Assembly (NCBI GenBank): GCA_022821965.1
Contig: JAJECN010000035.1
Location: forward strand, 76,222 to 140,221
Reading direction: 5' to 3'
Length of the DNA: 64,000 nucleotides
Source of the DNA: Candidatus Poribacteria bacterium
GTDB taxonomy: Bacteria > Poribacteria > WGA-4E > WGA-3G
The first letter of the stretch is position 1, and each line of letters begins with the position of its first letter. A program made the translations under genes and the position numbers. The notes below the pieces were generated by a model that worked only from the letters and a program-made list of their open reading frames with translations, ran no database searches and was not told the origin of the DNA. Below, one piece after another: positions 1 to 64,000 of the stretch.

Positions 1-854
1 CCGACGTTCCGCACTGCTACCCAGTGTCGGAGGAAGAATTCGCCATTGCGATCCGGGGAGTTACTACCGGTAAAGCCGATGAAAAGGAGGGTGGAATCGA
101 CTCTGAAACCGCTTTCGTTGCGCTAACAGAAGGGGCAGTGCAGGCGTTTATTCATGTCGGTATCGGTCAGGAGGAAAGGGTGGAGGATGTTGGCGTTATT
201 CGGTTCTTCGGTTACGAACGTGGTGCACGGCGCATTGGACAAGCCGTACTTGAAAAGGCGGAAGCCTATCTGAAAACTTATGATATTTCTAAAATCTTCG
301 CATTTTCACAAGACTGCCGATACCGCTTCTATCATTTTGAACACGCCTATCTATCGGATGCGCTTGATCAAGTTCAAGGACTCCTTGGGTTTAATGGATA
401 CCACCGCTCTGCAGGCGAAGTCTTTCTGGATTGGGAAGACTATTCCGTTACACCAGTCCCTTCAAGTTTGCCGGTAACGCTTTCTATTGATTGGAAGGAT
501 GGACGTGGACAACTCCCAAACTGCACTGCGTACGCTCACCAAAACGGTGAACAGGTTGGCATCTGTGAGTCTCTTTGTGGTGGTGAGTTTTCAAGCCACA
601 CTGACGCACAAGACTGGCTTCATACTGTTTGGCTCGGCATTGAAGATGAATTTCAGGGACAAGGTTTGGGACGTTATCTACTCCAATACGCACTTCAAGA
701 GATGCACAAAGTCGGATACCGGCACGCAGCGATTAGTACCGCCTGGGATAACCACCGAGCGTTCCTCTTTTATAGCAACTGCGGTTATCGGACTGTAGAT
801 TGGACTTATGAATTCGTCAAAAACCTCTCCGAACCATCAACAGAAAAGTGGTAA
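1..854 (+). CDS. Two-domain GNAT-family N-acetyltransferase; 5' end runs off the left window edge (frame continues to nt 3)
   Basis: C-terminal GNAT motif A (QGQGLGRYLLQYALQEM...NCGYR). N-terminal half is also GNAT-like. About 70% identical to the downstream paralog, and the alignment shows the true start lies upstream of the window. Confidence 0.6.
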   Translation, partial: DVPHCYPVSEEEFAIAIRGVTTGKADEKEGGIDSETAFVALTEGAVQAFIHVGIGQEERVEDVGVIRFFGYERGARRIGQAVLEKAEAYLKTYDISKIFAFSQDCRYRFYHFEHAYLSDALDQVQGLLGFNGYHRSAGEVFLDWEDYSVTPVPSSLPVTLSIDWKDGRGQLPNCTAYAHQNGEQVGICESLCGGEFSSHTDAQDWLHTVWLGIEDEFQGQGLGRYLLQYALQEMHKVGYRHAAISTAWDNHRAFLFYSNCGYRTVDWTYEFVKNLSEPSTEKW

Positions 855-976
855 CCTCAGATTCAGACAATCAACACGACCTAACCGCATCATCTCATTT
901 CTCATTTTCTGGGGTGGCAGTGGTGGCAGCGCAATTTTACTGCAAGTGGCTCAGAAAAAGAAGGTAAAAGAGACAG

Positions 977-1897
977 ATGGAAATTCTCCAATATACCGCC
1001 GACATGCAAACATCCCTAACACAATTTTATAATCGTTTGACCGCTGATGTTCCGCATTGCTATCCGATAATGGAAGAAGAATTCGCTATCGTACTATGCG
1101 GCGTTACGACCGGTAAAGCCGACAAAAATGACGTTGGACTTGGGCTCGATTCCGAAGCTGCCTTCGTCGCAATACAAAACGGTATAGTGCAAGCGTTTAT
1201 TCACGTTGGTCTCACGCAAATTAGAGAAGAAGACGTAGGTATTATTCGGTTTTTGGGTTACGAACGTGGGGCACGGCACGCTGGACAAGCCGTGCTTGAA
1301 AAAGCGGAAGCCTACCTGAAAACGTTTAATGTAACCCGAATTGCCGCTTTCGAAACAAACTGGCGATATCGTTTCTATCATCTTGAATACGCCAGTTTAT
1401 CGGATGCGCTTGATCAGGTTCAAGGGCTCCTTGGATTCAACGGATACCACCGTTCCAATGGATGGGTCTTTTTAGACTGGGAGAACTACACAGTTACGCC
1501 AATATCGGTACCCATACCGGTAACGCTTTCCGTAGATTGGCATCAGGGACGCGGAGAACACCCAGACTGCGGGATAAAAGCCTACCGAGACGATGAACTA
1601 ATTGGGGAATGTTTTTCTGTCTCCGGAGGTGAAACTTCAAGTCACCCAGATGCTCAAGACTGGCTTCATACCGTTTGGCTCGAGGTTGAAGGTCCGTTTC
1701 AAGGACAAGGTTTGGGACGCTACGTGCTCCACTACGCGCTTCAAGAGATGAAGAAAATCGGATACCGGCACGCCGCAATCAGCACGCGTTGGGATGATTA
1801 TCGCGCACTTCTCTTTTATAGCAACTGCGGTTATCGGGTTGCAGATTGGACCTACGAGTATGAAAAAGTTATCTCTAAAGTTCCAACGCCCAATTAA
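977..1897 (+). CDS. Two-domain GNAT-family N-acetyltransferase, tandem paralog of the upstream gene
   Basis: 306-aa ORF with GNAT motif A near the C-terminus (FQGQGLGRYVLHYALQEM). Collinear with ORF 1..854 over its full length. Confidence 0.6.
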   Translation: MEILQYTADMQTSLTQFYNRLTADVPHCYPIMEEEFAIVLCGVTTGKADKNDVGLGLDSEAAFVAIQNGIVQAFIHVGLTQIREEDVGIIRFLGYERGARHAGQAVLEKAEAYLKTFNVTRIAAFETNWRYRFYHLEYASLSDALDQVQGLLGFNGYHRSNGWVFLDWENYTVTPISVPIPVTLSVDWHQGRGEHPDCGIKAYRDDELIGECFSVSGGETSSHPDAQDWLHTVWLEVEGPFQGQGLGRYVLHYALQEMKKIGYRHAAISTRWDDYRALLFYSNCGYRVADWTYEYEKVISKVPTPN

Positions 1898-2577
1898 CAC
1901 GTCCTCAACCGCAGCATTTCGTTTCCTGTTTTCTGGAAATGATATGGAACGCGTTCAACTGAGCAAGCAATTCCGTCTTTTTCAAGTGTATCAATAACAG
2001 GTGATAAGAAAGGCGAGGGGTTGCTGTTCACATCAACGATAGGAAAAATTCTCACCTCAGTCCCGATGCGAAGCAGTTCGCGCACGGCATCGAGATGAAA
2101 CGCCAAATCTCTGTTGGCAGAATAAAAAAAGAGGAGGTGTGCGGAGAGCACGAGATCGAAATGACCTTTGGGGAAAGGTAAATTGGGGAGTGATGCGTCT
2201 ATATAGCGTCCGTGCTGCTTACCGCTCTCAAAATCTCGGCAGAACTCGTCCATCGCCTGCATTCTGATTTCTGCTAATTCATCAATAGACGATATTTTTG
2301 TCCAGACGAATTTATCCCGGTTTTGACGGGCTTGCGCGATGATATCATCGCAGGTTTCCTGAATTCGCTGGCGCAATTCCGTCTCTGAATACCGGTAAAC
2401 TGGATCCACCGAGACTATTGGTGTGCCACGCTGATGCATCCAGAAATTGAACGACGCGGGACCATCACCTACGCCAACAATGTCCCGTGCCAAGTCGTCT
2501 TCGGAGAGGTCAAACATATCAATGTATTCGTCAAACGACCTACCCCACGGAACAATGTCTTTGTAGTGGAAATCCAT
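1894..2577 (-). CDS. Class I SAM-dependent methyltransferase
   Basis: Motif I-like DIVGVGDGPASF and downstream hydrophobic motif II/III. Overlaps the stop of the upstream PhyH gene by 1 nt (ATGA). Confidence 0.5.
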   Translation of the reverse strand: MDFHYKDIVPWGRSFDEYIDMFDLSEDDLARDIVGVGDGPASFNFWMHQRGTPIVSVDPVYRYSETELRQRIQETCDDIIAQARQNRDKFVWTKISSIDELAEIRMQAMDEFCRDFESGKQHGRYIDASLPNLPFPKGHFDLVLSAHLLFFYSANRDLAFHLDAVRELLRIGTEVRIFPIVDVNSNPSPFLSPVIDTLEKDGIACSVERVPYHFQKTGNEMLRLRTC

Positions 2578-3620
2578 TATTGCGCAGCCCCAGCGTTAAT
2601 TTCTTGCAGAACCACCGCCGCCCGCTGTGCCAATTCAGTTGTCGCGTCCCGTTTGATCGCCCGGTTCAAGTGTAGGATAGCGCGTTCATCGCCGTCTTTC
2701 GCCAATTCCAACGCTTCCTCAAATCCTTTGTTCCCGTAACTGAAATCCCTCGGCAGAACCGTCAGGTCGTGATCCTTCCAATAATACTTCAGTTCATCGG
2801 ACTCCCAATTTCGGTAGACATCTTCCCATTGAAGGGAATTGAAGACGTTCAGGTGTGGTTCAAGCATGTGCTCAGCGATCGGATCACCGACAGCCTGATA
2901 ACGGTTGTCGAGTGACACGCGAAGCCGATCCTCGGTCAAGTTTGGCAGTGCCTTATGAATGGTCAAAGCGGGGAAGATGAGCGTATCGCCAACTTCATAG
3001 TTCGTGGAATGCCATTCACCGGACAACTCGTCCTCATTTACGCACAGACTGCCAGCACCGAGTGAAAAGTGGTGCTCCATAACCTTATTGACTTTATGCG
3101 AACCGGGTAGGACTGCCAAGCCTCCCAACTCTATCGGACAATCTCCGACAGGTGCCCAACAGGTATAGGTTTGGAAATTCCCTTGGAAGTGAACGAAGTC
3201 TTGGTGTATCGGTGTTGTATGTGCAGTGTACTTAGGAAACCAGAGGCGCGCAATCTTCTGTGGATGCGGCAGCACCTCTCTACCGATAATTTTCTCCACC
3301 ATATCAACGACTTCGTGCCAGTGTCCGGAACGGTGGAACGCTTGTAATTTATACACCGCGTGGTATACATCCGTGTATTCCGGGTCGCCCTCGGTACACT
3401 GGGTGGAAATATCGGCGATGCCGTCCATCGGGTCGGTCCCCGCGATGAGCCAACCGCCTTCCTGCATCGTCGTTAGCATTTCTCGCCGCAACGCCCAGAG
3501 TTTGTCGGGATTTTGCAGCTTCTTGAAGAAGAGATACCCCTCTTCCGAGATCCGGTGACGCAATTCTTCCGGATCATTCATCGCATCGTTGGATACGCGA
3601 AGTTCTTTTAAGGTTTCCAT
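2577..3620 (-). CDS. Phytanoyl-CoA dioxygenase (PhyH) family Fe(II)/2-oxoglutarate oxygenase
   Basis: HxD motif (HQDFVHF) and a distal His (PGSHK) typical of PhyH-family proteins. 347 aa. Confidence 0.6.
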   Translation of the reverse strand: METLKELRVSNDAMNDPEELRHRISEEGYLFFKKLQNPDKLWALRREMLTTMQEGGWLIAGTDPMDGIADISTQCTEGDPEYTDVYHAVYKLQAFHRSGHWHEVVDMVEKIIGREVLPHPQKIARLWFPKYTAHTTPIHQDFVHFQGNFQTYTCWAPVGDCPIELGGLAVLPGSHKVNKVMEHHFSLGAGSLCVNEDELSGEWHSTNYEVGDTLIFPALTIHKALPNLTEDRLRVSLDNRYQAVGDPIAEHMLEPHLNVFNSLQWEDVYRNWESDELKYYWKDHDLTVLPRDFSYGNKGFEEALELAKDGDERAILHLNRAIKRDATTELAQRAAVVLQEINAGAAQ

Positions 3621-3637
3621 TTGACTTCTCCTTGAGT

Positions 3638-3844
3638 CTATCCGTGCTGGTCTCCGTTCTGTGACGGAGAGGGTTCATTAAAGGGAACACCTTTCACCTC
3701 GGCTGAGAGGCGGCGTTTATTCCAAGCGTCAATGGCTTGGTACGCTTCTGCGCGCCCCTGTTCAATACCTTGTTCTTTGGCTTTTTCAAGGCTGTGTGCA
3801 TGTTCAGCACGCCACTCGTTAAAACGTCTTAACATGATATCCAC
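3638..3844 (-). CDS. Small hypothetical protein (68 aa)
   Basis: ORF only. Lies between the PhyH and AAC(3)-family genes on the same strand. No recognisable motif. Confidence 0.3.
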   Translation of the reverse strand: MDIMLRRFNEWRAEHAHSLEKAKEQGIEQGRAEAYQAIDAWNKRRLSAEVKGVPFNEPSPSQNGDQHG

Positions 3845-3986
3845 TCCTTAGATCGCCTTCTATGTTTTTCTTCCTCCTTAGGTTGCAACTTTGGATATTT
3901 ATAATATAGCACATAGGAAATGAAAAAATCAATTTTTTATCGGCTATCGGCGATCAACGGTCCCTTAAATCTATATGCTTTCCAAT

Positions 3987-4811
3987 TTATTTGCCTCTAT
4001 TTTTTTGAAGCCAATCAACAGCAAAGTCAACAACAACACGTTGCGGCATGAGTTGGCAATCTACGATACCCACTTTTCCATGCTGAACCACCTTGCTTGC
4101 ATCAGAACACAAAAAGTCCTCACCGAGGCGATCGAAATCTGAATCGTCCACATCAATATTTTCAAAGGTACTCCATATCCTTGACCCTGCCTCTGAAATC
4201 GGAGCACCTTCCGTGACGACGCGTTTGGTGGGGAAGTCCGCTCGATATTCTGCGAGATGTATGGATGTATTGCTTGAATGCCCGACACCGAGGAGCAGGA
4301 CAGAACCTTGTAAATCGTAGATTCTGCCAAGTGGCGAATTCTCACCCATACCATACGCCAAGGAATGATCATTTATGATGCCCTGTGCTTGAGGACCACG
4401 GGCACAAAATGAATGCAGTGGATGGGCACTACGGAGAACACCGTCCTGTTTTCGGAAGGTTTCAGCAATTTTGCCCATTGAACGGGTAGGGGTTAAATCG
4501 GGATCGTAGGCAGGCATCGTCTCGCGTATTGTCTGCCACCATGACTCAGGAACAGGTGGGTTCTCCCACTGACTTGGATCGCTGAGGTCGGTTGAATGGG
4601 TCGGCATCACCAACGTGCCAGTTTCTCCCAAGACCTCCTGCAGCGCAATGATCGCAGCAACAGCACCCCCACAGACCCATCCGATCGCGCTCAAGGACGA
4701 GTGGACAATCAAGACCATCCCCTTTTTGACACCGAGTGCCTCAAAATCCGCCTGCAGCGATTCGACCGTGGCGAGTGTTTCGGTCTTGTCAACCACCTGA
4801 CCTTCAGGCAT
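3987..4811 (-). CDS. Aminoglycoside N(3)-acetyltransferase family protein (AAC(3)/Antibiotic_NAT fold)
   Basis: Full-length similarity to the AAC(3) family (LIVHSSLSAIGWVCGG..., HSSNTSIHLAEY). 274 aa. Confidence 0.7.
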   Translation of the reverse strand: MPEGQVVDKTETLATVESLQADFEALGVKKGMVLIVHSSLSAIGWVCGGAVAAIIALQEVLGETGTLVMPTHSTDLSDPSQWENPPVPESWWQTIRETMPAYDPDLTPTRSMGKIAETFRKQDGVLRSAHPLHSFCARGPQAQGIINDHSLAYGMGENSPLGRIYDLQGSVLLLGVGHSSNTSIHLAEYRADFPTKRVVTEGAPISEAGSRIWSTFENIDVDDSDFDRLGEDFLCSDASKVVQHGKVGIVDCQLMPQRVVVDFAVDWLQKNRGK

Positions 4812-4822
4812 TATTAATCACC

Positions 4823-5032
4823 TCAATCTTTTGATTTTCTAAGTTCCATTGCTGCATCACTGATATCCTCCACGCTTTTTTCAGCCCATAATTTTTTCTG
4901 CCATTTGGTATAATCAAATGGAGAACGCATAATTAATGCAATGAACTTTTCAGCTTGGACCTCGCCTAAGGCTTCCGTAAGAGCCTTTAAGCCTTCTATC
5001 TTGAGTTGCTCATCTGTTATCATGGAATACAC
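4823..5032 (-). CDS. Small hypothetical protein, possible partner of the upstream PIN-domain gene
   Basis: 69-aa ORF overlapping the 3' end of the PIN gene by about 20 nt and ending 11 nt before the AAC(3)-family gene. No recognised family. Confidence 0.3.
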   Translation of the reverse strand: MYSMITDEQLKIEGLKALTEALGEVQAEKFIALIMRSPFDYTKWQKKLWAEKSVEDISDAAMELRKSKD

Positions 5033-5471
5033 TCCTAATAAAATCGAGAGGATCTATAATCTTAACTTCTTCAAAGCTAACTGTCTTCCTGAGAATTTCA
5101 TCATCTGTGGTGACAAAGTAATCACATTTTGCTGCAACAGAACAAGCTAAATGAAGAGCATCTTTATTTCGCAAACCGAGTTCTCTTAAAGTGTTTGCTT
5201 TTGTAAGAATTTCAAGGTCGGCATCCACATCAACTGAAGCACGGGCTTTCCAATTTTGAATGGTGTTTCTGCGTTCCTCAAATGGATTTGCTATATTCTC
5301 GTAATCAAGAATGTATGACCATACCAATTCCAAAGTACCATCTCGAATTCTTTCCTGAATATACAATTTAGCCTCTGTTTCAAGCCTAATTCTAATCTGA
5401 GTTTGATCGTCAAAAGGGCGATTGAAAGTACAGTTATCAAGATAAACACGCATACAACTTCCCATAGCCAA
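5010..5471 (-). CDS. PIN-domain protein (VapC-like nuclease fold)
   Basis: N-terminal RVYLDNCTFNRPFDD and C-terminal DALHLACSVAAKCDYFVTTDD match the PIN acidic residues. Probable start at the internal Met (MRVYLD, about 5453). Confidence 0.55.
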   Translation of the reverse strand: MAMGSCMRVYLDNCTFNRPFDDQTQIRIRLETEAKLYIQERIRDGTLELVWSYILDYENIANPFEERRNTIQNWKARASVDVDADLEILTKANTLRELGLRNKDALHLACSVAAKCDYFVTTDDEILRKTVSFEEVKIIDPLDFIRSVFHDNR

Positions 5472-5527
5472 TCCTAAAGACGTTAGGAATTATTTTTCAC
5501 GTTAAATTTATATGTCTTACAATCCTT

Positions 5528-6349
5528 CTATTTCGTGCCTATTGCAAGGAAATGTGCACTCATGCCGAGTATCGAAGGCTCTGCTTCAACCTTCCGAATC
5601 AGATCCAAGACTACAAGACGTAGCGCAGGATCTGTCCAATAATTCTCAAAGGATTCAAAAAGCCATGCTGGTCCTTCTACAGCAAGCGTTGCTTGATGTT
5701 GAAAACCGACTTCGATGACTTCAGAACTAAACACTTCTGGACGGTGAAGATATGCATCCGTAAAATACTTACGGTCTTCGGTCAGGTTGCGATGGTACCC
5801 CGTTTCAAGGTCGTTTTGAACAATGTCTCTATGAACAGGATCCGTGAATCGCCCCTCAAAAAAACTGTCGAGCATAGACGCAAAGCGTGAGATACCGGCG
5901 GCAACCATAACACCACCGTTTCGTAATACACGATATGCTTCTCTCAGAGCAAGCAGCCGTTCACTTTTATCTATCAGATGATAGAGCGGTCCCAATAGCA
6001 GAACAGCGTCCGCAGAGGCTGACGAAAAACGCAGTGTCCGTGCGTCGCCAAGTGATATACTGGCAATCGGGTGTTCCGGCTGTTGATTTGAGGCTTCTTT
6101 CGCCTGTTCAATATGTAAATCGACTGGATCAACGAGATGGACATCATAACCCATCTTTGCTAACCAACAGGCGTAAGGACCGGAACCACCACCGATGTCA
6201 AAAACGACTGCGTGTGGATCGGGTAAATAGCGAGTGATAATCTCTTGCGTCCGCGCAAATTCTATCTGTCCCCTGACATCCTTTGTAAGTCTTTTAGATT
6301 CTTGCGTCTGTCTATAGAACGAAAGAATCTCATCTGAAAACTGATACAA
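5528..6349 (-). CDS. Class I SAM-dependent methyltransferase
   Basis: Motif I VVFDIGGGSGPYACWLAKMGYDVHLVD. Methyltransf_11/25-like architecture. 273 aa. Confidence 0.7.
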   Translation of the reverse strand: MYQFSDEILSFYRQTQESKRLTKDVRGQIEFARTQEIITRYLPDPHAVVFDIGGGSGPYACWLAKMGYDVHLVDPVDLHIEQAKEASNQQPEHPIASISLGDARTLRFSSASADAVLLLGPLYHLIDKSERLLALREAYRVLRNGGVMVAAGISRFASMLDSFFEGRFTDPVHRDIVQNDLETGYHRNLTEDRKYFTDAYLHRPEVFSSEVIEVGFQHQATLAVEGPAWLFESFENYWTDPALRLVVLDLIRKVEAEPSILGMSAHFLAIGTK

Positions 6350-6371
6350 TTACCTTTCCTTTCAAAACCAA

Positions 6372-7130
6372 TTATCGGGTCTGTTTTACCCATGCCCACG
6401 TTATCGCCAACTTATCTTCAGGATCAACGGAAAGCGGTTCGAGGTCTAAGGCGTTGGTAACATCAATATAATTCGGCTTTCCAAACCCGCCCTTACCATC
6501 GTTTCCATTCTTAGTATTATCGTTGGCATCGCCTGCATCAAAAGTGTAGTGTGCGTTCAAACCCTTTTCATCGCCATTGAGGACGTTCATCATGAATTCA
6601 TTAATCTCTTCTTCGGTCCGAGCGACTTCCCAGATACGGATTTCATCAATGGCTCCTGTACAGAACCAATTTTGACTATCACCAACACCGATATACAGCG
6701 AAGCGTCGGTTGCCGCTAATTCCTTCGCCTCGAAGGGTAAGGCACCCTTCTCCTCTCCATCAATATACGTCCGCATTTCTTTACCGTCCCAGACACCCGC
6801 GACATGCTGCCATTCATTCGGCTTCAATCCAGGGACATCAAGGATTTTCGTGCCGGGCCAGAGGACAAATCGCAATCCGTTTCCATTTTGGACGATCTCT
6901 GGGAAAATGTAATCCCTTTTGCCGCCCCAATCCTTTGCGAGACATTCACCAACAGGTTTGCTCATGTTCATCCACGCCTCTATTGTTATCGCGTTTTTGG
7001 GATTCAAGCTGTCACTGTTTGGGACTTCAATAGCCGTTTTGCCGTCTAATTCCAATGCCATATTTTTCGCCCAAAGCGTGCCAGGCGTTATCAAACTGAC
7101 AACGAGCGTTATAAGAAACAGCACTTTCAT
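6372..7130 (-). CDS. Secreted LamG/concanavalin-A-like lectin-fold protein
   Basis: N-terminal signal peptide (MKVLFLITLVVSLITPGTLWA). Laminin_G_3-like core (LYIGVGD..., IDEIRIWEVARTEEEI). Confidence 0.55.
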   Translation of the reverse strand: MKVLFLITLVVSLITPGTLWAKNMALELDGKTAIEVPNSDSLNPKNAITIEAWMNMSKPVGECLAKDWGGKRDYIFPEIVQNGNGLRFVLWPGTKILDVPGLKPNEWQHVAGVWDGKEMRTYIDGEEKGALPFEAKELAATDASLYIGVGDSQNWFCTGAIDEIRIWEVARTEEEINEFMMNVLNGDEKGLNAHYTFDAGDANDNTKNGNDGKGGFGKPNYIDVTNALDLEPLSVDPEDKLAITWAWVKQTR

Positions 7131-7182
7131 GGTCTTCCTCCTGAGTTGCCAATTTCGATTAGCAATTAAAAATCGTTCAAAT

Positions 7183-8079
7183 CTATGATGCTAAATCATC
7201 AAGCATCTGGCGGATATTGTGTTCACCGCTGTCAATAAACAGCGGTGCTAAAGGACCTCTACCGTGTAAGGTTTGAAGTAGTGTATCAATCTGTATCATA
7301 CGCTGTTGCGGCGTGTAGCATCTGAGCCATTTTTTAATGAAGTCACGCGCGGGTCTTGGATTGCCGGTTCTCAGTGAACGGGTGCTTTTACGCCACGCCT
7401 GCCATCTAAAAGTATGCCCACAACTTGAACATTCGAGTTTTTCGTCCTTCTTTTTTAAGCTCTTGCGGTAATCTCGCCACCGGCGTTTGTAGCCGCAGGC
7501 TGTACATTCGATATTGCCATGCTGATGAAGCGCAACGGCTTGGCACTTGGGGCATTGCAATTCAGGATTGGATCGCCGACCTTTGGCAGTTCGATTCCTT
7601 GGAGGCGGATCCGGTCTACGGACGAGGTTGAGACAGTGAGGACACGGCAGACGGACGCGGGTTCTCACCGATTGGTTATAGGTTTCCTGGGACCAAGTTT
7701 TACCGCAAACACATTGCATCTCGTCCGCTTTCTGCAAGACAGTACGACAATCAAAACACCGAGGGGTGTTTCGGAGCGATTGGCGACAATCACGCCAGAG
7801 CAGCCGCTTGTCACAATGCATACAACGAAACCAGTTCTCGTGCGTTCCACCTTCGCCGGAACTAAAGAGCGGGTCAATCCGACGGGCAATCTTTGTGCTG
7901 CATCGTGGACAAGGCACACGCCCGCCTCGATAAACATCGGCAACCGTAGCAATATCTGTACAACGCGCATAGAGTTCCCAACCGACATCGTGTAGCAACG
8001 TATCATCATAGATGCCAAGTCGGGCATATCGGTAAAGTCGACGGATTTTGATGGGTTTTACACGCGGTGTCCAGTTCAC
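7183..8079 (-). CDS. Basic Cys-rich protein built from four CxxC...CxxC zinc-ribbon modules
   Basis: Four repeats of the pattern CxxC-(13-33)-CxxC, each followed by W(R/Q)(D/E)x(R/N)xS(L/V), e.g. CMHCDKRLLWRDCRQSL. Very R/K-rich. 298 aa. Confidence 0.5.
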   Translation of the reverse strand: MNWTPRVKPIKIRRLYRYARLGIYDDTLLHDVGWELYARCTDIATVADVYRGGRVPCPRCSTKIARRIDPLFSSGEGGTHENWFRCMHCDKRLLWRDCRQSLRNTPRCFDCRTVLQKADEMQCVCGKTWSQETYNQSVRTRVRLPCPHCLNLVRRPDPPPRNRTAKGRRSNPELQCPKCQAVALHQHGNIECTACGYKRRWRDYRKSLKKKDEKLECSSCGHTFRWQAWRKSTRSLRTGNPRPARDFIKKWLRCYTPQQRMIQIDTLLQTLHGRGPLAPLFIDSGEHNIRQMLDDLAS

Positions 8080-8231
8080 AGTGGTTCCTTGACCTTTTTC
8101 TCACGCACTTTTCTTACACCATTTCTAAAAGCTTCTATCGCATTAACCACCCTTTAGTGCACAGACTAACAGTCTATGCTACAAGGGACACAAACTAAAA
8201 GTTTATGCTACAATTTCAACCAGAAATGGTA

Positions 8232-8420
8232 TTAGGTGTACTTCATTGCTTCTTGTACATCAGCAGTTTCCAATTCTGGATACAGCTCAATAACATCTTC
8301 AACCGACCGACCACCGGCTAACAACTTGAGAATTACACTTACCGTGATCCGGGTGCCTCGAACTATAGGTTGCCCAAGACAAATTTTGGGATTAATTTGG
8401 ATTCGATCTAACTTCTCCAT
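8232..8420 (-). CDS. DUF433-family small protein
   Basis: MEKLDRIQINPKICLGQPIVRGTRITVSVILKLLAGGRSVEDVIELYPELETADVQEAMKY matches the DUF433 consensus. GGAGG sits 6 nt upstream of the ATG at 8420. The ORF-track 5' extension is probably spurious. Confidence 0.55.
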   Translation of the reverse strand: MEKLDRIQINPKICLGQPIVRGTRITVSVILKLLAGGRSVEDVIELYPELETADVQEAMKYT

Positions 8421-8607
8421 TTCTACCTCCGCTAACAGGAACCAGCAATCCATCCGCTTGAAGCGCAACGATGTAGCCTTCAATCGCCTCTCTGATATTG
8501 CCGATAGCTTCTTGCTTTGTTTCAGCTTGGCTGATGCAACCGGGTAAACTGGGGCATTCAGCAACCCAATAACCATCTTCACCCGGATAAATAACCACTT
8601 GTCTCAA
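8392..8607 (-). CDS. UPF0150/HicB-like antitoxin-fold protein
   Basis: YWVAECPSLPGCISQAETKQEAIGNIREAIEGYI is the HicB/UPF0150 signature. TTG start with GGAGGT 5 nt upstream. Overlaps the DUF433 gene by 29 nt. Confidence 0.6.
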   Translation of the reverse strand: MRQVVIYPGEDGYWVAECPSLPGCISQAETKQEAIGNIREAIEGYIVALQADGLLVPVSGGRNGEVRSNPN

Positions 8608-8681
8608 TTTTTACCTCCAATATAAGACCTTGCTCAAGAACCAAGATTAGAAAAAAGTAATCTTTCTATCCGCTCTACAGG

Positions 8682-9701
8682 TCACACTGGAATTTGAACG
8701 ACTTCTCCAGTTTCAACACTATGGCTAATCGCTTCCAAAACTCGCATGTTCTGATAGGAATCTTCAAGGCTTGAATGTGGCTGCGTTCCTGCTTGCAACG
8801 ACTGTGCCCAATGCTGCATCTCCTCAAGATAACCAGGTCTACCGATACCGTGGTATGCGGTGTTGAGAGTCCATTCTTCAGTCGGTGTATCCGCATAGCC
8901 ACCACCGAAACCGAGCCAGGTCGGATGCCGATAACGGCGCAATTTGCGTGTCTCCAACACCTGAATCGCTTGATTGCCGGTGCCTTTGACAAAAACCATT
9001 GCTTCCAAAACTGGACCTGTGCCGAGTGTCATCGTGCCGATGCCGCCGTTTTCGTAACGTAGGTTCACGGATATTGACACAGTGCTGGATTCAGCATCAA
9101 CCGTTCCTGTCGCGTATACTTCGCTAACCTGTCCCATGAAGAAACGCATGCAATCGGTCGGATGGATCGCCTGATCGAGCATGAAGGACCATGCAAAGGG
9201 CGATCCTGCCTCGTTTAGACGGGGACCCGGTGCGAGATACCGAGTATGATATTGACACGGTGTACCGAACTCATCCTTGTCCATCAACTGTTTAGCGATC
9301 TGATTCGCGGGGGCATGTCGCCACATTGTACCGACCATCCCTGTTTTACCGGTCTCAACGGATGCATCGACGAGCATCTTCGCGCCTTCAGCAGTGGTCG
9401 CGGGCGGCTTTTCTGTATAGATATGATATCCCCGTTGGAGACACTCAATACCGATGTCTCGGTGTAGTTTGTCCTCCGGTCTGCCCACAACAGCCACGGC
9501 ATAGAGGTCTTCATTGTTGAACATTTCATTGTAATCGGTATAATGACGGAGGGCACCAAACCTACGGGCGTTCGATGCTGCCTTCTCTTCAACGAGATCA
9601 CAAGTGGCTACGAATTCAAATTCTGGCACCATCGGTATACACTGTTGTAGTTGCGACGACATACCACCACAACCAATAAAAGCAATTCGGATTTTATCCA
9701 T
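8682..9701 (-). CDS. Gfo/Idh/MocA family NAD(P)-dependent oxidoreductase
   Basis: Rossmann N-terminus MDKIRIAFIGCGGMS and a GFO_IDH_MocA C-terminal domain. Start re-assigned to ATG 9701 (GGAGAA SD). Confidence 0.75.
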   Translation of the reverse strand: MDKIRIAFIGCGGMSSQLQQCIPMVPEFEFVATCDLVEEKAASNARRFGALRHYTDYNEMFNNEDLYAVAVVGRPEDKLHRDIGIECLQRGYHIYTEKPPATTAEGAKMLVDASVETGKTGMVGTMWRHAPANQIAKQLMDKDEFGTPCQYHTRYLAPGPRLNEAGSPFAWSFMLDQAIHPTDCMRFFMGQVSEVYATGTVDAESSTVSISVNLRYENGGIGTMTLGTGPVLEAMVFVKGTGNQAIQVLETRKLRRYRHPTWLGFGGGYADTPTEEWTLNTAYHGIGRPGYLEEMQHWAQSLQAGTQPHSSLEDSYQNMRVLEAISHSVETGEVVQIPV

Positions 9702-9743
9702 AAGGTATTCTCCAATCCAAGTCTGAAAGATCACTCCTACTGC

Positions 9744-10463
9744 CTATTCCACGCTTAACAGATCTGCCAACTCGTTAAAATCGTTAGCGACGAGGTCAGA
9801 CGGATGCGCGTTTACACCTTGAACGCCACCAGGTCCATATTCTAAAGGACGCGGCACCAATGCAGTTTGAAAACCGACAGCCTGCGAGGCTCGAAGATCG
9901 CCAGGGTGCGCAGCTACCATCATAACTTCACCGGGGGTCAAACCGAGCAGGGAAGCGGCGGTTTGGTAAACTTCAGGATCCGGTTTGTAATGCCCTGTTA
10001 ATTCGGCAGACAGGATACAATCCCACGGCAACCCGCCAAATTTCGCCATATTGGTTAACAAAGCAACATTACCGTTAGAGAGTGTAGCGACGATATACTG
10101 CTTACGGAGCCGGTTCAAGCCGCTGACCGCATCGGGCCACGGTTTGAGTCGATGCCAGACCCGATTCAGATGATCTTTATCGGTTTCACTCAAGCCGACG
10201 ATTTCAAATTCGTCAAGAAGACTATTCAAAATAAGTCGATGTAGCGCGTCAATGTTTTGCCACGGCAATTCGCCACGTCGGACTCTATCCATCGCGGGAC
10301 CGTATCCAGAGCGCCATTTCAAGGCGAACTGCGCCCAATCAATATCAATACCGTGGGTATTTCCAAATACTTCACCTTCGGCAACAATTGAACCGTACCA
10401 ATCTACAACCGTGCCAAAAACATCAAAGGTGAGTGCTTTGACTTTGGAATGCTCGCTTTGCAT
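9744..10463 (-). CDS. HAD-superfamily hydrolase (haloacid dehalogenase type II-like)
   Basis: Motif I LTFDVFGTVVDW (DxYGT-like). 239 aa. 42 bp upstream of the Gfo/Idh/MocA gene, so a likely operon. Confidence 0.6.
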   Translation of the reverse strand: MQSEHSKVKALTFDVFGTVVDWYGSIVAEGEVFGNTHGIDIDWAQFALKWRSGYGPAMDRVRRGELPWQNIDALHRLILNSLLDEFEIVGLSETDKDHLNRVWHRLKPWPDAVSGLNRLRKQYIVATLSNGNVALLTNMAKFGGLPWDCILSAELTGHYKPDPEVYQTAASLLGLTPGEVMMVAAHPGDLRASQAVGFQTALVPRPLEYGPGGVQGVNAHPSDLVANDFNELADLLSVE

Positions 10464-10791
10464 CGTCCTATCCCTTTCTGTCGTTCAAAATTTATCAAGA
10501 AGAATGAACTCATTCTCTTTTTTAACTCAAGTCACATCATAAATCAACTTATCTCAATTGTCCATTGAATTGTTTTATCTATCCCGTAAATCAAAATACC
10601 TTTGGATCCATTCATTTCAATTTCCTCAGAGAGTTCTCGAATGTGCAAGTTTCACTATTCTTCAAAATAGATTACCAGACGTGAAGATCAACGCTATCAT
10701 AGAAGCGTCCGTTAAAAAAAGCACCCTGACGTGAAGTCGGACGCCAGAGTGCAAAGAGGGTTTATATGTTTAGAACCTAAGGACCTATATA

Positions 10792-11382
10792 TCACAAACT
10801 TGTCCTATAGGGTGCCAAAAATTTCCGGAGTTGTCGAATCGCGGCGTTCTTGCGCGAGGCAACAGTCCCAATCGGACATTCGAGGATCGTCGCGACTTCT
10901 TGATAAGACAATCCTTGAACCTCTGTCATCCGAAACACCACTTGGTGTTCCTTCGACAACTTATCAATCGCAGACTGGATCGCCTCATAGGTCTCTTTGG
11001 CGATGAGCAGTGCCTCCGGAGAATAACGTGTATCCGCTATAGCAACCGTGATAGGATGAGAATTTTCATCTTCATCACTATAGGCGGCATCCAATGATTC
11101 AATCTGGGGTGTCCTCTGCTCTTTCGCCAATTGTTTCAAACAGACATTCTTGGCGATGTGATAAAGGAACGTTCTAAACTTAGCAATGGGTCGGTACGTT
11201 GGGACACAACGCCACAGCCGCAGGAACGTCTCTTGACAAAGGTCCTCCGCGAGTGTTTGGTTTTTGACAAATCGATAGATAAAATTTAAAGTATTTCCGT
11301 AATGTCGCTCCGTTAAAATTCGGAATGCGTCTCTGTTTCCATCCTTCACAGAAAGCATCAACTGTTCGTCAGTGTGTATCAT
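10792..11382 (-). CDS. ECF-type RNA polymerase sigma-70 family factor
   Basis: Sigma70 region 2 (FRILTERHYGNTLNFIYRF) and region 4 (LSYQEVATILECPIGTVASRKNAAIRQL). Start re-assigned to ATG 11382 with GAGGAG 6 nt upstream. Confidence 0.7.
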   Translation of the reverse strand: MIHTDEQLMLSVKDGNRDAFRILTERHYGNTLNFIYRFVKNQTLAEDLCQETFLRLWRCVPTYRPIAKFRTFLYHIAKNVCLKQLAKEQRTPQIESLDAAYSDEDENSHPITVAIADTRYSPEALLIAKETYEAIQSAIDKLSKEHQVVFRMTEVQGLSYQEVATILECPIGTVASRKNAAIRQLRKFLAPYRTSL

Positions 11383-11718
11383 GCTTGTCTCCTCAAACGA
11401 GGAGCGTTTCAAGCGAAGGCGTATAACCCTCCTTCCAATCCAGCATAGCGGAGGATGCCTGCTTGTTCGCTCCTTGGTCTGTGCCTTCTCCATAATCGAG
11501 TTCTGGTCCAACAACGGTGTACGTTAGCAATCCCTGATGCCCGTACCTTCAGAGAAATTACTTTCAGAGAAATCCGATCGCTTAATGTACAATCACGATC
11601 ATCTCTACTGATTCCGTTATTCCATGTTCTCTTTCCAACCGCACAAGAATGAGGCATAGCCTCCGTTGAAGATAAAATACACGTCATTTTAAAACTCCTT
11701 TTTAGTTTATTTACCAGA

Positions 11719-11748
11719 TCGGGGCAGTGTTAATGCCCCTTTTTCGCT
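11719..11748 (+). terminator. Intrinsic-terminator-like hairpin plus T-run on the + strand
   Basis: GGGGCAgtgttaaTGCCCC followed by TTTTT. No annotated + strand CDS lies upstream of it. Confidence 0.35.
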
Positions 11749-11863
11749 CCATTAAAAAGATTTGCTAATAGTTTAACCCACATCTTTTGAAACAATTCAT
11801 TTAAAATTAAAAAAATATTTTCACCTGCTGCTCAGAGCTTTTAAAGCCCGCAGAAATGTTCTC

Positions 11864-13015
11864 TTACACCCCATTTGGCTGAAACGGTTCCAGTGACAAC
11901 GATGGTTGTCCGGTCGTGAGCAGTTCACCAATAAGCTGCCCTGTGATGGGTGCGAGAAGAATACCGTTTTTGAAATGTCCAGATGCCAAAACGACGTTAT
12001 CATACCCCGGCAAGTAGCCGAGAAGCGGCCCTTTTTTCACATAAGGACGCAAACCCACCCATGTTTGCACGAAAGTGCTGTCCGCGAGTTTCGGAGCGAT
12101 GGCAATGCCCGCGTCAATCATCTGCTTGGCACCGTCCACCGTCGCGGTTTTGTCATAACCGACAAATTCGACCGTAGCACCGAGTAGAATTTTACCATCG
12201 GCTCTCGGGACGACGTAAATGCCAAGTCCATCAACGATGTGCTTGAAAGGCGGCGGCATCGCTTCAACGAGGACAATCTGCCCCTTCGCAGGTTCAATCT
12301 GTATCGGCACGTCAAGTTGGGCAGTTAGTGCCCCTGCCCAACATCCGGCAGCAATTACGAACGTGTCCGCGTATAAGGTTTCACCGTTCACGACAACACC
12401 GATAACGCGGTTTCCACCATTTTCACTCGCTCGGACGAAATCGGTGACAGGATTACCTACTTGGAATTCCGCGCCGTGTTTTGCTGCTCCCTTTGCGAGT
12501 GCTGTTACCATCTTCGGGTTGCGGACTTGGGCATCTTCAGGAAACAGAACGGCACCAGCAATAGATTTCGAGAGTGTCGGCTCCAACTCCCACGCTTGTT
12601 CGGCTGTCAAAACTTCCGTTGAAAAACCGCGTTTCACACGCCGGTCTGCGAGACCAATTAACCCCGCCGCCTCAGCCCGATTGAAGAATACCGATAGGGT
12701 ACCAGATTGGATGAACTCAATATCTATCTGGGTCTCTGTCCGGAGTTCCTCCGCCAACGATGGATACAACTCAAGGCTCGCGCGGCAGAGTGTCGGATAC
12801 GGTTCATGCGTTGACGCGTGTGAGGTTAAAATTCCTGCGCCCGCCCATGAAGCCTCTGTACCGACGGTGTGCGCTTTGTCAATTACCAACGGTTTCACGT
12901 TTCGCTTGGCAAGATCGTAAGCGATGGCACACCCGATAATCCCTCCACCGATAATGATGACATCCGCGTGATTTCGATTCAAATTTTCCTCCACTTTACC
13001 CCAAAATTGCAACAA
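11864..13015 (-). CDS. FAD-dependent oxidoreductase (DAO/glycine oxidase ThiO-like family)
   Basis: N-terminal dinucleotide-binding motif VIIIGGGIIGCAIAYDLAKRNVKPLVIDK. About 380 aa, typical for DAO-family enzymes. Confidence 0.65.
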   Translation of the reverse strand: MLQFWGKVEENLNRNHADVIIIGGGIIGCAIAYDLAKRNVKPLVIDKAHTVGTEASWAGAGILTSHASTHEPYPTLCRASLELYPSLAEELRTETQIDIEFIQSGTLSVFFNRAEAAGLIGLADRRVKRGFSTEVLTAEQAWELEPTLSKSIAGAVLFPEDAQVRNPKMVTALAKGAAKHGAEFQVGNPVTDFVRASENGGNRVIGVVVNGETLYADTFVIAAGCWAGALTAQLDVPIQIEPAKGQIVLVEAMPPPFKHIVDGLGIYVVPRADGKILLGATVEFVGYDKTATVDGAKQMIDAGIAIAPKLADSTFVQTWVGLRPYVKKGPLLGYLPGYDNVVLASGHFKNGILLAPITGQLIGELLTTGQPSLSLEPFQPNGV

Positions 13016-13114
13016 TTTAGTTTAGCACATTATTGGGTCGCCTGTCAATCTCACTTGCCAAATGCCAATTCGACTACTTATACACATTTTCGGATGCACT
13101 TATTCTGGCACTGC

Positions 13115-13143
13115 AGATTGCAGCTTGAAAATTCGGCGGATCT
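13115..13143 (+). promoter_or_regulatory. Sigma-70-like promoter TTGAAA-17-TATAAT upstream of the EutN/CcmL-like gene
   Basis: Perfect -10 box and good -35 box with a 17-nt spacer, about 110 nt upstream of the ATG at 13253. Confidence 0.4.
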
Positions 13144-13252
13144 CGTGTATAATTACTACGAATAGCATAAAGCGAGCTATCTCAAATTCGGTGGTGCAGG
13201 AAAAAGTAGATTAAAACAAAAGCCTCGCCCAACATGAAAGGTCTTTTATTAA

Positions 13253-13540
13253 ATGATCCTTGGAAAAGTGACCGGGACAATCGTCGCGACGCAGAAAGAT
13301 GAAAAATTGATCGGAAGCAAACTGATGGTTGTCCAAGATGTAAACCTGGACGGAGAAGTTGACCGGAAATATACAGTCGCTGTAGATGCGGTAGGTGCTG
13401 GTATCGGTGAAATTGTCCTTATCGCCACTGGTAGCTCCGCCCGACAGACCGCAGTGACGGGCAATAAACCGGTTGACGCTGTAATCATGGCGATTGTTGA
13501 TACCGTGGAAGTCGCTGGAAAAGTCAGGTATCAAAAGTAA
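13253..13540 (+). CDS. EutN/CcmL/PduN-family bacterial microcompartment vertex (pentamer) protein homolog
   Basis: 95 aa. MILGKVTGTIVATQKDEKLIGSKLMVVQDV...VAVDAVGAGIGEIVLIATGSSARQ...DAVIMAIVDTVE aligns with the PF03319 consensus. Confidence 0.7.
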   Translation: MILGKVTGTIVATQKDEKLIGSKLMVVQDVNLDGEVDRKYTVAVDAVGAGIGEIVLIATGSSARQTAVTGNKPVDAVIMAIVDTVEVAGKVRYQK

Positions 13541-13546
13541 AAAACA

Positions 13547-14122
13547 ATGAAAATCGCGACCGAACGGAAACGCGTCCGCACTGAAACACTCCGCCGTCGC
13601 GAGGCACTCATCTCAGAAGAAAGGGCAAGGCTCAGCCAGCGCATCGTTAATTCCGCTTTGCGCTGGATACAGCGTGAGGGTTTCGATGCCGTGATGCTCT
13701 ACCTGAGTATGAGAAGCGAGGTTGAAACCACCGATCTGCTTGAAGGGTTACTTAATTCAGGTAAGCAGATTTGCGCGCCAGTGATAAATACCGAACAGGT
13801 AAAACTCACACCAAGGCGGATTCAGAATCCGAACACTGAACTGGTACGTCACCGCTACGGCATGTTGGAACCTAAAGACGCATGTCCAATTTTCCCGACT
13901 GAACACCTTCAACTCATCGTGGTTCCCGGTATCGCCTTCGATCGAAAGGGGTACCGCCTCGGCTATGGCAAGGGTTTCTACGATCAATTCCTCACGAAAT
14001 GCCCACACGCCATCCCTATTGGATTAGCATATCAGATACAGGTTGTAGAAGATACATTTCCACAAGCGTGGGATGTTCCAGTTCAACACATCTTCACAGA
14101 GACCGGTAGGATAGAGATTTAA
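13547..14122 (+). CDS. 5-formyltetrahydrofolate cyclo-ligase (MTHFS)
   Basis: 191 aa. 5-FTHF cyclo-ligase family motifs (GYGKGFYDQFL). Starts 7 nt after the EutN-like gene. Confidence 0.7.
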   Translation: MKIATERKRVRTETLRRREALISEERARLSQRIVNSALRWIQREGFDAVMLYLSMRSEVETTDLLEGLLNSGKQICAPVINTEQVKLTPRRIQNPNTELVRHRYGMLEPKDACPIFPTEHLQLIVVPGIAFDRKGYRLGYGKGFYDQFLTKCPHAIPIGLAYQIQVVEDTFPQAWDVPVQHIFTETGRIEI

Positions 14123-14509
14123 CTACTTAACATCAACGAAAGGTCTCAATTTCTCCAATGTCTTTGCCCCCACACCTTTGACATTCTGGAGAGCATCCAC
14201 ATTGGTAAAGTTACCGTTCTGCGAGCGATAGTCGATAATTTTTTGCGCCATCCCCGCGCCGATATTCGGAAGGGTCTGGAGTTCCTCGGCAGAGGCGGTG
14301 TTGATATTAAGAAGTGCAGGTTTAGCCGGTGTTCCTTGGCTTTGTTGGTGTTCTCCATCTGGCCCAACGATCAGATCCGGTTTTCCGAGGAAGATCGCAG
14401 GTGCGAACCGCCTCATACCCCAAAAACCGGTCCCGACTAAAATCAGTATCACGAGAAAAACGACCGCTTTCCAATAATGGCGTTCAATAGTATCCGATAC
14501 GTTATTCAT
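14123..14509 (-). CDS. comEA: ComEA-like helix-hairpin-helix DNA-binding protein with N-terminal membrane anchor
   Basis: C-terminal tandem HhH ([28 protein letters not shown]...[10 protein letters not shown]). TM segment [12 protein letters not shown]. Start moved to ATG 14509 (GGAGG-like SD). Confidence 0.6.
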
Positions 14510-14522
14510 CTCCGCCTTCCTC

Positions 14523-15062
14523 TCAATCAAAATACTCATCTTCACTAAATTTCGTCCACGATTCAAATATCGGAAACGGTCGGGGAAAATTGTCATTGTC
14601 AATATTCAACTTGAATCGAATCCTTTTGCTATCGAAAAGATTTCGGACCGAAATGGAGATCCCCGAAGTTTCAATGCAGTTGTCGCACTGCGTCGGGAGT
14701 ATTTGTACCGAACGCGGTACGTCAAAATAGATACGGTATTCCGAACCCGCCTTTTCAAGGCGATAATCGTCCGCTAAAATCTCCCACTCGCTTAAGGCAG
14801 TGTTGCCTTCAGAGTACTGCGCCCACAAACTGACACCACTAAAGAAATCAAGAATAACACCTTTTCTCTTGCGTGCGTCTTTAGATGGGTCGAATTGTCG
14901 AAATGAACGACCCTTCAGGGCTGCCTTTACCTGCTCTTCCTCTTGCATACTTACCGGTTGCAGCGGATTGAGACACGATGAAAGCATCAAGCACATGGAT
15001 GCAAGCACTAAAGGCACAAAGTGTATTTTTGTGTTCGTATTGAAGGTTTTGTGTTGACACAT
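14523..15062 (-). CDS. Hypothetical lipoprotein
   Basis: Signal peptide with lipobox (LMLSSC). No recognised domain. Confidence 0.4.
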
Positions 15063-15217
15063 GTTTTCCCTCCGACGTTTTAAGTAAATTATAGCGTTAA
15101 TCGAATAGTTTTATCTAAAGAAAACGGATCGCGCATATTGAAGTATTCGGATTATACTTGATATGGAAACCCGCCTCTGCTAAAATAGGCAGTGAATTCA
15201 CGATTGGAGAGAATATT

Positions 15218-16246
15218 ATGCAGGAGATTGTTGTAGATTCAGCGAAATTACACGATTTCGTCCGGACGCTTTGTGAAAAGGCAGGATTGCGCGCTGAAGA
15301 CGGGGAAACGATTGCGAAACATCAGGTGCTAACCGATCTGCGCGGTGTGCATTCACACGGCACACGCGCCTTGCCGGGTTACCTCAACCTTATCCTTGAT
15401 GGAAAGATGAATGCACAACCCAATCTCCGCGTCGCGACAGAGGGCCCGAGTTTTGCCGTCGTTGACGGAGATAACGGGATGGGACATCTGGCAAGCACGC
15501 TTGCAATGGAAACGGCGATAGCAAAGGCGAAAACAACAGGCATCGCTGCTGTAGGGGTTCGCAACGCTGGACATTTCGGTGCAGCCGCATGCTACGCAAT
15601 TATGGCGGCATCGAAGCAGATGATCGGATTTTCGACAACGAACACAGGTGGTGCATCTATTGTTGCTCCGGGTGGTGCAGAAGCGGTGGTCGCCAACAAC
15701 GCGATGAGTTACGCGTTGCCCATTGGTGACGGACACCCGATTGTATTGGATATGGCGTGTGGTGTTTCCGCATGGGGAAAGATAGGTACACTACGAATGT
15801 ACGGTAAACCGATTCCAGATGGGTGGCTCATAGATGAGACAGGCCAACCTACCAGCGATCCAGATAAGGGACGCTTCCTTGCACCAGCAGCGGGACCGAG
15901 AGGTTATGGATTAGCACTCATTATGGGTATTTTAGCGGGTCCTCTCAGTGGTGGCTTGATGGCTTGCAATAAATCAGGCGATCCCTCTGAACACTTCTTC
16001 TTCGCTATGGATGTTGCGAATTTCACAGACTACGACGGCTATGTTGCAGAAATCCAACGCGGTATAGATAAGATTCACGCTTCAAAAACGGCAGAAGGCG
16101 TGGAGCAAGCCTACCTGCCCGGCGAAATTGAGTGGAATAACTACGACAATTACCTTGAAAACGGTATTCCGATCCATGTAGACCATTTACGAGGCCTCGC
16201 AGGCATCGCTGACAAGTTAGATGTCCCTATATGTTGGGAGTGGTAG
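15218..16246 (+). CDS. Ldh_2-family (malate/L-sulfolactate-type) NAD(P)H-dependent 2-hydroxyacid dehydrogenase
   Basis: Full-length Ldh_2 (PF02615) similarity (LRGVHSHGTRALPGYLN...). Start re-assigned to MQEIVVD with GGAGAG SD. Confidence 0.65.
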   Translation: MQEIVVDSAKLHDFVRTLCEKAGLRAEDGETIAKHQVLTDLRGVHSHGTRALPGYLNLILDGKMNAQPNLRVATEGPSFAVVDGDNGMGHLASTLAMETAIAKAKTTGIAAVGVRNAGHFGAAACYAIMAASKQMIGFSTTNTGGASIVAPGGAEAVVANNAMSYALPIGDGHPIVLDMACGVSAWGKIGTLRMYGKPIPDGWLIDETGQPTSDPDKGRFLAPAAGPRGYGLALIMGILAGPLSGGLMACNKSGDPSEHFFFAMDVANFTDYDGYVAEIQRGIDKIHASKTAEGVEQAYLPGEIEWNNYDNYLENGIPIHVDHLRGLAGIADKLDVPICWEW

Positions 16247-16311
16247 AAAACGGGCGATAACAGATCAACGCCTCAATCCGTAATCAAAATTAGAGGGCGA
16301 AAGGGTACAAT

Positions 16312-17808
16312 ATGGCAGAAACGAAAGAAACTGTATCAGGCGGCACACTTCCCGATTGGGAGGTCGAAGATTTACCTGCACCACCGAAGTATCAATTTGG
16401 AAAAGCGTTTCGGAGTATCTTAGGTCCCGGCATCATCGCCTTAGGAGGTTCAATCGGCAGCGGTGAGTGGCTGCTTGGTCCTGCCATTACCGCACAATAT
16501 GGAGGCAGCTTGCTCTGGATTGCGACAATTGCTATCCTGCTTCAGGTAATCCTGAACACAGAGGCAATCCGCTATACGCTTTATACCGGCGAACCGATGT
16601 TAAGTGGTTACATGCGCTGCAAGCCGGGCGCGCCGTTTTGGGCATCTTTCTATTCGGGGATTAACTTTTTCGGGATTTGGCCCGGTTGGGCGATGACTGC
16701 TGCGACAGCACTTGCTGCGGCATGGATCGGTTATATGCCACAAGACGCAGATAGCGGGACCGTGCGCCTGTTCGCATATATCATATTTTTTGCCTGCTTG
16801 GGGATTGTCCTATTCGGTGGGAAGATCTACAATGCCCTTGAGAAGGTGCAGCTATTCATGGTCATCTGGATTATCAGTTACCTTGTTGTAATCGACCTAT
16901 TTTTGGTACCCCCAAGTGTGTGGTGGACAACGATCAAAGGCTTCTTTAGTTTCGGATCACTCCCTACGCCAGGACCCGATGGACAGGTTAATTGGCTGTT
17001 GCTTGGGGCTTTCGCTGCCTACGCCGGAAGTGGAGGCTTAGGCAATGTCACCATCACCAATTACGTGCGCGATAAGGGGTGGGGGATGAGCAGTCTCGTC
17101 GGTGCGATTCCATCTATGATCGGTGGACAGAATGTAACGCTTTCGCATTGGGGCAAAGTGTTTCGCATCTCACCAGAAAATCTCAAAAGGTTCAAAGAAT
17201 GGTGGAAATATGTCCGATTTGAGCAGTACGGTATCTGGCTCATTGGGTGTTTTATTGGGATTGCGCTACCAGCAATGCTCACGATAGCGTTTGTGCCTGC
17301 TGGGCAGGAGATGGATCAGTGGTCAGCAGCAGGCTTCCAAGCAGAGGGACTCGCGGAAAAAGGCGGTAGAGTGATGTGGTATCTCACACTGCTGTGCGGG
17401 TTCTGGGTGCTGTTCTCGACACAACTCGGTGGTGTGGACGGCGTTCCGCGAACTTATACAGATATTATATGGACAGGGTTGAAGCGTGCGCGCAACTTAG
17501 GCGAAAACAACGCGAAATGGATCTATTATCCGATTCTCGGTGTCTATATCCTGTGGGGTATCATTGCGATGTATCTCGCCAAGCCGTTCTTTATGATCTT
17601 GGTATCGGCAACAATCGGTGGGTATCTACTGGTGATTACGGCGTTACACACGCTCTACGTGAACCGAAAATTCTTACCACCAGAAATACAAGCACCGTTG
17701 TGGAAACAGATAGGTCTGTTGTTGTGTGCTGGGTATTATTCAATCTTTGGAACAATCACTGTCTATCAGAAAGTGATCGTGCCTTATGTGTTCCCGATTT
17801 TTGGTTAA
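16312..17808 (+). CDS. NRAMP-related polytopic membrane transporter
   Basis: N-terminal segment ILGPGIIALGGSIGSGEWLLGPAITAQYGGSLLW parallels the Nramp/MntH motif (GPG...DPGN...G..LLW). About 11 predicted TM helices. 498 aa. Confidence 0.5.
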   Translation: MAETKETVSGGTLPDWEVEDLPAPPKYQFGKAFRSILGPGIIALGGSIGSGEWLLGPAITAQYGGSLLWIATIAILLQVILNTEAIRYTLYTGEPMLSGYMRCKPGAPFWASFYSGINFFGIWPGWAMTAATALAAAWIGYMPQDADSGTVRLFAYIIFFACLGIVLFGGKIYNALEKVQLFMVIWIISYLVVIDLFLVPPSVWWTTIKGFFSFGSLPTPGPDGQVNWLLLGAFAAYAGSGGLGNVTITNYVRDKGWGMSSLVGAIPSMIGGQNVTLSHWGKVFRISPENLKRFKEWWKYVRFEQYGIWLIGCFIGIALPAMLTIAFVPAGQEMDQWSAAGFQAEGLAEKGGRVMWYLTLLCGFWVLFSTQLGGVDGVPRTYTDIIWTGLKRARNLGENNAKWIYYPILGVYILWGIIAMYLAKPFFMILVSATIGGYLLVITALHTLYVNRKFLPPEIQAPLWKQIGLLLCAGYYSIFGTITVYQKVIVPYVFPIFG

Positions 17809-17848
17809 CGCAACATCAAGCAGTACTCTGCTTGGATCAAAACTCACA

Positions 17849-17877
17849 TTGACTTTGCCTCCAAGATAGGATATACT
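17849..17877 (+). promoter_or_regulatory. Sigma-70-like promoter TTGACT-17-TATACT
   Basis: Good -35/-10 hexamers with a 17-nt spacer, about 60 nt upstream of the coiled-coil ORF at 17936. Confidence 0.4.
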
Positions 17878-17935
17878 ATAGACAATGGCTTGTGAGTTAT
17901 GCCCTTTTAAACATTAGCAAATAGGATGAAATCCA

Positions 17936-18268
17936 ATGCAGCAGACAAATGAACAAATTCTCCAAAAACTCGGAGAGATAGAACAGCGTTTTACAAATCT
18001 TGAGGCGGATGTAAAGGCACTTGACGCTGCACAGAAGGCGCGTGACGACCTACAGAAAGTCCATAACGAGACACAAGAACATCGGTTAACACGGATCGAG
18101 GCTGAACTGAAAGAGGCTCGAACGGAGATGAAGGAAACTCGAACGGAAATGATTGAGCTCCGAAAAGAGGGGGCTGATCAACGTGTGAGTCAGGCAAGAG
18201 TTGAAGCAAAACTTGATGGTCTGATTATACATATACAGGACCAGAAAACTGACAGAAGTGAACGTTAG
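17936..18268 (+). CDS. Hypothetical coiled-coil protein
   Basis: 110 aa, highly charged heptad-like sequence. Candidate promoter upstream. Confidence 0.35.
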   Translation: MQQTNEQILQKLGEIEQRFTNLEADVKALDAAQKARDDLQKVHNETQEHRLTRIEAELKEARTEMKETRTEMIELRKEGADQRVSQARVEAKLDGLIIHIQDQKTDRSER

Positions 18269-18551
18269 AAAATAACAGGGATCGTGGCTTCTATTCTCAT
18301 CGGTGTGGCAGCCTTCTTGAAGTCCTTCTTTTTCGGATAGCTGCCGAAGCATTAGTCATAGCATATATCGCAAGATAGGCGTGCCGTATCTTACACCTCT
18401 TGACACTCTCCAATAATCGCCTCAACAAGTCCCTCGTTGGCGAGGTTTGTAACCTCGCCCTTCCACAAAGACGGTTAACATATCTCAGGATTCATCAACG
18501 AGTTGTCCCACGGAGTGATGGTTTTGTAATCTAATACCACCAGCGCACACC

Positions 18552-20267
18552 TCATTTCAGAATGTCTAAGCGCTGTAAAGTAGCGAGTGGACTTACATCA
18601 TTCACTGAAGTTCCACCGAGATTGAGACTCCTTAACCTCTCTAAACCGGCGAGTGGACTTACATCATTCACTAAAGTTCCACCGAGATTGAGACTCCATA
18701 AACTCTGTAAACCGGCGAGTGGACTTACATCATTCACTGAAGTTCCGGCAAGATTGAGACCCCATAAGTTCTGTAAACCGGCGAGCGGACCCACATCGAT
18801 CACTGAAGTTCCACGCAGATCGAGCCAATTCAGATTCTGTAAACCGGCGAGTGGACTTACATTATTCACTGAAGTATAAGTGAGATCAAGACTCCATAAC
18901 CTTTCTAAACCATCGAGCGGACCCACGTCATTCACAAAAGCACCACGGAGATTCAGCCACTCCAACTCCTCTAAATCAGCAAGCGGGCCTATATCACTCA
19001 CAAAAGTTTCACTGAGATTGAGCCTCTCCAACTCCTCTAAACCAGCAAGCGGACTTATATCATTCACTGAAGTATTACGGAGATTAAGATCCCTCAAATT
19101 CTTTAAACTGATAAGAGGACTCACGTCATTCACTAAAGTATTACGGAGATTGAGCCTCTCCAACTTCTCTAAACCAGAAAGCGGACTTATATCATTCACT
19201 GCGGTTTCGCGGAGATTGAGCCTCTCCAGCTCCTCCAAACCAGCAAGCAGACTTATATCATCCACTGCGGTTTTGCTAAGATTGAGACTTTTCAACTTCT
19301 CTAAACCAGCGAGTATACCCACATCATTCACTGAAGTTCCACAAAGATTAAAACTCTTCAACTTCTCCAAACCGGCAAGTATACCCATATCATTCACCGA
19401 AGTTTCCTGGAGATTGAGCCGTTCCAACTTCTCTAAACCGGCAAGCGGACTTATATCATTCACTGCGGTTTCGCGGAGATTAAGACTCTTCAACTTCTCT
19501 AAACCAGTGAGTATACCCACATCATTCACTGAAGTATCAGTGAGATCAAGACTCCTTAAATCCTTTAAACCAGCCAGCGGACTCACGTCATTCACTAAAG
19601 TATTAGCGAGATCGAGACTCCTTAACTTTCCTAAATTAGCCAGCGGACTCACGTCATTCACTGAAGTTTCATGGAGATCCAACTGCCTCAAGTTTTCTAA
19701 ACCAGCCAGCGGACTTACATCATTTACCGAAGTATAAGCGAGGTCCAGACTCCTCAAGTTCTCTAAACCGGCAAGTGGACTCACGTCATTCACTGAAGTT
19801 GTATTGAGATATAGACTCCTCAAGTTCTCTAAACCGGCAAGTGGACTTACGTCATTCACTAAAGTTACATAGAGATACAGCGTCCGCAAGTTTTCTAAAC
19901 CAGCGAGTGGACCCACATCATTTACTGGAGTATCAGCGAGCTGAAGCCACCTCAAGTTCTCTAAACCAGCCAGCGGACCCACATCGATCACTGAAGTACA
20001 AACAAGACTGAGCTGTTCCAACTTTTCTAAACCAGCGAGTAGACTTACATCATTCACTAAAGTATCAACGAGCGATAACGCTATCAAACCCTTCGCCTTT
20101 TCCAAACCCGTTAAGTCGCTTATATCCCGGAAGCTAGCATCCAACTGTCTTAATCCTTTAAGTGCCGACTCCGTAATAGGTTCACTCGATTCTAAATCTA
20201 AAGCTTCACGGATTGCCTTAGCTAAGTACACATCTGGTATCATCACATTCGTAGTAGGATTTGTCAT
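18552..20267 (-). CDS. Leucine-rich repeat (LRR) protein with about 24 near-identical 22-aa repeats
   Basis: Repeat unit LAGLENLRSLDLxxTSVNDVSP iterated across about 540 aa. 66-bp DNA periodicity. Antisense ORFs 18562..18879 and 18880..19737 are repeat artefacts. Confidence 0.8.
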   Translation of the reverse strand: MTNPTTNVMIPDVYLAKAIREALDLESSEPITESALKGLRQLDASFRDISDLTGLEKAKGLIALSLVDTLVNDVSLLAGLEKLEQLSLVCTSVIDVGPLAGLENLRWLQLADTPVNDVGPLAGLENLRTLYLYVTLVNDVSPLAGLENLRSLYLNTTSVNDVSPLAGLENLRSLDLAYTSVNDVSPLAGLENLRQLDLHETSVNDVSPLANLGKLRSLDLANTLVNDVSPLAGLKDLRSLDLTDTSVNDVGILTGLEKLKSLNLRETAVNDISPLAGLEKLERLNLQETSVNDMGILAGLEKLKSFNLCGTSVNDVGILAGLEKLKSLNLSKTAVDDISLLAGLEELERLNLRETAVNDISPLSGLEKLERLNLRNTLVNDVSPLISLKNLRDLNLRNTSVNDISPLAGLEELERLNLSETFVSDIGPLADLEELEWLNLRGAFVNDVGPLDGLERLWSLDLTYTSVNNVSPLAGLQNLNWLDLRGTSVIDVGPLAGLQNLWGLNLAGTSVNDVSPLAGLQSLWSLNLGGTLVNDVSPLAGLERLRSLNLGGTSVNDVSPLATLQRLDILK

Positions 20268-20549
20268 AAATTTTTCTGACTCTTATCAACGTGAGTTCGG
20301 TATAAGAAATTGGTTTGTCATGTAGATGCGATTGAACAACAGTGAGACAAAACACCGAAGCGCGTACTGCGGGAGTATGTCTGTCATCAAATCGGCGATA
20401 GATGTAATATGTCGTGTCGAATTTCTCTAAAGCCTCAAGTCAAACTCGTGTTACAATAATTAAAGACACAATTTTTAGGTAAAACGTTACATGACGTAAA
20501 AAAATTAGCAGAGGGTCACTTGAGGAGATATACTGAAGGGTAGCCACGT

Positions 20550-20569
20550 TTATCAGGAACCCCTGATAA
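20550..20569. other. Hairpin TTATCAGG-aacc-CCTGATAA, 30 nt past the stop of cobA-hemD
   Basis: 8-bp perfect stem. No immediate U-run on the minus strand, so rho-independent termination is not supported. Confidence 0.25.
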
Positions 20570-20600
20570 GACTTCCATACGCAAGTCGTGTTATGCTTTT

Positions 20601-22118
20601 TTATTGGGAAAAGTTGTGATATGTCTCAACAATTGCTGCTACAAGGCTTTTGACGGAGGCTTCCTTTGCCACCACGTCAACGTGAACGCCATGTTCCACT
20701 GCTGTTTTCTGTGTTGTCGGACCGATCACAGCGACCTTAACATCGGCGAGTAGGACTGTAGGTTGGTGTGCGGAAAACATCTCTAAGAAGTTCGTAACCG
20801 TTGAGGAACTCGTGAATGTAACGAGATCAATCTTGCCGTTCAGAAGATCGGTTTCAATCATCTCTCGGTTTTCGCCTGGTACTCTGACGGTATCATAGAG
20901 GTGCACATCATCGACATGTGCGCCTTTCTCGCGTAAAGCATTGGGGAGGTCGGCAGTGGCAATTTTCGCACGCGGCAGAAGGATTTTTTTCTCGTCCACA
21001 TCCCCTATTTCAACGGCGATCGCACTTCCACGGGCGTTGGATGGGACAAAATTCGGCTGTATACCGATGCGGTTTAGAGCCTCCACAGTTTTCGCACCAA
21101 CAGCACAAATTTTGCTTGTGCCGAATGCGCGTGCATCCTTTCCGTTTTTTCTCAAGCGTTCATAGAAAATCTCAACAGCATTGACACTCGTAAAGATAAC
21201 CCAATCGTATTCGCTGGGAGAAGGCACGTCTACACCCTCAACAGGTTGGATCTTTATCGTAGGGAATTGGATGACCTCGGCACCGTTTGCTTCTAAGAGA
21301 TCAGCGAATTCGCTGGCTTGTGCGCGGGCGCGCGTGACAAGAATCCGTTTCCCGAAGAGCGGTTTGGTATCAAACCATCGGAGTTGCTCGCGCAATCGGT
21401 TCACCTCACCGACCACGATAATTGCCGGACTCTTGAGTTGGGCTGCCTCTACTTTTTGCACAATATCGGTAAGGGTGCCTTGGACGACTTGCTGCTGCGG
21501 TGTTGTTCCGACGCGGACTAAACTGACAGGGGTCTCAGGGTCTCTATCGTGTGTTATGAGCCGTTCCACAATTTGGCGAAGGTGTGCAACCCCCATGTAT
21601 ACAACAAGTGTATCCACCGCCGTAGCGAGCTGTTCCCAGTTGATATTTGAGTCTGAACGCAGTGCTGCGGAATGCCCCGTAACAAATGCAACCGACGAGG
21701 CGTAGTCACGATGCGTGACTGGAATACCGGCATAAGCGGATGCAGCAACCGCAGAAGTGACACCCGGAACGATCTCAAATGGAATGTTTGCTTCGGTGAG
21801 CGCAACTGCCTCCTCGCCGCCTCGCCCGAAGATATATGGGTCCCCACCCTTGAGACGAACAACGATTTTGCCTGCTTTCGCGTGCTCAACCAGCAAATGA
21901 TTGAGTTCATCTTGGCGGGTCGCTCGGATTCTGGGATCGGGTGCTTGGATTTTTTCGGTGTGCGCGGGGCAATGTTCCAGTAACGCATCGTTCAGGAGTA
22001 GATCGTAGATGACGACATCGGCGCGTTGAAGGCATTCCACGCCTTTGAGGGTGATAAGCTTCCTATCCCCCGGACCTGCCCCTACGATATAGACAATACC
22101 TGTGCGTGGTTCGTTCAT
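20601..22118 (-). CDS. cobA-hemD: Fused uroporphyrinogen-III C-methyltransferase / uroporphyrinogen-III synthase
   Basis: N-terminal SUMT signature (IVYIVGAGPGDRKLITLKGVECLQRADVVIYD) and C-terminal HemD-like half. Overlaps the hemC stop by 4 nt. Confidence 0.8.
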   Translation of the reverse strand: MNEPRTGIVYIVGAGPGDRKLITLKGVECLQRADVVIYDLLLNDALLEHCPAHTEKIQAPDPRIRATRQDELNHLLVEHAKAGKIVVRLKGGDPYIFGRGGEEAVALTEANIPFEIVPGVTSAVAASAYAGIPVTHRDYASSVAFVTGHSAALRSDSNINWEQLATAVDTLVVYMGVAHLRQIVERLITHDRDPETPVSLVRVGTTPQQQVVQGTLTDIVQKVEAAQLKSPAIIVVGEVNRLREQLRWFDTKPLFGKRILVTRARAQASEFADLLEANGAEVIQFPTIKIQPVEGVDVPSPSEYDWVIFTSVNAVEIFYERLRKNGKDARAFGTSKICAVGAKTVEALNRIGIQPNFVPSNARGSAIAVEIGDVDEKKILLPRAKIATADLPNALREKGAHVDDVHLYDTVRVPGENREMIETDLLNGKIDLVTFTSSSTVTNFLEMFSAHQPTVLLADVKVAVIGPTTQKTAVEHGVHVDVVAKEASVKSLVAAIVETYHNFSQ

Positions 22119-23041
22119 TTATCGCTCTCCTGGGCCTTCAACAGTTCAGTCGCGCCACTGTTCTTGAGTTTTTCAGCGACAACCCCACCTAAGTGCTTTG
22201 CTGTATCCGGTGCCCCTGTGGCACGCTCCGTAATACGCAGGCTACCCTCTGGATGACAGACCGCACCAACGAGTGAGAGTTCATCACTAATATATTCGGC
22301 GTACGCGCCAATCGGTACTTGACATCCACCACCGAGACTTTCCAACACGGCTCTTTCGGCGGTGATTTCTGCTGCTGCTCGATGGTCATTCAAGGGAGCG
22401 ATTAATTTCTCAGTCCGGTCATCCCCCTCCCGTACTTCAATGGCGAGTGCCCCTTGTCCAACTGCCGGGACCATATCTTCCGTATCAAAAAATTGTGTAA
22501 TAATCTCCGGGTTGAGAAGACGCTTAATGCCAGCGGCGGCGAGGATAATGCCGTCAAGGTCGGTTTCATGAAGTTTGCGTAATCGGGTATCAACGTTGCC
22601 CCGGACATCAACGACCTTCACGTCTGGACGAATGTAGAGCAGTTGTGCTTTTCGGCGTGGACTTGTGGTGCCGATTTTCGCCTCTTCTGGCAGGTTTTCT
22701 AAGGGGAGTCCTATGGAGGTAATAAGCACATCGCGTGGATCCTCTCGCACGGGAATAGCAGCAATGCAGAGTCCTGCTGGTAATTCTGTCGGAAGATCTT
22801 TCAAACTATGAACAGCGAGGTCAATGTCGCCAGTTAAGAGCGCATTTTCTATCTCTTTGGTAAAAACGCCTTTGCCCAGTCCAACCAATGAGCGGTTTTG
22901 AATCGTGTCGCCCGTGGTTTTGATGACCTTGAGATGGACCTCAATATCCGAAAAATGGCGTTCTAATTGATTTTTGACGAATTGTGACTGCCAAAGAGCA
23001 AGTTGACTACCACGTGTCCCTATTGTGAGCGAGTTGCGCAT
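22115..23041 (-). CDS. hemC: Hydroxymethylbilane synthase (porphobilinogen deaminase)
   Basis: TIGTRGSQLALWQSQFV N-terminus and overall HemC similarity. Start placed at the ATG (MRNSLTIG) rather than the GTG-extended ORF. Confidence 0.85.
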   Translation of the reverse strand: MRNSLTIGTRGSQLALWQSQFVKNQLERHFSDIEVHLKVIKTTGDTIQNRSLVGLGKGVFTKEIENALLTGDIDLAVHSLKDLPTELPAGLCIAAIPVREDPRDVLITSIGLPLENLPEEAKIGTTSPRRKAQLLYIRPDVKVVDVRGNVDTRLRKLHETDLDGIILAAAGIKRLLNPEIITQFFDTEDMVPAVGQGALAIEVREGDDRTEKLIAPLNDHRAAAEITAERAVLESLGGGCQVPIGAYAEYISDELSLVGAVCHPEGSLRITERATGAPDTAKHLGGVVAEKLKNSGATELLKAQESDK

Positions 23042-23172
23042 TTTTAAATTATTAAATCTGATCACCGTTCCATTACATTTCACGGTGATTTTCGGTTAAT
23101 TCCAACCGACCCTGGGTTATGAAAAGTTTTTAATGATCTGGAGACCGATCGCTGATCACTAACTGCCGATGG

Positions 23173-24471
23173 TTATTCTGGATTCTCATCGCTAACATCC
23201 AAGGCAAACAATTCTTGTAACGCTTGAACATACTGCCCGTGATCGGCATCGCCATCGTTGACGGCACAGCGAAGATTCTGCATGGGATGATGGAGCAGTT
23301 TTTTGACGATTGCCTGAGCCATAGAGGCGACAGCTGCCTCCTGCTGATCAGAAAGCGTTGCTTTGTAGAAACACGCTTGCAATTCGGTATCAGCTACCTC
23401 TCGAAACTGCTGATGGAGTGCCTTAATCGTAGGGTTAACTTGGAAGATTTGCAATTGGTCGTAGAACCGTTTGGCTTCCTCAGTGACAATTTGTTCTGCC
23501 CTGACTGCTTCGTGTTGCCTATCCTTCAGGTTAGAGGCAACAACGGCTTCCAGATCGTCTATATTGTAGAGAAAAGCGGAGTCGATTTTACTCACGTCCG
23601 GTTCAATATCGCGTGGCACAGCAATATCAATGAGGAACATATAGCGATGCTTCCGTTTCCGCATGATGTTAGCGAGAGACCGTCGCTTGATGAGGTAATC
23701 GGGGGCATTGGTAGAACTAATGACGATATCGGCATCAATAAGGAAATCAAGATCGCTATCATAAGCGAAGGGTGTTCCGTTAAATTTCTCGGCGATTTTA
23801 ACTGCGCGTTCATAGGTCCGATTCGCGACAATCACATTAGAGACCCCATTTGCAACGAGATGCTTTGCTGTGAGTTCGCTCATCTCACCCGCCCCGATAA
23901 TCGCAACGGTTTTACCTTCAAGCGTATTGAAAATCTTTTTGGCGAGTTCAACGGCGGCGTAACTAATAGAAACAGCACCTGTAGTGATTGTCGTCTCGGA
24001 ACGGATGCGTTTGCCAACGCTGAAAGTTTTAGTGAAAAGACGATTGAGAACCGGCCCCGTGCTACCTGACGCACGAGAGAAGTCGTAAGCGGCTTTGATT
24101 TGTCCCAGTATTTGGGATTCACCGACGACCATAGAATCAAGGCTCGATGTCACTCTGAAGAGATGCTGGATCGTCTCCAAGTTATGGTGGACATAACTCC
24201 ATTTTTTGAGCGACCCTACGTCAATCTGATGGTAGTCAGAAAGGAACTCTACCAATATTTTGGCAGCTGCGTCGGCATTCCGCACAGAATTCGCGACAGC
24301 ATAAATCTCCACCCGGTTGCAGGTAGAGATAATGACTGCTTCCTGTACCTGATCAGATTCACGAAGGCACTGGAGGGATTCAGTAAGTTGTTCTTCGGAA
24401 AACGCCAATCTTTCCCTAAATTCAATGGGAGCGACATGATGGCTGGTTCCGACGGAAACGATTTGGTTCAT
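23173..24471 (-). CDS. hemA: Glutamyl-tRNA reductase
   Basis: VIISTCNRVEIYAV catalytic-Cys motif and NAD-binding region (AIIGAGEMSELTAKHL). Confidence 0.85.
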   Translation of the reverse strand: MNQIVSVGTSHHVAPIEFRERLAFSEEQLTESLQCLRESDQVQEAVIISTCNRVEIYAVANSVRNADAAAKILVEFLSDYHQIDVGSLKKWSYVHHNLETIQHLFRVTSSLDSMVVGESQILGQIKAAYDFSRASGSTGPVLNRLFTKTFSVGKRIRSETTITTGAVSISYAAVELAKKIFNTLEGKTVAIIGAGEMSELTAKHLVANGVSNVIVANRTYERAVKIAEKFNGTPFAYDSDLDFLIDADIVISSTNAPDYLIKRRSLANIMRKRKHRYMFLIDIAVPRDIEPDVSKIDSAFLYNIDDLEAVVASNLKDRQHEAVRAEQIVTEEAKRFYDQLQIFQVNPTIKALHQQFREVADTELQACFYKATLSDQQEAAVASMAQAIVKKLLHHPMQNLRCAVNDGDADHGQYVQALQELFALDVSDENPE

Positions 24472-24753
24472 TCCTTTTACCAGAGAATCTAAAAACGTGG
24501 AATACTTTCAGGCATCAGACAAATTATATCACATATCAGTGGTTGTGTCAAATTTAGAACTAAGATTAGACCAGTTCGTAGTAGGGCAGTTTATTGCCCG
24601 TTATACACAACTTTAGGACGTGCGATAATGCACTTCGCATTTGGGCGAGTATGCCGCAGAATCGCATTACTACAAACGCACTTACTCGTAGTTGGGAATC
24701 ACTGATTGTCCATCAATTTGAACGATTTAATAAATTCTTAAAACTAAATATCC

Positions 24754-25596
24754 CTAACGATATGTATGCATGCTGTCTAAAAAGAGATCCACGCCAACGT
24801 AGGTGCAGAGCACAGCAACGAACCCAAGGATCGCGGCATACGCTGCTCTTCGTCCGTGCCAACCCCAAAATTGGCGGATACCGATTTGGGCGACATAGAT
24901 AAACCAAGTCACCAGTGTGGAGATTACCTTAGCGTCAAGCCATCTCCAGGGAACATCTCGGATATATTGCGTCCAGAGGCTGCCAACGATAACTCCCATC
25001 GTAAGCAGAATCACGCCAAGGATGGTGCAACGATAGCCAAGCTCATCGGAAGTCCCGAGTGATGGGAGGAGATTGTCAAGGAGGGCATCTGTCTTCTGAC
25101 GAATCTTCCGCTCTGTTATCAGGTACATCAACCCAAATCCAAATGCGGCGATAAATGCTGCATAAGCGAGAAAAATCAGTGTGGTATGCGCCAGAAGCCA
25201 ATAGTTTTGCAAGGGTTCCGGGAGTGCCGCGGTGTGCGTGGCGAAACTATACGAAATGAGGATAGCAATGAATGCAACCGGCATCACAAAACTGCCGAGT
25301 GTGCGGAGATGCGTCAAACGCACGATGATGAGATAGATCAGTGTAATTGCCCATGCAAAGAAAGCAGTGGAGTCGGTCCAGTGCGTCATCGGGAAATGCC
25401 CCTGTTGTAGCCACCAAAGCACAATAAAGAGGGTCAGAAAAGCAAAACCGATAGTGGTACCCCAAAAAGCGACTCGTTCAATTGTCGGACGAATCACCGC
25501 CGCTCCGGACCTGTTACCGATAGCGAACGAGAGGGTTTGAAAAATGCTCGCTGCTAAGTATATTAGAAGGGTGACGAGAAACAGAAAATTTATCAT
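24754..25596 (-). CDS. CcsA/HemX-like polytopic membrane protein (cytochrome c assembly family)
   Basis: Eight hydrophobic helices and a Trp-rich segment (RQFWGWHGRR). Sits immediately upstream of hemA, as hemX does in hemAXCDBL-type operons. Confidence 0.5.
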   Translation of the reverse strand: MINFLFLVTLLIYLAASIFQTLSFAIGNRSGAAVIRPTIERVAFWGTTIGFAFLTLFIVLWWLQQGHFPMTHWTDSTAFFAWAITLIYLIIVRLTHLRTLGSFVMPVAFIAILISYSFATHTAALPEPLQNYWLLAHTTLIFLAYAAFIAAFGFGLMYLITERKIRQKTDALLDNLLPSLGTSDELGYRCTILGVILLTMGVIVGSLWTQYIRDVPWRWLDAKVISTLVTWFIYVAQIGIRQFWGWHGRRAAYAAILGFVAVLCTYVGVDLFLDSMHTYR

Positions 25597-25659
25597 ACAC
25601 AGTGCTTTTTGAGATAATAAGGGTAGACAGTGGATAGATACAACTGCCTTTTAGATGTA

Positions 25660-26481
25660 TCATTCGCCTTCATTTTCGCGGTTGGCGAGTTGCGTCCGGA
25701 GGCGTTCTAACTCAGCCTCCACAACCTGTCGCCGTTCCCTTTCCTCTCTGGCGAGTCTTTCTGCCGCCTGTCGCCGTTCCACTTCTCCTGCCACCAATTC
25801 TTCCGCTGACACTCGTAGGTGATGTTCTTCCATGGAAGTTGTAATAGCGGTGCCATCAGGAAGATACGGACGCAAAAGCCGCAGCTCCCACGCCTCATGA
25901 AGCTCCCATCGAAAATAAAGATTTAATGACGCACTGAACAAACCCTCATCAGCATCTTCTTCAATCTCAACGATGTCGCCTAATGCATCCCGTCGCCACC
26001 CACGACATTCTATAGGGCGATTCATATCGGGTTGATGAATGAAATACTCCGCAACCCCCATATCACGCAGATACACCTCAACTTTTTCATGACGATCCTC
26101 AGACGCTGTTGTATCTGAAAGGAACTCAAAAACTGCTGTAGGGACGGTGCCCTCTGCCCAGGTATAAAAACTCCTTCGTAACGGAAGTTTCGCGGCACCG
26201 AGGACGACATACACATCGGGAGCCACGACTTTTCTGATATCGCTTTCTCGGTAATAAATAAAGTTGTCCATACCAACATGGATATGCGGGTGTGCCTGAA
26301 AATATCGTAAGAATTGGTCAAATAAGCTATGCATCTGCATCCCGTGAAATTCGCCTGCTGGCATAGGTTCATCGTCCTCATAGGGGTAGCCTTGGATGTA
26401 AACGGTTGGTTTTCCACTCGCTTTTGGAAAGACAGGCATGTACTTTCTTTGCTTGAGTTCAAACTCGTTTAGCGTATTCAT
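25660..26481 (-). CDS. Uma2 (DUF820) family PD-(D/E)xK endonuclease-like protein with C-terminal coiled coil
   Basis: Uma2 signature regions (GYPYEDDEPMPAGEFHGMQ..., PDVYVV, TAVFEFLSDTT, AEYFIHQPD). Confidence 0.65.
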   Translation of the reverse strand: MNTLNEFELKQRKYMPVFPKASGKPTVYIQGYPYEDDEPMPAGEFHGMQMHSLFDQFLRYFQAHPHIHVGMDNFIYYRESDIRKVVAPDVYVVLGAAKLPLRRSFYTWAEGTVPTAVFEFLSDTTASEDRHEKVEVYLRDMGVAEYFIHQPDMNRPIECRGWRRDALGDIVEIEEDADEGLFSASLNLYFRWELHEAWELRLLRPYLPDGTAITTSMEEHHLRVSAEELVAGEVERRQAAERLAREERERRQVVEAELERLRTQLANRENEGE

Positions 26482-26601
26482 GATTTTCTTCCTTTGGCTA
26501 TCAGGACAGGAATGTCACTCATCCACGTAAGATGGTTAAAGCAGTTCTCAACCGTTTTGAAAATCTTTAAAAAAGCAGACTATTTTCGCTTTCGGGCAAT
26601 T

Positions 26602-27777
26602 TTAACAACCCCCGTCCGCTTTGTCAAGTAGTTTGGTGGTAAAGGCGTTGGCGCGTTCCAAGTTGCCGTGCCGAACCCAGTTGAAAAGGCATTCAGCAGC
26701 ACATTCAGGATTTGTGAGACCGAGACAGCATGTTGTAGGAGGGGTTTGTAACCCCAATACCGAATCTTCAACGCTATCAATGAGCGTTTCAAAGAAGTCG
26801 GCACGCTTTTTAGGTGTCGGAAAAGTCTTGAGAATCTCAGAACGGCGCGTTCCAAGGAATTCAATAAATGCTCCGTAGCCGCTGTTTTCAAACCGGTTTG
26901 CGAGTTTTTTATGCAGGCGTTTCACCTTGTCAATGCTCGCGCTGTTCCGAGCCGATATACTGATTATTAGATTGTCATCTATTATGAGTTCAGGAGTGAA
27001 GTGAGTGCCAGCATCTGATTGATCAAGGTATTCTCGAATGAAAGTACCTTCACTTTCATAAGACGCGCTTACAGCAGAAGATTTATCTGCAATAACAAGG
27101 AATGCATCTTCAAAGTGATGCGGTTTCATTTCGTCGGGTGCCGGACATAATACAAACGCACCACACTGATGTAGCAATGAGATACGACGTTCAATTTCTG
27201 GTGTTTTTTCTTCACACAAGACGATACACGTGCGATTTTCCAATAGGAGATAGACCGGATAGGGCAGTCCTTGATTTTCAATCGGTACCGGTTCGCCATC
27301 TTCGTATCCGAGTGTGTATAACGAAGTGGCGTTCAACACCCCCTCAAAATGTTCACGGATACGGCGACTCGTCGCGGGGCTTTTGCCACTCGTTGAGATG
27401 CTCAGCATAAGGTCGCCATCGGTTACGACAGAGGCGGCGGCAAATGTGCATTGTGGGATAACGTCAACAACATTGACCAAGCGAATCTTGTTTTTTTCAT
27501 ACGCTTCTGTGAAAACAGCACTATTAATATCCGTGAAATCGGTAGCAGCGCAGACGAGAAAATAGCCGTCCGTATCGCCCGACTTCAACTGCCGCTTGTG
27601 CCAACGAATCGTGCCGATATGTGCAAGGAACGTTAGTAACTTCGTTGCATCAGGACTGATTACGGTGACATCGCCACCACTAAGCAGCATGGCAACGACT
27701 TTTCGCTCCGCAACGGCACCACCGCCGACAACGAGGCATTTCCGATCCTGAAGGTTTATGTACGCAGGATAAAACAT
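26602..27777 (-). CDS. Precorrin-2 dehydrogenase / sirohydrochlorin ferrochelatase (SirC/Met8-like N-domain) with an unexplained ~190-aa Cys-containing C-terminal extension
   Basis: N-terminus YINLQDRKCLVVGGGAVAERKVVAMLLSGGDVTVISP matches the CysG N-terminal domain. Residues about 200-391 match no family I recognise (contains CCLGLTNPECAAEC). Confidence 0.55.
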   Translation of the reverse strand: MFYPAYINLQDRKCLVVGGGAVAERKVVAMLLSGGDVTVISPDATKLLTFLAHIGTIRWHKRQLKSGDTDGYFLVCAATDFTDINSAVFTEAYEKNKIRLVNVVDVIPQCTFAAASVVTDGDLMLSISTSGKSPATSRRIREHFEGVLNATSLYTLGYEDGEPVPIENQGLPYPVYLLLENRTCIVLCEEKTPEIERRISLLHQCGAFVLCPAPDEMKPHHFEDAFLVIADKSSAVSASYESEGTFIREYLDQSDAGTHFTPELIIDDNLIISISARNSASIDKVKRLHKKLANRFENSGYGAFIEFLGTRRSEILKTFPTPKKRADFFETLIDSVEDSVLGLQTPPTTCCLGLTNPECAAECLFNWVRHGNLERANAFTTKLLDKADGGC

Positions 27778-27796
27778 CTTAACCGAAAACTATCCC

Positions 27797-28777
27797 TCAT
27801 GACTCACGTGAAACGACATAGTCCGCAAGTTCTGATAAGGCGGTCCGGGCAGGTGTTTCAGGAAAGATTGCCAACGCTGCTTTGGCGCGGTCAGCATAGC
27901 CTTGGGCAACTTTCAGACAGTGCGGTTCGACCCCGTAGCTTTGAAACAGAGATTCAACAAAAGCAATTGCCTCGGTTTCATCCGTATCAGGGTGCAGCAT
28001 TTTTTCAAGCATCTGCTTCTCACTATCATTACAGACTGTTCGCGCATAAATAATAGGAAAGGTAAGTTTCCCTTCGCGGAGGTCACCGAATGCATCTTTC
28101 CCCAACTTATCAGAATCTTCTGTGAAATCAAGCAGATCATCAACGATCTGGAATGCGGTGCCAATCTGCTGTCCATAGACTGTGAGAGCCTCAATCTGTT
28201 GTGCCTCTGTTGTACCGAGATGCGCGCCAAGAGTGCAGGACGCAGCAATCAGTTTACCTGTTTTGAAACTGATAATCTTGAGGTATTCGTCTTCGGAGAT
28301 GTCAAAATCACCGCTCTTATATGCGTGGATAACCTCGCCTTCACACATCGCCTGCGTGGTATCGGCGAGGATCGCCATCGCTGGATCATCAGAACGGCGA
28401 GCCACAAGCATAGAAAGGACCCGTGCATGCAGGTAATCTCCGACGAGGACAGCAACCTTATTACCCCATTTCGTCTGTAACGTTTCACGTCCACGGCGGA
28501 TCGCAGCCTCGTCAAGTACATCGTCATGAACAAGCGATGCAACATGGATGAGTTCAACAACAGCAGCAAGCGTGTGGGCATCGCTCCCTTCATAGTCGCA
28601 GACTTTGGCAGAAAGCACAACGAGAATCGGACGGAGCCGTTTACCACCACCCTCCACAACATGTTGGACCGCCATGTCAACAAAAGTATATTCACTCGCG
28701 GTATGCTCGGTGAGCTTCGCCTCAATAGCACTGAGGTCGTCGGCAATTAATTCAACAATTTGATCAAAGTTGGACAT
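27797..28777 (-). CDS. Trans-polyprenyl diphosphate synthase
   Basis: FARM motif LVHDDVLDEAAIRRGRET and second Asp-rich motif (IVDDLLDF). The N-terminal 12 codons of the ORF-track call lie inside a repeat element, so ATG 28777 is preferred. Confidence 0.75.
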   Translation of the reverse strand: MSNFDQIVELIADDLSAIEAKLTEHTASEYTFVDMAVQHVVEGGGKRLRPILVVLSAKVCDYEGSDAHTLAAVVELIHVASLVHDDVLDEAAIRRGRETLQTKWGNKVAVLVGDYLHARVLSMLVARRSDDPAMAILADTTQAMCEGEVIHAYKSGDFDISEDEYLKIISFKTGKLIAASCTLGAHLGTTEAQQIEALTVYGQQIGTAFQIVDDLLDFTEDSDKLGKDAFGDLREGKLTFPIIYARTVCNDSEKQMLEKMLHPDTDETEAIAFVESLFQSYGVEPHCLKVAQGYADRAKAALAIFPETPARTALSELADYVVSRES

Positions 28778-28789
28778 AATGTAATAGTT

Positions 28790-28921
28790 CTTGGTTTTCA
28801 GAGTCAGAGTCATCGGTTATCAGTTATCGGTTTTCAGTTAAGAGAAATTCTGTAGCGATCACTTATAAAGCAACTGCCATAAAGCGTTAACTGATAACTG
28901 ACAACTGACGACTGACAACTA
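28790..28921. repeat. Palindromic intergenic element built from tandem heptamers (CAGTTAT/CGGTTTT ... ATAACTG/ACAACTG), STRR-like
   Basis: Left arm ggttatcagttatcggttttcagttaag, about 40-bp spacer, right arm gttaactgataactgacaactgacgactgacaact. The right arm ends at the hemL stop codon. Confidence 0.7.
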
Positions 28922-30262
28922 CTAACAGAGATTCGCCAATACCTGTGTTGCGGCTTGAACGGTTGTGTTGATATCCTCGTCAGAATGGACCAAAGAGACA
29001 AATCCTGCTTCAAATTGGGACGGGGCAACATAGACACCACGCTCCACGAGTCCCCAAAAATATTGCTGGTAACGTTCAGTATCCGCCGTGCGCGCGCCAT
29101 CAGCATCCGTGACAGTTTCCGGTGTAAAGTAGAGCATCAACATCGAACCGACTCGACTGTGCCACGCATCAATGCCGTGTTTTTGGGTTGCCTCAGCGAG
29201 GCCCTCCGCGAGGGTAGCGGCACTGCTCTCAAGTTGTTCATAAACCCCCGGTTCAGCGAGTTTCCGCAGCGTCGTTATACCCGCAGTAACGGCTAACGGA
29301 TTGCCAGACAGTGTCCCTGCCTGATAGACATCGCCTTCCGGGGCAACACACCGCATGATGTCCTGATTTCCGCCGTATGCCCCAACAGGTAAACCACCAC
29401 CGATAATCTTCCCTAAACAGGTCATGTCGGGCGTGACGTTATAGTAGGATTGGGCACCGCCATAAGCCACTCGAAAGCCGGTGATGACTTCATCAAAAAT
29501 AAGCACGATGCCGTGCTCTTCAGTGATTTCACGGAGTTGATTGAGGTAACCCTCGTATGGTGGGATGATGCCCATATTGCCCATAATCGGTTCGAGAATG
29601 AGACAGGCAATTTCGTCTGGATTGGCTTCTACCGCTTCGCGGACAGCCTCAGGGTCGTTAAAAGGTACAGTGAGCGTATTACGTGCGAAATCCTCTGGGA
29701 CGCCACCACTATCGGAAAGTCCAAATGTTGCAACACCGGAGCCTGCTTTCGCCAATAGGTAATCCACATGACCGTGATAGCAGCCATCGATTTTGAGGAT
29801 TTTATCGCGACCGGTATACCCGCGAGCGACGCGGATAGCACTCATTGTCGCCTCGGTACCAGAGTTGACGAGTCGCACCTGTTCAATCGAAGGCACCGCG
29901 TTTACAATGGTTTCAGCGAGTTCTGTCTCTCGTGTCGTCGGTGCCCCAAAACTCGTACCGTCCAACGCTGTCGAACGAATAGCCTCTATAACGCTCGGAT
30001 GTGCATGCCCCAAAACCAATGGACCCCATGAAGCAACATAATCAATATATTCGTTTCCATCAATGTCGTATACTTTTGAACCCTCACCGCGGGCAATGAA
30101 ACGGGGATGTCCACCGACTTTGCTGAAGTTTCGGACAGGACTGTTGACCCCACCTGGGATAACTCGTTGTGATTTTTGCCATGCGGCTAAGGATTTACTA
30201 CTCTCCAAAGCGTTTCCTCCAATTTTTCTATGGCTATCGGCTGACAGCCAATTTATAGCCAT
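28922..30262 (-). CDS. hemL: Glutamate-1-semialdehyde 2,1-aminomutase
   Basis: Full-length class III aminotransferase/GSA-AM similarity. PLP-binding Lys region ([18 protein letters not shown]). Confidence 0.9.
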
Positions 30263-31224
30263 TCCACAACGGACTTTGCGAAATAGGTTAAAATCATATC
30301 AGCACCTGCGCGCTTGATACTGTTGAGTACTTCCAAAGCGACCCGTTCCTCATCTACCCAACCGTTCTGCGCCGCTGCTTTAATCATAGCGTATTCACCG
30401 CTGACATTGTAAGCAGCAACAGGGACCTGAAATTCTGTTTTGACTCGATGAATGACATCCAGATAGGAAAGGGCAGGTTTCACCATAAGAACATCCGCGC
30501 CTTCTTGAATATCCAATGCAACCTCGCGCAACGCTTCTTCTGCATTTGCCGGATCCATCTGATAAGAACGTCGGTCACCAAACTGTGGTGTAGATTCCGC
30601 CGCTTCACGAAAAGGTCCGTAAAAGGCGGAAGCGTATTTGGCAGAATACGCCATAATTGGTACGTTTTCATACCCGTTTTCGTCCAACGCCTCGCGAATC
30701 GTCCCGACACGACCGTCCATCATATCCGAAGGCGCGATGACATCGGCACCGGCGCGTGCATGCGATAAACTCTCCTTAACGAGCAACTCCAGTGTCGGAT
30801 CGTTTTGTACTTCACCAGCCTCGATGACACCGCAATGCCCGTGGTCAGTGTATTCACAGAGACAGACATCTGTCATAACAAGCAGATCAGGCACCGCGTC
30901 CTTAACGGCTCGAACCGCCTGCTGAATGATACCGTCGTCGGCGTACGCCTCAGAACCGAGCGCATCTTTCGCCTCTGGAACCCCAAACAAGATTGTGCCG
31001 GGGATTCCGAGTGCGGCGAGTTCTTTCGCGGCGGTGACGAGAGTGTCAACCGAGTATTGGTAACATCCGGGCATTGCTGAAATTTCGGTTGCGGTGTTAT
31101 GTCCATGAACGACGAACATCGGATAGATGAGATCATCAACGGAGAGCGTTGTTTCACGAATGAGCCGCCGCAGGTTCTCATTCGCGCGAAGTCGCCTTGG
31201 ACGATAGATGGGAAAGGTACTCAT
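30253..31224 (-). CDS. hemB: Porphobilinogen synthase (delta-aminolevulinate dehydratase)
   Basis: ALAD family signatures ([10 protein letters not shown] active-site Lys region, Cys-rich metal site [12 protein letters not shown]). 10-nt overlap with hemL. Confidence 0.9.
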
Positions 31225-32147
31225 TCTTCCTCCGAAGGTGAGCCTGTGATTTCGTACCGTACCAACTCAAGCGTTTGGTCTTCGGGAGCCTCCAATCCGA
31301 AGGCTTCATTCCCTTCAGGCTGCTCGTGCGTATGTTCAAATTTGACAATACCGACATTAGGTGCCAACCAGATCGTTGTTAAGGTTACATCCTTCTGTTC
31401 TTGCGGTCCCGGTTGTTCCGGCACCTCCACAGATAGAACCGTTTCTGTTGTTGCATCCGTTCGGTATTCAATCACCAAACAGTCCTCAAAAGTGCCAGCG
31501 TCTGTTTCCACCGTTTCTGTTCCAGTGACATTCCCCGTCTCTACGAGGGTCGTAAAGGTTTTAACAGACTGCATCGAGCCACCCGGTAACTCCATAGGTG
31601 CTCCTTGGATATCAATTGTTACGGTCAGTACAGCGTTTATCTCAATGGCTGGCCACTCTTCACCGAAAGTAGCGGGTGTTGGTAGGAAATAGAAGTAGTC
31701 TTGGGATTCTGCCTCAATATCGTAATCTATGTCGAATGTGATATTTAATCCCTCTGGGACCTGCTCCTGCATCCCTTGCCGCAGTACCCCCATTAATTCT
31801 TCCATCTGTTTCATTGTAGCTGCCTTGAGAGCGTTCTCAATTTCATCGCCAACAAAAAACGCTATCCAATCATCACCAATTTGGTAGAAATAGGGGTTAA
31901 CATAATGCTCAAAGTTTGCCCAGTCTTCCAACGGAGGATCATAACTGAAGGCACGATAGGTTTCACCATCAATATCCTCTGGCTCTATCGCGTAGCGCGT
32001 TACCTCATCACCATTTTGATCTTCATAAACCCAGTAGCTGCCGACTGCAGCTGGAAAGTAGTAGTTCGCCCATTCATTTCCTATCGACACCGCGCTGAAA
32101 CTAAAAATGAGCAAAAGCACGAAAACAGGTTGCAATTTCTTGAACAT
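31221..32147 (-). CDS. Secreted hypothetical protein
   Basis: Signal peptide [23 protein letters not shown]. Acidic. No recognised domain. 4-nt overlap with the hemB start. Confidence 0.4.
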
Positions 32148-32237
32148 GAAAAACTCCTCTTGTGTTTTATATTTTCTCCAATTAAAGTATACAGAATCTT
32201 ATCCCAAACGGCAAGGAAAATTCCATGAATGCGTCAC

Positions 32238-33323
32238 TTAGCGTTTCTCATATTCAAAGGGGAAGGTAATAGGTGCCCCGTTGTTTGACCATGAACGCGC
32301 CATCGCAACATCAATCTCCCGATCCTTACGACCGTTGTAAGCACCGTATTCAGGCTCTGTGTCGTTGCGAACGGCATTGACAAGACTCATCAGTTCTGAG
32401 GCAACAGTAATCTCGCCGTCGCTGAGCGGATAATTTTGCAACGGATTTTCCCATACCACTTCGGGTTCAGTATCAGCGACAAGCGCGGCTAAGGTTTCAT
32501 AACCATCAACCGTATTCGTTCTACGGGAAATGTTAATTGCGCGTTGTTCATCGGCAGTCTCATTCAAGATGACTGCGTCATTTCGGAAACACATCCCACG
32601 TTCCGCATAGAACTTCGAGCCGTTAAAGCCTCGCAATGGGGAGCCGTAGGAGAGACCACTGAAGTTAAAAATCCCAACTGCACCGTCTGAAAACTCAATG
32701 ACTGCATGTTGCCAATCCTCAGTGTCGCGCGTGGGCTGTCCTTGCCGCCAGACATGTTCTTGGACACTATACCCTTTTCGGAAGCCGTAAACCTGCACGG
32801 GTTCGTTATCAAAACCGACGTAGCTGCGGATAAGCCCGATACCGTGATAGCCGTGCCCTCGGAAGTCATTGTAAGCGACATTGACTTTGCCGAAGACTCC
32901 CGCCAGAATCATTTCCCGTTTTATCCGCTCCGTAGGTACCCGGTAATAGTTTTCGTTGACTTCCAACTTTGTGCCGTTCGCCTGTGCAGACGCGATCATC
33001 TTGTCTGCCCATCCGAGATCGGTATCAATCGGCGTTTCAGTGCAATAACTGACACCACGTTCAGAACAGAGCAAGCCCGGAATATGATTGTTGCTGGGTG
33101 TAATCACGATTGCACAGATATCAGGTTTCGCCGTGTCCAACATCTGCTCGGTGTCTGTGTAAGCAGGAACATTGTATTTCTCACCCTGTTCAGTAACACT
33201 CTCTTCGCGTGGATCGCAAACAGCGACGAGTTCTAAGTCATCTGTCAATTTTGAGATAAGGGGAAGGTAGGTTCCGGCACCGCGTCTGCCTGTACCAATA
33301 TGCGCGATTTTGAGTCTATCCAC
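32238..33323 (-). CDS. Gfo/Idh/MocA family oxidoreductase
   Basis: MDRLKIAHIGTGRRG Rossmann N-terminus plus the C-terminal GFO_IDH_MocA_C region. Confidence 0.75.
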   Translation of the reverse strand: MDRLKIAHIGTGRRGAGTYLPLISKLTDDLELVAVCDPREESVTEQGEKYNVPAYTDTEQMLDTAKPDICAIVITPSNNHIPGLLCSERGVSYCTETPIDTDLGWADKMIASAQANGTKLEVNENYYRVPTERIKREMILAGVFGKVNVAYNDFRGHGYHGIGLIRSYVGFDNEPVQVYGFRKGYSVQEHVWRQGQPTRDTEDWQHAVIEFSDGAVGIFNFSGLSYGSPLRGFNGSKFYAERGMCFRNDAVILNETADEQRAINISRRTNTVDGYETLAALVADTEPEVVWENPLQNYPLSDGEITVASELMSLVNAVRNDTEPEYGAYNGRKDREIDVAMARSWSNNGAPITFPFEYEKR

Positions 33324-33365
33324 GGCTTTCCTCCTCGGAGGGGTGTGAGTCGGTGCCCGCCTTTA

Positions 33366-33854
33366 TTATTCCACCCAAAAGACATGGCTCCGCTCAAAGA
33401 GATCATCGTCTAAGTAGATTTCAACGAACCATTCGCCTGTAATTTCTGGCAGGTCAATATAAAACCACGTAATTTTATCGCCGGTTGTTGATCTGAGGGT
33501 CTGCTCCTCTGTCCAGAACGGAGGATCGTCCAAGTCATCCTCTGGCGAGTACCACAAGACTTTAACGGTGTGTGGTTCCGCGATATTTGCCCATAAGATC
33601 CATAAAAATACCCGATCATTGACCCCAGCAGAGAAAGTGGTCGTGATACCATCGGGTCTATCCTCAAAGACACTGATCGCCAAGACAGAATCAACAATAG
33701 TCGGCTCATCTCGACCTATATCTGTGACACCACTTCCACCGGAAGAGGTCTCACTACAACCGCTCAACGCAATGGTTAGCGACAGTAGCACTATCCCGAA
33801 TATAGAATATGGAGTTGGGGGCAACTTCTTGACGAAGGTGTAGGCTTGACGCAC
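33366..33854 (-). CDS. Hypothetical lipoprotein
   Basis: Signal peptide with lipobox (LTIALSGC). Confidence 0.4.
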   Translation of the reverse strand: MRQAYTFVKKLPPTPYSIFGIVLLSLTIALSGCSETSSGGSGVTDIGRDEPTIVDSVLAISVFEDRPDGITTTFSAGVNDRVFLWILWANIAEPHTVKVLWYSPEDDLDDPPFWTEEQTLRSTTGDKITWFYIDLPEITGEWFVEIYLDDDLFERSHVFWVE

Positions 33855-34000
33855 GTGTCTTCTCCTGTGTGGGCGCGAAACTTAAGTAAGTAATCCAATA
33901 CAAATTCCAGTTCCTATTGTATCAGTCTGCCGATTTTTTGTCAAAGAAAAATTGAGGAAAGAGAGTTCCAGTTTAGAGATGAATCCCACCAAAATCCGTG

Positions 34001-34029
34001 TTGACATACACTGTCTTTGGTGATAAACT
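34001..34029 (+). promoter_or_regulatory. Sigma-70-like promoter TTGACA-17-TAAACT
   Basis: Perfect -35 box, 17-nt spacer. Followed by AGAGGAG SD and ATG 34054. Confidence 0.4.
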
Positions 34030-34053
34030 AAAGCAACAATAGAGGAGCAGCTT

Positions 34054-35610
34054 ATGAGATTTGATACAATTATTGCAGGCGGAAATATCGTAGACGGAAC
34101 GGGTGAACGGGAACCTTTTGTTGCGGACATCGGCATTCAAGACGACCAAATCGCCGCGATCGGCGACCTTGCTAAAGCGGAAACAGGACATCGGATTTCC
34201 GCGGAGGGGCAGGTTGTTTGCCCCGGTTTCGTCGATGTGCACGTGCATTCTGAAATCGCCTTGCTCGGTGGACGCGACCAATTCGCTGCCGTCAGTCAAG
34301 GTGTAACGACGCATTTAGCCGCGCCAGATGGCTTCGGATGGGCACCCTTACCGCCAGAGCAGGCGAAAGAATTGTGGCACTACACACAATTCGCTTATGG
34401 CGATGCTGAACTGCCACTCAACTGGGAAACACCTGAAGCGTATCTCGATATGTTCCACGGGCGAATCCCTGCGAACCTCTGTCCGCAAGTACCGCACTGC
34501 GCTGTTCGGCTCGGTGTGATGGGTTGGGATCCGCGTCCGGCAACCAGTGATGAACTTCTATCAATGTCGCGTGTAACCCGTAGGTGGTTAGAGGAAGGGG
34601 CTTGCTGTCTTTGCTTAGGGTTGGATTATCAACCCTCCGCAAATGCCGATTTAAATGAACTTGTGTATCTTTCAGGTATCGCTCAAGCCTACGGTGCAAT
34701 CTACGCAGCACATATTCGATACCGCATTCTTGGGAGAAAAAAGGCGTGGGAGGAAACGATTGAAATTGCACAACGCGCCGGGATTCCTGTGCATATCTCA
34801 CATGAACGGGTAGACGATGAAGTTGCTGATATACTTGAACGTGTTGAGAATGAACAGATCGATTTGACCTTTGAATCCTACCTCTACCCCGCTGGTATGA
34901 CACACCTCGCAATGATGCTCCCAATGGAGTATCAGACCGGTGCCCCTGATGATATGTTAGCACAACTGGAAAACCCAGAAGTCAGGGAAAAATCGATCAC
35001 ACACCTACGAAGTGAATTACGCGACGGCAGCCAGATTGTGGGTTACAACCGTTCCGGTAGGTTTATCGGGATGACACTCGCTGAAGCCGCTGAAAGCGAA
35101 GGTAAGTCTTATGAAGAGTTTGCCTTCGATTTTATTCGTGAAGAAGCCGCGGTCGAAACCTTTGTGATGCCGTGGGCGACAACACCCGAAGAAAACGAAC
35201 GCATCCTGAACCGTACGGCAAGCCACCCCCGCATGATGATTGCAAGCGATGGCGTTTACAACATTCCACATCCACACCCTCGGAGCTACGGCTGTTTCGT
35301 GCAATACCTCGGCAAGTTCGTGCGTGAACGCCAGTTGATCTCGTTGAAAGAAGCCATCTATAAAATGAGCGGTTTTCCAGCAGAACGATTCCGATTGTAC
35401 GACCGCGGAAGAATTGACCGCGGGCTTGCTGCTGACATCGTTGTCTTTGACCCAGATACCGTTGCAGACCGATCCACTTGGTTTGACCCCGTCCAATCCC
35501 CTGTCGGTGTAAACTGGGTGTTCGTTAACGGCGTTTCAGTTGTTGAAGATGGAAACGTGACGGGGCAACTGCCGGGCAGAGTGCTGCGTCAACAACGATG
35601 GACGAGATAA
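34054..35610 (+). CDS. Amidohydrolase-superfamily enzyme (N-acyl-D-amino-acid deacylase / D-aminoacylase family)
   Basis: IIAGGNIVDGTG...PGFVDVHVHSE metal-binding HxH motif and overall D-aminoacylase-like length (518 aa). Confidence 0.7.
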   Translation: MRFDTIIAGGNIVDGTGEREPFVADIGIQDDQIAAIGDLAKAETGHRISAEGQVVCPGFVDVHVHSEIALLGGRDQFAAVSQGVTTHLAAPDGFGWAPLPPEQAKELWHYTQFAYGDAELPLNWETPEAYLDMFHGRIPANLCPQVPHCAVRLGVMGWDPRPATSDELLSMSRVTRRWLEEGACCLCLGLDYQPSANADLNELVYLSGIAQAYGAIYAAHIRYRILGRKKAWEETIEIAQRAGIPVHISHERVDDEVADILERVENEQIDLTFESYLYPAGMTHLAMMLPMEYQTGAPDDMLAQLENPEVREKSITHLRSELRDGSQIVGYNRSGRFIGMTLAEAAESEGKSYEEFAFDFIREEAAVETFVMPWATTPEENERILNRTASHPRMMIASDGVYNIPHPHPRSYGCFVQYLGKFVRERQLISLKEAIYKMSGFPAERFRLYDRGRIDRGLAADIVVFDPDTVADRSTWFDPVQSPVGVNWVFVNGVSVVEDGNVTGQLPGRVLRQQRWTR

Positions 35611-35611
35611 C

Positions 35612-37054
35612 GTGGAGGGGAAAACCGTGGATGTATATGATTTGACGATTATTGGCGGCGGAAGTGCTGGACTCGTGCTTGCCGTGGCGGGTGCAAAGTT
35701 AGGCAAAAAGACAGCACTTGTAGAGAAACACCGCATCGGTGGAGATTGCCTCTGGACAGGATGCGTGCCTTCCAAAGCACTCCTTAAAGTGGCAAAGGTC
35801 GCGAATTACATCGGAGATGCCGAGAAATACGGGATTACATCCACCGACACAACGCTCAACTGGCAGAGCGTCATGGAGTATGTACGTAGCACCCAACATG
35901 TCATAGAAGAGGAACATGACAATCCTGAGCGATTTCGTGAGATGGGCGTTGATGTCATCTTCGGAAACGGGCATTTTGAATCAAGGGACACTTTCGTTAT
36001 AGAAGATACTGAGAACGACCAACCCCGTACGCTCAAAAGCAAAAGGTTTGTGATTAGCACCGGTTCTCGACCGCTTGCCCCACCTATACCCGGATTGGAA
36101 GCTTGTGATTATCTTGACAGTGAGAACGTCTGGGAACTTGAAGAGTTACCCAACCGACTGCTCGTCGTCGGCGCGGGTCCCATCGGCGTTGAATTGGGGC
36201 AAGCGTTTCATCGACTCGGTGCTGATGTGACGATAGCACAACGGAGCGGACGCATCTTGACGAAGGAAGACACCGATGTCTCTGAACAAATGCTGGGTTA
36301 CCTCCGCGAGGAAGGCGTTACGATCCGACTCAATACGAACATTGCACAGGTTGTGCAACGTCAAGAAGGCATAAGCGTGACCTTCAGCAACGGTGAAAGC
36401 GAAACGACGGAACAAATCTTTGATAAGATTCTAATTGCTGCAGGACGTGCGCCGAACGTTGAAGGGTTAGAACTTGACAAAATCGGGGTGCAGGTAGGCA
36501 AGCGTGGCATTGAAGTAAACAACAGACTTCAGACAAACATCAAAAACATCTATGCCGCAGGCGATGTCATCGGACACTATCTGTTCACACACGTTGCTGC
36601 TTTCCAAGCGCAACTACTCATCCGAAATATCTTCTTCCCGCTCTCCAAAACGATCAACTATGCTGTTGTCCCGTGGACAACCTTCTGCGACCCGGAGGTT
36701 GCCCGATGTGGTCTAACCGAGGCAGAGGCGCGCGAGAAATATGGGGATGTTGATGTGTTCACACTCGATCAGAACGACGTTGACAGAGCCGTCGCGGAGG
36801 GCGAGACGCGAGGTTTTAGTAAAGTTATTGCGAGTCGTTGGACAGGAAAAATATTGGGAGTGCACCTCGTCGGAGCAAATGCTGGAGAGGTTATCCATGA
36901 ATACGTTTTGGCAATGCAAGAGGGGATCCCACTGCGGAAGTTGAGCGGGATGATTCATGTATATCCAACGTTTTCGAGCAGTGTTTGGCGCGTAGCAGGC
37001 AAATGGTTCTCAGAAAGCACGCTCATTCAGACACTGAGGAAATTGATTCCATAA
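35612..37054 (+). CDS. Class I FAD-dependent pyridine nucleotide-disulfide oxidoreductase (dihydrolipoyl dehydrogenase / mercuric reductase-like)
   Basis: FAD motif LTIIGGGSAGL. Redox-active disulfide GGDCLWTGCVPSK. NAD motif VVGAGPIGVE. C-terminal dimerisation domain. Starts 2 nt after the amidohydrolase stop. Confidence 0.7.
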   Translation: MEGKTVDVYDLTIIGGGSAGLVLAVAGAKLGKKTALVEKHRIGGDCLWTGCVPSKALLKVAKVANYIGDAEKYGITSTDTTLNWQSVMEYVRSTQHVIEEEHDNPERFREMGVDVIFGNGHFESRDTFVIEDTENDQPRTLKSKRFVISTGSRPLAPPIPGLEACDYLDSENVWELEELPNRLLVVGAGPIGVELGQAFHRLGADVTIAQRSGRILTKEDTDVSEQMLGYLREEGVTIRLNTNIAQVVQRQEGISVTFSNGESETTEQIFDKILIAAGRAPNVEGLELDKIGVQVGKRGIEVNNRLQTNIKNIYAAGDVIGHYLFTHVAAFQAQLLIRNIFFPLSKTINYAVVPWTTFCDPEVARCGLTEAEAREKYGDVDVFTLDQNDVDRAVAEGETRGFSKVIASRWTGKILGVHLVGANAGEVIHEYVLAMQEGIPLRKLSGMIHVYPTFSSSVWRVAGKWFSESTLIQTLRKLIP

Positions 37055-37127
37055 CACTACAGCGCGTGTCTCTACACGGACGAAACACCGTGGCAAAGCA
37101 CACGAGAACGAAAGAGGTTTTCCTATA

Positions 37128-37166
37128 ATGCCGTATGGACAGGCACGGATACCTGTCCATACAATA
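37128..37166. terminator. Perfect 11-bp stem hairpin between convergent genes
   Basis: GTATGGACAGG-cacggata-CCTGTCCATAC, located between the stop at 37054 (+) and the stop at 37178 (-). No strong U-tract. Confidence 0.4.
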
Positions 37167-37177
37167 GTGTTCTGAGA

Positions 37178-39283
37178 TTATTGCGCGCCTTCTATTGGCA
37201 GCACACCCGCTTCCACGCCTCCTACTTTAATCCTAATCTGTACCTCTTTAGATCCTGTTACGATGAAACCTTTAATAATGAGTTCAGTTTCTATAGGTTG
37301 TTCCGCAGAACCGTCTGGGAGTGGGAAGCCTTCCGGCAATGGAAAACCTTCTGGAATTTTTCCGTTATCGCCTTCACCTTCTTCGCCATTCTCTGGGAGT
37401 GGGAAGCCCTCTGGCAGCGATAAATCTTCCGGTAATGGGAATCCACCGCCAAAAGCTGAGGGTGTAAGGGTTATTGTAATTAACCCCGCATCCATCTGCT
37501 CTTCTTCCTTCTGACGGATGAGTTCGTCGAGGTTCCTTGGCAACGGTTTTTCATCTTCCTCTTCTTCCGTATCTAAGATGTCATCGAAAATATCGCCGAA
37601 GAGTTGTGTGAATTCTGTGTCGTCAGTCGATTCATCGTCGGCGGAAACCGTAAGGGTCGCTTCACCTATCGGGAAGCCGTCAGGGATGTCAAGTATAACT
37701 TCTCTTTGAATTGTTCGTTCAGCACCGGCAGTGCTCCAATGCGGAAGTAGCACAATCGAAACCGTGAGACTTTCCCCAGGCATCACTTCAGTGGGTACAA
37801 TAATTTCGTCAATTTCGGCTTTGGCAATTTGCGGTTTGTCCGTTATAGAAATCGACACCGCTTTCAATGTTGCTTTGCCCGCGCTGTTTCTAAGTGTATC
37901 GGTGAACGAAGCAATAACTGAACCCGTTCCTATGAACACATCTAAAAACGGATTTGAAGAGGCAGTTCGGAACTTTTCTGTATACACAGTTTCGGTTTCT
38001 TGAAAGTGAAGTGTTACAGTCCCTTCAACTGTTGCGGGGTTCCTTTCCATCCGAATAGCATCCATCGTTAAGGCTGCAACAGCCGGAATCGCCCATTCTT
38101 GACCATAAGCCACAACGTGATGTTTCTCCATTGGCGTGTTATTAACAGGACGATAAGAGAATTTCACTGGAATCATTGCTGGCCCCGGACCGAGCTCTCC
38201 TACAATTCCGGGATGTAGGTCTTTGGTTATTGTTCCGATCGGATTTCCAAACTCGGAGACGGATTTAACTGATAGCACCAACCTTGGCACGATTCCATGT
38301 GTCACTGCTCTGTATACCGGTAATGCAGACTTCCCATCAGCCACGAATGGATGCCCAAAGGCTACAAATTTATTGTCATAAATCTGTGTCACTGTCCCAA
38401 AACCAATGACACTCACAACGTCTCCTGTAGCTATGGCAGCACCAATCATATCTCCCGCAGAGAGTTTTGTTTTCACACCCGCAGGCGGTGCCGCACGGAC
38501 ACCCCCGATATTACCAAGCAATTCAACAAAATTGAATCTTGAATCGGAAAAGTATGAGGAAAGTTCTTGAATTCTGTGAGGCTGAATCCCTGTAATCATC
38601 ATAGGTGTTTTAACTGGCGCGTACAAGGAATTAATCGTGAGTGCGGGTGCCGCGGGTGCCGCCTCTTCCTCCAGAAACTCACCAAACGTTGGGTGGTTTA
38701 TTGCTGCCTCCATATAATCAATAGGTGTGACCAAGAACCGATACGGCGGTTTACTATACGAATATGCAAAGGCGAGAGCCCCCATAACACGTCCCGGGGG
38801 ACCGATAGGACTGCCCGACATTCCAGCTGCGACACCACCTAAAGCCTCTGCGGATTCATCAATCAATTCGCACTCGTAGACAGGTGATCCCAAAGGACCC
38901 TCTCGAACGGATCGAAATCGTGCCTGTAGGATAACTTTGCTGGTACCCTCAAGCACGGTAATGATTTCCAAGGGTGTTTTGCTTGTCAGTTTTCCAGCTT
39001 CATCCTCATACATATTTTCCAGTACAACATCTCCGGCAAAACGTGGGGCGTTAAGAACGGATGTAGAATCGTTCGTTATCGGATTTTCAGACTGTGTTTG
39101 CTCTTCATCAAGAGAACAGCCAAGTTGGTATAGCATCGTAATAGCAATGCTGGCAAAAATGAGCAGACGTTTCACTTTGATTCCTCCAAAGACAAAGGTT
39201 TCCTTAATTGTTTTGTTATAGTACACACTAAATTGACCCCTATCGATGAAATTCGCCAGCCATCCATCTTCGGAACACTTCAA
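37178..39283 (-). CDS. Secreted protein with SpoIVB/peptidase-S55-like serine protease core and C-terminal PEGFPLP repeat tail
   Basis: Signal/TM (LLIFASIAITMLYQLGCS). Candidate catalytic Ser in GMSGSPI and His in FVAFGHPF. C-terminus has five or more copies of PEGFPLP plus an acidic low-complexity stretch. Confidence 0.45.
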   Translation of the reverse strand: MKCSEDGWLANFIDRGQFSVYYNKTIKETFVFGGIKVKRLLIFASIAITMLYQLGCSLDEEQTQSENPITNDSTSVLNAPRFAGDVVLENMYEDEAGKLTSKTPLEIITVLEGTSKVILQARFRSVREGPLGSPVYECELIDESAEALGGVAAGMSGSPIGPPGRVMGALAFAYSYSKPPYRFLVTPIDYMEAAINHPTFGEFLEEEAAPAAPALTINSLYAPVKTPMMITGIQPHRIQELSSYFSDSRFNFVELLGNIGGVRAAPPAGVKTKLSAGDMIGAAIATGDVVSVIGFGTVTQIYDNKFVAFGHPFVADGKSALPVYRAVTHGIVPRLVLSVKSVSEFGNPIGTITKDLHPGIVGELGPGPAMIPVKFSYRPVNNTPMEKHHVVAYGQEWAIPAVAALTMDAIRMERNPATVEGTVTLHFQETETVYTEKFRTASSNPFLDVFIGTGSVIASFTDTLRNSAGKATLKAVSISITDKPQIAKAEIDEIIVPTEVMPGESLTVSIVLLPHWSTAGAERTIQREVILDIPDGFPIGEATLTVSADDESTDDTEFTQLFGDIFDDILDTEEEEDEKPLPRNLDELIRQKEEEQMDAGLITITLTPSAFGGGFPLPEDLSLPEGFPLPENGEEGEGDNGKIPEGFPLPEGFPLPDGSAEQPIETELIIKGFIVTGSKEVQIRIKVGGVEAGVLPIEGAQ

Positions 39284-40037
39284 CGTCTGTAAAATCCTTG
39301 AGAATATATCCGATTAACACGGGATCCTTGAGCGCGAGCCAAATAAGTGCATCCTGCTCGTCGTATTCATCAAACAGTTCTCCAGCGAGCGCAGCATCCG
39401 CCTGCTCAGTTTTTCCAACGTAAAAGATGAGTTCCAGGAGAAAGAAAGCGAACTCCACCCCATTCACAGCATTCCGTTTGGGATGTACAAAATGCTTAAA
39501 TCCTATATTGAGTCCAGGACCGTCCATCAACTTCGCGAATTCGTCTTGAAAAGTATCAGGATCTTCGCCATGGTATCCACGGGTCAGAACATGTCTATAG
39601 TGTACTGCGAAAAGATGGGCATTCGCGGCATCTTCTTCGTCAGGTTTCTTAAGCTGCTGCTTCAAAAATGGCATGTATCGCGATGGATGAGACGATGCCA
39701 TTTCCCAGAACGCATCATAAGTTTGATAGCGGTCTTCTAACGGATGGTTACGTCTGAGGAAGTCTAAATAGGTCCTGGACGTGACGAGTCGCCGGAGCGT
39801 TCTGAAGTCGTCATCTAAAATGTTCCCCGGGTTTTCACGCTTGAGTTGTTCAAACGTTTCCTCGGGCGTTGGGGGTCGTGCGACTGGCTCAACACGGCTC
39901 TCTGTGTTGATGTCTTCTTTTTCGGGTTTTAGCGTGCTTGGATCTGGACTGGATTGGCACGCGAAAAGTAGGGAGATCCCTAAAAAGAGACAGACTCGCA
40001 GTTGGTTGAAAAAGTGTTGACATTCAAAGTATCGCAT
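39240..40037 (-). CDS. Hypothetical lipoprotein (paralog A)
   Basis: Lipobox LLFACQSS. Conserved blocks shared with the next gene (NPGNILDDDFRTL...TYLDFLRRNHP, KDFTDVEVFRRWMAGEF). Confidence 0.4.
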   Translation of the reverse strand: MRYFECQHFFNQLRVCLFLGISLLFACQSSPDPSTLKPEKEDINTESRVEPVARPPTPEETFEQLKRENPGNILDDDFRTLRRLVTSRTYLDFLRRNHPLEDRYQTYDAFWEMASSHPSRYMPFLKQQLKKPDEEDAANAHLFAVHYRHVLTRGYHGEDPDTFQDEFAKLMDGPGLNIGFKHFVHPKRNAVNGVEFAFFLLELIFYVGKTEQADAALAGELFDEYDEQDALIWLALKDPVLIGYILKDFTDVEVFRRWMAGEFHR

Positions 40038-40140
40038 GTTCGTTATATCCTCCGAAGGTTAGGATGTACCAGCGGGCACTCACCGGAACACGCTGCCCAC
40101 AATATCATAGGACTGCAGGCGGACGTGTCACTTTTTTACA

Positions 40141-41061
40141 TTAGTCCTGGGGTAGCATCCACCAGGAGGCGATTTCACTAAATTCTCCATTAACCCATTT
40201 CCGGAACACCTGAACGTCTGTAAAATCTTTGAGGACATATCCGAGACTCACCGGTTCTTGGAGTGCGACCCGTAAAATCCCTTTTTGAACGCCATGTTCA
40301 ACAAAAAGTGCCTGTATTTTTGCCCGATCTTCCTCTTGCAGGTCCTCGACCAGAATCAGATGATAGGCCAAAATTTTTATCCAAAGAAGAAAGTTTACGC
40401 CTTCGGCATCAAAAAGGCGTTGCTCCAGCCAACTGTTCACAGGCTCATTCATCATCATATCCACAGTACTTTCACGTCCTTGGTTCTCACCATGATACGT
40501 GCGGACATTCAAGGTGCGATGATGCAAAGTCATATAACGAAGGATATCAACATCCTCTGCAGTCGGAGCAGGGCGAGGCGGCTTAAGATGGGTGTTCAAA
40601 AGTTCCACGTACGGCTCTTCATCTACAGATACCAACGCCCAAAACTCATCGAAATTCTGAAACTGATTTTCCTGTGGATAGGTACGTTTCAAGAAGTCTA
40701 TATAAGTTTCTGAGTTGATGATGTCTTGAATCCTTGTGAAGTCGTCGTCTAAAACGTTGCCAGGAAATTCCAGACGCAACTGCGCCGTCATCTCCGCCAT
40801 TGTAGGGAGCCTTTGCATCGGTGCCATTGGTGCTGCGTCAACAAATTGCGGTGCGGATTCCATCGCCAAGACATTTTTCTGTACATTCGCCAGCACCTCT
40901 GCCACCATTTCTCTCGTGATGGATTGCGTCGTTGTTTCTGCTGGGGCTAACGCGTTGCGGTCTTGGGGTTCCGAACAGCCGCAAACCGCTGCACCTCCGA
41001 GAAGGACACAAAAGGTCAATAGATTGAACAGACACTGATATTGAGATCGAAAATATACCAT
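40141..41061 (-). CDS. Hypothetical lipoprotein (paralog B)
   Basis: Lipobox-like signal (LLGGAAVCGCSEP). Same conserved blocks (EFPGNVLDDDFTRIQ...TYIDFLKRTYP, KDFTDVQVFRKWVNGEF). Confidence 0.4.
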   Translation of the reverse strand: MVYFRSQYQCLFNLLTFCVLLGGAAVCGCSEPQDRNALAPAETTTQSITREMVAEVLANVQKNVLAMESAPQFVDAAPMAPMQRLPTMAEMTAQLRLEFPGNVLDDDFTRIQDIINSETYIDFLKRTYPQENQFQNFDEFWALVSVDEEPYVELLNTHLKPPRPAPTAEDVDILRYMTLHHRTLNVRTYHGENQGRESTVDMMMNEPVNSWLEQRLFDAEGVNFLLWIKILAYHLILVEDLQEEDRAKIQALFVEHGVQKGILRVALQEPVSLGYVLKDFTDVQVFRKWVNGEFSEIASWWMLPQD

Positions 41062-41232
41062 GCTTTTTCTCCTTAAGTTGTGTGGACGTTTCTATAAACA
41101 TTCCGCCCCGCTGGGGCTACTGTATCCGCCTTTTCAACGATTTACAATGAGGATCAAACACATTGAAAAATCGACAAATACTTGAAAACTCAATATGAAA
41201 TGGACAGAAATTGATCAACCTTTAGTCACTTT

Positions 41233-41283
41233 TTAATGATACAATTTAAGGGGCAAAAGGGTGCATAATTTGAAAAAAAAATT
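41233..41283. repeat. About 50-bp direct repeat, copy 1 (ttaatgatacaatttaaggggcaaaagggtgcataatttgaaaaaaaa)
   Basis: About 47/50 identical to copy 2 at 44531..44580. Lies between the stop of the sigma-fusion gene and the start of lipoprotein paralog B. Confidence 0.7.
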
Positions 41284-41349
41284 GGAAAAACTGAATCAGA
41301 ACGGCGATAAAATGAAAATGAAAGGTTTTTCAGGAGCCTTCTGTCAATA

Positions 41350-44322
41350 TCAATCGTTTTCTTTTTTAAGCGAGGCATGAAATATCCCGCTCCGCTTGGT
41401 AGCGATATAAAGTCTATCACCATCAATGGCAACGGAGATGACCCTGTTCGGCACCTCTGGCAAGATTTGTTCCCATTTTCCCCGGTTATCCAATTGATAG
41501 ACCCCCGCATTACCAGCCCCATAAATCGTCGTGCCAACCACAGCAATTCTATCTATAATAGTGCGGGTCCCTGCCTTATCAGTTAGCGTGCGCCAGTTTT
41601 CACCCTCATCTGATGTTAAGACACCTGCGTCTGTAGCGACGTGAACCGCTGAACCGGCAAAAACTATCTCGTTGAAATGCTCAAATTGGAACGGCAGCGT
41701 TGCAGTGAGGTCTTTCCATGTGTTACCACCATCAAGCGATCGAAAGAGATGCCCATTGCGTTTGCCAACATAGACAGTTTCGCCTGAAACAGCGAGAATG
41801 AAACGATTGGGATCATCGTTAGCAGGTTCATAGATGTCTACCAGTCCAGTGTCGAACCATTCAGGTTCGCCGCGTCTCCACCGCAGAAGTCGCCCCTGAT
41901 ACGTCACATAGAATGCATCGCCGCTAACCGCAAATTCGCGAGGAATACTCCGTGGCTTTGTATTTGTCGAACTACTAACTTTTTCAGGATCGTTAGCGGA
42001 ATCGTCTGCTATATTTTCTTTGGGGACTTTCTCTGATACCTCTATAGGGAGACTCCCGCCAAAAACAGGGATATCTTGAATAAGAACCAAGGTCCTGCCA
42101 CTGAAAGAAAGACGGAAAATGCGCAGTGCATCTTCCATGCCTAAGATGGGTGTGATGCCGTAAAGCACACCGTCAGAAACCGCCATTTTTGGAAAACCCA
42201 ACAGCCCCCCAGCGTCCAATCCATCTACTTTTGGTAACGCATTAGGACCGAAGCCCAAGGTTTTCCACGACCTCCCACCATCAATGGATTTAGCGATATT
42301 CATACCGGTATTTATATAGAGCGCGTTTTTGAATGCCAGTAACTTAAAAATTCCGGTCCCTACCATCCCTGCTATAAATGGATGCCACGATTCACCGCTA
42401 TCGGTTGAACGGGTAAGCCCAAAAAGCCCGGCTTTGAACAGTGTATTTTCGTCCACTCCGACAACCGGTAATACGCTCAGCATCATTGAATTCACCATCG
42501 AATTTAAGTCTAATTTGTTAGCTTCGGGGTGCGTCCATGTTTCCCCGCGATCAGTTGATCGGAATTGGAACCCGATATATCCGAGTGCCCAGAGCGTTTC
42601 TCCAGCAGTCAGGACTTTAATCCCCGGTGATATCCTTAACAAGATCGATTCATTTACGGGGGTTATTTCAGTCCACGAATCGCCCAAATCGGTTGAACGA
42701 AAAATTTCCCACATATTTTGCTTCTTCTCCATTGCTTCTTGTACAGATGCCTTCACTCGAGAAGAATTGAAAAGATCGGGTCCTGTCCCGACATAAAGGT
42801 TATTTTCGGAAACTGCCAAGGAATGGATAGCCAGAGTAGTATTCAATGGCAATTTTTCTAAACCGTGTCTTGACTTGATACGGTAGAGTCCTTGATTTGT
42901 CCCGACAAATACTGTGTTTTCAAACATAGCCAAGGCAAAGACTGTTACCTCTGTACCTTCATCATTCAATAGCGTCCACTGCTTACCCATATCTTCAGAT
43001 CGAAAAACACCTTTGTCTTGAAGCGCGAGGTACAACGCTTCATCCGTTATCGCTAATCCGATAGCAACTCCTTCTGGACGTGTCCCAAGCGATGTCCATA
43101 TCTCTCCACTATTGCTCGAACTGAACACTTCATTAACAGAGACAAGATAGAGCGTGTCATCTTTCTCTGCCATCGGTATCAGGTCGGCACCGGTGGAAGC
43201 GGTTGGAAAGTTAACAGCGGATGCAGGACTAACGAACGTCCATGCAGGAGCATCGGGTGTCAATCTATAGATACCGAGGTGCGAAGCGGCGTAGGTAGTG
43301 CCTTCTGAACTGACGAATAAGCCCGATATCAGACCCCCTCCCGGACCGCTTGCTTGTACCCACTGCTGCTTCATTGTCTCGGGTACTTCCTTCTCTATCT
43401 GCGCGGCAGCAGGCACAACAGGTTCCGAAACTTGTGGACCAGCACCTCTGCTCCTACCGGTAGTATCAAAACGTCCGGCTTGGTTCCGTAAATCCGGCTC
43501 CGCTTGTGTATCAAGGACGATAGGCGCGTCAATGATTTCAACAGTGGTTTCCGATTGGGCGTTTAAGTTGTAAGGCTTTTGAAAGCGGGCAAGGTACTGA
43601 GACCCGATACCGATCATTAGAATAAAAAAAATAGCAGCAGTACCAAAAGCTACCCACGGTAGCAGTGGTTTCCCAGACTGAGGCGCAATCGGCTTCATGT
43701 CGGCAACTTGCCGCATAATACTCTCCATGAAATCGGTAGACAATTGGACGCTGCCGAGCGTTTCACGAACTAAGAGTTCTTCTTCTTGTAAACGCTCTCG
43801 TGCCCGGCGAAGGCGACTCTTAATCGTGTTCACTGACACACCTAAGAACTTGCCAATCTCTTTCGTTGTCATTTCACCGAGATAATGGAGTGTCACCACT
43901 GTGCGTTCACTCTCCGGCAGCTTTTCCAGCAGTTCTTTGACGATTTCGTGGCGATGTTCCATAACTTCCATCTCCCGTTGATCCGATACATAATGTTTAT
44001 AAGAAGATTCCTCTATCTCCGTTACAGGTGTGTCCCCCAGGGATTGCATCGTAGGTTTTCTCTTTTGATGCCATCTCTTGCAAAGATTACTCGCAATAAC
44101 ATAAAGCCATCCAGCAAACTGGTTGGGATTCCTTAGTGTAGCGAGGTTTTTGTATACTTGGAGGAAGGCATCTTGGGCAATCTCTTCAGCGATATGAAAA
44201 TCTCCAATTTTCCGCCACGCAAGTGCGTGAACACTCTTTTGGTATTTTCGGACCAAGGCACTGAATGCCTCCTCATCACCTGCTAACACTCTGTAAATCA
44301 GTTGAACATCGTCTTCCACCAT
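41350..44322 (-). CDS. Single-polypeptide ECF sigma factor - transmembrane helix - BNR/Asp-box beta-propeller fusion protein
   Basis: Residues 1-190 carry sigma-70 regions 2 and 4 (ERTVVTLHYLGEMTTKEIGKFLGVSVNTIKSRLRRARERL). One TM helix (LLPWVAFGTAAIFFILMIGIG). About 700-aa extracytoplasmic region with eight or more SxDxGxxW Asp-box motifs. Confidence 0.7.
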   Translation of the reverse strand: MVEDDVQLIYRVLAGDEEAFSALVRKYQKSVHALAWRKIGDFHIAEEIAQDAFLQVYKNLATLRNPNQFAGWLYVIASNLCKRWHQKRKPTMQSLGDTPVTEIEESSYKHYVSDQREMEVMEHRHEIVKELLEKLPESERTVVTLHYLGEMTTKEIGKFLGVSVNTIKSRLRRARERLQEEELLVRETLGSVQLSTDFMESIMRQVADMKPIAPQSGKPLLPWVAFGTAAIFFILMIGIGSQYLARFQKPYNLNAQSETTVEIIDAPIVLDTQAEPDLRNQAGRFDTTGRSRGAGPQVSEPVVPAAAQIEKEVPETMKQQWVQASGPGGGLISGLFVSSEGTTYAASHLGIYRLTPDAPAWTFVSPASAVNFPTASTGADLIPMAEKDDTLYLVSVNEVFSSSNSGEIWTSLGTRPEGVAIGLAITDEALYLALQDKGVFRSEDMGKQWTLLNDEGTEVTVFALAMFENTVFVGTNQGLYRIKSRHGLEKLPLNTTLAIHSLAVSENNLYVGTGPDLFNSSRVKASVQEAMEKKQNMWEIFRSTDLGDSWTEITPVNESILLRISPGIKVLTAGETLWALGYIGFQFRSTDRGETWTHPEANKLDLNSMVNSMMLSVLPVVGVDENTLFKAGLFGLTRSTDSGESWHPFIAGMVGTGIFKLLAFKNALYINTGMNIAKSIDGGRSWKTLGFGPNALPKVDGLDAGGLLGFPKMAVSDGVLYGITPILGMEDALRIFRLSFSGRTLVLIQDIPVFGGSLPIEVSEKVPKENIADDSANDPEKVSSSTNTKPRSIPREFAVSGDAFYVTYQGRLLRWRRGEPEWFDTGLVDIYEPANDDPNRFILAVSGETVYVGKRNGHLFRSLDGGNTWKDLTATLPFQFEHFNEIVFAGSAVHVATDAGVLTSDEGENWRTLTDKAGTRTIIDRIAVVGTTIYGAGNAGVYQLDNRGKWEQILPEVPNRVISVAIDGDRLYIATKRSGIFHASLKKEND

Positions 44323-44443
44323 CGGAATTCTCCATGATTATAGTAAAATCTAAATTATCCATACATCAACAAAATGGCGACGTTACAAATCTCCACAGCG
44401 AAGAAACACGGCTGCAGAACTGTTCAGGACTTACGCAGCCTCT

Positions 44444-44472
44444 CGCTGGCGAGGTTTAAAACCTCGCCAGCG
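44444..44472. repeat. GGCGAGGTTT...AAACCTCGCC palindromic hairpin element (family copy)
   Basis: cgctggcgaggtttaaaacctcgccagcg with a 13-bp stem. Related copies at 18439..18459, 45926..45946 and 62972..62992. Confidence 0.55.
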
Positions 44473-44530
44473 GCGTGTAGGAGGCAAGTACTTATCAGAA
44501 AAGTGCGCAAATCTCCCTGTTATTCAATTA

Positions 44531-44580
44531 TTAATGATACAATTTTAAGGGGAAAAGGGTGCATAATTTGAAAAAAATTA
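44531..44580. repeat. About 50-bp direct repeat, copy 2
   Basis: ttaatgatacaattttaaggggaaaagggtgcataatttgaaaaaaatta, about 210 bp upstream of the sigma-fusion start codon. Confidence 0.7.
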
Positions 44581-44807
44581 GATAGAACTTACGCAAATTG
44601 ACCAGAAAAAAGGTATATTTTGCTGAAAAGTTGTTATTTGATTGTATTTAACCCCCTAAATCCCCCTTATCAGGGGGACTTTAAGAGAAAATGCGTAAGT
44701 CCTATTAGAAAAAGAATCTGATACTCATCGGATTTGGGCAAATTCCACTAAGATAAATTGGGCAGGAGTAGTCCTTGGAAGTATGTATTAAATTTAGGAA
44801 CAAAAAA

Positions 44808-46010
44808 TTACTGCTTTTTCACCTCTCCCCACGTTGTTGTCAACAATTTCGGCTGCGGTGAAACAGGCAACGCGACGACTGGATCAAACCAATCCGCCAA
44901 GGAATTTGCTTGAAACCGAGCTAATCCAACGACATGGGTGAGTTGTATTGGCGTGCGGCTGCCTAAGTCAATTTTGAAAAGTTGGAGGTAATCATCAATT
45001 TCCTGCGTATAAATAAGTGCATCACCCCGCGGCGACCAAACCGGATCCCTGGCTTGTGCTCCCGCTTCATCAACAATCTGTTGAAGTCCGGTGCCATCTC
45101 TATTCGCAATGTAGATTGTCCCTTTGTCCCGTACATCTTGGATATCTACTTCAGCGAAATCAACACCTCGATTCTGAGCCCGTTTCAATTTTTCTTTCCA
45201 GAAATCATGCCTGAGCCAGAAAAAAGCGAGTTTGTCGCCGGACGGGGACCAAGCAGCCCTATACATATACGGATGATGATTTGGAAGGAACGTCTCTTCT
45301 ACACGTGTTCGGAGGTCGAAAAAATGAAGTTGAGAGAGACGACGAATAATCCATAGGTTGGGTGCCAGCATTTCGTGTTTTTTACCCGTTGAGACAAAGA
45401 CTATCTCCGTCCCGTCAGGTGACCAACTGGGTGAAAGTCCGATCGCTATTCGTTGCTCCTGTTTGCCAGTTACTTCCGCTGTATAGATGAACCACGCAGC
45501 ACCATCAAGTCGCTCATAAGCAATTCTTTTTCCATCCGGAGACCACGTTGGGTGTGCCCTATGTGCAGACTTCCCGAAAATTTTCCGTACATTGCCACCG
45601 TCGGCATCCATTAGATATAGGTCCCGCACACCATCACGGTCTGAGACAAAAAGAATTTGCTCTCCTGTGGGCGACCAGACCGGATAAACATCCTCTGCTG
45701 GATGGTTGGTAATATTGACCTGTTGACTTCCATCGGGATTCATTAAGTATATCTCGCGATTTCCATCACGGAATGACGCGAATACAATCTTTGCTGTGTC
45801 TGGTGCCTTGCCAAAAGCTGGACGAATGCTCACGCATAACAATACTATACTGAATAGAAAAAAAATATGGTAAAATCGAAAAATATGTGAACAGTTCGGC
45901 ACGGAACAAACACCCCACCGCCCCTGGCGAGGTTTGGAATCTCGCCTTTGTGTGGGTGTATAGGTAATTGCGGATTTTACTATAATCGAAAGACTTTGTG
46001 TGGGTTTCAT
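44808..46010 (-). CDS. TolB-like periplasmic WD40-like (PD40) beta-propeller protein
   Basis: Repeated PD40 units (DGNREIYLMNPDGS, SPDGKRIAYE, SPDGTEIVF). Start uncertain: the upstream part of the ORF-track call overlaps a hairpin repeat and the neighbouring gene. Confidence 0.6.
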   Translation of the reverse strand: MKPTQSLSIIVKSAITYTPTQRRDSKPRQGRWGVCSVPNCSHIFRFYHIFFLFSIVLLCVSIRPAFGKAPDTAKIVFASFRDGNREIYLMNPDGSQQVNITNHPAEDVYPVWSPTGEQILFVSDRDGVRDLYLMDADGGNVRKIFGKSAHRAHPTWSPDGKRIAYERLDGAAWFIYTAEVTGKQEQRIAIGLSPSWSPDGTEIVFVSTGKKHEMLAPNLWIIRRLSQLHFFDLRTRVEETFLPNHHPYMYRAAWSPSGDKLAFFWLRHDFWKEKLKRAQNRGVDFAEVDIQDVRDKGTIYIANRDGTGLQQIVDEAGAQARDPVWSPRGDALIYTQEIDDYLQLFKIDLGSRTPIQLTHVVGLARFQANSLADWFDPVVALPVSPQPKLLTTTWGEVKKQ

Positions 46011-46036
46011 CACAAATTTCGCCTGCAATGGGTCAA

Positions 46037-47032
46037 CTATTTGGAGGCATCTTCTGATTGCTTGAGTGCCCCCCAGAGCGTTATCTGTTTCTCCGCACTC
46101 GGAGAAACGGAAAGAAAACCCTCCGGCACCCACTCAGGACCATCAGCTACCAGTCTTCTTGTTGCCTCAATCGGATCCCCGCCCGCAACGTCTGCCATAT
46201 TTGCAACACAGATGACCGAGTTCGCAAAAAACTCTTCCGCCAGACCCCACACCTCTGGACGAATTTCTGGTAGTTGAATCAAAAGATAGGCGATCCATTT
46301 CCCATTCGGTGACCACGTAGGTTCAAAGATTGCTACAGGTTTTCTATACAACCGAGTGAGTTGGCGCATATTTTTTCCATCTATGTCAATACTGAAAAGA
46401 GCAGCACCCCCGACAGCCCCCCATCGTGGGACAAAAGCAATCTCTTTACCACTCGGTGACCATGTGCAGTCAGTAGAAGACGTGTCTGCGAGGGGTTGCT
46501 CCTTTTTCCCTTCAGTAGTCATCAGAAAAAGAGAGGATTTTGAGATAAAGGCGATCCATTGGCTATCTGGAGACCACGCGGGTCTTTTGCAGCCTCCTCG
46601 ATTCGTCAGTCGCATCACATTTTCTCCATTGGCATCCATTCTGTAGAGGTCTATATTCCCCGCGCGATTTGAGGCGAAGGCGATCCATTTTCCATTCGGA
46701 GACCACGCGGGCCACCAATCCCTACCATCATCGAAGGTCAACCGACGATGTGTGTCCGTTCTCACATCCATTACGTAAATATCAGGGTCCCCATTTCGAT
46801 TGGACATATAGGCAATCAAGCGTCCATCAGGGGACCAGGTGAGGTGGCCTATGGATTCTTTTACCATCAGTGTTTGAAGGAATTCGCCTCGGGTATTTAT
46901 GAGTTGGATAGAACGCCTATCCTTTCCCGTGACAAAAGAGAGGACATCACGCTCATCCGCCCAGCCACGGCTAACAAACGTGAAAGACCCTATCAATAAC
47001 ACCATCCCTAATATCACACAAATGAATAAGCG
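46037..47032 (-). CDS. TolB-like periplasmic PD40 beta-propeller protein
   Basis: Signal peptide MKRLFICVILGMVLLIGSFT. PD40 repeats (SPDGRLIAYMSNRNGDPDIYVMD, SPNGKWIAFASNRAGNIDLYRMD). Start re-assigned to ATG 47032. Confidence 0.65.
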   Translation of the reverse strand, partial: RLFICVILGMVLLIGSFTFVSRGWADERDVLSFVTGKDRRSIQLINTRGEFLQTLMVKESIGHLTWSPDGRLIAYMSNRNGDPDIYVMDVRTDTHRRLTFDDGRDWWPAWSPNGKWIAFASNRAGNIDLYRMDANGENVMRLTNRGGCKRPAWSPDSQWIAFISKSSLFLMTTEGKKEQPLADTSSTDCTWSPSGKEIAFVPRWGAVGGAALFSIDIDGKNMRQLTRLYRKPVAIFEPTWSPNGKWIAYLLIQLPEIRPEVWGLAEEFFANSVICVANMADVAGGDPIEATRRLVADGPEWVPEGFLSVSPSAEKQITLWGALKQSEDASK

Positions 47033-47530
47033 TTTCATATCTATATTTCCTTTTTGATGTTGCATTATATAGGGGGTAATGGATAGACGCAACGGAAATT
47101 TCGATGGAAAACTGACAGGGCTGTTTGAAAGAGAAAGAAAAGGAGCCGGAAACCATGTCCTAATCGGTTCCAAGAGGTTCAGGGACTCTAACCTAACTCT
47201 CGTGTGCAACAGAGGCTTGCAAACTATACCTTTTAGGAATTATGGCTCCGGCTTACCCAAGGAGGCTTATATAAGACATTTGCAATTTCCGTGCCAATAG
47301 AAAAGTGCCTGTTTTAGGCAATTTGCGGAGGGTATTGCCCACTTTTTCAACATTTTATGATAAAAAAATAAACACGACTCTAATAGCAACAGGAAACCGA
47401 GCAAGTTACAGAATATCGGCAACGCGGAAGAGCGTCGCGACTGGAGTCTGTATAATTAACCGACAACCTCCATTGCCATCCAAAGTCGCCCACAGATTGA
47501 TACCCCCGCTCAGACCATGATACATCAACG

Positions 47531-48043
47531 CTACTTCAGGGGTTGAACAGTATACTGTTCAGCCAACATATTTTCTAACAAAGTAGAGTATACTTGGTTT
47601 AAATCCCTGAATTTAAGTCGCACATTTGTAAAGCAAGACGTGTTGACCAATTCCTCTATCTGTGCCTCGGTAAGATTCCCTGATACCAGAATCGGAATTT
47701 CCGCTAAGCATCCGTTGATAAGCTCATCAAGCAACGCTGAGGAGGCACCATCCCGAACCTCATCCTCTAATAATTTGCCTGTATCAAAAGCGATTTCATC
47801 GGGTAGACTATTTAAAGCATCGACCCCAATTAACGCCCGAATCTCAGGATCTACCCGTGATACCGCAGCCTTAACATCCGAAAGCGGCATTCCCTCAAGG
47901 ATAGCCGATAGGTCGTCCACAGTGACAACCGAGGGATTTAAGACATCTTGTGCTTCAATTGCGGTATCGCAGGAGGTCAACATAAAAGGCAGGGTTAAGA
48001 CTACACTTGCAACCACGAACATAACTGGCATTAAATTTCTCAT
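47531..48043 (-). CDS. Hypothetical lipoprotein
   Basis: Lipobox FMLTSC. Acidic. No recognised domain. Confidence 0.35.
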   Translation of the reverse strand: MRNLMPVMFVVASVVLTLPFMLTSCDTAIEAQDVLNPSVVTVDDLSAILEGMPLSDVKAAVSRVDPEIRALIGVDALNSLPDEIAFDTGKLLEDEVRDGASSALLDELINGCLAEIPILVSGNLTEAQIEELVNTSCFTNVRLKFRDLNQVYSTLLENMLAEQYTVQPLK

Positions 48044-48067
48044 GTCATTCTCCTTCTTTAAGTGAAT

Positions 48068-48126
48068 CCTACAGCAGAACAGCGGTCAGCAAAATAGCTA
48101 TCAGCCATCGGCTGTCAGTCATTAGT
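48068..48126. repeat. Degenerate heptamer-repeat palindromic element (CAGCGGT/CAGCCAT ... CTGTCAG)
   Basis: agcagaacagcggtcagcaaaatagctatcagccatcggctgtcagtcatt, between a lipoprotein gene start and the rtcB stop. Confidence 0.45.
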
Positions 48127-48160
48127 AGTGGCATTTGAGGATAGAAGATAGGTTCTAAGA

Positions 48161-49615
48161 TTAACCCTTTACGACACCAATGGGACGGAGGCGTGCGACA
48201 CGGCGAGAGAGACCCGCTTTGTCAACAACGCGGACGACTTCGTCAACATCTTTGTAAGCTTCGGAGACCTCTTCTTGGAGGGTTCGTCTACCTTCTGCTC
48301 GGACGTAGATACCCCGTGCCTCCAAATCTTTCTGGATAGAACGTCCCTTCGTCAAGGCGATCGCCTTCCGCCGGGAGAGCACTCTGCCAGCACCGTGACA
48401 GGTTGTACCCCACGTCTCTGCCATCGCCCCCAGATTGCCGACAAGTACGTAAGAGGCAGTCCCCATATCGCCGGGGATCAACACGGGTTGACCGACTTTC
48501 TGGTATTTATCGGGGATCTCAGGATGCCCGGCTGGAAACGCACGCGTCGCGCCCTTACGATGGATAAACAACTCGCGTTCCTCGCCATCAACGGTGTGCT
48601 TCTCGAACTTCCCGATGTTGTGTGCCACATCGTAGACAAGTTCTAAGCCGAGTTCATCTTCAGTCGTCTCAAAAAATTGCATGAAGGTCTGCCGGACGAG
48701 GTGCATGATACACTGCCGATTGTTCCACGCATAGTTGGCACTACACGCCATCGCGGTGATGTAATCTTGCCCTTCTGGCGAGTTAATCGGTGCGGAGGCG
48801 AGTTGCCGGTCGGGGAGATTTATGCCGTATCTCTCGGCGACTTTGACCCAACTCTTGACATGCTCATCACAGATTTGATAACCGAAGCCGCGTGAACCGG
48901 TATGAATCATGACACAGATGTTGCCTTCACTTAATCCCATCGCATTAGCGGCTTCTCGGTAAAAAATGCGGTCAACGGCTTGAACTTCAAGGAAATGATT
49001 ACCGGAGCCGAGCGTGCCGAGTTGGTTCTTGCCGCGCTCTAAGGCGCGTTGACTTGCCGCGTCAGCACTCGCGCGTTCAAGGAAACCCGTCGCCTCTGTA
49101 AAATTCAGGTCGTTCGGATGCCCGTATTCCCGCTCAATCGCCCACAGCGCGCCCTTTTCCAACATCCGCCGCTCCTCTTGGACGGTGAGCCGAATCTTGC
49201 CACTGGAGCCGACACCACACGGGACATTCTCAAACAACTTGGCAACGAGTGCTTTCCGTTTGCCTTCCAGCTGCGAAACATCAAGGTTTGTACGGATGAG
49301 GCGGACTCCGCAGTTGATGTCGTATCCGATACCACCCGGAGAGACCACACCATCCGCTTTTGGATCTGTGGCAGCGACCCCACCAATGACGAAGCCGTAT
49401 CCCCAATGCAAATCCGGCATCGCAAGCGAATGTTTAACAATACCGGGGAGGTGTGCAACGTTTGCGACTTGTTGCAATGCCTCGTCGCTTTTCGCGTGTT
49501 CAAGAAGCTTCTCATTGGCATAAACAATGCCATCAACACGCATCCCCTTCATATAACTTTTCGGGATACGCCAGCGGTATTCATCTATTTTCTGGAGTGT
49601 TATGTTTTGTGCCAT
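48161..49615 (-). CDS. rtcB: RNA-splicing ligase RtcB (3'-phosphate/5'-hydroxyl RNA ligase)
   Basis: Full-length RtcB similarity including the metal-binding His/Cys regions (HTGSRGFG, HNIGKF, CHGAGR). Confidence 0.9.
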   Translation of the reverse strand: MAQNITLQKIDEYRWRIPKSYMKGMRVDGIVYANEKLLEHAKSDEALQQVANVAHLPGIVKHSLAMPDLHWGYGFVIGGVAATDPKADGVVSPGGIGYDINCGVRLIRTNLDVSQLEGKRKALVAKLFENVPCGVGSSGKIRLTVQEERRMLEKGALWAIEREYGHPNDLNFTEATGFLERASADAASQRALERGKNQLGTLGSGNHFLEVQAVDRIFYREAANAMGLSEGNICVMIHTGSRGFGYQICDEHVKSWVKVAERYGINLPDRQLASAPINSPEGQDYITAMACSANYAWNNRQCIMHLVRQTFMQFFETTEDELGLELVYDVAHNIGKFEKHTVDGEERELFIHRKGATRAFPAGHPEIPDKYQKVGQPVLIPGDMGTASYVLVGNLGAMAETWGTTCHGAGRVLSRRKAIALTKGRSIQKDLEARGIYVRAEGRRTLQEEVSEAYKDVDEVVRVVDKAGLSRRVARLRPIGVVKG

Positions 49616-49808
49616 GATAATAATTTCCGATGCGCTTCTTTATTCTTTAGGACTTACTAATAGAGGCGATAAATCGCCTCACTACCAACAGATACGCTTC
49701 GGAACAACGTTTTTTCTCAAAAAGGTATAGTTTGTCCTCGCGCAATTCTGCGGTGTACTCGTCCAAATGCGACGTGCATTATTACGCCTTGCGTAAGTCC
49801 TATTCTTC

Positions 49809-50480
49809 TTATGCTTTCTGTGCCACCATGCTTGCGAGGATCCCCAAGATTATATCGCACTGCGAGATTTGATAAGCACTCATGTCAATGTAGAGTTTCT
49901 TTCCCTCCAACTTGAGGAAGAGCCAATCTATCCCGGATGTGATGGTCCCATAAATACAAGCGATGTCATTCTTTTCCTCGGCGTTAAAACGTTGTGCAGC
50001 GACCATTTCCGCGACGCACTGCCCGAGTCCTGCTGTCAGATCATCCTTTTTTGCCTCAACGAGGATTAGGGCAGGGGCTTCTAAATAAAATTGCTCTGGC
50101 GATAAACTTACCAAAAAATCGCAAACGCCGGTGAGTCCTTCTTCGGGATTTACGTTAAAGTCAATCCCTGAAAAAAAACTGATGCGTCGCTCAAAGTGTT
50201 CCCGGAGCTCAACCAGAACGGAGGCGACAATGAGTTCTGATTTTGCCTTCTCAGTACCGATAGCGAATGCTAACGGTACGTTTCGCTCCAACACTGTAGT
50301 GAGAAGTGTGCTTGGAACTACCGGTTCTACATCCGCAAAGAGGCCAGCAGCTTCAACTGTTTTGAGGTGAAATGTTTTGCGTGCATCCGCTAAGGTAAAG
50401 TTGCTATATGCCATGAGAGAGAATCCATTGTAACAAGTTTGTTGGTGTGGGATGTGTTGTAACTCTGATGCCCATTCCAC
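49809..50480 (-). CDS. Hypothetical protein with PD-(D/E)xK-like motif
   Basis: GVCDFLVSL ... PALILVEAKKDD fits the D...ExK nuclease core pattern. No named family recognised. About 190 bp upstream of rtcB on the same strand. Confidence 0.3.
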   Translation of the reverse strand: MEWASELQHIPHQQTCYNGFSLMAYSNFTLADARKTFHLKTVEAAGLFADVEPVVPSTLLTTVLERNVPLAFAIGTEKAKSELIVASVLVELREHFERRISFFSGIDFNVNPEEGLTGVCDFLVSLSPEQFYLEAPALILVEAKKDDLTAGLGQCVAEMVAAQRFNAEEKNDIACIYGTITSGIDWLFLKLEGKKLYIDMSAYQISQCDIILGILASMVAQKA

Positions 50481-50565
50481 CTATAACAGAATGTTTAGAT
50501 TATGTTTCTATTATACAGCATTTTTTTGGAGAACGCAAACCTCTTGTCTGAATCGCCAGAGGCAT

Positions 50566-50630
50566 TCAGTTTTCGGCAATCAACGATCGGCAGTCAACAG
50601 TCAGAAACCGTCAGCAATCAGTCGTTAGGT
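50566..50630. repeat. Tandem heptamer array (CAGTTTT CGGCAAT CAACGAT CGGCAGT CAACAGT CAGAAAC CGTCAGC AATCAGT)
   Basis: Nine consecutive 7-nt units of consensus C(A/G)G(T/C)(A/T)(A/G)T in an intergenic region. Contains the exact heptamer CAACAGT. Confidence 0.5.
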
Positions 50631-50722
50631 GTCGGGGTGGGTAATGATGGAATAAACACGCCGATACATCTGCCTGTATCCTCGTGATACTTCCGCAATT
50701 TTTTACTGAACATCAACAGGCT

Positions 50723-51892
50723 TTAGAGCGTTGAGAGTTCTGGCAATTCTACCCACTTCCGTGTCTGCCACGATTCCATGCCCTTTTCCGCCAACTGCAC
50801 ACCCTTCGCACCGGCGAGCAGCGTCCACGGGAACGGTTCATCAGCAACGACATGTCGTAGGAAGAGTTCCCACTGCGCTCTAAAGGCGTTCTCATAGTCT
50901 TCCTGCTCAGGGACTTTGAGCCATCCGTCAAAGAATTTGATCGGTTGTTCAATATCAGGATTCCAGACAGGACGTGGGGTGCCAGAGAGCGGTTGGATCC
51001 AGCAATCTCTCAAACCAACAACAGCGGATCCGTTCAAACCATCCACATGTATCGTCAGCAGATCGTCGCGACGGACTCTGACTGCCCAAGATGAATTAAA
51101 ATGTGCAATGATACCGTTCTCCAATTCAAACGTCGCATACGCAGCATCTTCAGCCGTACACGCGTAAGGTTTGCCCTCTTCGTCCCACCGTTTCGGTAGA
51201 TGCGTGGCAGCGATACAAGAAACACCTTTCACCGCGCCAAAAAGGTTATCAATGACGTATCGCCAGTGGCTGAACATATCAAGGATAATACCACCCCCAT
51301 CTTCGACACGGTAGTTCCACGATGGACGTTGCGTCGGAATCGCATCGCCTTGGAAAACCCAATAACCGAACTCACCACGGACAGCAATAATCCGCCCGAA
51401 AAAGTCGGCATCTATCAAACGTTTCAGTTTCTGAATGCCGGGTAACCAGAGTTTATCCTGAACAACACCATTTTTGAGTCCCGCTTTCGCCGCCTGTTCA
51501 TAGAGACGATACGCATCCGCAGTCGTGGTAGCAGTCGGTTTTTCACAATAGATGTGTTTACCCGCTGATATTGCGGCTTCTACTGCGTCAACCCGACGGG
51601 ACGTAACCTGTGCGTCGAAATAGACGCTATAAGCGTCATCGGCGAGAGCAGCGTCTAAATCTGTGCTCCACTTCTCAACGCCTGTGGTTTCGGATAACCT
51701 CTCCAGTTTAGCAGGGTTTCTACCGACGAGAAACGGGTCGGGCATAATCACTTCACCGTCCGCAATCGGGATGCCCCCCTCTTCTGCGATTGCTAAGATG
51801 GAGCGGATAAGGTGTTGGTTTGTTCCCATCCTGCCGGTGACACCGTTCATTATGATACCGACGCGGTGTGTTTTTTGGGTATGATTGGTCAT
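50723..51892 (-). CDS. Gfo/Idh/MocA family oxidoreductase
   Basis: HRVGIIMNGVTGRMG Rossmann N-terminus and C-terminal family domain. ATG 51892 with AAGGA SD preferred over the TTG-extended ORF. Confidence 0.75.
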   Translation of the reverse strand: MTNHTQKTHRVGIIMNGVTGRMGTNQHLIRSILAIAEEGGIPIADGEVIMPDPFLVGRNPAKLERLSETTGVEKWSTDLDAALADDAYSVYFDAQVTSRRVDAVEAAISAGKHIYCEKPTATTTADAYRLYEQAAKAGLKNGVVQDKLWLPGIQKLKRLIDADFFGRIIAVRGEFGYWVFQGDAIPTQRPSWNYRVEDGGGIILDMFSHWRYVIDNLFGAVKGVSCIAATHLPKRWDEEGKPYACTAEDAAYATFELENGIIAHFNSSWAVRVRRDDLLTIHVDGLNGSAVVGLRDCWIQPLSGTPRPVWNPDIEQPIKFFDGWLKVPEQEDYENAFRAQWELFLRHVVADEPFPWTLLAGAKGVQLAEKGMESWQTRKWVELPELSTL

Positions 51893-51902
51893 TAACAATC
51901 CT

Positions 51903-51966
51903 TTTTATAGTTATCGGTTATCGGTTGTCAGCAGGAATGGTTATCAGTAGTCGGCTGATAGCCATT
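51903..51966. repeat. Short heptamer-repeat palindromic element (AGTTATCGGTTATCGGTTGTCAGC ... GGCTGATAGCC)
   Basis: Fills the 75-bp gap between the Gfo/Idh/MocA start and the cupin stop. Confidence 0.5.
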
Positions 51967-51967
51967 C

Positions 51968-52411
51968 TTAAGGTTTGTCAGTACATTGCGGTGCTGCGCC
52001 TTCCGGGAGTGGTGGTGCTTCGACACCGGCTTTCGGAAGCGTGCCAGCGAGTTCTTGCTTCCAGTGCGCTACATCCCCCGCGGGTCCATAACAGTAGACC
52101 ATGTGCATCGGTGTGTCGCCAGTATTCGTCAACTGGTGGAAAACCCATGAAGGAATAAACACAGTCTGCCCCGCGGAAAGCACTTGACGCTCTTCACCGA
52201 GACACATTTCACCTTCGCCTTCAACGATAAAATAGATTTCTTCCTGTTCGTGGTTGTGCCACGGCACTTGTCCACCATTTGGCTCTAAAACGACGAACCC
52301 CATACAGAATTCACCTATCTGGATCGGGGATGCACCGCCGACGAGATTTTTGGTTAACCTGCGCGCAGGATACGATCTTCCTTCCATTTCATTTACATCT
52401 GCGATTAACAT
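51968..52411 (-). CDS. Cupin-fold protein (cupin_2)
   Basis: WHNHEQEEIYFIVEGEGEM metal-binding motif. Start moved to ATG 52411 because the GTG-extended N-terminus lies inside a tandem repeat. Confidence 0.6.
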   Translation of the reverse strand: MLIADVNEMEGRSYPARRLTKNLVGGASPIQIGEFCMGFVVLEPNGGQVPWHNHEQEEIYFIVEGEGEMCLGEERQVLSAGQTVFIPSWVFHQLTNTGDTPMHMVYCYGPAGDVAHWKQELAGTLPKAGVEAPPLPEGAAPQCTDKP

Positions 52412-52426
52412 TGTGTGTTTTCCTTT

Positions 52427-52496
52427 CCAATGCTGACGGCACACGGACTGTGCCTGCTACTCCAATGCTGACGGCACACGGACTGTGCCTGCTACT
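52427..52496. repeat. Perfect tandem duplication of a 35-bp unit containing a hairpin (GGCACAcggacTGTGCC)
   Basis: ccaatgctgacggcacacggactgtgcctgctact x2, between the cupin start and the stop of the Uma2 gene at 52502. Confidence 0.7.
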
Positions 52497-52501
52497 TTGC
52501 C

Positions 52502-53101
52502 CTACTCAAAAAGTTTTGCCGCTTGACAAGAAAATCCCTCAACGACATTTTCACCGGTGAGCGTGTCATTCCGCGTAAGTAACGTAATGTCCGTTTCGGA
52601 ACGATAGACCGTCACTGTCTTGGATCTCGGTTCAAGCACCCATACCAATTGTGTGCCTGCATCAAGATAAGCAAATGCTTTTTCCACAACCCGGTGTAAT
52701 GCATCTGTCGGAGAAACCACCTCAACGGCGAGGTCTGGTGGGATAGGAGATGCTTTACTGAGGTCATCAGGTATCCGCACGCTTGCAAGAAATGCGATAT
52801 CTGGCATCAGTACTTGTTCTCCCACCCGAAAGCCTGTATCCGGCATATAGATGCCCCCTAACTGATTTTCTCGGACATACAAACCTAACGGTAAAAACAA
52901 GTTCGTGGTAATATTACCATGTTCCAATGAGGTTGGAGGCACTGGTATTAATTCTCCTTTAATGTATTCATATCCCTCTAAATCGCTTTCGAGGAATTCC
53001 TCCAACGTCATCTTCATAGGTTTAAGAGGGAGTCCTTCTTGTGAGAGTAGGGCATCGGGGCCTCCATCGGCAGGTAGTGCGCCAAATTCTTGTGCGTTCA
53101 T
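52502..53101 (-). CDS. Uma2 (DUF820) family endonuclease-like protein
   Basis: Uma2 blocks: YEYIKGELIPVPPTSLEHG, PDIAFL, PDLAVEVVSPTD. Confidence 0.65.
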   Translation of the reverse strand: MNAQEFGALPADGGPDALLSQEGLPLKPMKMTLEEFLESDLEGYEYIKGELIPVPPTSLEHGNITTNLFLPLGLYVRENQLGGIYMPDTGFRVGEQVLMPDIAFLASVRIPDDLSKASPIPPDLAVEVVSPTDALHRVVEKAFAYLDAGTQLVWVLEPRSKTVTVYRSETDITLLTRNDTLTGENVVEGFSCQAAKLFE

Positions 53102-53200
53102 GTTTTCACCTCGCGATGCGTTTAGGAGAGTTGTAGCCTAATAAGGATACTGCAGGCGGGGTTTCAAACCCCGCCTACAAGCAGTTTGCATAGGTACAGA

Positions 53201-55834
53201 TTAATCTTCTGCCTCAATCACAGCTTGCGCTGCAGCGAGACGCGCAATCGGTACACGGAACGGGGAACACGACACGTAATCGAACCCTAATCCATAGCAG
53301 AACTTCACAGAACTTGGTTCGCCGCCGTGCTCACCACAGATACCGACTTTCAGATCGGGACGCGTCGCCCGTCCTTTCTCAGCACCGATTTGCAAGAGAC
53401 TACCGACACCATCTTGGTCAAGAACTTGGAACGGATCGTATTCAAGCACGCCGTTTCTGACGTAATCATCAAGGAATTTCACTGCGTCGTCACGACTCAT
53501 CCCAAATGTTGTCTGGGTGAGGTCGTTGGTGCCGTAGGAGAAAAACTCGGCTTCGGCAGCGATTTTGTCAGCGGTAAGTGCTGCACGTGGTAACTCAATC
53601 ATTGTACCGACGAGGTATTCAACCCGGGTCCCAGTTTCTTTAAACACGGCTTCCGCTGTGTCAACAACAACTTTGCGTTGCAAAGATAATTCGTTGATAT
53701 GCCCAACAAGCGGAATCATAATCTCTGGCAAAACTGTGATGCCGCGTTTTGAGACATCAACAGCGGCTTCAAAGATCGCACGCGCTTGCATTTCGGTTAT
53801 CTCTGGATAGACGATACCGAGTCTACAACCACGATGTCCAAGCATCGGGTTGAACTCGTGCAATTCCTCAACGCGCTCACGAAGTTTTTGCGGTTCAATA
53901 CCGATTCGCTCGGCAAGCTCAAGGATCTCAGCTTCACTTTTCGGTAAAAACTCATGGAGCGGTGGATCGAGGGTACGGATCGTAACTGGATAGTCTGCCA
54001 TCGCCTCAAAGATACCGATAAAATCTGAACGCTGATGGGGTAACAGTTTGACCAACGCTGCTTCGCGCTCTGCTGTGTCATCGGCGAGAATCATCTCACG
54101 GATAGCATCAATTCCTGTGCCAAAGAACATGTGCTCGGTACGGCAAAGCCCGATACCTTCTGCACCAAATTGTCTGGCATTTTTTGCGTCTTCAGGTGTA
54201 TCCGCATTTGTGCGAACACCTAAGGATCGTACCTCATCTGCCCATTCCATGAGCGTTCCGAATTGTCCACTCAATTCGGGTTGGATCAGTGCCACCTGTC
54301 CATCAAGAACATCACCTGTAGATCCGTTAAGCGTGATATAATCCCCTTCAGTGTAGCGTTTCCCCTCCGCGTAAAATTCCAATGCTTCTTCATTGATAAA
54401 CAGAGCAGAACAGCCCGCGACACAGCATTTTCCCATGCCTCGTGCGACAACAGCGGCGTGGCTTGTCATACCCCCACGTGCAGTGAGTATTCCCTCTGCG
54501 GCATCCATACCACCAATATCCTCTGGTGATGTTTCAGTCCGCACGAGGATAACCTTCTCGCCAGCGGCTGCGTGTTCTTCAGCGTGAAGCGCGGTAAAGA
54601 CAACCTTACCAACAGCTGCACCCGGAGAGGCAGGCAAACCTTGCGCGATAACCTCAACGTTAGCCGCCGGGTCAACGCTCGGGTGCAGCAGTTGATCCAA
54701 GTCGTTAGCAGGAACGCGTGTCAAAGCGGTCGGTTTATCGATTAAACCTTCCTCAACCATTTCAACAGCGATACGAACGGCAGCTTGACCGGTGCGTTTT
54801 CCGTTACGGGTCTGGAGCATGTAGAGTTTGCTATCCTGAATAGTAAACTCCACGTCTTGCATGTCCTTGTAATGTGTCTCAAGTCTCAAGCCGATATCGA
54901 CCAATTCATTATACGCATCAGGCAAAATGTTTCTCAATTCGGCGACCGGAAGGGGTGTGCGGATGCCAGCGACCACGTCTTCGCCCTGTGCGTTAATAAG
55001 GAATTCGCCGTAAAATTGGTTCGCGCCGGTCGAAGGATTACGGGTGAAGGCGACTCCTGATCCGGAGGTTCCGCCCATATTTCCGAACACCATGGCTTGG
55101 ACATTGACAGCGGTGCGTCCGAGTTCTTCGGAAATATCGTTAAGACGACGATAGGTAATAGCTCGCTGGTTGCCAGAGGATTCAAAAACGGCATCCCGTG
55201 CCATGTCTAATTGCTGACGGGGTTCATCAGGGAAATCACTTCCTGTGTGCTGTTTGACGGCACTCTTGAATTCATGGACAAGTGCCGATAAATCGTCGGC
55301 TTCTAATTCGGTATCTAATGTAACACCTTTTGACTTTTTCTTTTCTTCAAGTAAATGCTCAAACTCGTCGTGATCAACGTTGAGGACAACATTTCCGAAC
55401 ATTTGAATGAAGCGGCGGTATGAATCGTAAGCGAAACGTTCATTTTCGGATTTAACGATAAGTCCCTTAATCGCATCGTCATTCAAGCCGAGGTTGAGAA
55501 TCGTGTCCATCATACCTGGCATTGAGACTGCAGCACCAGAACGGACAGAAAGGAGGAGTGGATTTTCGGTATCACCGAATTTTGCGCCCAGGGCGTTTTC
55601 TAATTTTTCCAGATTCTCGTCAATCTGTTCGTCAAGCCCTGCGGGATACTGTTTGTCATTTTCATAGTATAATTTGCAAACTTCAGTGGAGATAGTGAAA
55701 CCCGGCGGAACGGGCACACCAAGGTTGCTCATCTCCGCGAGATTCGCTCCTTTTCCGCCAAGCAGCGTTCGCATTGTGGCATCACCGTCGCTTTCACCGG
55801 CTCCAAAGAAGTATACATACTTTGGTTGTGGCAT
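53201..55834 (-). CDS. ppdK: Pyruvate, phosphate dikinase
   Basis: Full-length PPDK architecture with the phospho-His region ([19 protein letters not shown]). ATG 55834 with GGAGG 6 nt upstream. Confidence 0.9.
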
Positions 55835-55850
55835 CAAAAGCCTCCTGTGT

Positions 55851-55958
55851 TATAGTTTTCAGTTATCAGTTATCAGTCGTCGGTTAAGAGATGTTTAGGC
55901 AAGAAAAATCAACATAACTGCCACACACTGAAAACTGACTACTGACAACTGATAACTA
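55851..55958. repeat. Palindromic heptamer-repeat element, same family as 28790..28921
   Basis: Left arm cagttatcagttatcagtcgtcggttaagag, spacer, right arm ctgaaaactgactactgacaactgataact. Fills the whole ppdK-pafA gap and ends 1 nt before the pafA stop. Confidence 0.7.
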
Positions 55959-55959
55959 T

Positions 55960-57318
55960 TCAGATTGAATAAATTGTTCGACTTGCTTCGTCAAATTCAG
56001 GTTTAAATGGATCCGTCGATAGATAAAGGATTTGGTACGGCTCATAAAGTTGGATATAACTCCAATTGACACCGCACAAGACCTTTCCTTCGTTGACTTT
56101 CTTGATAAATTTACCTCGAAACTTGGCTCGCGTGCGTTCAGGTGGGAATTGTTCAGCGTGCCGAATCTGCTCATCTCTGACAATTCGTTCGATCTCCGCA
56201 CGGCTCTCAAGGGTATAGTAGAGGCTTTCCTCCTGACGCACATTGTGGTACTTTAAATCGAGATGCTTCACCTGTGGTGCATCCCACTCAAGTCCACGTT
56301 TCGTCAGATAAGTTTGTAGCCACTTCCACTTAATGACCCAGTCTAACTCCCGGTCCAATTGCATCGGATCGCTTTCCAAGCAGGTAAGGACGTATTCCCA
56401 GCGCGCCATAACTTGGTTTGTTGTTGAATCAGATTCAGCTTGTTCAAGGTACCGCTTGGCACACTCTAAGTACTGCCACTGTAGTTCGACGGCGGAGAGT
56501 CGCCTTCCACTCTGGAGCTCAATCTGGTGTGTACATGTGGTATCATCAGAGATCGCTTGGATGGCTTTGACCGGGTCGCGGAGTGCGAACCTTTGCTGAA
56601 TGAAGTTGTCTTCAATCATACGGAGGATAATACCGGTTGTACCTACCTTCAAAAAAGTCGAAAATTCGGACATATTGGAATCCCCGACGATAACATGTAA
56701 ACGTCTGTACTTCTCACGGTCAGCATGCGGTTCATCGCGTGTGTTGATAATTCCACGTGCTGTCGTTGTGCCGATAGAAATTTCTTCTCGGATGTGCTCA
56801 GCACGTTGCGAGATCGCGTAATACCCGCGATGGCTCGGCTTAATCTTTCCTGCCCCTGCGAAGACCTGGCGAGTGACAAAGAACGGAATCAACTGCCCTG
56901 CCAACTGACGGAAGTCAACATGCCGCTCCATTAGGTAGTTCTCATGGCAGCCATAAGTATTTCCGGGGGTATCTAAGTTATTTTTAAAAATAGAAATCTT
57001 TCCATAGAACCCATCATTGCGCATGCGCCGTTCCGCAGTACTGGCGAGACGCGTAATAATGCGCTCACCTGCTTTATCGTGGGCAACGAGTTCGGCAACA
57101 TCATCACATTCTGGGGTTGCGTATTCTGGATGGCACCCAATGTCTTGGTAAAATCTCGCACCGTTTTCAAGGAAAACATCAGGGTACATTCTCCCAGCAA
57201 CAATTTCACGAAAGAGGTACATCACAACATTCTGAACAGTGAGTGTCTTTCTACGCGGGACATCTGGTGTCCAAATAATTCCGAATTCAGTTTCCAGCCC
57301 ATAAATTCTGCGCTTCAT
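55960..57318 (-). CDS. pafA: Pup--protein ligase PafA
   Basis: MKRRIYGLETEFGI N-terminus and RNGARFYQDIGCHPEYATPEC. Collinear with actinobacterial PafA. 452 aa. Confidence 0.9.
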   Translation of the reverse strand: MKRRIYGLETEFGIIWTPDVPRRKTLTVQNVVMYLFREIVAGRMYPDVFLENGARFYQDIGCHPEYATPECDDVAELVAHDKAGERIITRLASTAERRMRNDGFYGKISIFKNNLDTPGNTYGCHENYLMERHVDFRQLAGQLIPFFVTRQVFAGAGKIKPSHRGYYAISQRAEHIREEISIGTTTARGIINTRDEPHADREKYRRLHVIVGDSNMSEFSTFLKVGTTGIILRMIEDNFIQQRFALRDPVKAIQAISDDTTCTHQIELQSGRRLSAVELQWQYLECAKRYLEQAESDSTTNQVMARWEYVLTCLESDPMQLDRELDWVIKWKWLQTYLTKRGLEWDAPQVKHLDLKYHNVRQEESLYYTLESRAEIERIVRDEQIRHAEQFPPERTRAKFRGKFIKKVNEGKVLCGVNWSYIQLYEPYQILYLSTDPFKPEFDEASRTIYSI

Positions 57319-57382
57319 CGGCTACCCCTTCACAAACATTTCTTCTGTTGAAAGTTTGCCCCTAACTACCAAGTATAACAGA

Positions 57383-58102
57383 TTAGGACAATAAGGTTGT
57401 AACTTCGTCAGTAGAAAGCCGTCGAAATTTTCGCCGAGCGGCGGTTTGTTCAAGACACGCCACTTCTATCGTTTCCGGCGTGATTTCATAATCATCTTCT
57501 GCCTCCGCTTCAACGGTTTGAAAGGCTTCCGTTACAAGTTGAAGTGCCGCTGACATCTCCAACTCATCTGAATAATCTTGTTCGAGAATTTCTGTTATTG
57601 TTGTGGCGCGCCCACCAATAACAGCGTATTTCTCCTCTTCTGAATAGATACCATCAAACGCAATGTGATAAATTTGATTTCTCTGTAATCCAGCACTTGT
57701 TGAAGCATCGGTCGTCCCTATCTCACACACAAGGAGCTCAATCTCTAAGGGTTTCGCGTCCCATGCCTGCGCGACCGCTCCCATGTGTTGTGAATAGAGA
57801 TTCGTTAACCACTTTGCCGTGACATCTTCTCGATAGTAGCGAAAGCCTTTAATCTCGGATTCGCGAATGCCAGCGACACGTAACGCCTCATACTCCGCAA
57901 TCCTACCTGCCGCTGCGAGGGCAATCCTATCGTAAATTTCGGAGACCTTAAAGGTGGTCTTGCGTGGATTCTCGGCAACCATTAGGAGTCCATCTCGATA
58001 CTCTAAGACAACGACCTCTTTCGCCTGGGCGATGCCGCGACGGACGAAATCCTCTTTATCCTGACGAATTTGTTCCGGTGAAACATAATAGGGTGTGGAC
58101 AT
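57383..58102 (-). CDS. prcA: 20S proteasome alpha subunit
   Basis: MSTPYYVSPEQIRQDKEDFVRRGIAQAKEVVVLEYRDGLLMVAENP aligns along its full length with actinobacterial PrcA. Confidence 0.9.
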   Translation of the reverse strand: MSTPYYVSPEQIRQDKEDFVRRGIAQAKEVVVLEYRDGLLMVAENPRKTTFKVSEIYDRIALAAAGRIAEYEALRVAGIRESEIKGFRYYREDVTAKWLTNLYSQHMGAVAQAWDAKPLEIELLVCEIGTTDASTSAGLQRNQIYHIAFDGIYSEEEKYAVIGGRATTITEILEQDYSDELEMSAALQLVTEAFQTVEAEAEDDYEITPETIEVACLEQTAARRKFRRLSTDEVTTLLS

Positions 58103-58111
58103 ATCTGTATT

Positions 58112-58210
58112 TTAGTTCTCGGTTATCAGTTCTCGGTCTTCAGAAAGAAAAACACGTGTGTCCCTGAAAACTATATGTCGATCTCCGTGACAACCAAAGA
58201 CTGAAAACCA
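58112..58210. repeat. Heptamer-repeat element in the prcB-prcA intergenic gap
   Basis: tagttctcggttatcagttctcggtcttcag ... ctgaaaac ... gactgaaaacc. Contains a CACGTG palindrome. Confidence 0.55.
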
Positions 58211-58215
58211 TTCCT

Positions 58216-59010
58216 CTATAGGCGCGATATAAGATCGCGATATAACGCCTCAACAGTCGCCTGAGGAATCTCGGCGACTCCTTCTTCAGTAATAGTGTAA
58301 AGCGTTGGAAAGATTTTTCGGATGAGATCAGGACCGCCCGTCGCGATATCCTCATCAGCGGCATCCCAGAGTGCTTCTGCCACAATCTCCAAGGCATCCT
58401 GACGGGTGATCTCCGGCGTGTGTCGTTTTTTAAGGGTTGTGCGGGCATCCTTACCGCCGGAGCCGATCGCGTAATAGTCGTCTTCCTCATAACGACCACC
58501 GACAGCATCATATTTGAAAATTCTACCACGCTGTCGTTTTAAGTCATAACCGGCAAAGAGGGGCAAGACAATTAAACCCTGCATGGCAAGCCCAAGGTTG
58601 GAGCGCACCAAGTGTGAGAGGAAATTCGCCTGTCCTTCAAGGCTGAGGCTAACCCCTTCTGTCTTTTCGTAAAATTCGACCTCAACTTGAAAGAGTTTTG
58701 CCATTTCAATACAGGGACCAGCAGCACCTGCAACAGCAATCGCTGAGTGCCGATCAACTGGATAAACCTTCTGGATTCGACGCTCGCCGACTTGATAGCC
58801 CTCCGTTGCTTGTCGGTCACCAGCCATGATGACCCCGCCATCGTAAACAACCGCCAAAACGGTTGTGCCTTCGTAAGGACGGAGGGACGACTCTGTTGTA
58901 CGGACACTTGAGGTTGAATCCGGTGAATTGAGCGTCGCCAATAATTCAGGGTGACGACGCTTGAGGATTTGAAAAAAGTTGGAGGTGCCGTAATCATCAA
59001 GTTCAAGCAC
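58216..59010 (-). CDS. prcB: 20S proteasome beta subunit with N-terminal propeptide
   Basis: Propeptide followed by TTVLAVVYDGGVIMAGDRQAT (catalytic Thr1 context). Starts 2 nt after the pup stop. Confidence 0.9.
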   Translation of the reverse strand: MLELDDYGTSNFFQILKRRHPELLATLNSPDSTSSVRTTESSLRPYEGTTVLAVVYDGGVIMAGDRQATEGYQVGERRIQKVYPVDRHSAIAVAGAAGPCIEMAKLFQVEVEFYEKTEGVSLSLEGQANFLSHLVRSNLGLAMQGLIVLPLFAGYDLKRQRGRIFKYDAVGGRYEEDDYYAIGSGGKDARTTLKKRHTPEITRQDALEIVAEALWDAADEDIATGGPDLIRKIFPTLYTITEEGVAEIPQATVEALYRDLISRL

Positions 59011-59012
59011 TC

Positions 59013-59210
59013 CTACTGCCCTCCACGTTGAATATAATTTTCGACAAATTCTTGTGAATCCTCTTCCAAAATTTCATCAATTTCATCAAGGAGCGAGTCC
59101 AAATCTTCAACGAACTCCTCGTCCATTTCGCCAGGTTCAACATTAGGTTGAATCTCTTCGGTTTCCTCAACATCGCGCTTGATGTGTTCCTGTCGTTTTT
59201 CAGTAGACAT
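59013..59210 (-). CDS. pup: Prokaryotic ubiquitin-like protein Pup (C-terminal GGQ)
   Basis: 65 aa, acidic and disordered-like. C-terminal ...YIQRGGQ matches the Pup family. AGGAGA SD 6 nt upstream. Confidence 0.85.
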   Translation of the reverse strand: MSTEKRQEHIKRDVEETEEIQPNVEPGEMDEEFVEDLDSLLDEIDEILEEDSQEFVENYIQRGGQ

Positions 59211-59223
59211 TGTGCTCTCCTTT

Positions 59224-59362
59224 AATAGTTGTGGATTGCCAGTTATCAGTAGTTATCAGTTAATATCTTGTAGCAGTTGTCTTATAGGTAACTACCACAG
59301 CACATCTCTTTAACCGATAACTGAAAGGTTTTTCGCAGAAAAACCGCCCTGACAACTGACGA
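59224..59362. repeat. Palindromic heptamer-repeat element in the dop-pup gap
   Basis: Left arm ccagttatcagtagttatcagttaat. Right arm ccgataactgaaagg ... ctgacaactgacgactat. Embedded 8-bp hairpin GGTTTTTCgcaGAAAAACC. Ends at the dop stop. Confidence 0.7.
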
Positions 59363-60874
59363 CTATTCTGATGCGTTGCCTCGAATCTCCTTAACGAGTT
59401 CCTCTGCTGTACAGTTGTTCAGTAACTCACCTACGATCTTTTGTGTACCGAAGTGAGGGCGATCCATCATAATTTTGTCAAGCCCGCCCGATTTACCGAT
59501 AAAAATCATTGAGTTCCAACTGGCACTATAAATGTGCTTTGGAAACTTTCGTAAACAGGTACCGCGAAAGTATGCCCGGGTGTCCACAGGTGGATAGTGC
59601 ATCGCATGTACAATCTCTTCACGGTCAAGTAAGCGTTTAACATGTCCGTTTTTCAACAATCTAATGTAAAGCCCTTTGTCCGGACGTATATCATGGTACT
59701 GCAGATCAAGCATCTGCACATGCGAGTCATCCCACTTGTATCCGTGTCGTTTGCGGTAGGCATCTATCAACTTCTTCTTGATAACCCAATCTAAGTGTTG
59801 ACTCAACCGCATCGGGTCAATTTCCAAGTTATCAAGAACGTATTGCCATTTTTCAAGGACATCCTCAACGACAGGTGTTCGTTCCTCAGGGGCAAGATGT
59901 TTCTGCGCGAGTTTGAGGTACGCCCGCTGCACTTCTATTGGTGTCCACTCCTGCCCATCTGCAAGTTCTATCTGTTCTCGGCATGAGAGATCTCGCGAGA
60001 TATGTTTTATTGCAGCGACCGGGTCCTTTAAACTGAATTTTTTGCCAATCACACCTTTCTCAATCAACTGGAGCACAATAGAGGTAATACCAGCCTTGAG
60101 ATAGATGCTTAACTCAGACATATTAGAGTCGCCAACGATCACATGCAAGCGTCGATAGAGTTTGTCATCAGCATGCGGTTCATCGCGCGTATTAATCAAT
60201 GGACGATTCACCATAGTGCTGAGTCCTACCTCTTTTTCAAAGAAATCGGCACGCTGGGAGATTTGATAATCCGCTTCGTCGCTCCCGTTCTCCGCACCAA
60301 CTTTTCCGCTCCCGGTGATAATAATACGTGTAACAAGGAAGGGTATCAACCCATCAACGATTGCATCAAACGGCACTTTGCGCGACATGAGGTAGTTTTC
60401 ATGAGAGCCGTAACTATGCCCCTTGTAATCGGTATTGTTTTTATAGATGATAATTTCTTGGTTGTCAAGCAGAAGGCGTTCTGCCGTGATCCTGCTGACT
60501 TCCAATATTAATTCACCCGCTTTTTCGTATAGAAGCAGATCGCGTGCGTTTGCACACTCCGGCGTGCAATACTCAGGGTGCGCATGATCTACGTAGTAAC
60601 GCCCTCCATTTATCAAGATATCGTTAACGGCACTGTTCGTATCTGCCTCAGTAATAGTCGGTTCCGCCTCCGCAAGAAACCCACGAGCGTCTACCAACGG
60701 ACTCTCTTGGTCGTAATCCCACGTGACAGAAGAATTCGCACTTGGCGCATCATCCCGAGAAGTTTTATAGGCATTAACGACCAAGGTAGAAGCAGCAACC
60801 GGATCTTGCTCACGTGCATTTTTGACTGAGATGCCATACTCAGTCTCTGTTCCCATTATTATTGGTATTTCCAT
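59363..60874 (-). CDS. dop: Pup deamidase/depupylase Dop
   Basis: MEIPIIMGTETEYGIS ... INGGRYYVDHAHPEYCTPEC. Dop-type insertion relative to PafA. ORF-track start trimmed to ATG 60874. Confidence 0.85.
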   Translation of the reverse strand: MEIPIIMGTETEYGISVKNAREQDPVAASTLVVNAYKTSRDDAPSANSSVTWDYDQESPLVDARGFLAEAEPTITEADTNSAVNDILINGGRYYVDHAHPEYCTPECANARDLLLYEKAGELILEVSRITAERLLLDNQEIIIYKNNTDYKGHSYGSHENYLMSRKVPFDAIVDGLIPFLVTRIIITGSGKVGAENGSDEADYQISQRADFFEKEVGLSTMVNRPLINTRDEPHADDKLYRRLHVIVGDSNMSELSIYLKAGITSIVLQLIEKGVIGKKFSLKDPVAAIKHISRDLSCREQIELADGQEWTPIEVQRAYLKLAQKHLAPEERTPVVEDVLEKWQYVLDNLEIDPMRLSQHLDWVIKKKLIDAYRKRHGYKWDDSHVQMLDLQYHDIRPDKGLYIRLLKNGHVKRLLDREEIVHAMHYPPVDTRAYFRGTCLRKFPKHIYSASWNSMIFIGKSGGLDKIMMDRPHFGTQKIVGELLNNCTAEELVKEIRGNASE

Positions 60875-60983
60875 CTTTTTATTAGCCATCAGCCATCGGA
60901 AACTATCAGTAAGGAGTGGGTTGTGGAATTCGGGCAATATGCAACCGCCACACGCGCGACTGACCGCTGATTGCTGACCGCCA
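60875..60983. repeat. Variant heptamer-repeat palindromic element (CAGCCAT ... CTGACCG) in the arc-dop gap
   Basis: agccatcagccatcgg ... gactgaccgctgattgctgaccgccatc. Right arm ends at the arc stop codon. Confidence 0.6.
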
Positions 60984-62813
60984 TCAAAGAAATGTACCGC
61001 CCCGGGCCACTCGGACATTCTGTGTCTTTTCTTGTGCAGGTTCATTAATCAAAGCACGGATATTGACAATCTTTTCACCCTTCCTGCCTGAGATTTTCGC
61101 CCAATCATCAGGATTTGTGGTGTTCGGGAGGTCCTCATTTTCGTGGTATTCTTCCCGGATAGCGGCTTTAAGATCGTCAAGACACATCCCTTTGTGGGTC
61201 CCATCAGAAGTAATAAAACGTTTGATCGCCGCTTTCTTCGCACGTGAAACGATGTTTTCGATCATTGCACCGCTGACAAAATCTTTGAAGAAGAGAGTTT
61301 CCCGTTCGCCGCGGGCGTAAGTGACTTCAATAAACCGATTTTCGTCAGTCGTCGCATACATTTCGTTTACAGCCTCATCAATGAAATGCTTCGCAATAGC
61401 TTCAGTATCCCCATTAAACTGCTGAAAAGTGGTTTCAGCGAAGGGGAGATCCGGTGTCAGATATATAGAGAAAATATCTTTAGCACCATCTAAGTTGGGG
61501 CGGTCAATTTTAATTTTGACATCGAGTCTGCCGGGTCTTAAAACAGCAGGATCAAGGAGGTCTTGTCGGTTACTGGCACCAATGACGATGACATCCCGGA
61601 GGTTCTCAACCCCATCAATCTCAGAAAGGAACTGCGGCACAAGCGTTGATTCCATATCCGATGAGATTCCCATGCCTCTGGAGCGGAAGAGGGAATCCAT
61701 TTCATCGAAGAAAATGATAACCGGAAATCCTTCTTTCGATTTATCGCGCGCCTTCTGGAAGACTTCACGGATTTTACGCTCAGTTTCACCAACGTATTTA
61801 TTTAGAAGTTCCGGTCCCTTAATATTAATGAAATACCCGCGCACTTCATCTCTGCCAGTCTCTTTACGGACCCGCTCAGCGATACTACTGGCGACAGCTC
61901 GGGCTATTAAGGTTTTACCACAACCCGGAGGACCGTAGAGGAGAACACCTTTCGGGGGTGAGAGGTTAAATTCCTTATATTCGTTAGGGTAAAGGTATGG
62001 CAGCTCAACGGCATCGCGAATCGCCTCTATCTGGGTATCAAGTCCACCAATGTCAGTATAACCGATATCCGGTACTTCTTCGAGTAACAGATCTTCGACC
62101 TCCCGTTTCGGGAGCTTTTCCATGAGCATGCTGGTCGTATGATTGAGAAGGACGTTATCTCCGGTCTTCAGCGTTTCCTCTTGGAGCGGTTCAGCTATCC
62201 TGACGACACGTTCTTCATCAGTGCGGAGACTTATAATGGCAAGTTCATCGGTAATGCGTTCTTTGATTTTGACAACGTCTCCATGCCGTTCAGGCGTTTT
62301 AACGTCAACGACGTTCATCCCGCTATTGACAATAACCTCCTGCCCAACCTCTATATCTTTCTCTTTGAGTACTGGATCAAGATTGACGCGCCATTTCCTA
62401 CCACTCACATCAATATCAACAGTGCCATCTTCGTTTGACGCGAGGAAGACTCCATAATTATTGGGCGGTGCACTGAGCTGGTCGACCTTTTCCTTGAGGA
62501 TCTCCAGTTTCTCTTTCGCCTCTTGCAGAGTGCTCGTGAGTTTCTTGTTGCGCCGGTGTGCCGTCATCAACTCACGTTGCATTTCATAGAGCCGAGTCTC
62601 AAGGTCCTTGACATATACAGCACCCTGTTGCTGCCGCATGCCTTCCAGTTCACCTTCCAGCATGTCAATGGTTCCTTGGAGCGTACGAATTTGCTGCTCA
62701 TACGAGACAGCGTCGTACGTCTCTTGCGCCTCAAAGGAATCCTTGGAATTTCCTCTTTTGATACCCATACGTGAAATTCTCTCTTTCCAAAACGATTTTT
62801 CCGACCCACCCAC
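60984..62813 (-). CDS. arc: Proteasome-associated AAA+ ATPase ARC/Mpa
   Basis: N-terminal coiled coil, OB domains, Walker A GPPGCGKTLIARAVAS. 609 aa. Sits at the head of the arc-dop-pup-prcBA-pafA array. Confidence 0.9.
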   Translation of the reverse strand: MGGSEKSFWKERISRMGIKRGNSKDSFEAQETYDAVSYEQQIRTLQGTIDMLEGELEGMRQQQGAVYVKDLETRLYEMQRELMTAHRRNKKLTSTLQEAKEKLEILKEKVDQLSAPPNNYGVFLASNEDGTVDIDVSGRKWRVNLDPVLKEKDIEVGQEVIVNSGMNVVDVKTPERHGDVVKIKERITDELAIISLRTDEERVVRIAEPLQEETLKTGDNVLLNHTTSMLMEKLPKREVEDLLLEEVPDIGYTDIGGLDTQIEAIRDAVELPYLYPNEYKEFNLSPPKGVLLYGPPGCGKTLIARAVASSIAERVRKETGRDEVRGYFINIKGPELLNKYVGETERKIREVFQKARDKSKEGFPVIIFFDEMDSLFRSRGMGISSDMESTLVPQFLSEIDGVENLRDVIVIGASNRQDLLDPAVLRPGRLDVKIKIDRPNLDGAKDIFSIYLTPDLPFAETTFQQFNGDTEAIAKHFIDEAVNEMYATTDENRFIEVTYARGERETLFFKDFVSGAMIENIVSRAKKAAIKRFITSDGTHKGMCLDDLKAAIREEYHENEDLPNTTNPDDWAKISGRKGEKIVNIRALINEPAQEKTQNVRVARGGTFL

Positions 62814-62971
62814 ACGGGTAAAATCCGGTACGCGGATAATCGGATTCGATTGGGTTTCAGATCTACACCCAACACTTTTATTTAGAGTATAGCACGCTGA
62901 AAAAATTGTGTCAAGAAAAAGTTGATATTGATATTTCTATTTTTCCCAATGCTTTTAGATGACGTTGTATA

Positions 62972-62992
62972 GCGAGGGATAAAAACCTCGCC
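62972..62992. repeat. GCGAGG-gataaaaa-CCTCGC hairpin (GGCGAGG family), 40 nt past the recA stop
   Basis: Same stem sequence as the copies at 18439, 44444 and 45926. Confidence 0.45.
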
Positions 62993-63032
62993 ATACAAGC
63001 AAACGTAGAAACCTCACCGTCTGCTTTACGTA

Positions 63033-64000
63033 TTACGACACGACATCAACCGTGTCGTGAGCCTCGTCCTCATCGTAGTCGGCATCTTCAGGAATCGCAC
63101 CAGCAATAGCGTCTTGAGCCACACTGAGTGCTTCCCGTATTTTCGCCTCAATTTCCGCTGCGGCATCTGTGTTCTCTTCCAGATATTTCTTGGCATTCGT
63201 TCTGCCTTGACCAATTCGCTCACCGTTGTAGGCAAACCAAGAACCGCTCTTCTGGATAAACTCATTGTCCACAGCAATATCTAAGAGATTTCCTTCTTTA
63301 GAGATGCCCTGTCCGAAGGTAACGTCATATTCTCCCTCCTTGAAAGGAGGAGCTACCTTATTTTTCACCACTTTGAAACGTACACTGCTCCCAAGAATCT
63401 CATTACCATCTTTAATCTGAGTGCCGCGACGGAGTTCCAACCGAATGGAGGCATGGAACTTGAGCGCAAGTCCACCCGGAGTTGTATCTGGGTTACCGAA
63501 CATGATCCCAATTTTCTGCCGAATCTGATTTGTAAAAATAACACACGTTTTTGATTTATTCGTAACACCGGACAACTTCCGCAACGCTTTGGACATCAAG
63601 CGAGGCAGCAAACCAACGTGTGCGTCACCCATTTCACCCTCAATTTCGGCTTGAGGGGTCAAGGCGGCTACAGAGTCAACAACTACCAGATCAATCGCAC
63701 CGCTGCGGATCAGCGTTTCGACAATCTCTAACGCCTGCTCACCGGCATCGGGTTGCGCAATCAACAGGTTTTCCATATTGACCCCAATATTTCGAGCATA
63801 GGAGGTGTCAAGCGCGTGTTCAACATCAACGAACACCGCGGTGCCGCCCAACTTCTGTGCTTCAGCAACAATATGGAGTGCTAATGTGGTTTTTCCAGTG
63901 CCTTCATGTCCGAAAATTTCAATGATCCTGCCGCGCGGGACACCTCCCACACCGAGCGCGAGATCCAGCGAGAGAGAACCCGTTGGGATTGCTTCAACAG
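63033..64000 (-). CDS. recA: Recombinase RecA; N-terminus runs off the right window edge
   Basis: Walker [22 protein letters not shown]1/L2 loop regions. The frame stays open to nt 64000 and encodes ...[18 protein letters not shown]. Confidence 0.9.

Follow-up and report, generated by a model that had tools for sequence, protein, structure and literature searches.

Pup-proteasome systems are typical of Actinobacteria. In Mycobacterium tuberculosis, mpa is separated from dop, and prcA from pafA, by other genes, and pafBC follows pafA. A related tag, UBact, reportedly ends in R[T/S]G[E/Q] and is distinct from Pup in sequence; the description is said to be that of Lehmann and colleagues in 2017, who reportedly also listed Poribacteria, an uncultured, sponge-associated lineage, among the candidate phyla. 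Outside Actinobacteria, Candidatus Moduliflexus flocculans (GCA_000739515.1, locus L082), of another candidate phylum, has the order arc-dop-pup-prcB-prcA-pafA, and Tectomicrobia/Entotheonellia, Nitrospinota and Gemmatimonadota carry annotated PafA or Dop homologues. Pup systems beyond Actinobacteria have been known from 2008 on; Iyer et al. (2008, PMC2588565) and Hecht et al. (2020, PMC7947786) described Pup homologues or "UBact" from Gram-negative phyla. A sequence-only reading of the DNA analyzed here had spoken of pupylation in a few Gram-negative lineages; it was right that the system occurs outside Actinobacteria, but with Moduliflexus, Tectomicrobia, Nitrospinota and Gemmatimonadota on record such occurrence is neither new nor rare.

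The window, a 64,000-nucleotide stretch of a Candidatus Poribacteria genome (assembly GCA_022821965.1, contig JAJECN010000035.1, forward-strand positions 76,222 to 140,221), carries arc, dop, pup, prcB, prcA and pafA in this order on its minus strand, from 62813 to 55960. The features are as follows.

62886..62914, minus: promoter-like site 5' of arc; TTGACA, 17-nt spacer, TATACT, TG extension (11/12 matches)
60984..62813, minus: arc (Mpa homologue); N-terminal coiled coil, two OB domains, AAA module, tail ...RGGTFL
60890..60983, minus: arc-dop spacer; degenerate heptamer repeats GGTCAGC AATCAGC GGTCAGT ... CTTACTGATAG, from sequence and fold
59363..60874, minus: dop (deamidase/depupylase); Dop-loop of ~37 residues, conserved start MEIPIIMGTETEYG
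59211..59362, minus: dop-pup spacer; heptamer-arm hairpin element, then the pup Shine-Dalgarno AAAGGAG
59013..59210, minus: pup; 65 aa, end ...LLDEIDEILEEDSQEFVENYIQRGGQ
58216..59010, minus: prcB (20S beta subunit); propeptide of 48 residues, Thr49 as first mature residue
58103..58215, minus: prcB-prcA spacer, 113 nt; imperfect long hairpin with heptamer-repeat arms GGTTTTCAGTCTTTGGTTGTCA ... ACCGAGAACTGATAACCGAGAACT
57383..58102, minus: prcA (20S alpha subunit); N-terminus MSTPYYVSPEQI, pocket Lys52
55960..57318, minus: pafA (Pup ligase); 452 aa, without the Dop-loop
55838..55959, minus: pafA-ppdK spacer; full copy of the heptamer-arm hairpin element, (CAGTNNN)x5 ... (NNNACTG)x5, MFE -38 kcal/mol

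The sequence-only reading had proposed a complete canonical operon with all six components in the actinobacterial order. The six genes were found where it had put them, and family models support the assignment of all six proteins, five of which score above the curated NCBIfam bit cut-offs, with PafA slightly under. Solved structures of Mpa, Dop, PafA, PrcA and PrcB are strong matches, and the catalytic and docking residues align. Both here and in those Poribacteria loci whose sequence spans the region, pup is clustered with a PafA-family gene and proteasome genes. The locus very probably encodes a complete, functional Pup-proteasome system, seated on a Candidatus Poribacteria chromosome and inherited vertically within the phylum. 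The promoter-like site 5' of arc is a candidate only, because the region's total of such sites is no higher than in shuffled sequence; it sits in the recA-arc gap, and between it and the recA stop lies a strong hairpin.

The likeness to the mycobacterial/actinobacterial system extends from the six components and their relative order to the proteins themselves. Shared are the C-terminal half of Pup (LLDEID..L.E....FV..Y.Q.GGQ), the Dop-loop, the coiled coil, double OB and AAA parts of ARC, and, in the 20S core, the beta propeptide, Thr1, Asp17 and Lys33 together with alpha Lys52 and the gating N-terminus. The window is unlike that system in its Poribacteria host, in the contiguity of its six genes, in having ppdK after pafA without pafBC, in its long repeat-bearing intergenic gaps, and in combining ARC GGTFL with PrcA Gln26 where that system has GQYL with Arg26. 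Identity to actinobacterial proteins is 36-47% for PafA and, read by eye from the alignment, roughly 55-60% for ARC. The closest labelled non-Poribacterial PafA is that of Candidatus Moduliflexus (50.5% identity), in which pup and prcB are 1 nt apart; this organism differs in its canonical AGQYL tail, PrcA Lys26, a Pup ending in GGE, and a prcB-prcA gap of 14 nt without repeat elements, and its grouping with Poribacteria has a bootstrap of only 36% (neighbor joining, PafA). "UBact" systems share with the window a non-actinobacterial host and a Pup-like tag whose gene neighbors those for PafA/Dop homologues and the proteasome.

The tag itself scores 59 bits against PF05639 (cut-off 27) and 50.6 bits against TIGR03687 (cut-off 41.45), and its C-terminus reads ...ENYIQRGGQ, in agreement with the GGQ ending noted earlier. 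Its size, its QRGGQ end and both models identify it as Pup, a type of tag known by its short length, a C-terminal GG[Q/E] and a helix-forming segment that binds ARC. Its last 12 residues are nearly invariant across 76 Poribacteria loci, with a GGE end in one subclade. Assignment of the tag to UBact, as reportedly defined, was rejected: the tail is RGGQ, an ending of the Pup type, and both Pup models are passed. Dop scores 580.9 bits against TIGR03688 (cut-off 492.3) and groups with the Dop proteins at a bootstrap of 100%; its longest reading frame spans 61045..59363, and orthologue alignment points to ATG 60874 as the likely true start (503 aa). It is 46% identical to the PafA of the window and has ~37 additional residues in its N-terminal region, which are the Dop-loop insertion. 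PafA, correspondingly shorter by ~37 residues in the loop region, scores 514 bits against PF03136 and 519.8 bits against TIGR03686, under the 551.3 cut-off and yet its best match (the Dop model gives 426.9). This shortfall speaks against the preferred reading, and the cut-off by itself would not decide the assignment. The protein aligns over its full length with Corynebacterium glutamicum PafA (4B0T) and retains GLETEFG (the N-terminal GxExE[YF]G motif of Pup ligases, which have a glutamine-synthetase fold), YQDIG with the catalytic Asp, GCHENYL and RDEPHAD.

The 20S core is equally recognizable. PrcB scores 288.8 bits against TIGR03690 (cut-off 192), and the mature subunit begins TTVLAV at residue 49, from which point mature PDB chains align; Asp17 and Lys33 (mature numbering) can be read directly in the sequence. 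PrcA scores 240.3 bits against TIGR03691 (cut-off 139), and across Poribacteria loci its pocket Lys52 is invariant and its N-terminus invariant or nearly so. The prcB GTG start lies 2 nt past the pup stop, with a Shine-Dalgarno sequence (GGAGGG) inside the Pup R-G-G codons, and this gap is -1 to 2 nt in all 76 loci carrying both genes.

Homology with the mycobacterial system suggests a mechanism for which that system is the model at all seven steps. Pup would be synthesized with a C-terminal Gln that Dop would deamidate to Glu; PafA, using ATP, would activate this Glu and ligate Pup to lysines of target proteins. The N-terminal coiled coils of an ARC hexamer would then capture Pup, and the OB and AAA rings would unfold the substrate and thread it through. 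Insertion of the C-terminal G-x-aromatic-Leu tail of ARC into the Lys52 pocket would dock ARC on the 20S alpha ring, where Thr1 of the beta subunits would degrade the substrate. Dop may have a second role in removing Pup.

ARC scores 717 bits (716.8) against TIGR03689 (cut-off 505, or 504.75 unrounded) and contains PF17758, PF16450 and PF00004. Its alignment with M. tuberculosis Mpa structures (598 bits, residues 75-593) continues until ~15 residues short of the C-terminus. Orthologues place the likely true start of arc at ATG 62768 (594 aa), their conserved Met lining up with M16; with this start, and with dop starting at ATG 60874, arc and dop do not overlap. The GxYx docking motif with its penultimate Tyr is replaced by GGTFL, with penultimate Phe. 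The earlier remark that ARC lacks a Tyr tail holds for the ending itself, but the oddity is minor: the motif keeps its Gly, an aromatic side chain and the final Leu, and tails of this type are restricted to the window's subclade, other Poribacteria having GG[TSA]YL. GGTFL departs from the canonical G-x-Y-L docking motif by a conservative exchange of Tyr for Phe that leaves the pattern G-x-aromatic-L intact. The penultimate Phe in place of Tyr, together with a PrcA without Arg26, does count against the preferred reading, in which docking to the 20S core is a prediction.

In a rival reading, the window's subclade has been rewired, such that ARC, with Phe in its tail and Gln at PrcA position 26, docks on the 20S core differently or more weakly and pupylation is perhaps largely a reversible regulatory modification instead of a degradation signal. 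We regard this as unlikely, while recognizing what speaks for it. Alignment to Rhodococcus and M. tuberculosis alpha subunits places Gln at PrcA position 26, Arg26 in M. tuberculosis, and the tabulated loci form a stepwise tail/pocket pattern: 17 combine R/K26 with Tyr, 25 Q26 with Tyr and 30 Q26 with Phe, while Phe with R/K26 occurs in none, so that Phe is found only where residue 26 is Gln. The penultimate Tyr has been named the main binding determinant (PMC8755798), and R26A in M. tuberculosis PrcA abolishes PafE-dependent degradation (bioRxiv 10.1101/249060; PMC9599533). However, Phe keeps the aromatic ring, the invariant Lys52 is the partner of the terminal carboxylate, and Mpa Tyr608 was observed to contact Glu119 and not Arg26 (PMC9599533). 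In addition, dN/dS is below 0.1 for prcA, prcB and arc, and ~30 genomes share a fixed GGTF[LF] tail despite saturation at synonymous sites; this fixation speaks for a functional contact. A functional degradative system thus remains the preferred reading.

The gaps between the genes are a further distinguishing feature. The prcB-prcA gap is exactly 113 nt, and its earlier description as repeat-filled is fair: two short direct repeats, one of 14 nt and one of 11 nt, each present twice, are arms of one copy of a hairpin element. The pattern CRGTNNNCRGTNNNCRGT of this element has 10 matches in the window against 0.04 expected, 9 of the 10 intergenic; in related loci all 61 of 61 arms are non-coding, nearly all within loci L001-L033. 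Predicted hairpins range from -31 to -51 kcal/mol, the latter in the dop-pup spacer, which has a period-7/10 repeat and a small hairpin, GGTTTTTCTGCGAAAAACC (59345..59327, a terminator-like match), that recurs in spacers of other loci. Rfam matches in the pafA-ppdK spacer, to miRNA precursors only, are spurious and reflect the hairpin shape. Being multi-copy, intergenic and palindromic, the element is REP/MITE-like; with REP/BIME, MITE-like repeats and the cyanobacterial heptameric STRR it shares short length, intergenic bias, hairpin formation, sites at operon gene junctions and tandem-heptamer arms, and it is unlike them in that central cores differ between copies and in its confinement to one Poribacteria subclade. 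A literature search found no published description of the heptamer-arm hairpin element. Its positions vary between closely related genomes, which fits with turnover. Subclade-specific elements of this kind have probably settled in gene junctions and so produced the long repeat-bearing gaps inside the operon, leaving only pup and prcB tightly coupled.

One could instead take the 113-nt spacer for a conserved region with a function of its own, as a regulatory RNA or internal promoter through which the ratio of alpha to beta subunits is set, a reading encouraged by its long imperfect hairpin (MFE -32.5 kcal/mol) and by the fact that prcB and prcA overlap in no Poribacterium. Such a role is very improbable and is already largely refuted: the gap ranges from 5 to 277 nt across Poribacteria loci, close relatives cannot be aligned apart from the conserved final ~12 nt (AAAATACAGAT) before the prcA ATG, the fold is not significant (z = -1.6), the spacer has no Rfam match, and the same heptamer-arm element lies in unrelated intergenic regions (28814-28914, 51910-51926 and 55860-55951). 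In other Poribacteria the arc-dop gap measures anywhere between -17 and 2220 nt. Varying in length from locus to locus, the prcB-prcA spacer serves as a landing site for a repeat element specific to the clade and is not a conserved feature of the operon.

The host is as had been proposed, namely non-actinobacterial. The best 80 genome matches are all Candidatus Poribacteria MAGs (PafA identity 71-98%), several of them closed single-contig chromosomes of 5-7 Mb, and the assignment to Poribacteria rests on these matches. The operon is conserved across the phylum: Poribacteria loci spanning the region have identical gene order, and in up to 80 species-level genomes the operon is usually flanked by recA and ppdK, in which identity follows the same gradient as in the six genes. 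All six genes are under purifying selection (dN/dS ~0.02-0.10, window versus locus L009); together with the shared order, this indicates that the operon is ancestral and under constraint. The placement of PafA had been set beforehand as a refuting test. In a bootstrapped neighbor-joining tree (200 replicates, ~30 sequences, few labelled taxa), Poribacterial PafA is monophyletic at 97%, the labelled Actinobacteria form a clade at 88%, Dop and PafA separate at 100%, and nesting of Poribacterial PafA in Actinobacteria occurs in 0 of 200 trees, so the refutation failed. Other context claims held for the two Uma2 genes, the three Gfo/Idh/MocA genes and the fused ECF sigma factor (990 aa, ECF with a long C-terminal region of BNR/sortilin-type repeats); two PD40 (TolB-like repeat) proteins are likewise present, but they are weak evidence for the diderm envelope that had been deduced in part from them. 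That mis-binning or mis-assembly placed an actinobacterial contig in a Poribacteria genome, or that the operon is a recently acquired island, deserves almost no credence: the usual home of such systems and the identities to actinobacterial PafA and ARC can be cited for it, but it is already refuted by the Poribacteria matches, the conserved locus and the PafA tree, and it also conflicts with the recA and ppdK gradient, the even GC content (44-51%) across the window and the finding of no mobility genes flanking the operon among the window genes examined.

Poribacterial proteins of this kind are already annotated automatically in public genomes, under the NCBI name "Pup--protein ligase". The operon is not new but an unexceptional case of a known system, found in a host that has received little study.

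Six open reading frames occupy the minus strand of the window from 62813 to 55960, and each was assigned with Pfam and NCBIfam models, bit scores being judged against the curated cut-offs. The sequence-only reading had described a complete Pup-proteasome operon; it is canonical and complete by these family models, with PafA scoring below its cut-off, yet above the same protein's Dop-model score of 427 bits.

Family-model assignments of the operon genes (all minus strand, 62813..55960)
arc, proteasome ATPase: TIGR03689, 717 bits, cut-off 505; both proteasomal OB domains and AAA also found
dop: TIGR03688, 581 bits, cut-off 492
pup: TIGR03687, 50.6 bits, cut-off 41.5; PF05639 also found
prcB, 20S beta subunit: TIGR03690, 289 bits, cut-off 192
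prcA, 20S alpha subunit: TIGR03691, 240 bits, cut-off 139
pafA: TIGR03686, 520 bits, cut-off 551

In a search of solved structures, ARC matched Mycobacterium tuberculosis Mpa (598 bits), PrcA and PrcB matched the Rhodococcus alpha (166 bits) and beta (228 bits) subunits, and the PafA of C. glutamicum aligned over its full length with that of the window; at the level of sequence, this homology is decisive for the identity of the operon. Pup reads MSTEKRQEHIKRDVEETEEIQPNVEPGEMDEEFVEDLDSLLDEIDEILEEDSQEFVENYIQRGGQ and does end in RGGQ, as had been claimed for its GGQ terminus; on this ending and both models, the small tag protein is assigned to the Pup type. Mature PrcB begins at Thr49 (TTVLAV...) and has Asp17 and Lys33, and PrcA retains the gating N-terminus MSTPYYVSPEQI and the pocket residue Lys52. 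The paralogues Dop and PafA share 46% identity, and Dop carries about 37 additional residues at the site of the Dop-loop, which discriminates Dop from PafA (PMC7947786). Comparison with orthologues places the most likely starts at ATG 62768 for arc and ATG 60874 for dop, which leaves no overlap between them. A good Shine-Dalgarno sequence (AAAGGAG) precedes pup; that of prcB, GGAGGG, is made by the R-G-G codons of Pup, and prcB begins 2 nt downstream of the pup stop. Since promoter and terminator scans of the region gave total counts equal to those of shuffled sequence, only one site was kept, as a candidate: a near-consensus TTGACA-17-TATACT with TG upstream of arc (62914..62886, 11/12 match).

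PafA was used to scan one genome for each GTDB species; of the 549 relatives recovered, the best 80 are all Candidatus Poribacteria MAGs with 71–98% PafA identity, several of them single-contig chromosomes of 5–7 Mb (for example, OX638352.1, 98%). In a database of 5.8 billion proteins, at least 120 PafA matches were listed (73–96% identity), and every match with a named organism is from Poribacteria. The host is thus non-actinobacterial, as first proposed. When the six proteins, RecA and pyruvate-phosphate dikinase were searched by tblastn across the loci, the order arc-dop-pup-prcB-prcA-pafA was common to those covering the region, with recA upstream in most and ppdK downstream in many, and the identity gradient of the flanking genes matched that of the operon. 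GC content is even along the window, and its remainder looks like an ordinary chromosome, with a haem-biosynthesis cluster, a leucine-rich-repeat protein, Gfo/Idh/MocA oxidoreductases, Uma2, PD40-repeat proteins and an ECF sigma factor with a long C-terminal extension. Conserved order, shared flank gradient, even GC and ordinary surroundings together rule out mis-binning or a recent island. Between the window and one related locus (L009), Nei-Gojobori dN/dS is 0.02–0.10 for all six genes; these are rough, upper-level figures with synonymous sites near saturation, despite which selective constraint on the operon is clear. Overall, a canonical and selectively maintained Pup-proteasome operon is a phylum-wide trait of Poribacteria.

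Several other features of the window were recorded; the leucine-rich-repeat protein among them is eukaryote-like, a type of repeat protein common in sponge symbionts.

Other features of the window
18552-20267, minus strand: 571-aa leucine-rich-repeat protein, encoded by a 66-nt unit repeated 22.5 times in tandem (repeats 18582-20067)
20601-31224, minus strand: haem/sirohaem cluster on one strand, with glutamyl-tRNA reductase, porphobilinogen deaminase, a uroporphyrinogen-III synthase/methylase fusion, ALA dehydratase, a class-III aminotransferase (likely HemL, a family-level match only) and a sirohaem-synthase-like protein; a Uma2 gene and a polyprenyl synthetase lie among these genes
41350-44322, minus strand: 990-aa fusion protein, ECF sigma factor (regions 2 and 4) at the N-terminus and a long C-terminal region with repeats of BNR/sortilin type
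52426-52496: perfect 35-nt x2 tandem duplication at the start of a cupin gene and in the intergenic gap preceding a Uma2 gene

Within the phylum, pup and prcB are -1 to 2 nt apart in each of the 76 loci that have the two genes, and prcA and pafA overlap by 4–11 nt in most deeper clades. Insertions split the operon in a few loci, with an arc-dop gap of 800–2220 nt in L042, L043, L067 and L051 (insertions of 0.8–2.2 kb) and a dop-pup gap of 1745 nt in L047. In one subclade (L054, L057, L060-L066, L068, L069 and L071), Pup ends in GGE and not GGQ, and dop is retained there; its presence beside GGE Pup fits the second role of Dop, as a depupylase.

Because all 80 kept loci were from Poribacteria, the genome scan supplied no outgroups. 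These came from cluster representatives (50% identity; 1.84 billion sequences), among which a profile-free search gave 2074 PafA/Dop clusters at E <= 1e-30; the representatives carry no organism names, and cluster look-ups labelled about 15 of the 30 examined. PafA of Candidatus Moduliflexus flocculans is 50.5% identical to that of the window and PafA of an Ilumatobacteraceae actinobacterium 46.7%; six further Actinobacteria fall at 36–41%, and labelled PafA/Dop clusters came also from Tectomicrobia, Nitrospinota and Gemmatimonadota, with one Dop from Candidatus Entotheonellia. In a neighbor-joining tree (Kimura distances, 200 bootstrap replicates; thinly sampled, with few labelled taxa), poribacterial PafA is monophyletic (97%) and groups with three unlabelled metagenomic clusters (99%), the grouping of this clade with Moduliflexus reaches 36%, and the labelled Actinobacteria form a clade (88%). 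The split between PafA and Dop is found in 100% of replicates, and window Dop joins Entotheonellia Dop in 86%. Poribacterial PafA is nested within Actinobacteria in 0 of 200 trees, and the claim of an unusual host stands. The tree and the conservation results indicate that the operon entered, or was already present in, the poribacterial ancestor.

The Moduliflexus locus has a six-gene order identical to that of the window, but its ARC tail is GQYL and its Pup ends in GGE. The closest PafA relatives outside Poribacteria, P0121 (677 aa, L081 9001-11034; 56% identity) and P0125 (669 aa; 49%), are fusion proteins that join an ECF sigma factor (regions 2 and 4) at the N-terminus to a PafA-like domain. 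On the one contig examined for such a fusion, no proteasome genes lie near and transposases flank it. P0121 retains most motifs; P0125 lacks the GxETE motif as well as the catalytic Asp and is, for that reason, probably a pseudo-enzyme.

The sequence-only reading also drew attention to the ARC tail and to the spacer between prcB and prcA. Its interpretation is supported, but its emphasis needs correcting, as both oddities are real and small. ARC does end in GGTFL (about 60987-61001). GGTFL or GGTFF tails occur only in the clade of the window (L001-L037), and the deeper clades have GGAYL, GGSYL or GGTYL. In docking, the terminal carboxylate of the tail pairs with alpha Lys52, and the penultimate Tyr of PafE/Bpa contacts alpha Arg26, R26A abolishing PafE-dependent degradation (bioRxiv 10.1101/249060; PMC6466877); in Mpa itself, Tyr608 was seen in contact with Glu119 (PMC9599533). 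Among 72 poribacterial loci, PrcA Lys52 is invariant, and position 26 (codon at about 58025-58027 in the window) is Arg or Lys in 17 deep-branching loci, all Tyr-tailed, and Gln elsewhere, with a Tyr tail in 25 loci and a Phe tail in 30. Strict co-variation of the Phe tail with position 26 is rejected by this nested pattern, in which Gln26 also accompanies Tyr. Since Phe tails were seen only on the Gln26 background, GGTFL reads as a fixed, conservative substitution in a G-x-aromatic-Leu motif, made once the pocket cation had already been lost. We think that ARC would still dock functionally on the 20S core, and its affinity may have changed in the Phe-tail clade.

The spacer was said to be 113 bp and filled with repeats. 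The gap is indeed 113 nt with short direct repeats, but these belong to a single hairpin-element insertion and not to a conserved feature of the operon. Across Poribacteria, prcB and prcA are 5 to 277 nt apart and never overlap, and spacers of the window's clade are unalignable save for the last ~12 nt. Many share parts nonetheless, tandem heptamers CRGTNNN on the left and complementary heptamers on the right, which define an element with arms (CRGTNNN)n and (NNNACYG)n. Its core is variable and heterogeneous between copies; the inner pair TTAAAGAG...CTCTTAA is often present, and some elements have a small hairpin, G(G/A)TTTTTCT(G/A)CGAAAAA(C/T)C.

Hairpin elements in the window
28814-28914: copy
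51910-51926: copy
55838-55959: copy between pafA and ppdK
58103-58215: copy between prcB and prcA
59211-59362: copy between dop and pup
60890-60983: degenerate copy between arc and dop

The pattern CRGTNNNCRGTNNNCRGT has 10 matches in the window against 0.04 expected, nine of them intergenic. In related loci all 61 arm matches are non-coding, almost all within L001-L033. Elements lie at many positions in L002-L033, and these positions vary among close relatives; the family is confined to one subclade and nearly exclusive to intergenic sites. Shared parts, intergenic bias and differing positions indicate that the spacer is one insertion of a subclade-specific, REP/MITE-like hairpin family that inflated the operon junctions. 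A dedicated regulatory RNA in the spacer is rejected, as its imperfect hairpin is no more stable than shuffles (z = -1.6, not significant) and the spacer is not conserved; an Rfam scan of 55800-63100 (E <= 1) gave only spurious miRNA and snoRNA matches on hairpins. REP elements occur in enterobacterial operons, and by analogy these hairpins could shield the mRNA segments upstream of them or dampen read-through. Our literature search found no published description of these heptamer-arm elements.

One might read these changes jointly, with the docking interface remodelled in two steps (position 26 from Arg/Lys to Gln, then the tail from Tyr to Phe) and hairpin elements invading most operon junctions in the same subclade, possibly uncoupling gene expression; we regard this as unlikely. 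Should proteasome activation or subunit stoichiometry be altered by either change, this uncultured symbiont lineage would serve as a natural experiment on how the GQYL/HbYX-type motif works, and as a case of a proteolysis operon tuned by REP-like elements. Nothing in the anatomy of the operon points to a new mechanism; two small leads that can be tested are the Phe-for-Tyr tail that accompanies Gln26 and the family of intergenic repeats.

A 2008 study described Pup systems beyond the Actinobacteria, in Nitrospirae, Verrucomicrobia, a deltaproteobacterium and a planctomycete (PMC2588565), and NC10, Armatimonadetes, Nitrospinae, Firmicutes and Proteobacteria were added in 2020 (PMC7947786). In the searchable open-access literature, no paper was found that connects pupylation with Poribacteria or with sponge symbionts. 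In 2017, Lehmann et al. (UBact) reportedly named Poribacteria as one of the candidate phyla that have a Pup-like tag. The practical gain is modest, as the phenomenon was already known in 2008 and the proteins are correctly auto-annotated, the NCBI pipeline already using the name 'Pup--protein ligase [Candidatus Poribacteria bacterium]'. Current reviews still portray the Pup-proteasome as essentially actinobacterial. The present results place an entire phylum of uncultured symbionts of sponges among the lineages with a complete, selectively maintained Pup-proteasome system. The Moduliflexus gene order and the homologues in Tectomicrobia/Entotheonellia, Nitrospinota and Gemmatimonadota show that the system is widespread in uncultured Gram-negative lineages, a distribution that bears on the origin and spread of pupylation.
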